Assembly: GCA_000388065.2 (NCBI GenBank)
Contig: KB932203.1
Length of the DNA: 56,984 nucleotides
Source of the DNA: Fonticula alba ATCC 38817
Lineage: Eukaryota; Protista; Nucleariida
Strand: one strand, 5' to 3'
Part shown: positions 1 through 56,984 of the stretch, piece by piece
Numbering within the stretch: the stretch's first letter is position 1
Layout of the letters: the number at the start of each line of letters is the position of its first letter
Program-made: the position numbers and the translations under genes
The notes under the pieces: generated by a model
The model's database searches: none
What the model saw: only the letters and a program-made list of their open reading frames with translations
Told to the model about the DNA's origin: nothing

Positions 1-549
1 GGTTTGAGCAGGTTCCGACTCGTTTCCCGGCGAGAAGAGGTCCGGCAGGGCTGCCCGTGCCCCTGGGTCTCCGCGGGTAATAATGGGGCCACCTCAGCCC
101 AATTATTGAGCGTCTGCCCGACCCGCAACCTAAAGCCCCGAGTCACGCCGGCCGGAGGAACACATGGCCCCGTCACGCGCAGAAGGGCCCCGCCGGCGCC
201 GATCGGCCCGCGCCCCCGTTGGCAGTCACACCTCCCATCCTCCCTCCGCACCGGCCCTCTGCCTGACGCTCTGGGCGCGCCGCCATCTAGCCAGCCCGAA
301 GGGGGGTCCTCGATCCCTCGAAAGGGCAGGGGGGCTGTCCCCCCATACCCCGGCGGGGGCTGGCACACCCTTCTCCCCTACTCTTCCTCCCGCCCCCCCC
401 CCGCCCCCCCCGCCCCCTCCGCTGTCTGAAGATCTCTCCCTCTCCCCCCTTCTCGGCCCGCAGCCCTTCCTGTCCCCTTCCCTCCTCGCCCGGGATCCAG
501 ACGCGCACGCTCGACGGCCTCCCTCTCGCCGGCCGCCGCAGCCGCCCGG

Positions 550-1189
550 ATGAGCGCCGATCCCATCGCCGCGGCCGCCGCCATGGACAAGGCCCGGCGC
601 TTGTGTCGCGCCGTGGTGCACAGCCTCCTGGAGGCAGTGGTCTTGGAGCCGGCTCTCGCGCCTGCCGACCTGCACCCGGCTGTCCGGCGCTGGACCGAGC
701 CCGGCCCCCTGGCGGATCTCCTGTCGTCATTGGCACTGCAGCTCCTGCCGCCGGCCGGCTCCGGTGCCCGGAGGCAAGCTTGGCCCCTTGCCGATGAGGA
801 CCGTGTCCTGGAAGCATGCCAGCTTTTGGGGGCGCTGTTCACCTGCGCCGGGTATTCGGACATGCGTGCCGGGCTTCCCACCGCCCGGCAGCTGCTGCTC
901 CGGTGCGCGCGGCCTTCCTCGGCCACCGGCCCGGCCGCCCTGCCGCCACTGTCTGGGCTCTTTGATGTGGACGAGCTGGCCCTCGACGCGACCGGCGCCC
1001 GGGCCGGCGCGGGTCCGGCTGCCGACCCATTTGCCGCGGCCCTCGCCCGGTCTCGGCGCGACGTCAGTCACCTTAACGGATACCGGCCCCGAGACCCGGG
1101 GGCTTCTGCCCTCCCGGTCCCGGTGGCCGAGGCCCTTCTGCGCGAGTCCCTGGCCACCGCCCTGCCCAAAGCGCCCCCCTCCGCCGCCT

Positions 1190-1245
<56 letters not shown>

Positions 1246-4177
1246 CCCACCACAATCCCTGATGCCAGTGGGGAAGATACCCCGGATCCGCTGTGGATGG
1301 CACTGTCGTTGTGCCTCTCGAACTTGCTGGATCTGGTGTGCCTGCACCCGGAAGAGGCGGCCGTGCAGCCGCGCGCCATTCGCCGCGCGGCCGGCCGCGC
1401 CCTCAGCCGCTGGGTGGCCCTTGTGGTGGCCGTCTGCCCGGGGGATGGCGCTGCCCCGGCGGCCGCCCTGCGGCCCGTCCTGCCGGGGATCAGCTCGACC
1501 CTGGCGCGGCTACTGGCTCCCGGGCCGGGGGACAACCTGGCCCCCCCGGCCCCGGGCCTGGCCGGCAGCGCCCTCCTGACCTTGGGCACCGCCTGGCTGG
1601 TGAGCTTCTCCCGGGGGATTGTCCCCGATGCCGATGACCCGGCCGAGGCCCAGCAACGCGCCGCCCGGGTGGCCGACACCGTGCGTCGGCCCTTCACCAG
1701 CCCCACCCTCACCGGGGTGTTGAATGCCACCGGCCAGGGGGGCCTGGACGCGGGGGTCCTCGGCCGCCTGCCCGGCACCGGGGCGGCCCGGCCAGACACG
1801 GCGGTGGAGGTGCTCGCCTCGTCGGACGTGGGCCCGGCCGACGAGGCGACCCCCCCGGCCGATCCCCGGCCCGGCGATGGTGCCCGGCTGCCGGTTGATC
1901 CGACCCTCTCGCGGCTGATGCTCTCCCTCAGCCTGGGGCTGCTGGTACGTGTGACCGTCCTCCCTCTTCGCCTTCGCCGCGCGCCCTCCTGCGTGGGCTG
2001 TGGCCCGTGCAGATGCCCGCCGATCTGGTCTGACTCTGCCCCCCATTGGCCCCGCTCTCCCCTGCTCTTTTGTGCTTTCGCCACAGGGCACCGATCCAGC
2101 ACTGTCCAGTGCCGTGGCGGCCGATTGCGTGTTCTTCCTGTTGAGTTCCTTCGAGGCGGAGCGCCACCTGGCGCAAGCCCTCAGCCCCGCCGGCAGTGCA
2201 TACCCCCCGGACCCCACGCAGCACGGCATGGGGTCTCTCGATGTCCAGGCGGCCGGGACCCTCGATTCGGCGGCCGCACTCAGCCAACTCCGAGACCGCC
2301 TCTGGGGCGCGGTGTCCCCCTCCAATGCCGAGGACATCCTCTTCCTTCGCCCTGGTGCCGCCACCGGCGCGGCCTCCCTCTCGGCCGCGGCTTCCTCGCC
2401 GCAGGACCGCCTCCGCCAGCTGAAACTCCGGGCCCAGGGGGGAGCGCTCGTGCCGCCGGCCGCCGCTGCCGCCGGCGACCCGGCCGTCGCACCCCTTCGC
2501 ACCATGGTGGCCGGTCTGCTGGATGCCGGCCTGGCCCTTGTATTGGACTCGCGGGCGGGCCAGTTTGGCGCCGGGACCGGGGCCGGGCCCCCCGCCCCGG
2601 CCCCCGGCGACCTGGGCGTCCTCCTTCGGCGGCGCGCCGACTCCCTGGCCCTGGCCCGGCTGGTGGCCGGTGCCCTGTTGGTTTGCCCGACCGGCGGCCT
2701 GCCTGGCACCGATGGGCTCCTGGATGTGGGCCCCCGGGCGCCGGCTCTCATGGCGGCCGGCAGCATGCTGCTTGGCGAGGCGCTCCAAGCCCCGGGGGCC
2801 GAGGCGGCTCTCGGCCGGCATGGCGGCCCCCAGCCCGCCCAGGTGCCTCCCACCTGGGAGTCCGTCGGGCAGTCGCTCGGTCGGGTGGCCGGGCTCCTGC
2901 CGTCGGCCGGCCGGGCAACCCTCGCCTCGGCAGCCATCCTCGGGGCCCAAGACCCGGCCTCGGTGCGCGGTCTCATCCAAGCCGGCATGTACTTCGCCGA
3001 GGAGTGCTTGTCGGCTGGCGGCGCGACCGGCGGCGGCACGCCGGCTGGGCTCCTGCCGCTGGCCGGGTTCGGCCTCTTCGCCGGGCAGGTTCTCTGGTCG
3101 GCGGCCGGGCCTCTGCGCCTGGGCGCCCCGATGGCCATCGGCGGTGGCGACGGCCCCGCGGCCACCCTGCAGACGGTGGCCGAGTTTGCCCTTGGCCTGG
3201 TTGCGTCTGCTCTGGCGTGGGTGGGTGCCTTGGCGCCGGGGCTGACGCCGAGCACGGCGGCCCCCAGCCGCTGGGCCGTTTTTGCCCTGCTCCACCTGTG
3301 CCATACGGCCGGTAGCCTGCTGCACCTGGCCATGGGCCCGGGGCCGGCCGAGGGGGCCAGCCAAAGTGCTCCCCACCTTCGACGCCTGGTTCTCGAGCGC
3401 CTGGCCGGCCTCTGGCGCGACCAGGCCTTCCCGCTGCTGTTGCTCTCCGGCAGCCTGGCCGCGACGCCGGTGGCCGACGGGGCCCCGGCCTTCGGGCACT
3501 TGCTGCTCGGCCCCAGCCCGGGGGCCAGCCCCTCGGCGCCCGGGCCCGGGCCCGGGCCCGATGCCGATCCCCTGACGCGGGCCATCCGAACGGGGGCCAC
3601 GGATTGCATTGGGCTCTTCTCGCTGCTGTTGCTGGGGCCCCAGCCGGCCGACGGGGCGGCCGGCGTCGCCTCCTCGCTTGCCTATGGCCCCCCCTCTGGG
3701 GGTCTTGTTGGGGCCCACTCGGCCGGTGCCCTGGTGTCGGGGCTGCTGGCCCGGTCGGCCGATCAGATTTCCCATTTGGTTTGGCAGCAGCTGGGCCAGG
3801 CGTCAACGCAGGTGGCGGCGCTCTTGGCGTCCAGCGGGGCCCCGGCCGGTGCCGCCGAGGCCCCGGCTCTGGAGCGTGCCCTGGTTCAGTCGACCACCGG
3901 CGCCTGCGGGCTCCTGTCGGCCATGCTGCACCTGAACCGGCAGGTGTTTGACGCCCAGCCGGCGGGGCTCAGCCCGGGCGGCCCGCAGCGCCTGGCTGTC
4001 CTTGCCCTTTTGCGGGATTCGGTCTCGCGTCTGGTCGACGTGCTGGATGCCGCGCTCCACATTGCTCATGGTGCCGGCTCCAGCCCCGGGAATATGGTTG
4101 CCCTGCTGAGCACCTTGACATCGGGTATGCAGATGCCAGGCCTGCCGGCCTGCCGGCCATCCTCCATCTTCTTTCCA

Positions 4178-4219
<42 letters not shown>

Positions 4220-6007
4220 ATCCTCTCCTCCCGCCTCCTTTGCCATGGAAAATCCGCTGACCCTCCTGTCTGCTCCGCCATCCGCATCGTAGTTCTTCTT
4301 CAGTATGCCTGCGCCATCGAGCGCGCCTGCGAAGAGTACATTGTCATGCCACCGGCAGCGGGAGCGCCCCCCGCATTGTGCCCCTCATCCGGTGAGGGAG
4401 GTTCACTCCCCGGGCTTGAGCCGGCCTTCGCCGAGTGGCTGCGCACCCGGCGTCAGCTCGCCGCGGACCGGGGTGCCGCCGAGTCGGCCGCCACCGCTGC
4501 CACAGCTCCGGCTGGTCCCGAGCCCGAGCATCGGCCACCCCTCAGTGTGGATGATTTCTTCGCGGACCCCCCCGCCTCCGAGGGCGCCGATGAAGACCCG
4601 GCCACATGCCAGCAGTCCGACGAGGCTGCCGAGTCGGAGGACGCCCCGGTCGACGGGCTGCCCAGCTACCTGTCCTCGCATCGGCTGCTGCTTGCGCGCA
4701 TTGTCCGGCGGTACTGCCGGGTGGCCCAAGTGAGCGACCACTGGCCGGTCCGTGTGTTTGCCCTGCGCGTGGTGCGCTTCTGTCTGGGAGACCTGGCCCT
4801 CCTGCGCCACACGCCCGGGGTGCTGGCTTTCGTGCATGATGCCGTTTGGCCGGCCGTGCTGGGGTCCTTCGCGGCGCTGGATGTGGCCCTCGGCCACGGG
4901 GAGGATGTGGACGCCCTGCTGGAGAGTGCCATCGAGGGGGTGGCCTTGCTGTGTGCGCTGCTCCGCCGGCCGGGGCCCGATGGCCGGGAGGCCCTTGGCC
5001 CGGGGGCTTCTCGCCGGACCGGGGACCTGCCGCACGATTTGGCCGCCTTCCTCCGGCCGCGGATACTGGATGAGGTCCTGCGGCCGTTGGTGGTCCGGGT
5101 CCGGCGGGTGCTGCTGCCCCTGCTGGATGCCGGGTCCGAGGGGGATCGTTTCCGCGCGGCGGCCCGGCTGGCCGACCGGTGCATCCAGCTGGTGGACCTG
5201 CTCTTTGTGGCCGACGGGCCGCCCAGCGATCCGGGCACCGTGGGCGATGTGGTCGGCCTGCTGGCCATGTGCACGCACCGGACCCGGGCACCGGAGTCCC
5301 TGCGCCGCCAAGCACTGGCGACTCTGGTGGGCCGGGTGCGCCCGGGAGCCGCCGCCGGCTCGCCCGCGGCGCCCCTCTGGTCGTATCGTGAGGCCATCCG
5401 TGCGCGGTATGGCGGCCAGGGGGTCGGCGTGGTGGCCGGGCCGCGGGATCCCTGGTGGCCGGGCGCCCCCTCATCGACGGCCCAATTGTCGGGCCTGGCC
5501 CAATCCAACCCCACTTCGGTCTTCACCACCCTCCGGCTGTTGGCCCTGGCGGAGTATGTCCGGGGCGCGGCGCGGCAGACCCTGCGGGCCATGGGGCCCG
5601 AGGTGGAGCCCAGCCAGCGCCAGCTGCTTGAGCACTATGCGGCGGAGGCCCAGCCGGATGCGGCCAAGGCGGCGCGCGTGCGTTTGCTCCAGGCCGGCCC
5701 GGCGGCAACGGCCGCACGGGCCGCCGAGATGCCATCCCAAGTGGCGATGGTGTCCTCGACATGCTCCACGGCCGCTGTCCAGGCGGGGGCCCCGGCTGGT
5801 GCCGAGGCCGGGGCCCTGCTTCCGGTCGCCACGGCGGCATTCCTTCGGCCGGACCTTGCTGGGGGGGCGACCGAGTCGGCCCGTCGGGCGGCCACGCGCC
5901 TTGGCATTCAGCCGGTCCCGGTGCCGGTGCTGCCGAGCGAGCGGGCCTCGCTCTTTGCCACCGACATCGCCATTGACCAGCTGGACCTTGCGGCGTACAT
6001 CCTCTAG
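550..6007 (+). CDS. TTI1: TTI1-like HEAT-repeat protein (TTT/PIKK co-chaperone complex), about 1715 aa. Exons 550-1944, 2087-4124, 4293-6007.
   Basis: GT-AG introns at 1945-2086 (gtacgt...ccacag) and 4125-4292 (gtatgc...cgtag) join the ORFs in frame (5148 nt total). LPGISSTLARLL, VHDAVWPAVL and AFLRPRILDEVLRPL resemble the TTI1 motifs FLPGISTALTRLI, AHQAWPSLV and DFLRSRFCKDVLPKL as I recall them. Confidence 0.75.
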
Positions 6008-6202
6008 AGAGCCATGCCTTCCCTCGCGAAGGGGAGGGGGATCCAATAGATCATGCGTGCACCGACTCCGCCCGGTGTCGGGGTAGCGGGGCTGGGCCGG
6101 GTGGCGGTCCCATTTTGGCCCTCTTTTTGTCAGTACACAGGGTGCCGCCTTGGGGGTGGGAACAGCCAGTCCGGGAAGACAAGTGCACGTGCATGTGCAC
6201 AT

Positions 6203-6209
<7 letters not shown>

Positions 6210-6247
<38 letters not shown>
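6210..6247 (+). repeat. (CA)n microsatellite, representative of many others (e.g. 9364-9399, 24929-24975, 48337-48391)
   Basis: Read directly from the sequence. Confidence 0.9.
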
Positions 6248-6249
<2 letters not shown>

Positions 6250-6512
6250 CATCCATCGAAGCACGCCTCAAGGAGGCATGTATCCTTGCATGCACACATA
6301 TGCAGACACAAGGCATACAAGCACGCCGACGCGCACATGCGCTGACACGCAAATGACCGGGGAACAGTGCTGGCGGAGCAACTTGACAGGGATGCCCCCT
6401 GCGGGCACGCATGGCCGAGGGGCAGAGGATGATCTATATTGTTCGGACCGGGGATACAGGAGAAGGACGCGGAGGAACCGGGAGAGTGGGCACGGCCGAA
6501 TGGGGCGGCCCG

Positions 6513-8309
6513 TCACCGCTGGTCGGTGGTCTGACCATCGACCAAGCGGAAGGGTGTCTGAGTAAGGCAAAGAGCCGGAGGGACCTGGGCCACCCGGAGG
6601 AGGTGGGCCAGCTGGTCGGAGCCAGGAGAGGGTGTCTGGCGATGGAGCCCCGACGCCAGACGAGAGGAGGACAAGGGGAGGGGCGGTCCCCGGGGAGCCG
6701 GCTTGGGCCGCGCCCCATCGCCGAGGGCCAAGCGCCGTTGGTGCTGAAGGATGCGCCCGACGGTTCGCGGCGACACGCCCAGCATTTGGGCGATCTCCGT
6801 CCGGGACAGGGCCCCGGACAGGCTGAGCACCCGGGCGCGGAGTTCTTCGCGCGGAAGGGACGTCCGGGTGGGCGGGCTGACAACCTGCCGGCCTGGCATG
6901 AACAGCGCCAGGGTGCTGCGCACCGTGTTCAATGCCACACCCACCTGCCGGGCGATGGCCGTCGGCGTGAAGTCCGGCCTTTGGCGAGCCAATTGGACGA
7001 TGGCCTGCTGGCGGGCCGACCGCGGCCCCGGGGAGCCCCCATCGCCATAAGCCCCGGCCGGAGGTGACGCACCCGCGATCTCCCCCGGGGGAGATGCCCC
7101 CCCAGTGGGGGATATCCCGACGGGCGTCGCTGCCGCCCGGTCCAGCACACCGGTCGAGGACGCGTTGGCCGGCAACGAGTCGGCCGCTGGTGGTGCTGGA
7201 GCGGCGCGCGGCTTGCGTGGCGGTGTCAGCGCCTCGGGGACACGCGCGGCGGCCAGGCGCCGCAGGGCCGGCACCGACAGGCCAGCCTCCTGGGCAATGG
7301 CCCCGAGGGACTGCCGGTCGAGCGGCGACGCGGCCACCCGGCGCTCCAGCAGGACGAGTGCCCGATCCGCGGCCCCGGGAGCAAGGCGCTCGGCCCGGTG
7401 CCACACATGCCCCGGAATGGTGGCCTCGGCCAGGGCATACACGCTCTTCGGATCCATGCCCAGGCGCTGGGCCGCCCGGGTGACCGTGATGCCCGGCTCC
7501 TCCTGCAGGAGTTGGGCCACCTGCTCCTGCCGGCGGAGGGACCGCTGGCGCTTGGGCCAGGCATACCCCGGGCGAAGGGCCCTCACCGCCCGGGTCACTT
7601 GCTGCACCGTCAGCCCAAGCTGCGCGGCTATGGTGGCCGAGGTGGCCCCCGGGGAGGCCTCCACCAGGGCCAAGATCGCCTGATAGCGAGCCAGCGTGGC
7701 CGGGAGCAGGCGCGCCGGCTGCGGGGCCACGGTGCTCGGCTCTTCAACTGGCGGCCGCCGTGCGGCCCGCACACCCAGCAACGCCTGCGCCGACTGGGAG
7801 AGCTCAAGTCTACGGGAAGCATGCCCGTCACCGGTGGTGCCGCCATGGCCGCCATCGACACAAGCTGCCAGACCCGGTGGACCGGGCCCCAGGATCGGCC
7901 GGCCAGCCCCAGCAGCCAGGCGGCGGAGGGCCTCGGTTTCGCGAACCTGATCCGGCCGCCGAACGGTCGCCGCTGCGGCCGTGGCCGCCGCCGCCGCCAC
8001 CAGCGCCGCGTCGTCGCCCGAGGCAAGTAGCTCCAGGCGATCGGCGCCGACCGCTCGGTGGGGGATGTACAGGCGCAGCACCGACAGGCGGCTGCCCAGC
8101 CCCGTATCCTCGTCAGAGGCAGGCCCCGGGTGTGGGGAGACCGGCACCTGGGCCCCGGGATCCGGTGGCCCCGGCAGGCCGAGGCCTGGCTGTGCGAGCC
8201 CCAGCTCAGGGAGGCGAGTGGCCGCCGTTGCCGCTGCCGATAGTCGCCTCCCGGGAGATGGCCGAAGGATTCCAGCTGGACACCGAGCGACAGCGGCCCA
8301 TTGGAGCAT
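6513..8309 (-). CDS. Intronless 598-aa protein with five tandem helix-turn-helix repeats and a predicted mitochondrial presequence
   Basis: ATG at 8309 (MLQWAAVARCPAGILRPSPGRRLSAAA: Arg/Ala/Leu-rich, no acidic residues). Five HTH-like modules, e.g. RYQAILALVEASPGATSATIAAQLGLTVQQVTRAV, RQQAIVQLARQRPDFTPTAIARQVGVALNTVRSTL, LSRTEIAQMLGVSPRTVGRIL. Confidence 0.7.
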   Translation of the reverse strand: MLQWAAVARCPAGILRPSPGRRLSAAATAATRLPELGLAQPGLGLPGPPDPGAQVPVSPHPGPASDEDTGLGSRLSVLRLYIPHRAVGADRLELLASGDDAALVAAAAATAAAATVRRPDQVRETEALRRLAAGAGRPILGPGPPGLAACVDGGHGGTTGDGHASRRLELSQSAQALLGVRAARRPPVEEPSTVAPQPARLLPATLARYQAILALVEASPGATSATIAAQLGLTVQQVTRAVRALRPGYAWPKRQRSLRRQEQVAQLLQEEPGITVTRAAQRLGMDPKSVYALAEATIPGHVWHRAERLAPGAADRALVLLERRVAASPLDRQSLGAIAQEAGLSVPALRRLAAARVPEALTPPRKPRAAPAPPAADSLPANASSTGVLDRAAATPVGISPTGGASPPGEIAGASPPAGAYGDGGSPGPRSARQQAIVQLARQRPDFTPTAIARQVGVALNTVRSTLALFMPGRQVVSPPTRTSLPREELRARVLSLSGALSRTEIAQMLGVSPRTVGRILQHQRRLALGDGARPKPAPRGPPLPLSSSRLASGLHRQTPSPGSDQLAHLLRVAQVPPALCLTQTPFRLVDGQTTDQR

Positions 8310-9182
8310 TGTGCCCGACGGCCAGGACCAGCTTGGCTTCAGCCCAGCAGAGACCAAGGGAAGGGGGAGGGGGGGACGAGGTGCAGTGGCACGGGGGCGC
8401 ACAAGAAGAAAAGCGGAGCTCAGGGTGTGGCGAGCCGGCCAGCGCCAATGGGCTGGTCGAGGGAGGGACGGAGGGAGGGAGGGAGAAAGGGAGGGGGGAG
8501 AGACGGTCGAGCAACGGCGAGTAGGCGTGAGTCCAAAGCACCGGCAGCCATGTGGGTGTTCAGGGGGAGGCGAGGGGCATGCAAGGGCCGATGTGCACCA
8601 TGGTGGGGTGATCAGCCCAAACGGCGATCCAGCTTGTGATCTTTCCCTCCTTCCTGCTGTGATTGGACACACAGGAGGAGGGCGGCGCGTGGGCGGGGCG
8701 TGGGAGGGGGGGCAGAGAGCCAGGGCAGAGATGCGCAAGGGAGCGCAGGCCAGGAGGATATCGGTCCGGCTGCGTGCGGAGAGCGGGGGCGATCAGGTGT
8801 GCGTAGGCTGGATGAGCGGGTATGTGTGTGTGGCAAGGGGGAAGCAGGGGGCTCGGGTGGGGGTGGGGGTGGGGGGAGGCGGAGGGGGAGTAGCCTGGAT
8901 GGCCGGTGCCAGGGGCCCAAGGTGTGACCCGAAAAGCCGAAAGCACCCGGGCAGGCACGATCTTGGCCCCGGGCACGGCCGGGGAGGGGCAGGGCAAGGG
9001 CGACGCGCGCATCCCCGGCCACAGGGCGCATGAGGGCGGGAGACACAGGAGCGACTCGATGGGCCGGGGGAAGCACATGCCCACGCATCGGCCCACGCTG
9101 ATGGGAACACATCGACGCCGCCGGGGGGGGGGAATCTATTTATTGCAGGCTGGCTGGCCTGGTGCAGGGGAGAGGCGGGGGA

Positions 9183-9361
9183 TCAGAACCCGCCGGTGGA
9201 GCGCGCGCAGGAGGCCCTTAACTGGGCCAATTTACCAAGCAGCAGCCGAGCATGCTCCTCGTCAACCAGATCGTGGGCAAGGTACCCGGCGTCGAGGGCC
9301 AGCAGCTCGGGGCACAGCCCGGCCGGGCTGGCTGCGTCTGTGGGGCGGTCAGTGTCGGCCG

Positions 9362-9402
<41 letters not shown>

Positions 9403-12400
9403 AGGGGGGATGGCAAGAAGGAAGGTGGCCCGGCCGCACATACCGGCTACCGGTGTGGGCGGGGCATTCAACCCCCCTGGCAGGCTGTCCGCCAGGGCAA
9501 GAAGCTCCCCGTACATCAGTCCATCGGTCGCGATCCACGCCTCGAGTAGCATGAGTGTCAGCGAGAGGTGGTCCTGACCGTGCGTGTGGGTTTTTTTTTT
9601 CCGCCGTGAAGGTGCGTGAGAGTGAGGACGGAGCCAGGACGACGGTCAGAAGAACATGCGTGGGCAGGCGGGGCGGCTGGGAGCAGGACGGATGCGCACC
9701 GAGGCCCGGAAGTCCCCTGCGCCGATCAGCTTGCTGATCGAGGCCAGCAGGAGCACGCGCTGCGCCCGGGTCCGGAATAGATGGCCCAGCAGCGGGTCCA
9801 ACACACTGTCCACCGGCTGGAGGCGCGCGCTCCGGGACCTGCGAGATCCCACACAGCCTGCAGGGCGCGAGAAGGGCGGGCATGGGGCGCCGATGTCCGG
9901 GTGTCAGCGCACAGACACATAGTGGCAGGCTGTAAGGCTCCGGGGACGCACCAATGGGGAAGGAGGCGCCCTGAATGGAGCGCTGCAGGCGCCAGATCAG
10001 CGGCAGGGCCACCCGGACGGATGATGGCGCCGCCGAAGCGAGGGCCGGCAGGGACAGCAGTTCCAACGCCCGGGCCGCAATGTCCGGCCGGTGGTCGGTG
10101 AGCAGGGCCACCAGCACCGGCAGCAGCTGGAAGCCCCACGGGGGGGGAGGGGGGGGTGAGTGGATGTGAGGAGGGCACGGAGAGGCGCCGGAGCGCAGGC
10201 ATGCACTGGCCATTTCCGCGCGAAGGCGCACCTCTGTCGTCGGGAGAAGCTGGCGTGCGGCCAGGTGGTCGACAATCCAGAAGCTCATGGGACGCAGGGG
10301 CTCCGCCAGGAGGCATCCCTGGAGGGCCGGCGTGGCCAGGTGCGCAACGGCCCATGACAGGAAGAAGCTGTCCATGCACGCGTGGACCCGGGGCCGGGGC
10401 CGGGGGAGGGAGGGAGGTCAGGGGGCGGGCGGGCGGGCATATGTAAACAACCAACAAGGAACGGGCGCAAGGAAGGGAAGAGGGAAAGGCAGAGAGGCTG
10501 TTCCGCACCCGGGCTCTGCTCTCGCCGGTGTTACATGTGGCCCGTGAAGGGTGCATGGGAGTCAGGAGGAGGTGTTAAAAGCAGGAGTCGATGCCAGACG
10601 CACATGCGCGCGCCTGCATGCCCCCCCCCCCTCCTGTGCTTCACTTGCGAACGGGGTGCCTGACGTACTAGCGCCATAGTTGGCCAGGAGATCCTCGTTC
10701 GTCGGGCGCCGGGGGCCGGCCGGCGAGGCAGCCGCCGTCGCCGCCGCCGCCGCCGCCGCCTCGACCGCGCGTAAGTCATGCTCGAGAAGGTCGCGCGTGG
10801 CTCGCAGGGCAGTCAGCTGGACCCCGGCCGGCGCGGCGCCCGAGAGTGCCCGGCCGAAAAGACCCTGCAGGGCCGGATGGTTGAGGAAGCGCGGCAGACG
10901 CTCCCCCGCCAGGGCACTGGCCCGGAGGAGGGTGTCCCACAGGGTGCCGCGCGGCCCGGCGGCCAGGGCCTCGGTTTGGACCATCTCGGCCGCGGCATAT
11001 ATCACATGTACCAGCATGCCGGCCGGACTGCCGGCAAAATGCCGCGCCAGGACCGAGTCCCCCGGGAGGGCGCCGTCCGGCGCATCGGCCGGCCGGGCCA
11101 ACAGCGCCAGGATCAAAATCCCCCGGCAGGCCCGGGGTAGGTGCTCCGGTGTGAAGACACCGGCCGGGACCGGCGGCGCCGCGGCGCCCGCCGGCCGCGG
11201 GGCCGACAGAGGGCCTGCGGCAGCTGACAAACGGAGGGGACGCTGCTTCGGCGTGGTGCCCGCCGCGACCGGGGGCTGGCCGGGATCCGGGAACAGGTTG
11301 GCTACACCCGAGGCCGACATGGCGGGGTACGGGCGGGCGGGCGGGCGGACGAGCGGGCGGGCGGGCGGGCGGGCGGATAATGCATTGCCAGGTGTCAGTC
11401 ACAGGTCGGCAGGCCCGGCGCACGGGGCGGCCATCCCAAAACGTGGCCAGGGCTGGTGCGTGCCTTCACAGTAGGCCAGTAGATGCCCGACGGCTTGGGA
11501 AGAGCGCCGGCCTCGGGCCAGACTCAGCACGGCCGGCACGGCCGACGCGACGACCTGCATGCCGGAAAGCACCGGCGGCCGGGCGGTGTTGCGGGTGTCA
11601 GATCAGGACGTCACACGGGTCACAGCAGGGACAGGGCGCCAGGACCCGAGGAGAGGGGAGGGGGGGGGGGACGCACATCCGGCGGGCCGGTCACCGCGGC
11701 CACCTGCAGGGCGAGCAGGGTCTGCTCGAAGCCGGGAGGCTGGCGCAGGGCCAGCCCCGGGCTCGCCAGGCGGATGGAGTCAGCCAGGACGGCGAGGGCG
11801 TGGCCCGCGTGAGTTGGCCCGGCCGGCGCACGCAGCCGGGCCAGCAGGGTGGCCAGCATGGGCAGGCGCTGGTGCAGCAGCCCCGGGTGCGTGCGCAGCC
11901 AGGCGCCCAGGAAATGCGCCACGCCGGCCAGCGGCGGCCCGGCTGGATGCTGGCCAGGCTCCGACTTCATGCTGGCCGGGTCCGCGGGAAGCTGGCGCCA
12001 CAGCGCCTCGAAGGACGCCTCGGCCAGGAGCTCCGAGCACCGGGCCAGATGCCGGGACTGCCGGGCAGCCGGATCGTCCATGTCATCGGTCTCCCCGGCG
12101 CCGAGGGCCGCCAGGCGGCTGTCGTCATCCTCATCGCCATCCTCCTGCGCCTCCTCGCCGGCGACATCATCGGTCAGGGGGTCTGGGAGCCGCCGGGCGG
12201 TGGCCGCCGGCGGAGCACACTCGCGGCAAGTGTCGCGCCTGGCCGCGGCCCAGGGATTCAGATGCGCGCCTTCGACCGTGGCATGGCCGGTGCACCGGAC
12301 GCACGGGACGGCTGGCCCGTGCAGCACGGCCGACAGCCCGGCGTGAGCCCGGCCGAGAGCCATCATCAGGAATTGCGAGAAGGCGCCATGCAGCGACGCC

Positions 12401-15400
12401 TCGCCGGGCTGCAGGTCCAGTGTCTCGGCCGCCAGGGCCACGATCCCGGCGCACAGCTCGGCCCGAGCCGGGCCCGTGCGCATAAATGGCGCCGAGGGAA
12501 GCAGAAATCGCTCGAGCGCATCGCACGCGGCATTCTGTCGACGCGTCGGGTCAGACGGGCACAGCAGCGGGGGCAGGGCATTTGGCGTGGGCTCCGGTCT
12601 CCCCCCCCCCCTCTGCCCTCCACCCTCCAGGGCGCCGGGGGCATCAGGCAGGGGAGAGAGGGAGAGGAAGGCGGGGGGGCGGGGCGGAGGCGGACCGCGG
12701 GGCACGCACCACAACCGGCGTGCTGGGATCCAGCATCCGGCGGAGGAGTAGGGCCACCAGTCGTGCGAAGGACACATCCGACGTCGGGTGGGCCAGGAAG
12801 TCGGCCACAGCTTCGGTGGCCGCGCGTCGGACCGGCGGCGATACGTCCTGGCAGGGGGATCGGTCGCGAGAGAACCCCAGACGTCAGTGTCGCATTCATG
12901 CCTTTCAGCAGCCCCGGCAGCAGCAAGGGCCAAGGGAAGGGAAAAAAACCCAGGCGCGAGCCCGCAATGGCAAGCGTACCTGAATGCGCTCGGCCAGAAG
13001 TGCTTGAGCGGCCGCAGTGAACGTACGCCCAGCTGGGCCGGCGGCCGGGTGGCAGAGGGCAGCCGCCGCGCGCCGAACGCCGGACGACTCATCGGCCAGG
13101 GCGGCAAAGATGGCCGCCTGGATGGCACGCTGCCGGGCCAGCTCGGGATGCCGGGCCAGGCCCACAGCTAGTGCCTGGGTGGCCAGTACCCGTGGCCGGC
13201 TCGGGGCGCCGGCCTCGCCGGCGGCCAGCTGGGCCAGGCACAGAGCCGCCTGGAGCCGAAGGTCTGCCAGGAGCGGGTCGCCCTGGCTCGGGCTCAGGCC
13301 CGGGGCCGGGGCCGGGTCCAGCACCACCACGAAGGGAGACACATCGCAGGCCAGTGGCCGTGAAAGGCACAGCAGCCAGGCCCAGCACAGGGGGCTCGAG
13401 TCATCCAGGGCATTATCGGACTGGGACTGAGACGATGATGGCGGCGGCAGCACCACGGCCGAGGCATTCGGCCCGGGGGCTTGCGGGCATGATGCACACA
13501 CGGCCGGCCGGCGCCCGGCCGGCAGGGCCCGATGTAGCATGCCCACTGCCAGACTCAGCTGGAAGCGCCCGGCCGCCAGGGCCAGGAGGCTGCGCGCGTC
13601 GAAGGCCGCGGTGGTGGCCCTGGTGGCCAGGTCCCGGGCCAGTTCCAGCGTCCGCCCCGGGGTCGGCGGGGAGTCGGCCTCCGGGCTGCTGGCGGCTTGC
13701 AGCACGGCCAGGGCCACATCCACCCGCAGGGTGGCCAGCACCATGTCGGGGGTCGCCCACACGCGGCGCGCCAGATGCCCGGCCAGCGGCCCGGCCGCCG
13801 GGTAGCCCGGCTCCCGGCGCAAGACCAACAGTTCGCCGATGACGCCCGGCAGGCAGCTGCCCGGCATGACGGCAGCCGCCTCGGCCCGCCAGGGCCCCAT
13901 TTCCAGCAGGGCCCGACGCAGCAGCGGCAGGTGGTCCCCCGGATCGGAGCCCGCCCCGGCGGACAGGGCATGGCGCAGGGCCGCCGCGGCCAGGCACTCG
14001 GCAAGCATGCGCCCGGTGGCCTCCGGGCACGCCCGACGACCGGGCCGGGCTTTGGGTCCACTGGGCCGGGCCCGTGCACGCGGGTCCCCGGCATGGCCGC
14101 CCGCCCGGCCACAAAGCAGGCAGGGCCCGGCCCCGGGGGCCAGGAGCTCCGGCGTCAGCGGCCCGGCGAAGGCCAGCTGCGCCAGGTGCACCAGCAAGAA
14201 GGTCACCAGCGAGACGGCCGGCCCGGAGCCCGGGGACAGGCCCTCGCCCTGGCTGGTCGGCACGCCGGCTGGCAATGTCGGCGCCCGGTGCCGGTCCCCG
14301 GCGCCCGGGTGGCTGGCGCCCAGCGAGAAGAGCATGGCCCCCTGTAGTGCGGAGCTCAGCAACTCCCCCGGGGGGATGGTGGCCACGGTGGCGACGCTGG
14401 CCGGCCCGGGCGGCAGGGCCAGCGCCAGGCCCATGCTTGCGGCGGCCGAGCGAAGCCCCTCACGCCAGGGGCTCTGGGCCAGCCGGACGGCCCACAGCCC
14501 CAGCCGCTGGGCGGCCTGGCGCACGGCCGGCGCCAGGTCATCCGGCGAACCGCCGAGGGCGAGCTCCCGGCGCCAGGCCGCCCGTCGGACCAGGTCAAAC
14601 ACAAACCCCAAGCGCAGCTCCAGTGCCGAGCCGAAGGCGCGCAGATCGCGCATGAGGCCCCCCACCGGTCCGAGCGGGGCTCCGGCCTGGGTGGCGTCCC
14701 CCCGGCGCGAGGCCAGGGCATCGGCCGCCGCCAGGGCCTGGCAGGTGTCAGCCGCCAGGGCCAGGGCCAAGGCCACGTGCGGCGCCATGGCCGCGTCCTC
14801 TTCCGGGCCTTGGGAGCAGAGCAGCACGAAGGTGCAAATGCTCAGGCACTCCCGCAGGCAGGCCCCGGGCCCGGGGGGCGTGTCATCCCGGGGACAGGCC
14901 GACTCCTCCGGCTCCTCCAGCTCCTCGGCGTGTTCCGATTCCGTGGGCTCCAGGGCGCCGAGGGCCGCCAGGGCGGGCAGCGCGCCGGCTTCGCCCTCCA
15001 CATCGCCGAGCCGGCGGGCAAGGGCAAGCGCCTGTCGCCGCAGCGACCAGGCCAGCCGGACCAGCAGCGGTCGCCGAAGGGCCCGGTCCACCAGCGCATC
15101 GATCGGCTTCGCCCCGCCCGCCAGGGTGCTCAGCTGCGGGAAGACCACCTCCTCCAGACGCTGGATGTCGGCCCGGGAGAAGTGGTCACCGGGAGATTGC
15201 ACCAGGGCGGCGCACAGTCGCGCGAATTCCCCGGCGAAGGCTAGCCACCGGCGCATTGTCATTCCCACGGGTCAGCAAGGGGGCGTGCGTGTCGGGGCAC
15301 CGGCCGGGGCCGGCGACGGTGACAGCAGCGACAGCGAAAAAAAAAAGGCAAGAGGAAAGCGAGGCACATTGGCGCGAGCCGGGAACGCACCAACGGGTCG

Positions 15401-15589
15401 CCGGAGCAGGGCAGCTGGCAGATCCAGCGCCGCGTCGATGTGCTCCGGATGGTCGGCCAGGTCGGCAATCCGCGCGGCCGGGAGCGCCACCCCAGCGGGG
15501 GACGGGTCTTCGGGCCGGCCGGGGAGGTGGCCATCGGCCGCGGCCCCTTCCTCGGCCCGCGGCTGGTCCGGCTCCAGGGGCCGGCGCAT
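9183..15589 (-). CDS. SCC2: Cohesin loader SCC2/NIPBL homolog, about 1646 aa, 12 exons: 15589-15391, 15240-12980, 12847-12710, 12534-11677, 11554-11464, 11301-10669, 10515-10509, 10367-10232, 10126-9952, 9857-9700, 9573-9444, 9337-9183
   Basis: The spliced model is 4941 nt and stays in frame at every junction. ALADESSGVRRAAAAL, AERIQ|DVSPPVRRAA, LLPVLVALLTD and LLGHLFRTRAQR match the NIPBL HEAT segments RLMDNSTSVREAAVEL, IERILDTGISVRKRV, CVPYLIAMGTD and LYSMIRGNRQHRR in the same order. Confidence 0.85.
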
Positions 15590-16300
15590 GGGCAGGGAGC
15601 CGGTGCGGAGATGGAGCGAGGGGCCGAGGGACGCGGAGGAGGCTGTGGCTGGAGCCACGGCAAAGGGTCGTACAGACGGCAGGGAAGGGGGCCGACAGCA
15701 AGGCAGGAGGCGATAGGGCGAGGGCAAGGGCGAGGGCGAAGGGAGGGACGCGGCCGGGGGCGAGTGGTGTGTGTAGTGTGCCGCGCTGTCGTGTGTGTGC
15801 GGCGCGGGTCTCGCCGGCACATCAGTGGGCGTGTGGGCGTGTGTGCCTCACCGGGAGGCACGGACGCCGCGATGGATCGGCACCGTGCTACCCGGCGCTC
15901 TCGATCGTTCCCCTGGTGCGCGAGCGGCTTTTTTAAATTGTATCACGCGCGGCCCGGGCGCCACGCGTGACCCGGGGCAGATCCGTTCTGATGTGGGCAC
16001 ATTCCAGGGCGTCGCCTTTCGTGCCGGCTCATCTCCCGGCGGTCGGCTGTCTGGCGCATTGTTTCCCTCTCCATCTCATGGCGCACGCGCTCCTCCTGGC
16101 GTGCCGGCGGGTGCGCCCCTGTGGCAGTAAATGAGGGGTGCGGCGCGGCGGGGTCGGGGGCCGCGAGCGTGTCCGAAGAGCGTGTGCTATTGCCACATGC
16201 GGAAAGTTGGATGCCGGGGTTGGGGCCTGCCCCGGAAGAGGGCGGGGGGAGCTGCCGGCGGCGCGCGTCTGCGCACCGGGCCAGGGTGGACGGGGGGGGG

Positions 16301-16715
16301 NNNNNNNNNNNNNNNNNNNNNNNNNNNNNNNNNNNNNNNNNNNNNNNNNNNNNNNNNNNNNNNNNNNNNNNNNNNNNNNNNNNNNNNNNNNNNNNNNNNN
16401 NNNNNNNNNNNNNNNNNNNNNNNNNNNNNNNNNNNNNNNNNNNNNNNNNNNNNNNNNNNNNNNNNNNNNNNNNNNNNNNNNNNNNNNNNNNNNNNNNNNN
16501 NNNNNNNNNNNNNNNNNNNNNNNNNNNNNNNNNNNNNNNNNNNNNNNNNNNNNNNNNNNNNNNNNNNNNNNNNNNNNNNNNNNNNNNNNNNNNNNNNNNN
16601 NNNNNNNNNNNNNNNNNNNNNNNNNNNNNNNNNNNNNNNNNNNNNNNNNNNNNNNNNNNNNNNNNNNNNNNNNNNNNNNNNNNNNNNNNNNNNNNNNNNN
16701 NNNNNNNNNNNNNNN
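16301..16715. other. Assembly gap; the others are 23661-23865, 35174-35704, 41206-41236, 46485-46494 and 49899-49999
   Basis: Runs of N, mostly flanked by G or C homopolymers. Confidence 0.99.
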
Positions 16716-16978
16716 GGGGGGGGGGGGCAGCATCCGGGCCGCGCTCCGCAATGTTCGGGCGACCCGGGGCGCCGTCTCCTCCAAAGACCCCCACCGGCCG
16801 GCAAATCGTCGTACTTCTTGTGGCGGCGCCGCGCCAGGCGCCGGGGGCCCGCCCGGCCTGGCCACACCCACCACACCACCGTCTATCTTGACGCCGCCTT
16901 TGCCCCCGACCGCCCCCCCCCCCGTCTCTCTCTCTCTCCCCTTCCCCTTGCCGCCCCTCACCCGCGTGTGTGCCACAG

Positions 16979-18534
16979 CAGCAGCAGCAGCACCGCTATG
17001 AGGATCTGGGTGATCACCGCCCCCAGCCACGTCGTGGTGGACCCGCGCGTCCACCTGGCGTGGCTGCATGCCCGCCGTGCGCGCCTCCTTTCCTCCATCA
17101 TCGTGTCCATCATCATGCTGTTGATCTTTGTTGGCATCTTCGTGGCCTTCATCATCATCTTCAGCGGCTTCATCTGGTTCTTCTTCATCTTCATGTGGGT
17201 TGTCTGCCTGATCAACGTCCTTGTGCGTCGCCGAAAGGCCCCCCCCCCCCTCCCCTCCACCCCCCGACCGGCGGGGGGATATGCACATCGCCGTCCCCTC
17301 CCCCCTCCGCCACTGACCCTCCCCTCCTCCGCCCCTCCCCTGCTTAGGTCTCTGTTTCTCGCTACCGTGCCATCAACCGGGAGATCCACCGCCTGGAGGC
17401 CTCTCTCAACAACCCCGAGGGCCCCGTCATCACCCAGACTACCACCATGCATCCCCCGCCCCCGGGCGTTGTCTATCCCCCGCAGCCGGGCTACCCCCCG
17501 CAGGCTGGCGCTTACCCGCCCCAGGGCCCGTACCCGCCGCAGGGTGCTTACCCCCCGCAGCCTGGCTACCCGCCGCAGGGTGCCTATCCCCCGCAGCCCG
17601 GCTACCCCCCGCAGGGCGGCGAGTTTGTGTCCCCGCCGCCGTACCCTGGTAACTCGTCCCCTGGCTACCCGCCCGCCAGCCCGCCTGCCCATGCTGCCGC
17701 GGCCCCGGCGCCCATTTCCGGCCCGGTACGTGCCCCCCCCCCTCCCCTTTTGGCGGCTGGTCATCCCTTTGCCCTCTCCTACCCGGCATTTTCCCATGTC
17801 TTACCAGCCTCCCCCCCCCCTTTGTTGTCCCCCGCCTGCCTCCGCCCCCTGGACCATGCACCCGCGCTCCCTGTCACCCCCCCCCCCCCGTTGCAGCTCT
17901 TCACCCAGCTGTCCGGCCACGCGGAGGGCATCATCTCCAGCCACCCCCCGGGCTCCCCCGGCCTCAACCAGGCCCTTGTGTCGCTCTTCCACCAGTTCCT
18001 GGCCTCCCCTCCGCCGCGCGAGTCCCTCGGCCAGGTGTCCTCGGAGCACCTCCTCCAGGCGGCCCAGGTGGATGGCCTGCTCAACCGTCTGCTCTCTGTG
18101 TCCGCCGACCTGGAGGCCCGCCGTGCTCTGTGCATCCGCGCTTTCCCCTTCATTTCGGACTACCAGGTGCGTGTCATGCCTCTCCTGTGCTCCCCCCTCC
18201 TCTTCCCGGCCAAGGGAAAAAGAGGAGGGGACGCATGCAGGCCCATATACATGTTTTTATTTGCATGTCTCTGTAGCCCGCGCATGCCTCGACCGCTCCT
18301 GTGGTGCCCCTTTTCTGCGTCATCCCCAAGGGGCGACATGTTCCTCTGACACCCGCGCATCCACATCCACAACTGCCTCGGTTTCTCCCTCTCTCCCTCC
18401 CTCTCTCTCTCTCTCTCTCGTCCCGGCATGCACAGAACTTCGTTGGCATGCTGAACGCCGCCCCGTACCTGAACAAGATGGAGAAGGAGGACGTCATCTC
18501 CCAGCTCCGGTCCACTTTCCCCTCGTACTTCTAA
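16979..18534 (+). CDS. Membrane protein with a hydrophobic hairpin (about 2 TM), eight YPPQ repeats and a helical C-terminal domain (DUF4476-like?). Exons ~16979-17222, 17348-17725, 17897-18166, 18436-18534; 5' end uncertain.
   Basis: Long hydrophobic stretch LLSSIIVSIIMLLIFVGIFVAFIIIFSGFIWFFFIFMWVVCLINVL with coding-type C/G third positions. Three phase-0 GT-AG introns join it in frame to the stop TAA at 18532-18534. Confidence 0.6.
17474..17614 (+). repeat. Coding tandem repeat: eight copies of YPPQ separated by PG/GA/GP/AGA
   Basis: Read directly from the translation VVYPPQPGYPPQAGAYPPQGPYPPQGAYPPQPGYPPQGAYPPQPGYPPQGG. Confidence 0.9.
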
Positions 18535-19181
18535 GGCCCCGGTCCTTTTCCCATGCAGGGCGTCAGGCGACCGCCCTCGGCAGTCTCACCGCCTCCCTAT
18601 GGTGGGCGTGTGCGCCTTATGCATCGCACACGCACACACGCACACACGCACACACCAAAGGAAGCCCGGGGGGAGGAGGCCTCGCAGAACAAAAAGCCTC
18701 CCTTTGTGCCTCGGATGTGGTGCCCTTCACGCCATCGATCTCTTGGGAAACACTCAATATAAAACACACACAATCACAAACGCACATGTGCAGGCGTGTG
18801 TACACGGCACCCGCGGTTAGGCAGAGCAGGGGCGGGAGGCGGGCGGGAGGCGGGCGGGGGTCGTACAGCTGCGCGCGAGCCCCAGGTGGCGCGCACGGGG
18901 ATGCGGCGGCCCACCCAATTCGCCCGAGACACGCCCGCCCCTTGGAGGCCTCGGGAGAAAAAGCGATCCATCGGTGCTGCGGGGACTGGGTAGATTCCCG
19001 GACCCGGGTCGCAGGACGTGGGAGCACCACCAATTTGCCCTTGCGCCAGCTGCCACCTGACGGGGCGTGGGCCGGTTCTCCAAGGGACCGCCGCGCTGGG
19101 GGCGGGGGCATCCATCCGGGCCAAAAGACACCCGGGCCGTTCGCGCCGGGCGGCAAGACAGATCTAGTCACTGCCCCCTCT

Positions 19182-19183
<2 letters not shown>

Positions 19184-19236
<53 letters not shown>
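19184..19236 (+). repeat. 53-nt C homopolymer
   Basis: Read directly from the sequence. Confidence 0.9.
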
Positions 19237-19799
19237 ACCGCAGCGGCGGTGGCATCGGTTGCGCTCGTGTTGTGGGGTGGATGCTGTATTTGGCCAGGAG
19301 GCAGGCCCACCGGGGCTCGGGCCCGCCGCGGCGTTCCTCGCTCCGGCGAGGAGGAGAAGGACCGGCGACCCGGCGCGCGCGCGCGCGCGCGCACATCTCT
19401 CGACCGGAGGCCCTCTCGCCGTCCGCCCCTGGTGGGGTGCCATATCACACCTCCCGCCCCAAACTCCATCCCAACCGGAACAGGGCCGCGGGCAGCTCGC
19501 GAGCGAAGGCACCCGAGCCGTGTGACGCCAGCGCACATCGGGAAATCGGGAAAGAGAAAGAGAGAGAGGAAGAGAGAGAGAGAGATCATTGAACAACCCA
19601 CCAAGCCAGATCTCGTCTGTTCCGGGGTTGCTCTGCCCTTGCCCTTGGGGTCCCTCCCACTCGCCTGCTTGCTTCGCCTGCTTCCTCCCCCCCTCCCTCC
19701 CTCTTCCCTTCCTGTGTAGACGACTGCTCCGATCCCTCCCCCCCCCTCTCTCTCTCTCCCCCCTCCAGCCCTCGGCTCTCCCCTTGTCCGACCCGCATC

Positions 19800-21345
19800 A
19801 TGTCGGCCGGGATGACAGAGACCGCGCGGCCAACCAGCCCTGGAAGCGCCGCCACCACGGCTGCCACAGACTCCCGGTCCTTCCTGCAGACCATCGCCCA
19901 GCTCCGGGCGACACAGCTTTTCCTCCAGCGGAGCACCGCCCCCGGCGACGAGCGCGACGACTCCTCCCTCTCCACGGCGTATGACTACTTGCGGCATGTG
20001 GACTCGGTGGCCCTGTCGCCAGGTCCGGCTGCTGCCGCGGCGGCGGCCGCCGCGGCCATCGCCCCGGCTCTCGGGCCGGCCACCGTGTCGCCGGCGCCGG
20101 GCTCCGCAGGAGGTGCTCCCTCCCCGATGCCCGGTGATCCGGGCGTCGGGACTCCCACCCCGGGCGGGCTGACTCTCACGCTGTCGGGGCTCGGGGCGAG
20201 GCCGGGATCTGCGGCTGCTGCCGCCGCGCCGGCCGGCGAGTTGGACCACGCGTCCAAGCTCGCCGCCGTCGGGGTGGCCTTCGGCCAGTTGCCCGAGCGT
20301 GAGGCGCACCAAGGGCTCAGCTCGGACGGCGCGCACCAGCACCCAGGCGACGGGGACGATGTGGCCATCGGCTTCGTTGAGGACCCGTACGCCATCGCCG
20401 ACGAGGCGGCCTACGCCGACGACCCGCACCACCCGCACTCCCACCACCCGGGGCATCATCATCATCATCACCACGCGCACCAGGCCGAGGCTGATGTCCC
20501 CGGCGGCCTCGTGAGCTTCGTCCATGGGGTGATGGTTGCCCCGGTGCCGTGGGTCCCGTACCCGGCCCCGGCGCCGCCGGGTCCGTCCGAGGGCGGGCCA
20601 TCCTCGGCCCCGGGCCCGGTGCCGGCTGCTCCCGCTGGCCAGCGCCGGGTGCTGCGGCTGACCTCCAAGGACTTGGAGTACCTGATCGGGCCCTTCGTGC
20701 GTGCACTGGCGACTTGCCGGCCCCCGGCCACACGCCAGCAGTCATTGACTCTTCCCCCTCTTCGCTGCCCTCTGCATCTCGCATACATTCACTGTCTGCA
20801 TGCTCCCTCCTGGACGGGGCGTTGCCACGTACGTGCCGGATTTCCCCTGCCGCCCTGCCGAAACGCCTGTCTCTCCCTCTGTGCCTCCCGCTCACACCTG
20901 CTGCCTGCCCCCCCCCCCCCCCCCCCCCCCCCCCGCGCCCCCGGCCTCCAGAGAAGACGCGCAAGGACCGGAGAGACAAGGACCGAAAGCGCCGGCGGCG
21001 GGAGAGGCGCGAAGCGGCTGCCGCGGCCGAGGCCGCCGCTTCCTCGCTGGCTGCCGGCATCGGACCCACTGGGGACGCCGCCAGCTCCGGGCCACAATCC
21101 TCGCCGGCCGTCGGGGTGGCCCCCATCCCCGAGGTACTTCCTTTTGTCCTTCTGTCGCCGCCACCTTGCCCAGCGCCCCCACGCTGACCTCCACCTTCGC
21201 TCCTGCTAGCAGGACCATACCGGCGGCAGTGTGGCCACTCCCGCGCCCGAGATTCGGCCTCCATCCATAGTACGTATCCTGTCGGGGCGTCCGGGCCACG
21301 GCCCTGGCGCACCGAGGTGCACCCACCTGTCCGCCTCCCTCAGAT

Positions 21346-21380
<35 letters not shown>

Positions 21381-21584
21381 GGAACATGCGAATGCATATC
21401 TCTATACGCGTTTGCGCGCGTATATGCCTGCACAAGCCCATCACCTGTCCAGGTGCTAACACATGGTGCTTGGTGGGAATCGACAACAAAGCGGCTCAAC
21501 TTCCGGTCCCTGTCGACCCCCGGCAGCAGCGGCCTTTCGTCGCCGGTCATCGAGTCTCCGGCGGCACAGGACTCGCCGCGGTAG
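19800..21584 (+). CDS. Hypothetical low-complexity protein with a His-rich tract and a basic NLS-like segment; multi-exon, one junction (about 20697-20950) unresolved
   Basis: ORF from ATG 19800 with coding-like codon bias. Downstream exons EKTRKDRRDKDRKRRRRERR...IPE | DHTGG...PPSI | VLTHGAWWESTTKRLNF...SPR* are bounded by gtactt/gtacgt donors and cag acceptors. Family not recognised. Confidence 0.5.
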
Positions 21585-21587
21585 CCT

Positions 21588-21589
<2 letters not shown>

Positions 21590-21625
<36 letters not shown>

Positions 21626-21661
21626 GCCGCCGCCGCCGCCGCTGCTGCTGCTGTTGCTGCC
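21590..21661 (+). repeat. (CTG)n/(CCG)n trinucleotide tract between two convergent stop codons
   Basis: Read directly from the sequence. Confidence 0.85.
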
Positions 21662-21669
21662 GTGCGCGC

Positions 21670-24398
21670 TCAGGCCGGCGGGTAAAAGTGCCCAAAGAGA
21701 ATGCACGTGGCGGCCTGGTACCCGGCGCCGAATGCCAAATACACTCTTGCCATTTGGCTATCCCGAGCGCTGGGCCCATGCATGGGGACCGGCGGGTCTT
21801 TGGGCGTCGGGTCCGCGGCCGGGGAGGGGTGCGGGTCCCCGGCCACAGGGGCAGGAGTGCTGGGGGCCTGGGCCGAGTCTTCCCCCGGTAGAAGCATGCT
21901 CGCCACCACCCAATAGGCGGCTGGGAAGGGGGCCGCAAAGCGGTGGATGATTTGCACATGGGCCGACAGCAGGATGGCCAGGTGTGCCACAAACCACAAC
22001 ATCAAATGTGGATGCAACTCAAATTGAAGGTCATGTCGCGCCAACAAGGGCACATCCACTGGACGGGAGGGGGGGGGAGGGGGGGGGGGGGCGGAGCCCG
22101 GCATGTTAGGGGCCGACCTGACAAGGCGCGGCGGAAAGGAGGAACAACTGCGATCGTCCAAAGACCCGCATGGCCACACATGGAGCGCGTACCCGGTTCC
22201 CCGGCCGGCGCCTTGGCCGCCGTCAGGAGGCCGAGCGACGCCCACCGGCGCCAAAGCGGCGGCACCACACGCCAGGCCGTGTACCCGGCCAGCAGCATGG
22301 CCGGCAGGGCCAGCACGAAGTTCGGGATTTGTCCCACCCGCCAGTACCGGAATAGCCCGACGTCCCTGGGCCCGGGGACGAGGGCTCGATGGCCCAGATG
22401 GTCAGTATGTTGCACGCATGCATGGCCGCACGGGGGCCGCCCGGCCAACGGGTGGGCGAAGGACCGGAGGCGGAATCATGTGGGCGGCCGGTGTGCCCAT
22501 ACGCACCAGTACTCCTTCTGGATGAAGCCGTAGATGAGGGGCAGGGTATTGGTGCACCAGGGTCGCGGTGTCAGACCGGCCGCCGACGCGCCAGCCACGG
22601 CTTCCGGGGTGCAGAACTCCCGATAGCCGTGGAGGGCAACCAACAGGGCGCCCGTGAGGGTGGCCACCGCGACAAAGGCACAGCGGCCCAGCTCCGCCAG
22701 CAGTGACTGAGCGCACAGCAGGTCAGTGACACGAGGATGGGGGCACATCGGGTGGCGACCGGCCGCAGGCAGGTGGCGCAGGGCGGGAGGCGCACGCACG
22801 GCGGTGGTTGGGAGGGGGGCCCCGCGAGCGGCCCAGCGATGGCGCACGGCCGACACCGCATCAAACAACGGATAGCCCACAAGCAACGTGCCGTTGGAGC
22901 GCATCAAGCAGGCCAGGAAGAAGGACATCCCACAGGGCAGTGTCCTGTATGCGTGTATATGTGTGTGTGGGGGGGGGGGGAGGGGAGGGGGGCGCATCAG
23001 CTGAGGTCTGAAAGTGACATTCCCGGAGGCAGACGGAGGGAGATCATCCGGAGGCGCACCAGCCGATCGAACGGCACCACAGCCCAGCCAAAACACACAG
23101 CCCAAACAGGGACTCGGTATACCTGCACGCAGGGGAACATGGCCACCGGGAGCTCATGGTCAATTTCGAGGGCGCCTACAAAAGGACACACACGGCAGGG
23201 GGCGAAACAAGAACAAGATGCCACGTACATTGAAGACATGAACGCCCCACCGGGGGACAGGCAGAATGCCACGCAGGCCAGGACGCCCAGCATGTCGGCC
23301 CGCCGGGGACCCAGCTTGCGAAAGGTCTGCTGGGACAGTCTGCGCTTGGGGTCAGACAGCGATGGAGCCAGGCAGGTCGCTGGATGGCGCGAGGAGGGGA
23401 GGGGGGGGGGAGAGCAAGAAAAGGGCAACAGTAGGCGGGGAAGCATGTGTTGCGCACAGGAAGAGGAAGACCGCCGCCAAGACGAAGGCCGCGTTGGACA
23501 GGATCACGCCCCACAGGGCGAGGGCCACACGGGAGGGGCGCCCATCAGGCGAAAAGAGCGCCGCTATCGGCATCGAGTGGGGGAGGGGGCGTGGAAGCAG
23601 GGGGATAAAAAAGGGCGACCGAGCGAAGGGCGCAGAGGCGTGGAAGCAGGGGGGGGGGGGNNNNNNNNNNNNNNNNNNNNNNNNNNNNNNNNNNNNNNNN
23701 NNNNNNNNNNNNNNNNNNNNNNNNNNNNNNNNNNNNNNNNNNNNNNNNNNNNNNNNNNNNNNNNNNNNNNNNNNNNNNNNNNNNNNNNNNNNNNNNNNNN
23801 NNNNNNNNNNNNNNNNNNNNNNNNNNNNNNNNNNNNNNNNNNNNNNNNNNNNNNNNNNNNNNNNNGGGGGGGGGGGGGTTATGTAGGTGCGCACGCACCC
23901 CAGCCGAAGGCGATGGCGCGGGCGGCCGCAGGCAGACCAGGGAAGAAGGCATGCTGCTGCTCGAAGGTGTGGCCCCAGTCGGCCCAGCCGCCGGGGACTG
24001 GCTCCCACCAGGCCCACCGGTCCAGAGCCGGCGTACCGGCGGCGATCGCATGCATGTGAATGGCATCCCAGCGGATGAGGGCCTCGGCCGCGCGCACATG
24101 CAGTGGGGCCCTGATGAAGCGCGTGGTCAGCCAAGAGGCAGGCCGGCGGGGCCGTCGCACCGGGCACAGTGGGGGAAAAGGCGAGGAGGGGGAGAGAGGG
24201 AGGGGGGGGGGGGGCAGCCACGCACGGGTTATCTTCGCCAGAGTTCATGCCGATGCCCAGGGCCAGGGCGGTGGATGTGTCGTCCGGGTCAAGCCGAAGC
24301 AGAAGCCGCGGCAGCACCAGCAGGCCCAGGGAGGCGATGCGGCTGCCGAGAGCCAGCAGCGCGACCCGGCGCGCGGTTGCCGCCGATCTGGAAGTCAT
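21670..24398 (-). CDS. PIGV: GPI mannosyltransferase 2 (PIG-V/Gpi18), multi-exon, spans the gap at 23661-23865
   Basis: Family motifs in order: RWDAIH, FEQQHAFFPGLP, FCLSPGGAFMSSMY, MRSNG, WCTNTLPLIYGFIQKEYW, VGLFRYWRVGQIPNFVLALP, HVQIIHRF, LFGHFYPPA*. Confidence 0.93.
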
Positions 24399-24919
24399 CC
24401 GGTTGTCGCCTCCGAGGAGTGGACGAGGGGGGTGAGGTATGCGGGGAAAGGGCGGAGCAAGAGGGGGGGGGGGGGGGTGTTGCTGCATGCCCCGGCGGCC
24501 TGGGGCCGATCCGCGGCCGGCAGGGCCACCTTTTTCATTTTTGCACCCCCCCCCCCCCCCCCTTCCCAGCCCCAATGCATGTCAAACGCCCCGATCGCGC
24601 CCAGCACGCCGGCCACCAGACTGGACGACGGTGGGACGGGCGCGCGCGCGCGGCATCGCGACATGCCAACCATCCGGCCACGCCCGATCGTTACTTTCGC
24701 CCCCCGGCGCGGCCGCATTTTTTCCGATGTAGGACAGACTGGGAGCAAGATCCCCTCTCTCTGTCTCTCCTGTGCCCCGCGCCAAGCGAGCCCCGGCCGC
24801 GGGGAGATTGATGCCAGCCCCGTGTGAGCCGCGCGCAGCGTCCACACGCTCCGCCTTCGATCATGCCTGCTCGCCTGCACCCGCCCAGCCCCGCCTCCAT
24901 ACACATTTGCGCGCGCACG

Positions 24920-24979
<60 letters not shown>

Positions 24980-25068
24980 TCCCCTCGCTCTTGTCTCCTG
25001 TCCCCCTCGCCTGCCTCCCGCCCTACCCCCCGATCCCCTGCCTTCTTCTCCCTTTGGACACCCTCCCG

Positions 25069-26742
25069 ATGACCGCCGCCTCCCCGGCTGACGGCGGCGC
25101 CAGTTGGCTCCGGCAGCCGGTGGTCTATGTGCTGTCCTTGGCGATTGTTGGGGCGCGAAATCTCTCGGCGGCCGCCGGGAGCCCGGACTCGGGGCCCGGC
25201 ATGGGCACCGCCGGCCCGGACACCGACCCCGGTGCAGCGCGAGCACCGGCCCGTCTGCGCGTGCTTCGCCTGACCGGGGCCGATGTTCGCATCTCCACCG
25301 GGCAATTCCCGGTGGCTGGTGGGACAGCGGCCGCCGGCCCCTCCGGCGGTTCGCCGAGCGCCGCCGACGGATACTCGGTCTTCCCGCCGAAGCGCGTTTT
25401 CCTCCGGGTCCTGTCGAGCCCACAGCAGCTAGCTAGCCTCGCGGCCGGTGGCCGACCGGTGGCCGAGGCGCCTGCCTGTCCTCCGGGAGTCCTATCGCTG
25501 GTGGACCACCTGCTGGAGGTGGACATGCTGGATGGGGAAACCGGCCAGTGCCTCGCGCGAGCGGCCTCCTCGTTGGCTCCCCTGTTGGGGTGCTTTGCCG
25601 CGTCGGCGGCCGCCTCGCCGCCGCCACTCGGCCCCTTCGTTGACCCCGGGACCCCGGGAACTGGACGCCTGGCCGCCGACTTCCGTACTTGGGTCCCGCT
25701 GCTGGGCGTTGCCTCGGCCGAGCCGTTGCTCGCCGCCAACGGCCAGGTACGCTGCTGGGTCTGAGACGTCCCCCCTCTTCCACACACACACACACGCCCT
25801 GCCTTGTGGACTCACCCCAGACATTCCTCGACCATGGTCCCTTCTTCCCTCTTTGCCAACGGCCAGCCTGCCGCCGTGGCTATTCACTGTTCGATTTCGC
25901 GCGAGGATCGTCTGGTTTCCTGGCTGGCAACCAAGGCCTTTTTCAGCCGGCCTGGCAGCGCCGGGTCCAGTCCCTTGGCGCCGGCCCCGGCGCACATCAC
26001 GACACCGCCGCCGCCACCGCCGCCGCCGCCGCCGCCACCGGCCCTCCCGGTCCAGGCTCCCTTGCCACATCCTGCCTATTCGGCCTATCCCCACATGTAC
26101 CCCGGGCATCCGGGCTACGGGTGGCCGGGGGCCGCATATGCCACCGCCCCGGGCGTGCTGCCCTATGCTCCGGGCATCGGGGGTCCCTACCCCTCAGGTG
26201 GGCCATCTTACACGCCGGCCACCCCGCCCTACACGCCGGCCACCCCGCCCTACACACCGAGCGCCGCCTACGGCTCCCTCTCGCCGCCCGGGGCTCGGCC
26301 CGATCAACGGCCCGGTGCCCCGGCGCCCGGGGTCGACCCTCTGACGGCTGGCATCTACGCGGACCCTCGATTCGAGGCGGATGCCGCCAGCGCGCGAGCC
26401 GCCTTCGAGGGGCACATCCACCGGCTGGCTGCCGAAGCCATGCACACGTCCGATCTGGCGGCCATGAACGCCAAACTGGCCTCCGCTCTGCGGGAAGAGC
26501 GCTCGCGCGCCACACAGCTGGAGTCCCTGATCAGCGAGGTATGCGCTCGCCGATGTGCCCCCATTCGGCCCTCCCCTCGGGTGGGCCTGGTGCCTTGCCA
26601 CATGCTGCTTACTGACGTGCTCCTCCCTTCCTTCCTGCCTGTCCCTGCTCGGGCGGGGGTGTAGTTTGCCCAATTGGAGTCCAGCCGGGCCGAGATGAAT
26701 AGCCAGCCGGACCCGGGCGAGGATGCCGGTGGCCCTGTGTGA
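25069..26742 (+). CDS. Hypothetical protein: C2-like beta domain, Pro/Tyr-rich linker, C-terminal coiled coil. Exons 25069-25746, 25867-26538, 26665-26742.
   Basis: LAIVGARNL resembles C2 strand 1 and WVPLL...VAIHCSI resembles the last strands. AAMNAKLASALREERSRATQLESLISE|FAQLE is coiled-coil-like. Both introns are phase 0 with gtacgc/gtatgc donors. Confidence 0.55.
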
Positions 26743-27044
26743 GGGACAAAATAGAAAAAGCAATCCATAATAGCTCCCGGTTGGCGTGGTCTCGCCACCG
26801 GTGTTGGGCCGGGTGTACCCGTGGTCCTGAAGTCACGCGGAGGACGATGGATTGGCATTCGCGACCACGCGTCGCCTGTGCGCCAACGCACGCGCGCCTC
26901 TCGTCGGCCGGGGCCCGCGCCCTGGCCTCGCGCGCCCTTCGCACTTCCGCGTGCCCGGTGATGGCACCAGGACGCGGGGGCGCGTGCGGGAAGGCGCGCG
27001 TGCGGCACCCACGACGATCCTCAAGGGTGGGGTGGGGTGGGAGG

Positions 27045-27147
<103 letters not shown>

Positions 27148-27361
27148 GGTTGCCCGCATCTGCCCACACTCACGCACGCACGCCCCGGCGCCCTGGGAGG
27201 CGAACGGGGCGTGGATCGATCTGACGCGGGGAACTAACCGAAGGGCCAGCAAGGCCCGGGCCCGGTTCGGCCAGAGCATGCGGCATCCCCGACCGTTGGA
27301 CGATCCTGCCCGGTCTCTCTCTCCTCCCCCCTCCTTGCGCCGCTTCCCCCGCCTCCTGCCT

Positions 27362-30300
27362 ATGTTCCAGCTGGCTGGCCGATTCGCCCCCCTCAGCCGG
27401 ACCCGCCCCCTCGCCGTCGCCGCTCGCGCCCTATCCTCCGCCTCGGCGCCCCTCCCTCTCGATACCATGGTCAAGCAGTCCAGCCCCCCGCCGGGTGACA
27501 TCGCCGCCGAGACGGCCACTGTCGCCGGCACCGTCGCCGTCGCCGACGCGGCCGCCGCCGCGACCACCACCACCGCCGCTGCCGCTGCCGCTGCCGCTGC
27601 TGCCCCCGAGATCGCCGGTCCCCGTGCCACCACCCGTGCGCGCAAGGCCACCAAGGCCTTCGACCCGGCCGTGCACATGAACAATTCGCTGCATGTCACC
27701 GGCTTCCGCTTCCCGAGCAGCAAGAATGTGCGCAAGTTCTTCGAGCAGAGCGGCATCCAGGTGACCGGCATCCGGTACTTCCCGCGTAACTCCGCCTTCA
27801 ACATCAATTTCCCGGTGCGTTTGGCCCTCCCCTGCTTTCGTCCCTTCAGGGCCCTGTCCTAGCGGCCGCCGTGTGTGGGTGTGGGTGTGGGTGGGTGGGT
27901 GGGTGGGTGGGCTTGTCTGACACTTATGTCTGCTCTGGGCGCGGCCCGCCGGAAATCTGTGGTGGGGAAAAAAAAAACCCCAGCCCGGGGCCAACATCAC
28001 CGAGATGCACGAGAAGATCAATACGATGAACTTCCGCTCGAGGCCCCTGGTGGCCCGGTTCCGTGACCAGTCGGAGGTCGATGTCCAGGAGCACAAGGAC
28101 CGCCACCAGACCCTGCGCGCGGAGTACACCGAGTCCGACCTGCCGGCGCACGAGCGCCTCAACGACCAGGTGACCCCCCTGTGGCGTCTCCCCTATGATG
28201 AGCAGATCCAGCAGAAGACCGACACCATCAAGACCATTCTCCAGGAGGCGCGCAAGAAGCTGGTCGACACGTACAGCGGCACGGCCCCGGTGTGGCTGGA
28301 CAAGTACGCTCCTGGCTGATTGCCGGCCTTTGTCTTTTCCGCCTGTGTGTATGGCCGCGTGGTGGTGGATGGGTGGGTGGGTGGGTGGGCGGGTGCCTGT
28401 GCATGCGTGCGTGCGTGCGTGCGTGTGTGCATGCGTGCGTGTGTGTGTGCATGCGTGCATGCATGCGTGCGTGCGTGCATGCGTGCGTGCGTGCGTGCGT
28501 GCGTGCATGCGTGCGTGCGTGCGTGCATGCGTGCGTGCGTGCGTGCGTGCGTGCATGCGTGCGTGCGTGCGTGCATGCGTGCGTGTGGGAGGAAGGGGGG
28601 GGGGATCCCACCGCCACCCCCTCGGGCGCCTGCCCGCCTGGGGAGTCACCTCCACCCTTCCGTGTCTTTTGCTGCGCCTCTTCTTCTCTCTTTTTCGGGC
28701 ATGCTTCTCTTCGAAACTTCTGACACCCGGCGCAGCCAAAGCGACCTCTTGTGCAAGCTGGAGCCGACCATTCGCTCGCCGGTGACCGATGGCTACCGGA
28801 ACAAGTGCGAGTTCTCCTTCGGCTATTCGCCGGCCGGCAAGCCGACCGTCGGCTTCCTGCTCGGCCTCTTCAAGGAGGGCAAGGCCTTCATCGAGAGCCC
28901 GCAGCAGTGCCCCCACGTGTCGGACAGCATGAAGAGCGTGGCCGCCCTGCTGCAGGAGCATGTGGATCGCATGCACGCGGAGACCGCTGAGATGGCTGTC
29001 GACCCGGTTGAGCCGGCCGAGGCGGCTGCCGCTGTCGAGACCACCTCTGAGGCTGCTGAGTCGGCCGAGCCGGCCGAGGCCGCCGTCACCACCGAGCGCC
29101 GCACTCCCTTCCCCTGCTACGATCGCCTGGAGCAGTCTGGCTTCTGGCGTTTGGCCATGGTGCGCGAGACGGTGTCCAAGTCCATGATGGTCGTGGTGCA
29201 GGTGCACCCGCAGCAGCACAGCGCCGAGGTCCTGGCGGCCCAGGCTGACGGGCTGAAGGCCGTCTTCGAGGAGGCCATCCGCCAGGAGCGCATCCCCAAG
29301 GATGTGCTGCTCCTCTGGCAGCAGGAGGCCGGCCTGTCCAACGCCTTCACCAATGCCCCGGTGCGGACTCTGATCGGCAATGCGGCCGATCCCCACATCT
29401 ACGAGCAGCTCTATGATCTCAAGTACGTGGGGTGTCCACCTTGCCTTTTGCTTTTTTCCGCCCCTTGTGTGGGTGCCTTCTCCGCCTGTCTCCTTCCTTC
29501 TTTGCCCCGCCGCTGTGGTCATCGGTGCCGCCTCTCATGAGGGGCGGGGCGACGATGCGACAGGCGAGTGGACATCCCGTCTGACCGTGGCGCCCTTCTC
29601 ATCCCCCACGTAGGTTCCGCGTCTCGCCCTGGTCCTTCTTCCAGGTGAACATCGGGGCCACGGAACTGCTGTACTCGTACGCCGCCGAGCTGGCCGGCCT
29701 GCGCGACGGCAATGAGACCGTTCTGCTGGATGTCTGCTGTGGCACTGGCACCATCGGCATCTCCATGGCCAAGAAGGCCAAGCGTGTCATCGGCATCGAG
29801 ATCGTGCCGCAGGCTATCGAGGATGCCAAGTTCAACGCCTCGCTCAACTGTGCGTCAGCAGCCTTGTGCCTTTGTCGCCCGACGCGCCGTCAGCTCCTCC
29901 TTCCGATGTCTCATTGCCGCTCCCCCACTCATCGCATCCACCCTGTACACACACACACACACACACATAGCCATCACCAACTGCTCGTACATTTGCAATG
30001 GTGTCGAGAAGTGCATGGATCAGGTCCTGGAGTCTTTGGACCCGAACGAGGACGCGGTCGCCATCCTGGATCCCCCCCGTCGTGGCGTCTGTACGTGTGG
30101 CGCTCTTGTCTTCGCCCGGTCTCCCCCCTCTTTTTTCGTGCTGCTCACGTGCCTCCCATCTACACACACACACACACACACACGCCCGCGTTCACAACCC
30201 CTCCACCCGTCGGGCCTCCTTCTTCGAACATGGAACACTCGCCCGCAGCCCAAAACGTTGTTCGCGCCCTGCGCACTTCGGCCCACCTGAAGCGTCTGGT

Positions 30301-30630
30301 GTTCATCTCCTGCGATGCCAACCAGGCCATGCAGAACTTCGTCGAGTGCGTCTCCTTTTGCTCCGCAGCTGCCCCACTCTTTCACTTCTCCCTGTTTCCG
30401 GGCCCCTGTCAGTCACCTTTGAGCCCATGTGTCTAACTCTCCTTTCTCTCTCCCTCTCTCTCCCCCCTCCCCTCCTGCCTTCCTCTGTGTCTCACTTTCG
30501 CCCCAGCCTTTGCCGCGCCACGACCAACCGCCACCCTGGCAAGCCGTTCCGCCCAGTGCTGGCCCGTGGTGTGGACCTTTTCCCCCACGCGCGCCCCTGC
30601 GAGCTGGTCCTGTATTTCGAGCGCGACTGA
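27362..30630 (+). CDS. TRMT2A: tRNA (uracil-54-C5)-methyltransferase, TRMT2A/Trm2 family, multi-exon
   Basis: RLNDQVTPLWRLPYDEQI, GYRNKCEFSFG, FRVSPWSFFQVN, LLDVCCGTGTIG, ILDPPR, FISCD (catalytic Cys) and VDLFPH..CELVLYFER*. Confidence 0.93.
28399..28586 (+). repeat. Compound (GCGT)n/(GCAT) tetranucleotide satellite inside a TRMT2 intron
   Basis: About 190 nt of alternating purine-pyrimidine tetramers. Confidence 0.9.
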
Positions 30631-31146
30631 AGACTCGGCTCGGTCTTTCAATTCGGGCGGCGGGAGCCACCTCGCGTCCGCCCGAACTGGCCCACACCCA
30701 TCCCTAGGTGAATGGACCTTTCCCCTCCCCACCACGATACGATGGCTGGCCGGCCCCCCCCCCCCCCCTCTTCTCTCCGATCCTCTCTCCCTCGATCGTG
30801 CACGTGCGCACACACACACACACATGTGTAGACATCTCCATGCCCAAATGGATGCACATACAAATATGCATACACGAAAATATACTGTCCTTGAAAAAGA
30901 GCGCGAACACTCGCATGTCCATTTGCACTCGGCCCCCGGGATTTCTACCTTCTCCTCGGGGATGGGGCACATGTAAACGCGCAACGCCGCAGGGAGAGAG
31001 AGAGAGAGAGAGGGGGGGGGGGGGCAGGGAGGGATGAAGCAAACAGGGCAAGGTGTAGACGGGGCTGGGAGCAAGGGAAGGCGTGGAAGGGGGGGGGGGA
31101 GGGGGGAGAGAAAGATGGGCGAAGGTGCTGCGGGCCCGGGGCCGGC

Positions 31147-31200
31147 CACGCGCACGCGCACGCGCACGCGCACGCGCACGCGCACGCGCACGCGCACGCG
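31147..31200 (+). repeat. (CACGCG)n hexamer repeat immediately downstream of the RhoGAP stop
   Basis: About nine tandem copies seen. Confidence 0.85.
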
Positions 31201-31203
31201 TAG

Positions 31204-34200
31204 CTACAGTCTATGGCCGCCGGTGCTGCCGGGAGCGGCAGCGGGCGGATGCCGGCCGGTGAGGGCAGCCGGCGGCGGGGCCGGCGGTCCGTGTGCTGGC
31301 ATTTGGTTGCGCGCAGCAATATCCTCAAAGGCACGGGCCTGCAACACGACACTCGACCGGGTCTGCCGCCGGGGCTTGACCGCGGCCGGCGCCACGGGCG
31401 GAGGGGGCGCCGGGTTGAAGGAGCTAAAGGATTTGAGGAAGACACTGGGCCGGGTGTTGGGCTCTTGGATGATGGCCGGCGATTCGAGCGGCAAGTGGGC
31501 CGGGTCGTGATCGGGACGGCCCGCGCCGGGCCGAGCCCCAGTGTCCCAGGAGGTGGAAATATGAAGGTTGGGCTTGGAATCTGGACGCACGTGTGAGGCC
31601 ATGGTTGAGAGGGCAAGGGCAGGCGCGAAGGGGGGGATCGGGGGGGGGGGACAGGCGAAGCCACAAGCACGACATGAAAGTGCACGTACGACGGTGGGAA
31701 CCGGGTGGTGGGGGGGCCGCCCCGAAGGCTGGCGTGGATTCCTCGGCGGCCGTGGCAAATGGCGACGAGGTGGCGAAGGCGGGACCGCGGGCACCCGACA
31801 CAGGCGGCGCAGCAAAGGTGCTACCGCGAGCCGACCGCGGAGGCAGCGCGAAGGACGAGGAAGAGGAGGACGCCGATTCCCCACCGGCGGCGGCAGCGGC
31901 GGCGGCGGTGGCCACGGGAGAAGTAGCCCCGCTGCCGGGGACCCGACCCGACAGGGCATTGATCTCGTTGGCCAGCTGGCGGATGTCCGCCGGCCGGGCC
32001 TCCACCACAGGCGGATCGAACAAGGACATTGGCCGGACGTGCGGGCCGTTGGAGGGGGCCACCGGGCGCAGGCTCACATCCGAGTCGCCGGCATCCGGAA
32101 GGCCCTCGCCGAACTCCGCGCCACCGGCAGCGCCCCCGCTCCCGAGCGAGGGCGAGCCCACGGCCGATGAAGTGGCCGAAGCCGGGGCAGTCGAAGCGGC
32201 CGAGGCGGCTGCCGATACGGCGGCCGCCAGGTCGGGACTCCCGGCACGCGAGGCCACCTGCCCTGGCTGCTGTCCATGCCTCCGCCGGGCGTCGGCCGCC
32301 GCCGCGGTCTGGCACCAGACGTCATAGCTGGCAGAGGGCGGGGTCGGAGCCAAGCGAGCAAAGGAGGTGCTCGATGGGGGTGGCGAGCTCGAGGCATCGG
32401 CAAATAGCTCCCCCGAGAGGCGGATGATTTGCGAGGGACGCCGCCGGGCCGGAGGGGCTGACACGCCCCCGGCCCCGGGGTCCATGCCGGGGAGACCACC
32501 GGCACTCCGGCGCAGGGCCCCGGTGTTGATGTTTAGCAGGGCCGGCGAGAAGGACCCGGGATCCGGGCTGCCATCGCGGCCACGACCAGTGCCGCTGCCC
32601 GCGCCGGCGCCCCCGATACCGCCCATGCCCAGTGTAAGATCGCCCGCCTGCGGGACAACCGCCAAGTAGGCCGATGTGGCCGACGAGTCCAGCGTGGCCG
32701 CCGGGATGGAGGAGATCCGGTCAATGGAGTCCGTGGAGCCGGAGTTGAGGAAGGTCACCGGGTCGATGGCGAGGGTGGACACCACGGGCCCGGACTGCAG
32801 GGAGTAGGAGAAGGGAGTGGCCGCGCTCGTGCCCGTGGTACTGGAAGGCAGGCTGCCCGCCGGGGAGGTGCCAGCCGTGGCGGCTGCCCCGCCACCGGGA
32901 GCGAAGGAATGACGGAAATGTGAAGGAGCCCTCCCGGAGCCAGTGAAGTCAACACCACTGGAAGGGTGCTGTGCGCCACGCCGGCCAGGATACGTGTCAG
33001 ACACTTGCGGCCCGGCACCCAGACCAGCCGGCCGCCCGGGGTATGGCCCGGCCCCCGGGTCAGGCGCACCGGCCATCGTGGCCGGCCGCGGCACCCGCTG
33101 CTTAGATGGCAGAGTGCCCTACATGGGGTCACAGGCGAGGGGGGGCGAGTTAATCACAGGTCAGGGGCCAGGAAGAGGGGGAAGGGAGGCGGAGGGCGAA
33201 GGCGGCCTTTGACGGGGAGAGAAGGGAGGAGAGAAGAGAGAGGGGGGGAGGGGGGGGCAGGAGAGAGCAGCAAACACACAGCCGAGGGGGGGGAATGATG
33301 GTGGTGGGGAGAGGGGGATGCACCGCTACCGGGGCCGCCGAATGTCCGCGTCGGCGAGGGGGCCGAAATGGAGAAGGACTTGGCGGGCGATGATGCGCCG
33401 GTCGGGCGAGAGGGCGGGGGCGGCGAAGCGGCGGTGCTGTTTGCCCCGGCGAGAGCCGACGCGGCCGGCTGCGGGTCCCCCCCTCCTCCTGCCGGGCTGG
33501 CCGCCGACCAGCGGTCGGCCAGCGAGTAATCACACGGGGAAATGGCCGCCGTATGGCCATCCAGGGCCAACGGCTGTTGGGACTGCTGCTGGCACAGCAG
33601 CGCATCGTCCTCATCGCCCTCGTCGTTGTCCCCCTCGGTGCCGTACTCCGGGGCAAGGGCCCCGGTGGTCAGCGGCGAGGAAATATGCGGCGCCGAGTGG
33701 TGGCCAGCCAGGGCCCCACCGCTGCCACCATGATGATGTTGCTGCTGCTGCTGCTGCGATGGGTGCTGCATGTTGCCCTTCATGCTGCGGGACAGCTGCT
33801 GCTTGATGTTGTTGGCGCGGTGCTTCAGCCGGCTGAAGGACGATGGTCCATTGGGCGCGGGCCCCCCGGCCGAGGAGGAGCCGGCCGGGCCAGGCCCAGA
33901 GGCGAAGCCATCCGGCGACTCGGTGTCCGTCAGAGACCCGCCGCCGCCGCCGCCGCCGCTGCCGCCCGTCGTCGTGGCCACCGTGGCCACGGAGCAGTGG
34001 CTCTGGTCCGAGAGAACCGACTCCGAAGGGGAGGGCACGTAGTCAGTGGTGTAGCCGCTGCCCGCGGCCCCTGCCGGGTCGCCGGCCTGCAGCGACAGGG
34101 CACCGAAGTCTGCCAGACCATCGGCCTCGGCACGCTCAATCATCCACGGATCCACCACCGCGGTCAGATCTTCGGTCGCTGCCAGGCCGACGTCCACCAC

Positions 34201-36265
34201 CGGGTCCACCTGGATCGAGGGCGGAGGCTCAACGCCGCCGGCAATGTATTCGAAATCGAAATGAACGGACCCGCCATCCTGCAAAGCAGTATGGATAAGG
34301 GGAGGGACGGGAGCGAGAGGGACGGGAGCGAGAGACGAAGGGGGACGACGAGACGACGAAAAGAGGACAACACACATGCAAGAGTCAGGGCTTGGATCCT
34401 CCACACAGGGACAGGAGGAGGTACATGGGAGGATACAGGCGTGAAGGGGGCGCCATGGCGTGCAGCAATGTGTGCGGGAGGCTGAAAGGGCGGACGGAGG
34501 GGGAGGGGGAGGGGGGGGGGGGGGGGCGCACCGGGAAAATGTGATCGAAATCCACCAACAGCGAGTACATGATCTCGGACGCGTGCTGTGTGCCCTTGAT
34601 GTCAAAGCCACTCATGTCGCCGCTGGGATCCTGCTCGGACTCGCTGCGGAGCAGGTTCGGTGCGAAGACCGCTGAGAGGTTGTTGGGGCCCATTTTGTTG
34701 CTGTCCTCCAGCAGAGCAACGATCCGCAGGAATTTGATCAGGAAGAGGATCAGCGTGTAGTTGCCGGGCGGCAGGTAGGTGATGATTTTGCGCAGACAAT
34801 CCAGACGGGTTGGCACGTCGGAAATCTCTGCGTGGGGCGTGTGTGGCAAATAAGGGGAGGAGGGAGAGAGAGAAAAAAAAGACGGAGCCATGTGAGTACA
34901 GGCAAGGGAGGATGTCACGAAGGGCAGACACTGGGAGGCGCACCGTTGGCTGCCATGAAGCAGTCATAAAGCTCGAAGGTGAATAGCGGCTCGGGCAACT
35001 CGCGGAGATACAGCTTCAGCAGGGAGGTCACGTCATGCGGGCTGGGGCAGATCTCCTTCAGATCGATACGGTCGCCTGGGTGGTGGAGGGCCGGCGAGGG
35101 GCAGGTATGCAGGATATGGTGAGCATCGACCACCGATGGGCGGGGCGGGGGCAGAATGCAGCCAAGGGGGGGGNNNNNNNNNNNNNNNNNNNNNNNNNNN
35201 NNNNNNNNNNNNNNNNNNNNNNNNNNNNNNNNNNNNNNNNNNNNNNNNNNNNNNNNNNNNNNNNNNNNNNNNNNNNNNNNNNNNNNNNNNNNNNNNNNNN
35301 NNNNNNNNNNNNNNNNNNNNNNNNNNNNNNNNNNNNNNNNNNNNNNNNNNNNNNNNNNNNNNNNNNNNNNNNNNNNNNNNNNNNNNNNNNNNNNNNNNNN
35401 NNNNNNNNNNNNNNNNNNNNNNNNNNNNNNNNNNNNNNNNNNNNNNNNNNNNNNNNNNNNNNNNNNNNNNNNNNNNNNNNNNNNNNNNNNNNNNNNNNNN
35501 NNNNNNNNNNNNNNNNNNNNNNNNNNNNNNNNNNNNNNNNNNNNNNNNNNNNNNNNNNNNNNNNNNNNNNNNNNNNNNNNNNNNNNNNNNNNNNNNNNNN
35601 NNNNNNNNNNNNNNNNNNNNNNNNNNNNNNNNNNNNNNNNNNNNNNNNNNNNNNNNNNNNNNNNNNNNNNNNNNNNNNNNNNNNNNNNNNNNNNNNNNNN
35701 NNNNGCATGCACCAACATACCACCACGCGATGGCCGACGCAGAGGGTCAGCGTGGTCCGGCCACCAGCCGGCCAGTGCGCATAATGCAGGGAGGAACGCA
35801 GGCGGGGGAACAGGGCTGGCAAGCGCACCGCCATCAGCGACGTCCGGGCGGCCGAAAGAGGGGGCGAGGCGCGCGTGTGTGCGTCTGCGTGTAAAGGGGG
35901 CAAGGCGAGGACTGGCACGAAGGGGAGCGGGGAAGGCGGGGAGGCGCGGGGCAAGGAGGGAGGGGAGGGGCAGTGGTGCCAGAAGGGGAGATGCTCGCAC
36001 GGGCGGGACGGCCCGTGCCGGGTGGGTCCCACCTTCTTGAAAGGGAGAGAGACGGCGAGGGGCAGAGGAAGGGGCAGAGGCAGAGGGAGAGGGAGGGATG
36101 GGCAGCGCCGAGGCGCTGCTCTGCCTCGCCCCCCCCCCCCCCCCCCAGCATCGGTATGGGGCCTCCAGGGAAGGCTGGGCACCCAGTCCGGGGAGTTCGC
36201 TCTCCCCGGGGACCGGAGGGGAAGCGTGCGCTCGTTTGCCCGCGCACCTGGGGCGGGCCGGCCCC

Positions 36266-36298
<33 letters not shown>

Positions 36299-36718
36299 CT
36301 TCTGCTGTACCCACTTACGCGCCTGGCGTGCCCCCGGCGCGCGCGCGCGCCCAGGAACCGCCGCGGGGCCGGGGGGCGCCCGGGGGCAAAAGAGGGGACG
36401 TAAGCCCGCTCCACGGGGGAGATTCCCCCTGCTCCGACATCTGCCTCCGTCCGACCGGCCAGCGACAATCGCATCACATCATCGGATGCACTCAGGGGTG
36501 CGCGGGGGGGGGGGGGAGCTGGCCAGCCGACCGCCAGCCGACCTGCACCGGCGCGTCAGCCTGCGGACGTGCACGCACACAAGCGCGCGCGCTCGCTCAG
36601 GGGGTACTCAGTGGCCAGGGGGCGTACCGCCACTTCGGTCCCTTGCTGCACACACAGCCAGGAGCACAGGCGGGGAGCCAAGAGCGCAGGCGCGCGGGCC
36701 TGCGCATACCTCCGCCAT
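31204..36718 (-). CDS. RhoGAP-domain protein with a long disordered Ser/Ala/Gly-rich C-terminus. Supported exons 35075-34944, 34827-34532, 34278-33280, 33118-31690, 31580-31204. The 5' end (ATG about 36718) is tentative; the arginine-finger exon probably lies in gap 35174-35704.
   Basis: HDVTSLLKLYLRELPEPLFTFELYDCF, LPPGNYTLILFLIKFLRIVA and NKMGPNNLSAVFAPNLLR are canonical RhoGAP blocks. The listed junctions are all in frame. Confidence 0.85.
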
Positions 36719-37998
36719 TCCTGGGACGGGACGGGACGAGCCGGAGCCGGTAAGCCGGAGATGACATTCACATGTGCCGGGGGGGGGGGCCGTGCCCGCC
36801 GGGCCTCCGTGCTGCGCCCGGGCGCAGTTGAAGCCCGCCGCCCTGGGCGGTGTGTGCGCGCGTGCGTGTGCCGGGCGCCAGGGGATGGGCCCCGCACAAA
36901 AGCCCGCAGTGAGAGCCCCGGGCCGGGCGATGCGGGAAATTGGGTCGCGTAAATGATATACAGTGGCGCGTGGCGGCCCCAAGGGCACGGGGCGGGGGGG
37001 GGGGAGGGGGACGGGAAGAGGACACAGGACGGGGGAAGGACCCGCCGCCGGGCCCCCCCGGAAGCGGGCAGCGCCCGGCGTCCCCAACACAGGGGCGCAA
37101 ACGCGTGCCCCTGCCGCGGGGGGCGGGGCAAGAATTCGCCCCCTGCGCAGGACAGAACACCGGGCCATAGCACCCCTGTTAAGGGTGCCGCCGGCACGCG
37201 ACTCGCGGCATCATGCTCTGGCTTTCGCGGTGCGCCCTCCTCTCGACCGGCCGCCGCCACCACCCTGCCGGTGGAGCGGGATGATGTCGGGGTATCTCGC
37301 GCATGTTTTTCCGGACTCGCTCAAGGCTCACCCCCCCCCCCCCGCATGCTCCTCCCGTACGCAGGGGGCGTGCCCCGTCCCGAGGGGGACGACAATCCCG
37401 GGGTGCACCGTGGCCACCCGCACGCAGCCAGGAGATTCCGGATTGACTCCCCCGCGCCGCACCTCGCGAGCCGAGAAGAGAAAAAAGGGTTAAGCAGCAG
37501 GGCGCTGCCCGGCCATCATCGGCCCGCCATGGCCGTCGGCCCGCACCCGGGCCGCAGCCGTGCCCCGGGCGCGGGAGGGGGGGGGGGGGGGGGCAGCGTC
37601 CCGCGCGCGCCTCCCTCCCCCCTCTGTGCTCGGGGCACGGCTGCCGCACGCCCGCGTGCGGATGCAAGAACACAGGGGAGTTGGTGGCAAGCGTCAGCCT
37701 CGGCGCTGTGGGTGCCAATGGTTCAGTGTCGGCCAAGCGTGCCTACGCTGGCACTTCGCGCTCCGCAGCCTGACACACGCACACAACAGGCCTTATTCCC
37801 GCTCGGGGGGGGGGGGACGGGGTGAACCGCGCAGGTAGGGGTATATTGCTGGTATATTTGTTATTTGTTATTCCCCCTCCCCCTGGAATCCTCCGCCAGG
37901 GAGGCAGCACGTTGGCCCGTCCGAGCGGCGGCCAAAAGGGGAAGATAACAGCGGGCCAGCACCCGGCGCGACCGGGGCCGCTGAATCCCCTGCCCCTC

Positions 37999-40379
<2,381 letters not shown>

Positions 40380-41526
40380 CCGGGGCAGACAGCAATGGCG
40401 GCACCGAAGAGCGGCAATGTGGCAGGGGGCAGGGCGAGGGGAAGGAGACCGCGAGAAAAGCAGGGAGATTGAGGGGTGGAATGGGACTGGCGACCAGAGA
40501 CACCACCGAGCCGGCCGCCGGCTGAAAATGCCGGTGCATAGGCCTGGGGATGGGGCGATCGCCACACTGGAGTGTTGTCTCGTGACACACCACGTGGCGG
40601 AGGGGTGATCTGATTGGGCCCAACGCGAGCGGGCCACCGGCCTCCCCGCGCCCTCCCTTGCGGAGTGCCCCCCCCGATCGAGAGGGGAGGGCGCAGCCCG
40701 CGTCCGACCCTTTGGGCATGTGCCGCGGTCCACCCGGCGCCGTTGACCGACAACCGAGCGGAGAAGGAGGGCCCCTTGCTTTCGCCTACCCCCCGGGGGG
40801 GGCCCCCCCCCCCCCCCCCCCCGCATGCAGCATGCATGCCCCGCGTCCCCGACTGGAGTGTGTGTGTGTGTGTGTAAGGCGCCTCCCCTCGGGCGGGCGG
40901 GCGGGCGGGCGCCAGCATCCGGGACCGCCGCCTGTGCAGATCAAGGGCAGAAAAGGTGTACTCCTAAACATCGAGGGCATGTGCGCTAGTGGCACATGGC
41001 GAAGGTGCTCACCCACTATGGGGGACGCCTCGCCCGAGAGGAGGAGGGGAAGGCATCTTGGCCCTGTGTCACTGGCCGCAGGAGTGCCACCCAAAGCGCG
41101 AAGGGAAGAGTGCGGCAACACGACAAAACCACAAATGGCATATGTGTAGCAGAAGTGTAGTGGTGTGGTTGAGCTGGAAGGCGGCACCATCAAAGGCCTC
41201 CGGGTNNNNNNNNNNNNNNNNNNNNNNNNNNNNNNNCCCCTTGCTCGGGGCCCTGTCGCCTGTGTTCGATGCGTCCGCCACTTCCTCGCCCTTCTGTCCC
41301 TCCTCTACGGCCGAGGAAGGATGCCTCCCCCACCCCCCCCCTCCACCCCCCGTCCCCCGGGTCCCCCCGCACCGCTGCGCCCGGGGCAAGGTTGCTGCCG
41401 CGCCGAGTTGCTCCAAAGAGGCCGGGGCACCGGCCGGAGGGGGCGGAATTCCCGACACATCGCCCCAACTGTGGGAATGTCTCAGGTCCGTTGGCACGGG
41501 GTGTTTACATTGGCACATGCGCCGGC

Positions 41527-41895
41527 CTAGCGTCGGGCTTGGCTCTCGGGGCCGGCCGGCGGGGGCTGGGCGGGGTTTTCCGCCTGGCGAGGCGGCGCGG
41601 CCATGGCCACCGGCTGCTGGTGGATGGTCCGCGGGATGAGGACATGCTCGAGGGTCAGGCCGAGGGAGCCACCGCGAGTGTAGGGAGCCGCGCCACTGGC
41701 GCCGAGGCTCCCGGCCGAGGAGGCCGTCATGCCGGCCGGCTGGGGGAGAGGCGCGGCGGAAGATGCCTGGGCCGCCATGCGGGATATCCGCAGGGCGGTG
41801 CTGATCGACGAGTGGGGTGACTATGGCGCGCGAGGCCGGCAGGGGGAGGACGTGAGCAGGGGCACCAGCCAGGCGGGCAAGGGCGGCATGGTGGC

Positions 41896-41936
<41 letters not shown>

Positions 41937-42558
41937 GGGGGGCGGGGGGGCATGCGCACCGTCAGGTTGGCCGAGAGGACCGGCACCAGGAAACGCTCGG
42001 TCAGGGACGACAGGTCGGCCGCCGAGAGGGCAGACTTGGAGCGCTTGTCCACTGGCGGCAGTGCGGCCGAAAGGTCGGGCGCGAAGGGGGAAAAGGCCGG
42101 ACGGCGGGAGAGGGGGGGGGGGGCAAGGCCGATCGAATGGCATGGAGGAGAGGCAGGCCCGAAGGCCGATCGGAGGGCGGATTAGCATGGCGCGACAGGC
42201 CGGGGGAGGGGGCGGCGGGTGGGACAAGGCAGGGACCAGGGGAGGGCAAAGGCCGGCCCGGCACATCGGGTCCCCCCCCGAGGCTGGCAAGCGGCACCTA
42301 CCATGTGTGCAGACAACACAGGCACGACCCGATGACAGGGTTTCCGGGTGGAGGCCGCCCAGCTGGAAGGCGGCACCATCAAAGGCCTCCGGGTTACGGT
42401 GGTGCGACAGGTGGGCCAGGTTGGACGACACGCCGGACAGGGCCAGGCGGGCTTGGTTGAAGGATGCCAGGTTGGTCCAGTCCACCAGGATGACCACAAA
42501 ATCGAAGGGCCGCCGCGGGGTGTCGGCCGCTGGAAGAGGCAGCTGCCAGGCAAGGTGT
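41527..42558 (-). CDS. CENPM: CENP-M-like inner kinetochore pseudo-GTPase. Exons 42558-42302, 42051-41960, 41820-41527; first exon unresolved.
   Basis: Spliced translation HLAWQLPLPAADTPRRPFDFVVILVDWTNLASFNQ...SGRACVVCTH|VDKRSKSALSAADLSSLTERFLVPVLSANLT|SPHSSISTALRISRMAAQ aligns collinearly with recalled human CENP-M HLAKSLPLP..RPRIDLIVFVVNL...LGKVCFLAT...[26 protein letters not shown]...TMAQRLVRVLQ. Confidence 0.75.
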
Positions 42559-42974
42559 CTGCCGGCCGGGGATGTCAGCTGGGGGGGGGGGGGGGGGGGG
42601 GGAACGAGGAGGGAAGGGGAACAAGACTCCCCTCTCTGCTTTTGTCAGAGGGGAGAATGGGAACAGACAAAGCGCAGACCCATGCCCGCCCCTCGGCTTC
42701 TCTCTCTCTCCATGTCTCTCTCTCGCGGTGGAGGGGGGGGAGGAGGCAAGAGGCGAGACAAGCACAAGAGGCAGGGGCCTGACACGAAGGTGCATTCATT
42801 GCGCAGCAGCGCTCCCAAGTGTGTAGGTGTATACGTGAGGATAGGGGCAGCAACAGACACACCACCACGGTCGGTGATAATGCGCGGGAGGGGGGGGGGG
42901 GTATTATTCTCCATCGGCGCGGGGTATGTGTGTGCACATGTCCCCGCGTGACAGGGGCCCACACGCAAGTGCAT

Positions 42975-43866
42975 TTAGACGCTGGTGGAGCCGGTGGTGG
43001 AGGTGATGATGGCCTTGAAGACCTCGACGTCGATCTCGGCGCGGACCTTGGACTCGTCGTCGGTGGCATCGGCCAGGGCCTTGGAGGCGGTGGCGAGGTT
43101 GGCCTTGGCGAGCTGTGCAAAGGCGCATCCATTGGAGGGGGAGGGGCGGCCAGCAGGGCATGGGGGGAGAGGGAGGGAGCGGGGAGAGAGGAGAAGCGGG
43201 TGTCAGAGGAGGAGAAAAGGTGTGCGAGGAGGGGGGGCCGGTGGGTTGCCATAGGGGAAGAGGCGCGCGCGTGCCGGGGCGAGGGAGAAAGAGAGAGAGA
43301 GAGAGAGAGAGAGAAGGCGAAAGGATGAGGCGTACGTCAATGTCGATGTCGTCGAAGTTGACGGCCTCGACGGCAGTGACGTTGAGGGAGGAGTCGTGGT
43401 TCATGACGGCGAAGCCACCGGAGACTGCGGATGGGCGAGTTGCGTGTGCAAGGGCGCGTCGACCACACAGCGAGCAATCGGTTCCCACGAGAGAATGCAG
43501 GTGGCGTGGAGGGAGGGAGGGAGGGAGACCGCGATGCCAGGAAAGCGGGGAGGGGGTTAGGAGAGTGATGAGGGCGGCGACAACGCCGCGGCGCAGGGGG
43601 TGCGCACACGGCCCCACAGCAGAGGCATCTAGGAGGAAAGACACATAGAGGGGGGGGAGGCGACGCACCGAAGTACTTGGTGACGCTCTTGTCAAGGGCA
43701 ATAACCTCGACGGTGCCGGGGCGGAGCTCGGTGATGTAGGGAACGTGGTTGGCCAGGATACCCATAACCCCGGAGACGGCGGGGATGTTCACCTGAGAAA
43801 CCTCGACGTTGTTGTAGAAGGCCTGGACACGTGCGCAAATGCACGCGAAGGCCAAGGGGGGAGGAG

Positions 43867-43906
<40 letters not shown>

Positions 43907-44842
43907 AGGACGGAGCGAGAGGTCAGCATGAGATGATGCAAGTGAGGGCGGGGGGGGGAGCACGAGTGGGAAGAACGGGAGGAGCGCACCTCATGAGGAG
44001 CGGAGAAAAGCAGGCGAAGGCCGTTGGGGGTGGCAGCAGCGGCGGTGCTGGAGTAGGCGCGGGCCAGGGCCTGGACACACACACACACGCAGAGCGCAAC
44101 GCGGCCGTGGAGCAGGAGTGGAGGGGTGCGAGGGAACGAGGGCGAGAGGTTAGCTGGGGCTGGACGCGGAGGAAGAGGGGGGCGCAGGCCACATTCGTCC
44201 CCAGGGGGGGGAGAGCATGGCGCGAGACGGAGCACGGCGAGGCGCAGAGGCTGCGGAGCTTGAGCGGGAGAGAGGGAGAAGGAGAGAAAGAGAGAGGAAG
44301 GGAGGGAGGGAGGCAGAGAAGGAAGACCCCACGGAGGCAACACCCGGAGATGAGGCTGGCGCTGGCAGTGGCACCAGGAGGACAACCACACCAAGGGGGG
44401 GTAGTGTGGGCGTCGTGCTGGTTCTCCTCTGGCAGCCGCCCGTCACGGGGTAAAGGGCAGCCGTGCGCATCGAGTCCCAGCACAGCGAGAAGGGAGAGAG
44501 GCACAGGAGGACGGGAGAGAGAGAGGGAGGGGGGGGAGGGGATGGACAGGGCGCGGGCAGCAGCAGCAGCCCAAGACGGCCGACGAGAAGTGCACACGCT
44601 AGCCCCCTCCCCCCCCCCTATGCACGGGCCGTGAGTGCCTGCGGGAGGCATGCTCCCAGCCCGGGGGCGTGGGGGATCGTTCCTGCCTCACGCATTCACC
44701 ACAGCACGAAGACAAGGAGAGGAGGGGGAAGGGGGAAGCAGGCGACAAGGGAGCATGAAAGGGGGGTGGGCGGTGGAGGGAGGGAGGAAAGCAGGGAGGT
44801 TCGTACGGGGCGAACGGCGGAAAAGGCGGTGCGGCTGAGCAT
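42975..44842 (-). CDS. ATP5F1D: Mitochondrial ATP synthase F1 delta subunit; first exon 44842-44807 (MLSRTAFSAVRP), second exon starts at 44070
   Basis: LLFSAPHE|AFYNNVEVSQVNIPAVSGVMGILANHVPYITELRPGTVEV, VSGGFAVMNHDSSLNVTAVEA and RAEIDVEVF; N-terminal presequence. Confidence 0.95.
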
Positions 44843-46413
44843 TGTGAAGGGGAGGGGGGGGGCGGTAAGCGGGGGAGGGGACACAGCAATCGAGGGATGC
44901 TGAGGCTTACGTGGGGGTGGCGGCAAGTGGCGCGGCCGGGGCCAGCCTAGTCCCCTTTAGAAAAATACCTACGCCAGGGCCGGCCTCCGAGGCGAGACCC
45001 AGCGCCGGGGAGACGGGGGGGGCGCAGCGAGCCCGGCCGGCCAAGCCCCCCTCTCCCCTGCCCCTGCCGGGTGGGCTTCCTGGTTTCGCGAACCCGGAGG
45101 TCTGCCGGGGCACGCATCCGCGCGCGCGCGCCTGCGCCCGCGCCCGCGCCCGCGCACCTTCCACCCACTGGCCATGGTGCGGGCGGGCCCGCGCGTGCGC
45201 GCATAGTCGCTGCGCCTCGCCCCCCCTCCGCCCGGGCAGGGTATCTCCCTCGCGGCGGCGGCGGCGGCGGCGGCGGCCAGGACATGCCGGGCAACGCGCC
45301 CCGGGGCTCGTGGGCCGCGCTGGGGCACGACATTCATTGGGAGCAACGGCCCTCGTTTTCCAGGGCAGACGCGAGTGGAGCGGCGATGTGTCGCGTCCAT
45401 GCCAGGGCCGCCCTCCACTCGCAGGGCCGCCCCGGGTCCGGGGGGGGAAAAGAGGGTCGCCCGCGGGCATGAGCCCGCGCACATAGTGATGCCAACCGAG
45501 AGTGGTGATGAGAGCCGGACCCAGCGCGCCTCCGGCCGGCGGGGCAAGGGTTTCTCCCCGAGAGTTCGGCACGGGCGGCGAGGGCAGGGGGAGGCACACT
45601 CGCGCGCACACGCACACGCACACACACACACATGTGGACCGGCGACTAACGCCGGCACACAACAGGCATATACCCCCCTCCAGAGGGCCGGGGGGCTTCA
45701 AGCGTGCGAACGGCCTTCCCCCGCCAAGAGCATATGCACTTCTTGTCGGGGAGCCCAAAACCTAGGCATCCTCGCAGAATATATTAATATGATTTTTGTG
45801 TGCCCGCTCGCGCAAGGCAGTCCCCCCCCCCCCCCCCAATGGACGGAGACCTGCCTGGCCGCGAGAATCGCAGAGAAAGGCGCAGCAAGGCGAAGGGGGG
45901 ATGGACAAAAGCCAGCCGAGGGCGTTTCGGGTCGGGCCGCCCAGAGGAGAATGTCGTTTCGAGCAAAGATCACGCCCACCCAAAGCGAGCACATGCCCGA
46001 GAGGGAACCTGCCCACTGACGGCAGATGACAACCCACCAAACCACTCCCCCCCCCCCCGCCTGCGGGAGCCCAGCCGGGGAACTGCGCCCAGGGCGGGGG
46101 AGGGGGGTGCCGGCCAGGACCACGTTCCCCCCCCCCCCCCCGGTGCGTCCTGGCCGCGATCTGGGATCTTGCGCGCCATGTGCTGTGCGAGATGGGCCGG
46201 GACAGAGCCACATGCAGGTCCTTCTTTCTTCGCTCCGGCTGGCCTCCGGCTCGGCCGCAGGGCCGCCGCGTCCTCCCCCGACCGGCGTGCCGGGTCCTTG
46301 ACCCCCAAGACTGGGCCTACCGCCGCGGCCGAGGCGCGCGCCCAGATCCGATCAGCCCACCCTCTGCTCCCTCTGCCCGGTTGCCTCGCCTCCCTCGCCT
46401 CCCTGTTCCTTTC

Positions 46414-46414
<1 letters not shown>

Positions 46415-46484
<70 letters not shown>

Positions 46485-46499
46485 NNNNNNNNNNCCCCC
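46415..46499 (+). repeat. C homopolymer of at least 70 nt interrupted by a 10-N gap
   Basis: Read directly from the sequence. Confidence 0.85.
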
Positions 46500-47041
46500 G
46501 GTCCTGCTCCGTGGGGCCTCCCTTTGCGACACCGCCCCACACGCGCGCGCGCCCCCTCCATGCCCCCGTCCGCCCCCGACAGCGCCGCCATTGTGCCTCG
46601 TGACTCGACGACGACCACCCTCGGAAGCGAGCACGAGACACAATGGCCGGAAGAATCGCTCGCGCATGCACGCCCGAGAGAGAGAGAGAGATTGAATCAA
46701 AAAAGAAAACAAGAGAAAACACGCGAGTATTCCGGGACGCATATACGCACCCATGCGCATCCCTGCGACTTCCCGGACTCGCCCGGACGACAGGGCCGCC
46801 TGCGTGTCCCTGCCGGATCCTCTGCCCGCGCCTCCGCCCGCGGTGATGCATCACCCCGCCTCCGGAGCACGGCCAGAGCATCCGGCGCAGGCGGCACGCG
46901 CACCACACCCAGGCCCCGGGGCTGAACCCTCGCGGGTGGCCACCCGCGCGGGGACCTCCCCCCCCCCCCCCCCCCCCCCCCCCCCGCCCCCCCTGCGCCC
47001 CACTCCCATCACGCTCACACCACCAAGGGGACACGTCAGCA

Positions 47042-49598
<2,557 letters not shown>

Positions 49599-50580
49599 CA
49601 CGTGCAGTGACCCGATCCCGTGACATGTACCATTTTAGCATATACCCGCCATACTCGCCCTTCCCGGCCTGCCGCATTACCTAAATAGACTGGAAGGCCA
49701 AAAGCATAACCGCGGGCACCTGGCCCTGTTGCTGGCTCGCACACGCGCGTGCCGCGCAAGAGAGAGCAAGAGAGAGGGGGGGGGGGGTGTTACCCTCTTG
49801 GCCGTGTGCTGAGCTCTGTACCTCGCTGGCCTCCCGCCACTCCTCCCGGGTCGGGTCTCGCGCGTGTGCCTAGTCCCTATGCCTGGGGGAGAGGCGGGNN
49901 NNNNNNNNNNNNNNNNNNNNNNNNNNNNNNNNNNNNNNNNNNNNNNNNNNNNNNNNNNNNNNNNNNNNNNNNNNNNNNNNNNNNNNNNNNNNNNNNNNNG
50001 GGGGCGTGGGGGGCGGCGGAGGCCGTCCGCGCGGGTCCAGGCGGTCTGCCCTGCCCACGTCAGGGGTGTCGTCCCCCGTGGCCGGACCCCCGGGCTGCGG
50101 GCCCTTCCTCGGCCCACCTCGCCGACGCTCGCTCTGCGCCCGTGCCTGTCCCTCCCGTCCGCCCCCCTCCGTGAGGAGAGGGCCGGGGTGCGCGAAGATT
50201 TCGGCCCCCCCCCTGTGGTGGGATCGCCCCAACCCGCCCGCCTCATCGATGCCTCCCTCCTCCCTCGAGCCCTCCCTTTCTTTACTCGCGTCCCTTTCGC
50301 TCCACTCGCTCGTTGCGCATCCCCCTCCCGCCAACCCGCTGTATGTTCCTCCCTTTTCCTCCCTCTCCCTCCCGCTCCCTCTTTCTCCCCCCACCCGCCC
50401 GTCCACGTTTGACACACCGTCGCCTTGCGTTTGCTCCCGGTTCCGCGCCCTCCCGCCCGCTCACGTTTGTCCTCCTCCCCCCCCCCCCCCTCGCACCATG
50501 TCCTTTCGCCCCTCTTCTTGCCCTCCCTCTCTCTGCTCCCTTTTGTGCAGGGTTGTGCTTCGCCCTCCTCCCCCTTCACC

Positions 50581-53019
50581 ATGTCTGCCGACACCCTAGC
50601 CCTCTCTGAGCTTCAGCTCCACTCCATCAACCTTGATGAGAGTACGTCATCCTCGTCCCCTCGCTGCTGGGGGGCTCCTCCATCGCTCGCCTGGCTGGCC
50701 GCCCGCCTTCCGCCCGCTTCTCACCCCTCCCTCCCTCCCTCCCCTCTGCCACAGAGTTCCAGAATGTTGTTGTCATCTACAACACCCCGGTCGTGACCCA
50801 GGAGAAGTATGACCGCCTGATGCAGATCATCACCCTGAAGGTCCTCAGCAACATCGACTACATCAAGGGCACCCTGGAGATGCCCAAGACCTATGTCGAT
50901 GGCAGCACCGAGGAGTTCACCACCAAGGGCTTCTGCTTCGTGGCCTTCGACAACGCCGACAAGGCGGCCGACGCCGTGAAGAAGCTCGATGGCACCGCCT
51001 TCTCGGCCACCATCACCTTCTCGGCCATCCTCATGAGCGACGTGCCCAAGTACGCCAACCTGCCGGACGAGTTTGTTCCGCCCGAGATCTACCCCCTGAT
51101 CCCGAACGTGCGTCCGTTGCTGGCATCGCTGCCACCATGTATTTTTCTTTGTCTCTCTCTCTCTCTCTCCCCCCCCCTCCCCCCTCTGCCTGCCAGGGAG
51201 CGAGCTGCCATCCTTCTGTTTCCCCTTTTGTTGTTTCCCCCTTCCTCCCTTGGCTTACCTCTTCCTTCCGCCACTGTCCCCTTGTCGCTTGCTCCCCTCC
51301 TCTCGCCCCGGTCTCTGCCATGTGTGTGCCCGCCCGCAGGAGGAGAAGCGCAGCTGGCTGCTCGACTCCCGCCACCGCGACCAGTACGCCGTGCACTTCG
51401 ACGAGATCAACTCCATCCGCGTCTGCTGGGCCGGCGAGGAGCCGGAGCAGTGCGCCTTCCGTAACGTACGTCCCGTGCCTGCGCCCCGCCCCGCCCCGCA
51501 CCCCCCCCCTGCTCTCGGCCCCACCTCCGTCCCCATCGACTGACCCTGTCCCCCTCCCCCTCCTCCGGCCCCTCTTTCCTCGCCATAGAACTGGGTCGAC
51601 AGTGAGTTCAAGTGGTCCTCCAAGGGTACCTACCTTGGCACCGGTCACTCTCAGGGTGTGGCCCTGTGGTGTGGCAGCAACTGGACTCGTTTCCGCTACG
51701 CCCACCCGAAGATTTATGGCTTCGAGTTCTCGCCCAACGACAACTACCTGGTCACCTATTCCTTCGAGTCGATCATCATCTGGGAGTGCTCCACCGGCGA
51801 GGCCCTGCGCACCTTCACCCCCTCGGCCACCGGGTCGACCAATGTCCTGCGCTTCTCGCACGATGACCGCTACGTTGCCCGGGCCACCAGCGCCGGCCTG
51901 CAGATCTACGAGATCGCCAACAACGAGATCACCCTCCTCAACAAGAAGATCTACACGGTCGACCGCCTGGCCGACTTTGCCTGGTCGCCCACCGATAACA
52001 TGCTGGCCTACTGGGTGCCGGAGTCCGGCAACAGCCCGGCCTGCGTGAGCCTGCTGAATGTCCCCCGGCTGACTGTGGCCCGTACCAAGAGCCTGTTCAA
52101 TGTGTCGCACTGTGTGCTGGTTTGGCACCCGGATGGTGACTTCCTGGCCGTGCGCATCGACCGTTCCGGCAAGGTTGCCCTCAAGATCGCCGCCAACATC
52201 GAGGTCTTCTTCATTCGCGAGCGTCAGATCCCGGTCGAGTCGCTGGAGATCCCGGACAATGTGGTCAACTTCGCCTGGGAGCCCAAGGGGTCGCGCTTTG
52301 TCCTGGTCCGCGGTGTGGCCACCTACACCATCGACATTTACAATGTCGATGCCAAGGCTCGGACCTCCATTCAGAAGCTCAAGTCCCTGGAGCGCAAGTC
52401 CCACCGGTCCATCTCCTGGTCCCCGCGCGGGCAGTTTGTGGTGTTCGGCTCGCTGCGCATCATGCCGACCGAGAGTGCCCCGGGCACTTTCGAGATTTGG
52501 AACACCCACGATCTGGAGCTGGTGCACAACTCCTCCCACGACCAGGCCTCGCACCTTCTGTGGGACCCCAGCGGCCGGTACTTCGCTTCGGTGGTGTCCA
52601 TCCGCGATGGCAGCAACTCCGAGAACGGCTTCCGCATCTATGACTTCAAGGGCAAGATCCTGCACTCCGAGAAGCACTCCATGGTTCACCGGTTTGCTTG
52701 GCGCCCGCGCCCGGCCAGCCTGCTGAACGAGGAGCAGCGCGCCGGTGTCATGAAGAACATGCGCAAGTTCGCCCAGGAGTTCCGCCGCCAGGACGAGGCC
52801 CGCGGCTCGCGCGCCAAGACCGAGCTCCTCACCCGCCGCTACAACAGCCTGGTCGAGTGGAACCGCTTCCGCGAGGCGGCCATCGCCCGCAGCGAGGAGG
52901 ACCACGACCGCCGTGTTGCCCTGCTCGGCTTCGACCCGAGCCAGGTCCAGGAGGCCCCGGTCACCGTCCAGATGGAGTTCATCATCGAGGAGCGCACCAC
53001 CGTTCTGCCGAAGAACTAA
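50581..53019 (+). CDS. EIF3B: Translation initiation factor eIF3 subunit b (Prt1): RRM plus beta-propeller, multi-exon
   Basis: VVVIYNTPVVTQEKYDRL, TKGFCFVAF (RNP1), SWLLDSRHRDQY, WSSKGTYL, FSPNDNYLVTYS, LWDPSGRYF, ENGFRIYDFKGK and FAWRPRPASLL. Confidence 0.9.
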
Positions 53020-53784
53020 GAGGACTCCGTTTGCGTGCGCATATACTACATATCCATATATGTGTGTGTGTGTGTGCGCGCGCGCGTGCGAGAGGGCGCG
53101 ATTTCACGGTGCGCCGCCGGTGGCAGAGAGGCGGCCCCAGTACGGTGGGGTTTCCCCTTCCTTGTCTCTTTCCCGCCGTGTTCCGAGGCAATTCCTTCGG
53201 CCTGACGCGAGAGGGCGCGAGAAGAGTGGTCCAGGGTCGCCGGGCGCGCGCTTTCCTCCCGGCCTGTGCTGTGTCTCCCTCTTTGTGCCTCCATGTCCTT
53301 CTGTCTCTCCTCGCCCTCCCCTGCCCCACCTCCAAGGCGCCGTGTTTTCTTTGCCAAAAAAAATACACCCACAAACGCAAAGCACCCCTTCTCTTCCCTT
53401 TCTTTTGTGTTTTTCCGCGCTGGCGTTCCCCCCCCCCCCCCCCTGCATCCTTGGCCCTGCCTTTCCCCCGCACCCGGGCCTGTGTAACCTCCCCTCTGCC
53501 CGGGGAGGGGGTGCGGCGCTCGTGAGCATGTGGGAGTCAAGGTAGTGTATTGTATGTTGCATTCGTATGTGTATGTGTGAGAGGGAGAGGGAGAGAGAAA
53601 GGGAGGGTGAGAGGTGGGAGTGTGGGGGGAACGGGCTGGCAGAAGCGAGCCCGGCCGGGCCGGACACGCCGACACACGTGCGTGCACACATGCAAAGGAC
53701 AAAAAAGAAGGAGAAAGGGCACGCGCGGGCGCGGAAAGGCCGGGCCCCGTTGCAGGGGCGGCGACGGCGCCGTGAGGCCTCCTC

Positions 53785-56700
53785 TCAGCGCTTCCGGGGG
53801 GATCGCTTGGCGCGGGGGCCGCCGGGATGCCTCTTGCCGCGGCCGGCACCCCCCCGGGGGGAGCTGCTGCCACTGTTACTACCGCTGCCACTCCCAGGCG
53901 AGGCGAGGGGGGAGCCAGAATTTGAAGGGGGGCTCGCGGGCGTGGGCGCTGGAGCGGCCACCTGCTGCTGCTGCTGCTGCTGCATGAGCTGGCTGATGGG
54001 CTGGCTCAGGACCACGGTGGAGGTGCAGCCCGGGCCGCCGGCCTCCGGAGACAGGTCATCGCCACTGTCGCCGTCACTCGGACTGGCGGCGTCGCTGCTG
54101 TTGTCATTGTCAGCCACAGGGGGGGCCCCGGCGGCGCCCAGGCCCAGCGGGCTGCGCCGGGCCGGAGGCGACTCCAGGTCGATGCGGAGCTGGCTAATGG
54201 GCTTGGTCAGGACCACGGTGGAGGCGAAGCCCGGGGCGCCGGCGCCGCTGGGCAGACCATCCTCGCTGTCACTGCCACTGGGAGTGGGGAGGTTGTCACT
54301 GCCGCTGTCGGCGCCGGGCGAAGTTCCGGCGGGGCCCAGGCTAAGCGGGCTGCGCCGGGTCGTCGGCGTCCGCGACTCGGCGCGCAGCAATTGCGACAGG
54401 GGCTTGGTCAGGACCACGGTCGAGTCAAAGCCAGCCGGCCGGCCGGCCGCACCCGTATCCATCGACGCGGCGCCCTCATCATCGCTGGAGCTGAAGGGAT
54501 TGTCCTCGGCGTCATCTTCCTCATCGGCGGTCGAGCCGTCCGACGGCAGGGGCCGGGGCCGGGGCCCGGGCCCGCCACCCGGCGGCCGGATCGGCGAGTG
54601 CGTCATCACCACGGTCGACATCCGGGCCACCAGGAAATCATCGTCACTCTGATCGCTGGCATCCGAGTCGGTGTGCACCAATGACGAGGCATCCGTGATG
54701 GAGGGCATCACCGGGGCGGCGGCCAGGCGCCCGGCAGGGGATGAGGGCCCTCCTCCAGAGGGCGCCAGGCCAGGGAAGCGTGGCCGGTTGAAGTTGACCG
54801 TCGAGCCGAAGATGGCCGCCGTATTCCGGGTTTGCTGGCCGTCACTCTCGAAGCTGTTGGAGTTGCTGCTGCTCCTGCTGCTGCTGCTGCTGTTGGTGTG
54901 ATTGTTGCTGCCGCTGGCAAGGGGGGCACCCATGAAGGCGGGACTGCTGGCGCCGGCGCCGGCAGCGACGCCACCACTTCCAGCGAGCATGTCCTTCAGC
55001 GGTGGGCGGTTGAAAACGATGGTGGCGCCGAAGTTGGCACGCCCGGCTGGCCCGCTGGCGGTTCCGCCCTCATCGTCGCCGCTGTCGGAGAAGGCATCCC
55101 CATCGGAGGACCCGAAGGACGATGAGTGGCCGGCGTCTCGATCGAAGGCCGAGTTGCCGACATCATGCGGGTCTTCCTCCCCGCCCTCGGGCCCGAGCCC
55201 GGGATGGGTGTCATCCTCGCTATCCTCGCCCGGCTGCGGGGGGTTCAAAATGTCCAAGGCCATGCGCTTAACCAGCACCGACTTGTCATGCTGCGCCAGA
55301 TGCTGAATGATGCTGAGCATCTCCGCATCGCGCTGGATGAAGCCATGCACCCCGGCCGTGGGGGCCAGCTCGCCGCGGGCCACCAACGGCAAGGTGGCCG
55401 ATGCCAGCGAGGTCAAGATCTTCATGACCGACACGCGGACCTGGGCCTTGGGGACGAATGTCCGGCCCGGCTGGAAGGCCTTGCGCGCCAGGCCCCGCAG
55501 GAAGGCCGGCGAGAGGGCCAATGACCGGCGGACACCGGCCGCCAACATGACCACACGCTCGAAGCGGTCCAACAACCGCTCCAGCAGGGAATTCGCCGTG
55601 ACCCGGGTACACATGATGGCCACCAGGCAGGCAATGTGCTCTTCCTCCGAGAGGACCAGCTCCACGCGCTCGGTGTCCTCGGACAGCCAATCGGAAATGG
55701 CCTCCAGGGCGGCCATCTGCGTGTAGTCCAGATCCCGGTGGACCTGGGCCACGGCAGTTTGGCCGCGAGCCGCGCCCACCGCCGCCCCGGCGCTGGTGCT
55801 GCCGGCCGCCAGCTCCAGCAGCACCGCCAGGGCATCCTCCTTCCAGAGCATGTCCCGAGTGGCGGCCCCGGCCAGCGGCAAGACCACCAACACCGCCAGG
55901 GCCAAGTTCCGGATGGCCGACGCCCGGGCCAGTCGGGCCTGCAGACAACTCGTCAGGTGGGGAATGATGCCGGCCTCCGCGGCGGCAGCCTGCCGTGCGC
56001 GCGACAGACGGCACAGTCCAAAGAGGGCGGCCATGGCCTGGTGGCGAATCTCCGACACGTAATTCGAGGGGCCCCGCTGGGAAACCACGGCCTCATACTC
56101 GGTGGGGTAGAGGTCCAGCACCCGGACCAGGGTGGCAATGGCCCCGGCGCGTTCGAGGGCATCCTGGACATTGATGTCGGCCAGGGTGCGGACCATCTTC
56201 ACGCACTTGAGCAGCGCCGCACAGACGGCTGCATAGTGGGCATTGGTGCCGGTGGCGGCGGCCGCCCCGGTGCCATGGCCATCGGTCGCCAGAGGACCGA
56301 GCCCGGCATTCCCCGGCGATCCGGGCTCCTGTGCCTGAATATAATCGCAATGAGCATTCAGCTCCCCAAGCAGCACCAGCAGGACCGGCGCATTGCCGGC
56401 GCGCTTGGCCTGCTCCAGCAGCTGGCGCAGCCCGGCCGAGTCCAGGGTGGTCAGGGCCGCGGTGTTGCTCTGGAAGGCCGAGGCCGAGGAAACCGTCGAG
56501 GCGATCATGGCATCGCGCAGCTGAATCAGCGTCGTCAGCAGGTCCAGCACCAGCTCATAGTACTGGGGCAGGCGAGTGGCCACGGCGGCCAGAAGGTCGG
56601 CATCCGGCTGCTCATCGTCCAGCGTCACCCCGGCATCCAGGAGCAACTGCCGCTCGCTGGCCGCCGCATTTTCCTGGCGCATGGCCGGCAGCAGGGCCAC

Positions 56701-56940
56701 CAGCGACTGGATGAGCCCCTGGCTGCCGAACACTCGGCTGAGCTGGTTCTTGTTGATGGACATGGTGCCATCCTGCGGCCGGGGAGCCGACACACCATGG
56801 CTACCGGTGTGGTCCATCATGTACTTGATGCAGTCCAGCACCAGGAGGACGCGCTCGCGCGCCAGCAGCGCGCTCGGAGCCCCATACTTGGGCCAGTCGA
56901 GCATCTGCACAAGAGCCGCGGTACCGCGGCAAGAGATGAA
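53785..56940 (-). CDS. 3' exon (partial gene) of a SepH/Cdc7/MAP3K-epsilon-type SIN/MEN kinase: ARM-like C-terminal region plus a repetitive acidic tail. The kinase domain presumably lies outside the window.
   Basis: Acceptor gcgtag at 56941 opens FISCRGTAALVQML. AAAAEAGIIPHL, RDMLWKEDAL, ALEAISDWLSEDTERVE and SVLVKRMALDIL match recalled motifs FIACRGIPVLV, QAAENGIIPHL and VLVKQMATSLL of this family. Confidence 0.78.
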   Translation of the reverse strand, partial: FISCRGTAALVQMLDWPKYGAPSALLARERVLLVLDCIKYMMDHTGSHGVSAPRPQDGTMSINKNQLSRVFGSQGLIQSLVALLPAMRQENAAASERQLLLDAGVTLDDEQPDADLLAAVATRLPQYYELVLDLLTTLIQLRDAMIASTVSSASAFQSNTAALTTLDSAGLRQLLEQAKRAGNAPVLLVLLGELNAHCDYIQAQEPGSPGNAGLGPLATDGHGTGAAAATGTNAHYAAVCAALLKCVKMVRTLADINVQDALERAGAIATLVRVLDLYPTEYEAVVSQRGPSNYVSEIRHQAMAALFGLCRLSRARQAAAAEAGIIPHLTSCLQARLARASAIRNLALAVLVVLPLAGAATRDMLWKEDALAVLLELAAGSTSAGAAVGAARGQTAVAQVHRDLDYTQMAALEAISDWLSEDTERVELVLSEEEHIACLVAIMCTRVTANSLLERLLDRFERVVMLAAGVRRSLALSPAFLRGLARKAFQPGRTFVPKAQVRVSVMKILTSLASATLPLVARGELAPTAGVHGFIQRDAEMLSIIQHLAQHDKSVLVKRMALDILNPPQPGEDSEDDTHPGLGPEGGEEDPHDVGNSAFDRDAGHSSSFGSSDGDAFSDSGDDEGGTASGPAGRANFGATIVFNRPPLKDMLAGSGGVAAGAGASSPAFMGAPLASGSNNHTNSSSSSRSSSNSNSFESDGQQTRNTAAIFGSTVNFNRPRFPGLAPSGGGPSSPAGRLAAAPVMPSITDASSLVHTDSDASDQSDDDFLVARMSTVVMTHSPIRPPGGGPGPRPRPLPSDGSTADEEDDAEDNPFSSSDDEGAASMDTGAAGRPAGFDSTVVLTKPLSQLLRAESRTPTTRRSPLSLGPAGTSPGADSGSDNLPTPSGSDSEDGLPSGAGAPGFASTVVLTKPISQLRIDLESPPARRSPLGLGAAGAPPVADNDNSSDAASPSDGDSGDDLSPEAGGPGCTSTVVLSQPISQLMQQQQQQQVAAPAPTPASPPSNSGSPLASPGSGSGSNSGSSSPRGGAGRGKRHPGGPRAKRSPRKR
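54000..54430 (-). repeat. Three copies of the STVVLxxP motif at exact 201-nt (67-aa) spacing within the kinase tail
   Basis: ggaccacggt occurs at 54009-54018, 54210-54219 and 54411-54420, giving FDSTVVLTKPLSQL, FASTVVLTKPISQL and CTSTVVLSQPISQL. Confidence 0.85.
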
Positions 56941-56984
56941 CTACGCCACCGTGTGTGAGCCGACAGGGCGGGGGGAGGGGGGGG

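What the first reader, a model, noticed from the sequence alone, without database searches (positions are those of the whole stretch)
6513..8309. Intronless, probably mitochondrial protein built from five bacterial-style HTH repeats
Seen: a presequence-like N-terminus, then five modules between about 7688 and 6745 with the consensus R..I..L....P..T.T.IA..LG.....V...L. Modules 1, 2 and 4 are followed by a PG-x-x-(W/V) tail (LRPGYAW, TIPGHVW, FMPGRQV). They form a 3+2 arrangement split by a low-complexity linker. There is no sigma region 2, transposase catalytic core or ligand-binding domain, and the gene has no intron although every neighbour does. Inference: a modular organellar DNA/RNA-binding repeat protein (nucleoid, transcription or RNA maturation factor, analogous in role to mTERF/PPR) made from HTH units, possibly acquired horizontally or derived from a mobile element. 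I know of no described family with this architecture.
Basis: partly seen in the sequence, partly recalled or inferred. Interest (0 to 1): 0.75.

Follow-up and report, generated by a model that had tools for sequence, protein, structure and literature searches.

The report
Five-module helix-turn-helix array protein, Fonticula
This intron-free gene of the amoeba Fonticula alba encodes a very basic protein carrying four clear and one worn copy of the classic DNA-gripping helix-turn-helix module in a 3+2 layout; the modules are real, but its proposed work inside mitochondria is still only a guess.

Summary
The window is Fonticula alba scaffold KB932203.1. The minus-strand ORF 8309-6513 is identical to the annotated single-exon 598-aa gene. 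There are five ~50-aa modules. Four reach Pfam HTH_23/HTH_24 significance and M3 is degenerate. They lie 3+2 around a 72-aa low-complexity linker, with PG-x-x-W/V tails after M1, M2 and M4. AlphaFold models built with array alignments give five three-helix bundles. M1, M2, M4 and M5 superpose on classic HTH/winged-HTH DNA-binding domains. There is no transposase core, no sigma region 2, no terminal inverted repeats and no second copy in the window. Codon composition is native.

An exhaustive phmmer search of 1.84 billion proteins found only 15 weak relatives. All are tandem-HTH arrays from phage-like or haloarchaeon-like metagenome contigs, so the architecture exists elsewhere but is uncharacterised.

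This scan had already reported a Fonticula-only tandem-HTH family of roughly 15 to 30 genes on other DNA. My searches retrieved none of those paralogs, so membership is plausible but unverified.

The leader is presequence-like (5 Arg, no acidic residue in 34 aa, an RRL|SA site). Localisation and the binding target are untested.

Best reading: a modular, probably DNA-binding, multi-HTH protein whose compartment is unresolved.

The parts
6513..8309 (-). Complete single-exon coding sequence, 598 aa plus stop. It starts at the first in-frame ATG.
   Evidence: identical to the annotated gene. There is no in-frame ATG upstream in the open frame.
8208..8309 (-). Residues 1-34, a presequence-like leader: 5 Arg, no Asp/Glu, 9 Ala, and an RRL|SA R-3-type site at 21-24.
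   Evidence: GC3 of the first 40 codons is only 0.57.
7704..8207 (-). Residues 35-202, a P/G/A-rich N-terminal region with no recognisable domain.
   Evidence: no Pfam family. (no relative matched this part).
7557..7703 (-). Module M1 (residues 203-251), an HTH with the LRPGYAW tail.
   Evidence: HTH_24 E 4.3e-5 and HTH_23 E 1.2e-4. 32.5 bits against the independent array HMM. Three helices with pLDDT above 90.
7401..7550 (-). Module M2 (residues 254-303), an HTH with the TIPGHVW tail.
   Evidence: HTH_23 E 1.2e-4. VIA matches to DeoR, FapR, ROK and Lrp HTH domains, Z 6.4-7.4.
7239..7379 (-). Module M3 (residues 311-357), a degenerate helical module.
   Evidence: No Pfam HTH hit. 1.8 bits against the independent HMM. 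9.6 bits against its sister modules versus a shuffle maximum of 7.8. Helical, pLDDT 75-87. Its best structural matches are the NuoE N-terminal bundle and a homeodomain.
7023..7238 (-). Low-complexity linker (residues 358-429) between the 3-module and 2-module blocks.
   Evidence: pI 6.2, no family, weaker codon signal.
6882..7022 (-). Module M4 (residues 430-476), an HTH with the FMPGRQV tail.
   Evidence: HTH_23 E 3e-5. 43.9 bits against the independent array HMM. pLDDT above 90.
6720..6860 (-). Module M5 (residues 484-530), the best-preserved HTH.
   Evidence: HTH_23 E 5.4e-8. IS630 N-terminus E 3.6e-8. LsrR HTH Z 7.3, rmsd 1.5 A over 47 aa.
6516..6719 (-). C-terminal tail (residues 531-598) with no recognisable domain.
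   Evidence: no family. GC3 0.72-0.78.

Best explanation
This is a real, native, intron-free Fonticula alba gene for a strongly basic (pI 11.5) nucleic-acid-binding protein. Its working parts are four canonical tri-helical HTH modules and one degenerate one. They are winged-HTH units that have lost most of the wing. The PG-x-x-W/V tail sits where winged HTHs carry the glycine and hydrophobic residues that begin the first wing strand.

The modules form a block of three and a block of two, joined by a flexible 72-aa linker. I infer that each module places its third helix in a DNA groove. The two blocks would then read two composite sites, or one long one, in the manner of Myb repeats, the paired domain or the bipartite DNA-binding domains of Tc1/mariner transposases.

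Shown: the gene model, the modules, their predicted fold, the charge, and the absence of any enzymatic domain. Inferred: double-stranded DNA as the ligand and modular site reading. Open: the compartment (mitochondrion about 40%, nucleus about 50%), expression, and whether the gene is a far-diverged member of the Fonticula tandem-HTH family reported earlier by this scan.
For: The gene is identical to the annotated single-exon model.

Pfam HTH_23 scores 69.9 bits in 4 stretches and HTH_24 scores 52.2 bits.

An array HMM built from 97 modules of other proteins, without this one, scores the protein at 99.1 bits, E 4e-33.

Internal repeats beat the shuffles.

AlphaFold gives mean pLDDT 83.5 for M4-M5 and 84.7 for M1-M3, all as three-helix bundles with flexible joints.

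In VIA-align, all 50 listed rows for M4-M5 are small helical domains and nearly all are HTH or winged-HTH DNA-binding domains. The best are LsrR (Z 7.3, 1.5 A over 47 aa), the G20C small terminase, Tn3 resolvase (34% identity), sigma region 4, Lrp and IclR. M1 and M2 behave likewise.

Net charge is +10 on the first block and +12 on the second.

GC3 is 0.80-0.93 in the modules, equal to the neighbours' 0.82-0.85.

P0015 and P0003 show the full or partial wing at the position of the PG tail.
Against: There is no ortholog, so purifying selection could not be measured.

Foldseek gave no PDB match at E <= 1e-3 for the multi-module models. VIA Z scores of 6-7 are in the range the tool calls common for small helical domains.

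The alignments given to AlphaFold were made of other HTH arrays, which biases the models towards an HTH.

M3 has almost no independent support. The N-terminal 200 residues, the linker and the tail show a weaker codon signal.

Tandem winged helices can bind RNA, as in SelB, which appears among the weak structural matches.
Confidence: 0.7

Rival explanations
1. One reading: the protein is imported into mitochondria. There it would act as a modular sequence-specific factor on mtDNA or mitochondrial RNA (nucleoid, transcription or RNA maturation), an HTH-based counterpart of mTERF/PPR proteins.
For: The first 34 residues have 5 Arg, no acidic residue, 9 Ala and 4 Ser/Thr. They include an RRL|SA site and a stretch (18-35) with a moderate helical hydrophobic moment of 0.45. 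The two annotated neighbours have 7 and 4 acidic residues in the same span. Earlier scan notes report similar leaders on other Fonticula HTH arrays; these are unchecked leads.
Against: No targeting predictor, proteome or localisation data were available. Given this protein's own composition (6.9% Asp+Glu), an acid-free 34-aa stretch has a chance of about 0.09. Two other regions of the protein meet the same criterion. Prolines at 11, 17 and 19 break the first half of the leader. The first 40 codons have an atypically low GC3 of 0.57. Basic clusters such as PKRQR (251-255) and PRKPR (364-368) could equally serve nuclear import. No paper links Fonticula mtDNA to an unusual need for such factors.
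Confidence: 0.3
2. It is a domesticated or decaying remnant of a transposase DNA-binding region (IS630/Tc1-mariner or ISL3 type) whose HTH units were duplicated.
For: M5 matches the first 55 positions of the IS630 transposase model (E 3.6e-8) and IS21 (E 2.5e-7). HTH_Tnp_ISL3 scores 53 bits in 4 stretches. Mos1, SETMAR and paired-domain structures are among the weak fold matches. The gene has no intron.
Against: There is no DDE or other catalytic domain in the protein. There is no room for one in the 506-bp and 870-bp flanks. There are no terminal inverted repeats, only CA/TG microsatellites. There is no second copy in the window. The transposase scores are far below the family cut-offs (33 against 100 bits). 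M1 and M4 match HTH_24-type array modules better than transposase models.
Confidence: 0.12
3. It was acquired recently by horizontal transfer from a bacterium or phage that carries a tandem-HTH array. Fonticula eats bacteria.
For: The only relatives found are arrays on phage-like and prokaryote-like metagenome contigs. Two-module stretches match phage families phrog_664 (E 1.7e-9) and phrog_14131. The gene has no intron.
Against: The best hit is only 27% identical at E 1e-9. Different modules prefer different donor groups. The five modules do not form a clade, unlike those of most prokaryotic arrays. Codon-position GC is indistinguishable from the neighbours. The gene sits on a 3.6-Mb scaffold between intron-bearing eukaryotic genes. 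An ancient transfer cannot be excluded.
Confidence: 0.07
4. It is a decaying or non-functional gene copy. The HTH region is a fossil, and the long low-complexity parts are chance open frame in a DNA stretch of about 70% GC.
For: M3 is degenerate. The N-terminus, linker and tail have a weaker codon signal. Long chance ORFs overlap on both strands here. There are no close relatives. Expression is untested.
Against: The frame is intact for 598 codons. Four modules still score as HTH with strong third-position GC (0.80-0.93). All five are predicted to fold confidently.
Confidence: 0.08

Closest known systems
Pfam HTH clan domains HTH_23 (PF13384) and HTH_24 (PF13412, winged HTH of the AsnC/Lrp/MarR type)
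   Same: Each of M1, M2, M4 and M5 matches these profiles. Each is predicted as a three-helix bundle that superposes on LsrR/SorC, DeoR, Lrp, IclR and sigma region 4 domains.
   Different: There are five units in one chain with no effector, oligomerisation or catalytic domain. The wing is reduced to a PG-x-x-W/V stub.
Uncharacterised tandem HTH_24 arrays of phages, bacteria and haloarchaea (P0002-P0015; PHROG 664, 14131, 323 'DNA binding protein')
   Same: They share the head-to-tail HTH architecture, a period of roughly 50-70 aa and the same module consensus (I..L....P..T..EIA..LG.....V). P0011 even carries HPG tails.
   Different: They are only 27-40% identical over short stretches. Their modules are near-identical recent amplifications that form one clade per protein, whereas the Fonticula modules are highly diverged from each other. 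They have no eukaryotic leader and no long disordered regions. Their function is unknown too.
Eukaryotic multi-HTH DNA-binding domains: Myb R1R2R3, Pipsqueak (four Psq repeats), Pax paired domain, CENP-B N-terminus, and the Tc1/mariner bipartite domain
   Same: Several tri-helical HTH units are joined by short linkers and read adjacent DNA segments. CENP-B_N matches M5 at 21.9 bits, and Mos1, Pax, DUX4, Myb and Reb1 appear among the weak fold matches.
   Different: Only M5 reaches the cut-off of one of those families (CENP-B_N, 21.9 against 21.2 bits), and no Myb, Psq or PAX profile is matched. The units here are of the prokaryotic HTH_23/24 type. That Pipsqueak and Myb work this way is from my own knowledge and was not tested here.
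Fonticula tandem-HTH array family reported earlier by this scan (e.g. s1-065573, s1-065717, s1-065535)
   Same: Same species, no intron, basic, tandem HTH modules behind a presequence-like leader, as those notes describe.
   Different: This protein has only five modules split 3+2, with about half its length disordered. No Fonticula paralog was retrieved by an exhaustive phmmer search or by three word searches. Direct comparison was impossible because no tool could fetch those paralogs.
mTERF / PPR / OPR organellar repeat proteins
   Same: Only the proposed role: a modular nucleic-acid reader imported into an organelle.
   Different: The fold is different (two-helix solenoid repeats against tri-helical HTH). 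No profile match was found.

Membership tests
Tri-helical HTH / winged-HTH DNA-binding domain (Pfam clan HTH) | Profile match above the curated cut-off | tested here: met
   For the whole protein, HTH_23 scores 69.9 bits against a cut-off of 24.6 and HTH_24 scores 52.2 against 21.9. Alone, M5 scores 32.9 and M1 scores 23.4 (HTH_24). M4 (24.1) and M2 (22.2) fall just under the cut-off, and M3 has no hit.
Tri-helical HTH / winged-HTH DNA-binding domain (Pfam clan HTH) | Three-helix bundle with a tight turn between helices 2 and 3 that superposes on solved HTH domains | tested here: met
   The AF2 models have pLDDT 83.5 and 84.7. VIA gives Z 6-7.4 and rmsd 1.5-3 A over 45-56 aa to LsrR, DeoR, Lrp, sigma r4 and resolvase for M1, M2, M4 and M5. 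M3 is inconclusive. Caveat: the alignments were made of other HTH arrays.
IS630/Tc1-mariner or ISL3 transposase | DDE catalytic domain and terminal inverted repeats | tested here: not met
   Only the N-terminal HTH part of the model is matched, at 33 bits against a cut-off of 100. No catalytic family appears in Pfam. There are no TIRs.
Sigma-70 family factor | Region 2 (core binding, -10 recognition) together with region 4 | tested here: not met
   Only region 3/4-like HTH matches occur, at 25-31 bits. No region 2 match was found, and residues 1-200 hit no family.
Fonticula tandem-HTH array family (earlier scan notes) | Detectable sequence relationship to other Fonticula members | tested here: inconclusive
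   phmmer against 1.84e9 representatives returned no Fonticula paralog at E <= 1e-3. The word searches returned only the query itself. The members could not be fetched for a direct or profile comparison. HMMER's composition filters may hide relatives that are equally Ala/Arg-rich.
Fonticula tandem-HTH array family (earlier scan notes) | Architecture: no intron, basic, head-to-tail HTH modules, presequence-like leader | tested here: met
   The comparison is with the notes' descriptions only.
Mitochondrial matrix-targeted protein | N-terminal presequence: Arg-rich, acid-free, amphipathic, with an MPP R-2/R-3 site | tested here: inconclusive
   The composition and an RRL|SA site fit. But two internal stretches fit the same composition test. 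There are three prolines in the first 19 residues. No trained predictor was available.
Mitochondrial matrix-targeted protein | Demonstrated localisation | not testable with these tools
   Needs imaging or organelle proteomics.
mTERF / PPR / OPR | Match to the family repeat profile | tested here: not met
   No such family is listed for the whole protein or for any segment.

The most novel reading that the evidence does not exclude
The gene is a divergent member of a Fonticula-specific family of HTH-array proteins that are imported into mitochondria. There, successive modules with different recognition helices would read successive short stretches of mtDNA or RNA. That would be an independent, HTH-based invention of the modular organellar reader otherwise known from PPR, OPR and mTERF proteins.
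Probability: 0.2. Interest if true: 0.8.

Novelty: new variant of a known kind. Interest (0 to 1): 0.5.

Why it matters
Tandem arrays of prokaryote-type HTH modules with no other domain are not a described class of eukaryotic protein. The searches here show the same architecture in phage-like and archaeal-like sequences, also uncharacterised. If the Fonticula proteins read nucleic acid module by module, they would be a new modular recognition scaffold. If they do so inside mitochondria, they would be a new solution to organellar gene control in a lineage at the base of the fungal branch. On present evidence this gene is a well-supported multi-HTH binding protein with unknown target and compartment.

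Tried and rejected
1. Word-index protein searches with the whole protein, residues 198-535 and residues 200-306 returned only the query itself. The first two were swamped by low-complexity words.

2. The exhaustive phmmer search found no Fonticula paralog. The earlier-reported family could therefore not be fetched or compared, and no tool reaches other parts of this genome.

Expression, transcript ends and the absence of an intron at RNA level remain untested.

4. A sequence search of the PDB gave only SigF region 4 at E 0.15.

5. Foldseek against the PDB gave nothing at E <= 1e-3 for either multi-module model, because the joints are flexible. The ESM Atlas shape search gave TM <= 0.51. The Atlas feature search scored at most 0.85, which is a lead only.

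6. Scanning all six frames of the window with a module HMM found no further copy and no extra module in residues 1-200.

7. I looked for an in-frame intron in the linker and found no convincing donor/acceptor pair.

8. I looked for terminal inverted repeats and found only CA/TG microsatellites.

10. Literature searches found no description of this family and no unusual Fonticula mitochondrial genome.

11. The search of earlier findings by sequence was blank.
Full report
**Source and gene model.** The 598-aa product of the minus-strand ORF 8309-6513 is letter-for-letter a predicted protein already in the public collection. Its gene is called as a single exon on scaffold KB932203.1 of assembly GCA_000388065.2. 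A preprint names that assembly as Fonticula alba (taxonomy). The frame stays open upstream to 8738, but that stretch has no in-frame ATG. It is pyrimidine-rich with a non-coding codon-position pattern. So 8309 is the first possible ATG start. The two complete neighbouring gene models span 6407 nt for 1646 aa and 5458 nt for 1715 aa and must therefore contain introns. This gene has none. I found no convincing in-frame intron in the linker.

**The observation.** Five modules of about 50 residues are present: M1 203-251, M2 254-303, M3 311-357, M4 430-476 and M5 484-530. Pfam HTH_23 scores the protein at 69.9 bits (E 1.3e-19, four stretches) and HTH_24 at 52.2 bits. Scanned alone, M1, M2, M4 and M5 each hit HTH_23 or HTH_24 at E 1e-4 to 5e-8. 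M3, the 72-aa linker, residues 1-200 and the C-terminal tail hit nothing relevant. In a leave-one-out test each module scores above all 500 shuffles of itself against an HMM of the other four. M3 passes only narrowly, at 9.6 bits against a maximum of 7.8.

**Fold.** I located the modules in the 15 relatives with an iterated HMM. I then cut two- and three-module segments in register and aligned them to M4-M5 and M1-M3. AlphaFold2 gave mean pLDDT 83.5 and 84.7. Each module is a three-helix bundle, mostly above 90 (M3 75-87), and the joints between modules have low confidence.
- Foldseek found nothing significant for these flexible multi-domain models. Its lists are nevertheless dominated by multi-HTH DNA binders: Mos1, Pax, DUX4, Myb, SelB and sigma factors.
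- VIA-align, which can match one domain at a time, placed M4, M5, M1 and M2 on classic HTH or winged-HTH domains. Examples are LsrR (Z 7.3, 1.5 A over 47 aa, 26% identity), the G20C small terminase, Tn3 resolvase (34% identity), DeoR, Lrp/AsnC, IclR and sigma region 4.
- M3 matched the NuoE N-terminal bundle and a homeodomain about equally, so it is inconclusive.
- Caveats: Z of 6-7 is within the range the tool calls common for small helical domains, and the alignments themselves consisted of HTH arrays.

**The PG tail.** In the relatives, the position after helix 3 carries the start of a wing. P0015 has a 72-aa period with a complete beta-hairpin after "K-x-x-G-R-V". P0003 has a shortened one. 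P0011 has "HPG". I therefore read PG-x-x-W/V as the stub of the first wing strand of an HTH_24-type winged helix. This is an inference from alignment, not a tested structure.

**What it is not.**
- There is no DDE or other catalytic domain, no sigma region 2 and no ligand-binding domain. The IS630 and IS21 matches cover only the N-terminal HTH of those models, at a third of the cut-off.
- The flanks (506 bp and about 870 bp) have no room for a catalytic domain.
- There are no terminal inverted repeats, only CA/TG microsatellites.
- There is no second copy in the window.
- GC3 of the HTH region (0.84; 0.80-0.93 per 40 codons) equals that of neighbouring genes (0.82-0.85). The gene is therefore compositionally native.

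**Relatives.** Three word-index searches returned only the query. The exhaustive phmmer search of 1.84 billion representatives gave 15 hits at E 1e-9 to 4e-4, all with several matched stretches. All but the last (P0016, 112 aa, a single module) are head-to-tail HTH arrays.
- Several are Lys-rich proteins. Two of these sit on phage-like contigs where all genes run on one strand. P0011 lies on a 337-kb contig with TnpB-like genes, and P0002 on a 43.6-kb contig.
- Another group is very acidic and haloarchaeon-like.
- They are HTH_24-type, and P0002 belongs to phrog_14131.
- Two-module stretches of the Fonticula protein align colinearly to phrog_664 (E 1.7e-9) and phrog_14131.
- An HMM of 97 of their modules, built without the Fonticula protein, scores it at 99 bits.
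- In a module tree, the modules of most of these arrays form one clade per protein or per close group (P0002 and P0007 do not). The five Fonticula modules are scattered on long branches (55 columns, weak resolution).

The architecture therefore exists outside Fonticula but is uncharacterised. This copy is an old or fast-evolving, heterogeneous array rather than a recent amplification or a recent transfer.

**Relation to earlier scan findings.** This scan has already reported, on other DNA of the same genome, a Fonticula-only family of roughly 15 to 30 intron-free tandem-HTH array genes with presequence-like leaders. Those are unchecked notes. This gene fits their description in architecture. 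However, none of those paralogs appeared in my exhaustive search, and I had no means of fetching them. HMMER's composition filters may suppress equally Ala/Arg-rich relatives. Membership is therefore plausible, about two in three by my estimate, but unverified. If it is a member, it is a very divergent one. My result adds that distant look-alikes do exist in phage-like and archaeal-like sequences.

**Localisation.** The first 34 residues hold 5 Arg, no acidic residue, 9 Ala and 4 Ser/Thr, with an RRL|SA site at 21-24 and a moderately amphipathic stretch at 18-35. The two neighbouring genes have 7 and 4 acidic residues in the same span. Against that, the whole protein is poor in acidic residues. 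Two internal regions pass the same test. Three prolines interrupt the first 19 residues. The first 40 codons have an atypically low GC3. Basic clusters that could act as nuclear signals exist. I rate mitochondrial import at about 40% and leave it open.

**Mechanism.** Two strongly basic blocks (+10 and +12) of three and two HTH modules are joined by a flexible, near-neutral linker. M1, M2, M4 and M5 begin helix 3 with polar or basic pairs (QQ, KS, NT, RT), as base-reading HTHs do. M3 does not. This fits a protein that reads two composite DNA sites, or one long one, module by module, with M3 acting as a spacer. Binding to RNA cannot be excluded. SelB's tandem winged helices bind RNA and appear among the weak matches.

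**Limits.** Expression and transcript structure are therefore untested here.

Noticed in passing
window 16301-16715, 23661-23865, 35174-35704, 41206-41236, 46485-46494, 49899-49999: These are runs of N, i.e. assembly gaps. They explain the apparent low-GC windows in the composition profile. They are not AT-rich islands.
   Followed up: yes
window 6198-6250 and 9364-9400: A (CA)n and a (TG)n microsatellite flank the gene in opposite orientation and show up as a 37-39-nt inverted repeat. They are simple repeats, not transposon ends.
   Followed up: yes
window 550-6007 (+) and 9183-15589 (-): The two large neighbouring gene models (1715 aa and 1646 aa) have no Pfam family on record. They are large unexplained proteins.
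   Followed up: no
L002:1-16834 (ENA contig ctg834231, 337 kb): A jumbo-phage-like contig with all genes on one strand. It carries two TnpB/Cas12f-like genes, a PcfJ-like gene and a five-module HTH array with HPG tails (P0011) next to a faint protein-kinase hit.
   Followed up: partly
P0006, P0008, P0009, P0010, P0013 (metagenome proteins): A group of very acidic, haloarchaeon-like proteins made of 4-8 near-identical HTH_24 modules ('ILE.A..NP..TNAEIA..VGARV.LVRDT'). P0006 ends in a hydrophobic, membrane-anchor-like tail. Their function is unknown.
   Followed up: partly
P0001 residues 165-185 (window about 7755-7817): The stretch 'SRRLELSQSAQALLGVRAARR' loosely resembles the helix 2-turn-helix 3 core of the modules and might be the remnant of a sixth module. 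No HMM detected it.
   Followed up: partly

Follow-up and report, generated by a model that had tools for sequence, protein, structure and literature searches.

The terminal exon of H696_02197 and its product

The window analysed here (the whole stretch of 56,984 nucleotides from contig KB932203.1 of Fonticula alba ATCC 38817) carries on its minus strand the terminal exon of H696_02197, the gene of a SepH/Cdc7/Cdc15-type kinase. The exon (53785..56939, minus strand) is a 100% match to residues 743-1793 of protein P0001; it contributes the C-terminal 1051 codons and a stop at 53785-53787, and its acceptor splice site is at 56940/56939. The 3' untranslated region (53532..53784, minus strand) reaches as far as the transcript contigs go, those of RNA runs X1 and X2 beginning at 53532. 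One gapless RNA contig spans 53532-56940 and then runs for 361 nt further into the upstream exons, and the contigs of runs X1 and X2 reach 361-1190 nt beyond 56940 on the upstream side; the long tail that closes the protein is present, unspliced, in the mature H696_02197 mRNA. The initial annotation had proposed RNA-seq coverage of the tail as a check on its reading and absence of the tail from the mRNA as a reason to give that reading up; the tail lies within this contig, joined to the upstream exons, so that objection falls away. Minor RNA joints at 54449>54544 and 54570>56247 were rejected as introns and are taken as cross-matches from other loci because their ends are non-canonical and their sides are only 21 letters long. 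Two RNA runs with a different organism label (X12 and X13) have essentially zero reads and are uninformative. In the coding frame of the tail GC3 is 0.82, compared with 0.64-0.66 in the other frames.

The upstream part of the exon encodes an ARM-repeat domain (in-window part 55246..56939, minus strand) that ends at VLVKRMALDIL. This domain had 339 family matches in phmmer (132 with E<=1e-10), the named ones including sepH and cdc15. AlphaFold2 modelled it as an all-helical solenoid with a pLDDT mostly of 80-98, and the top eight Foldseek matches in Swiss-Prot were three SepH proteins, SepA, three MAP3K-epsilon proteins and Cdc7 (E 9e-15 to 7e-11). A Pfam search of the terminal exon product gave nothing significant. 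The upstream kinase exons carry HRD, DFG and APE; the gene model includes the kinase C-lobe (Pfam PF00069, positions 173-263), and the middle of the kinase domain (HRDIKGANIL, DFG, SPYW), which is 62-68% identical to family kinases, is on a small contig misplaced between assembly gaps. It is owing to such gaps that the gene model is without a kinase N-lobe. A STE-group kinase domain is found at the N-terminus, with its G-loop and VAIK region absent from the assembly, and the PDB kinases nearest to the catalytic fragment belong to the STE20 group. The ARM fold, the sepH- and cdc15-named matches and the kinase exons bear out the SepH/Cdc7-type assignment made in the initial annotation and, judged on sequence and predicted fold, H696_02197 is a SepH/Cdc7/Cdc15-type kinase of the mitotic-exit/septation pathway family. 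Kinases of this family work at the spindle pole or centrosome, where a Tem1/Spg1 GTPase controls them and they in turn activate Mob1-Dbf2/Sid2.

The 486 residues that follow VLVKRMALDIL (53788..55245, minus strand; estimated at about 480 beforehand) form a C-terminal tail that is predicted to be disordered and is rich in Ser, Gly, Pro, Ala and Asp (S 82, G 66, P 58, A 53, D 42). Disorder is expected around short linear motifs. When the ARM domain and tail were modelled together with AlphaFold2 the tail had a pLDDT of about 30 and no strands, predicting disorder, and no copy of the motif described below was docked on the ARM domain, which is weak negative evidence. Low-complexity insertions occur throughout the F. 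alba H696_02197 protein.

Most relatives in the kinase family have no such tail, their sequences stopping no more than about 10 aa past the ARM domain. No Pfam match was found in the tail, an ESM Atlas search with it gave best scores of <=0.68, which is noise, and a word-indexed protein search for tail relatives returned the self-match only, a weak absence given that the method is nearly blind for an Ala/Ser-rich protein (three such searches with this protein gave 2, 2 and 1 matches). Neither the phmmer family matches nor the word-indexed tail search included an orthologue or relative with the motif array, and no nucleariid orthologue of the kinase was identifiable among the named matches. As far as databases show, the tail appears to be specific to F. 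alba; because it has no detectable relatives, conservation across species is not usable as evidence.

Six periodic threonine motifs in the tail

The tail holds six copies of a threonine-centred motif, all encoded on the minus strand. Motif 1 is NFGATIVFNRP (55003..55035, Thr codon 55023-55021), motif 2 is IFGSTVNFNRP (54781..54813, Thr codon 54801-54799) and motif 3 is ARMSTVVMTHSP (54592..54627, Thr codon 54615-54613). Motif 4, GFDSTVVLTKP (54400..54432, Thr codon 54420-54418), is followed by LSQLL; motif 5, GFASTVVLTKP (54199..54231, Thr codon 54219-54217), by ISQL; and motif 6, GCTSTVVLSQP (53998..54030, Thr codon 54018-54016), by ISQLM and a poly-Gln run. From one threonine to the next the spacings are 74, 62, 65, 67 and 67 aa; numbered along the full protein, the six are Thr 1382, 1456, 1518, 1583, 1650 and 1717. 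The motif strings, codons and spacings that had been reported from a first reading of the DNA were all recovered in the minus-strand ORF 53785-56910. A seventh copy, FIGATVRFSRPP, with its threonine at position 503 of the full protein, is located in the linker between the kinase and ARM domains, outside the window.

This array is far beyond chance. The pattern [AS]T[IV].[FLM] occurs six times in the tail, whereas 200,000 shuffled versions of the tail gave a mean of 0.03 and a maximum of 2, and none reached six. A stricter pattern, [AS]T[IV].[FLM][NTS][RKHQ], searched for in every one of the six frames of the window (57 kb), has six occurrences altogether, each of them in the tail. Nearly all of the hydrophobic residues in the tail sit in the motifs, and five of its six hydrophobic islands come directly after a threonine. 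The consensus is F-x-[S/A]-T-[V/I]-x-[F/L/M]-x-[K/R/H/Q]-P. In a tail with 82 Ser the threonine is invariant in all seven copies and is never replaced by Ser, Val or Ile; position +1 is V or I and position +3 is F, L or M in 7/7, while -1 is Ser in five copies and Ala in the other two, and Pro is found at +1 in none. These alternating hydrophobic positions would suit an extended strand that presents phosphothreonine (pT).

Motifs 4-6 belong to three in-register units of 201 nt, or 67 aa (53965..54567, minus strand), which represent an old, diverged tandem duplication. Each unit passes from a patch of basic residues and Pro, which reads RRSPLxLG in units 5 and 6, through an acidic Ser/Asp stretch to the threonine motif. 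The initial annotation had described an exact 201-nt tandem triplication: the spacing is indeed exact, but the sequence has diverged, with ungapped DNA identity between units of 45-57% and gapped protein identity of 52% for units 5 and 6, 37% for units 4 and 5 and 31% for units 4 and 6. Tandem Repeats Finder, run on 53000-56984, reported only a 29-nt trinucleotide run and not the 201-nt array. A recent tandem DNA repeat was rejected because, for all its exact register, the array has so low a DNA identity and went unreported by that program. The motif has been retained while the spacers have dropped to 17-37% identity (52% in the youngest pair), and units 1-3 and the linker copy still have it after losing all other similarity. 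We count the keeping of the motif among drifting spacers as selection on the motif, and the array is real and probably selected. Descent of the motif from a fungal pre-ARM element was set aside as undemonstrated: a position matrix for TL[KQ]LxT[RK]LSNxSW scored no F. alba copy above threshold.

Candidate readers of the array

The most likely function of the tail, to which we give a little less than an even chance, is that of a multivalent, phosphothreonine-dependent docking array. The tail would be a lineage-specific disordered extension of a SepH/Cdc7/Cdc15-type kinase, produced by repeated duplication of a unit of about 65 aa in which the motif was preserved while the spacers drifted. Its invariant threonines would be phosphorylated by the kinase itself or by another STE20-group kinase, a pThr-specific reader would bind the pT together with the hydrophobic strand that follows it, and in this way the downstream Mob1-Warts/Dbf2 module, or else some regulator, may be gathered on the kinase. 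MST1/2, of the STE20 group, prefer Thr with a hydrophobic residue at +1; the catalytic fragment of H696_02197 is closest to that group, and this counts in favour of a docking array. The acidic, Ser-rich flanks of the motifs resemble the MST linker. Counting against it is the fact that Thr is favoured in beta strands on purely structural grounds, and so is the lack of any recognisable relative of the tail.

Mob1 is the single best candidate for the reader, a tentative identification and, taken by itself, a rather unlikely one. The MOB1 consensus consists of pThr followed by three hydrophobic positions, +1 to +3 (PMC5461540), and MOB1 binds its pThr ligands by strand augmentation (PMC5461540; PMC4511216). 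Five of the six tail motifs fit this consensus fully (TIVF, TVVM and three copies of TVVL), while the TVNF of the tail and the TVRF of the linker fit it at +1 and +3 but not at +2, where these two of the seven copies have N or R, a weaker match to MOB1 that counts against Mob1. F. alba is listed with one Mats, one Warts and no Hippo (PMC7035326 Table S1). For a Cdc7-like kinase to bind Mob1 directly is not without precedent in the family, Arabidopsis MAP3K-epsilon1/2 being reported to bind MOB1A/B (PMC8910673); against a built-in array, the Mob1 docking sites of budding yeast are on Nud1 and not on Cdc15 (PMC7822594). It is a doubtful proposal that a Cdc15/SepH-type kinase, in an organism reported to be without canonical Hippo, convergently evolved a built-in pThr array by duplication of a linker motif, and that this array recruits Mob1-Warts directly, replacing the role of the Nud1/Cdc11 scaffold or of the MST1/2 linker.

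The array might instead dock an FHA domain, which we regard as unlikely; its pT-x-x-hydrophobic cores would recruit a SLMAP/Csc1-type STRIPAK/SIP PP2A subunit, or some other FHA protein, for shut-off or localisation of the kinase. The classical FHA ligand is pT with a hydrophobic residue at +3, and this rule, with strict Thr and F, L or M at +3, describes all seven copies, at least as good a fit as that to MOB1. The SLMAP FHA domain provides a parallel in binding the autophosphorylated MST2 linker (PMC5663475), and a SIN-inhibitory PP2A complex of S. pombe is targeted through the Csc1 FHA domain, whose loss results in symmetric localisation of Cdc7 (PMC11321038). However, what the Csc1 FHA domain responds to in S. 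pombe is SIN-independent and is not Cdc7 (PMC11321038), and the +3 rule alone leaves the conserved V/I at +1 and F at -3 unexplained.

We likewise hold out little expectation that the motifs act without phosphorylation, as hydrophobic strands that engage by beta-augmentation either the ARM groove (autoinhibition) or a spindle-pole/GTPase scaffold, with the Thr kept for its strand propensity. The hydrophobic residues at -3, +1 and +3 do alternate like those of an amphipathic strand; extended peptides are common ligands of ARM-repeat proteins, and Cdc15 reportedly has an autoinhibitory C-terminal region, both of which count for such a role. T-phi-[KR]-phi motifs are also enriched in the linkers of the family, in 14/85 proteins compared with 3.8 +/- 1.9 after shuffling, yet it is seen for Thr alone and disappears when S, A, G, D, E, N, P or K takes the place of Thr. 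The AlphaFold2 model, with neither strand nor ARM docking at a pLDDT near 30, argues weakly against such strands. Seven threonines in seven copies, with Ser, Val and Ile never substituted, and a Thr-specific enrichment in the linkers favour a phospho-acceptor role.

It seems highly improbable that the tail is a neutral expansion of low-complexity repeats in which the motif is a functionless, hitch-hiking remnant of the duplicated unit. The confinement of the tail to F. alba, as far as databases show, would agree with this, as would the abundance of low-complexity insertions in the F. alba protein and the clear duplicate status of units 4-6; against it, units 1-3 and the linker copy have kept the motif and no other similarity, and the tail's hydrophobic residues are concentrated almost wholly in the motifs. 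Docking of a Polo-box domain, whereby S-pT cores recruit Polo kinase upstream of Cdc15/Cdc7, is the least credible: Polo-box ligands require an S-pT core, which the Ser at -1 of five copies could supply, and the Polo kinase Cdc5 helps to activate Cdc15, but two copies have Ala at -1, none has Pro at +1, and the conservation at -3 and from +1 to +3 is unexplained. Other motif classes, weighed on sequence alone, were rejected as follows: a SUMO-interaction motif, for its wrong basic/Pro flank and because Thr is not needed; PP1 RVxF, because -2 is not basic; and LC8 TQT and 14-3-3 motifs, which the copies do not match.

Docking arrays in related pathways

The way in which the upstream kinase captures Mob1-NDR/LATS in the MEN, SIN and Hippo pathways varies by lineage, with phosphosites on a scaffold in yeasts and an autophosphorylated kinase linker in animals. 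F. alba branches basally on the fungal side of the opisthokonts. If the phosphothreonine-docking proposal is true, a Cdc15-type kinase that brings along a docking array of its own would represent either an intermediate or a convergent solution, and the array would offer a simple peptide-level test of how docking logic evolves. Were the reader an FHA protein or a STRIPAK component, PP2A control would be tied directly to a Cdc7-type kinase; were there no reader, the tail would be one more lineage-specific disordered extension.

The literature agrees with the background on which the initial annotation drew: in MST2, seven autophosphorylated TM motifs dock Mob1 (PMC4511216), whereas yeast Cdc15 makes its Mob1 docking sites on Nud1 (PMC7822594). 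The F. alba array is like the MST1/2 linker in that a STE-group kinase carries several redundant Thr-hydrophobic motifs within a stretch that is acidic, Ser-rich and disordered. The two differ in kinase family: MST1/2 are GCK-II kinases and have a SARAH domain, the kinase of F. alba is of the Cdc15/SepH type with an ARM domain, and its array follows that domain, with one further copy in the linker. The motifs are about 65 aa apart rather than 7-15 aa, and have V or I at +1 where MST1/2 have M. The tail has no sequence homology to the MST1/2 linker, and its docking role is putative. Common descent with the MST/Hippo linker was rejected, the kinase belonging to the SepH/Cdc7 family and the tail having neither homologue nor Pfam match, so any likeness would be convergent.

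The kinase-linker-ARM architecture is that of Cdc15, Cdc7, SepH, SepA and MAP3K-epsilon, but the canonical members stop at or near the ARM domain and the 486-aa tail with six motifs is found only in F. alba. Mortierellomycota SepH-like kinases (P0008, P0016 and P0020) have acidic post-ARM tails of 600-700 aa with conserved hydrophobic islands, some of them T/S-hydrophobic (DEPRTV[KR]MV, ESM[IV][LM]R); these motifs are different and non-periodic, and the tails have no detectable homology to that of F. alba. With the phosphosites of Nud1/Cdc11 the array would have a role in common, the phospho-dependent recruitment of Mob1-Dbf2/Warts beside the upstream kinase; Nud1, however, is a separate protein of the spindle pole body, while the putative sites of F. 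alba are built into the kinase.

The kinase gene and its transcript

The product of the terminal exon (53785-56939, minus strand) matches the F. alba protein H696_02197 (P0001, 1793 amino acids) at 100% identity over the last 1039 residues of that protein. An exhaustive phmmer search with its ARM region returned 339 relatives, the named ones among them including 'Cytokinesis protein sepH' and 'cdc15'. When the ARM domain and tail were modelled with AlphaFold2, the ARM domain formed a confident helical solenoid, and the best eight Swiss-Prot fold matches to the model were SepH (three), Dictyostelium SepA, MAP3K-epsilon (three) and S. pombe Cdc7. These relatives and fold matches confirm the SepH/Cdc7-type family assignment made in the initial annotation. 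The nearest PDB kinases to the catalytic fragment belong to the STE20 group.

The gene model (locus L001, 6908-15265, on scaffold KB932203.1) is N-terminally truncated: its first residues fall within the kinase C-lobe. The scaffold has N-gaps in this region, and the window end at 56984 coincides exactly with the edge of one of them. A 558-nt contig set between N-gaps (L001 12719-13276) carries the exons for the middle of the kinase domain (HRDIKGANIL, DFG and SPYW; approximately domain residues 65-181); it is placed downstream of the C-lobe exon (L001 9980-10249), probably through an error in scaffolding. The assembly lacks the G-loop and VAIK region.

Contigs from two RNA read runs (X1 and X2) represent genuine RNA because they carry GT..AG-spliced joints in a neighbouring gene (51107>51340 and 51465>51589, removing introns 51108-51339 and 51466-51588, plus strand). 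That gene, whose called product has a precomputed Pfam eIF2A match, has about four times the transcript depth of the kinase. A single gap-free 3770-nt RNA contig spans 53532-56940 and extends a further 361 nt into the upstream exons, so the tail is transcribed and is present, intron-free, in the mature mRNA; the contig also confirms the splice acceptor at 56940/56939 and gives a 3' UTR of about 250 nt. GC3 in the tail is 0.82 in the annotated frame versus 0.64-0.66 in the other frames, and 0.86 in the ARM part. At 56089 the assembly has G and the RNA contigs of both samples have C, a synonymous change (Ala codon GCC>GCG, residue 1026 of P0001) that stems either from strain variation or from an error in the assembly. 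Many CA/TG and CT/GA dinucleotide runs occupy 53050-53620 (intergenic DNA and 3' UTR), and read contigs break at these repeats.

The Thr motifs and their distribution

In the open reading frame at 53785-56910 (minus strand) the conserved helical region runs uninterrupted into a long, low-complexity tail of 486 amino acids (53788-55245), counted from the end of VLVKRMALDIL and abundant in S, G, P, A and D. The six motif strings reported there were all found, with Thr codons starting at 55023, 54801, 54615, 54420, 54219 and 54018 and spacings of 74, 62, 65, 67 and 67 amino acids, just as first described; the total rises to seven, with one more full copy, FIGATVRFSRPP, in the kinase-ARM linker (P0001 residues 496-512, outside the window). 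The six-motif array exceeds chance: the tail holds six matches to [AS]T[IV].[FLM] versus a mean of 0.03 and a maximum of 2 in 200,000 shuffles, and a stricter eight-residue pattern, scanned for in all six frames across the 57-kb window, has six matches, none outside the tail. A Thr immediately precedes five of the tail's six hydrophobic islands. Degenerate look-alikes, SGDTVRLGPG and STPLVLSLPG, occur elsewhere in P0001 (residues 228-240 and about 540-552, outside the window).

Most relatives terminate a few residues past the ARM domain, and the tail motif pattern was found in none of those examined, the closest of which come from Glomeromycota, Mortierellomycota, chytrids, Ceratiomyxa, Anaeramoeba and Mantamonas. 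No nucleariid orthologue was recognised among the named relatives, and a word-indexed protein search with the tail matched only the H696_02197 protein itself. Judged from these sequences, the tail is not a family feature. T-phi-[KR]-phi is present in the kinase-ARM linkers of 14 of 85 family proteins (from P0002-P0151) versus 3.8 +/- 1.9 after shuffling, an approximately 3.7-fold enrichment restricted to Thr at the first position (T-[VILM]-[KR]-[VILMF]); sequence comparison gave no demonstration that the tail motif descends from a family-wide element. Many fungal members carry a conserved element, TL[KQ]LxT[RK]LSNxSW, about 35 amino acids N-terminal of the ARM domain. Three Mortierellomycota proteins (P0008, P0016 and P0020) have independent post-ARM tails of 600-700 amino acids with their own conserved islands (DEPRTV[KR]MV.R and ESM[IV][LM]R..LP[KR]IRLEL[LF]D), so tail extensions bearing short motifs have had at least two separate origins within the family.

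Candidate readers of the motif

Thr is invariant in all seven copies, though the tail contains 82 Ser, and with V/I at +1, F/L/M at +3 and acidic, Ser-rich flanks it points to a motif that would dock partners in a phospho-threonine-dependent manner. That the tail is an array of such sites, whatever protein reads them, is a plausible reading that falls just short of an even call; that the reader is Mob1 is a narrower and, taken alone, unlikely one. Human MOB1 prefers pThr followed by hydrophobic residues at +1 to +3 (PMC5461540), a preference matched fully by five of the six tail motifs, and takes the ligand as an added beta strand (PMC5461540, PMC4511216). A published gene listing gives F. alba one Mats, one Warts and no Hippo (PMC7035326 Table S1). 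Both the published specificities and the pathway context agree with the proposed Mob1 reading, which on the sequence data is not separable from an FHA reader. FHA domains recognise pT-x-x-hydrophobic, which suits seven of seven copies. The FHA domain of SLMAP binds the MST2 linker that also docks MOB1 (PMC5663475), and the S. pombe SLMAP orthologue Csc1 governs Cdc7 asymmetry via its FHA domain, but the cue for Csc1 is not Cdc7 (PMC11321038); we regard an FHA reader as unlikely. A strand motif that acts independently of phosphorylation is unlikely to a similar degree. AlphaFold2 predicted the entire tail as disordered (pLDDT ~30) with no strands, its sole pLDDT bump being a poly-Gln helix, and no motif copy was docked on the ARM domain in the model.

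The initial annotation called units 4-6 (53965-54567, minus strand) an exact 201-nt tandem triplication. The 201-nt spacing is exact but the sequences have diverged, with ungapped DNA identity of 45-57% and gapped protein identity of 52% (units 5/6), 37% (4/5) and 31% (4/6), and Tandem Repeats Finder detected no array over them. Each unit runs from a basic/Pro patch through an acidic Ser/Asp stretch and the Thr motif to P-[IL]-S-Q-L; the patch is RRSPLxLG in units 5 and 6, part of a second conserved element with a basic Ser-Pro site, [TA]RRSPL[SG]LG (54268-54291 and 54067-54090, minus strand). This element lies about 40 amino acids upstream of each Thr motif, and its unit 4 counterpart, PRPRPLPS, is weaker. 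Units 1-3 have, the motif aside, little in common with the others. Units 4-6 are an old duplication in which the motif was kept, and this retention speaks for selection acting on it. We consider a neutral repeat expansion distinctly improbable. Least credible of all is a Polo-box ligand, for which we would give very little chance.

A phospho-threonine array read by Mob1 would have a counterpart in MST2, which carries seven autophosphorylated motifs of this kind, four of them functional (PMC4511216). Yeast Cdc15 differs in that it creates Mob1 docking by phosphorylating Nud1 instead (PMC7822594). Arabidopsis MAP3K-epsilon1/2, which are members of the same family as the F. alba kinase, bind MOB1A/B in yeast two-hybrid, co-immunoprecipitation and luciferase complementation assays (PMC8910673).
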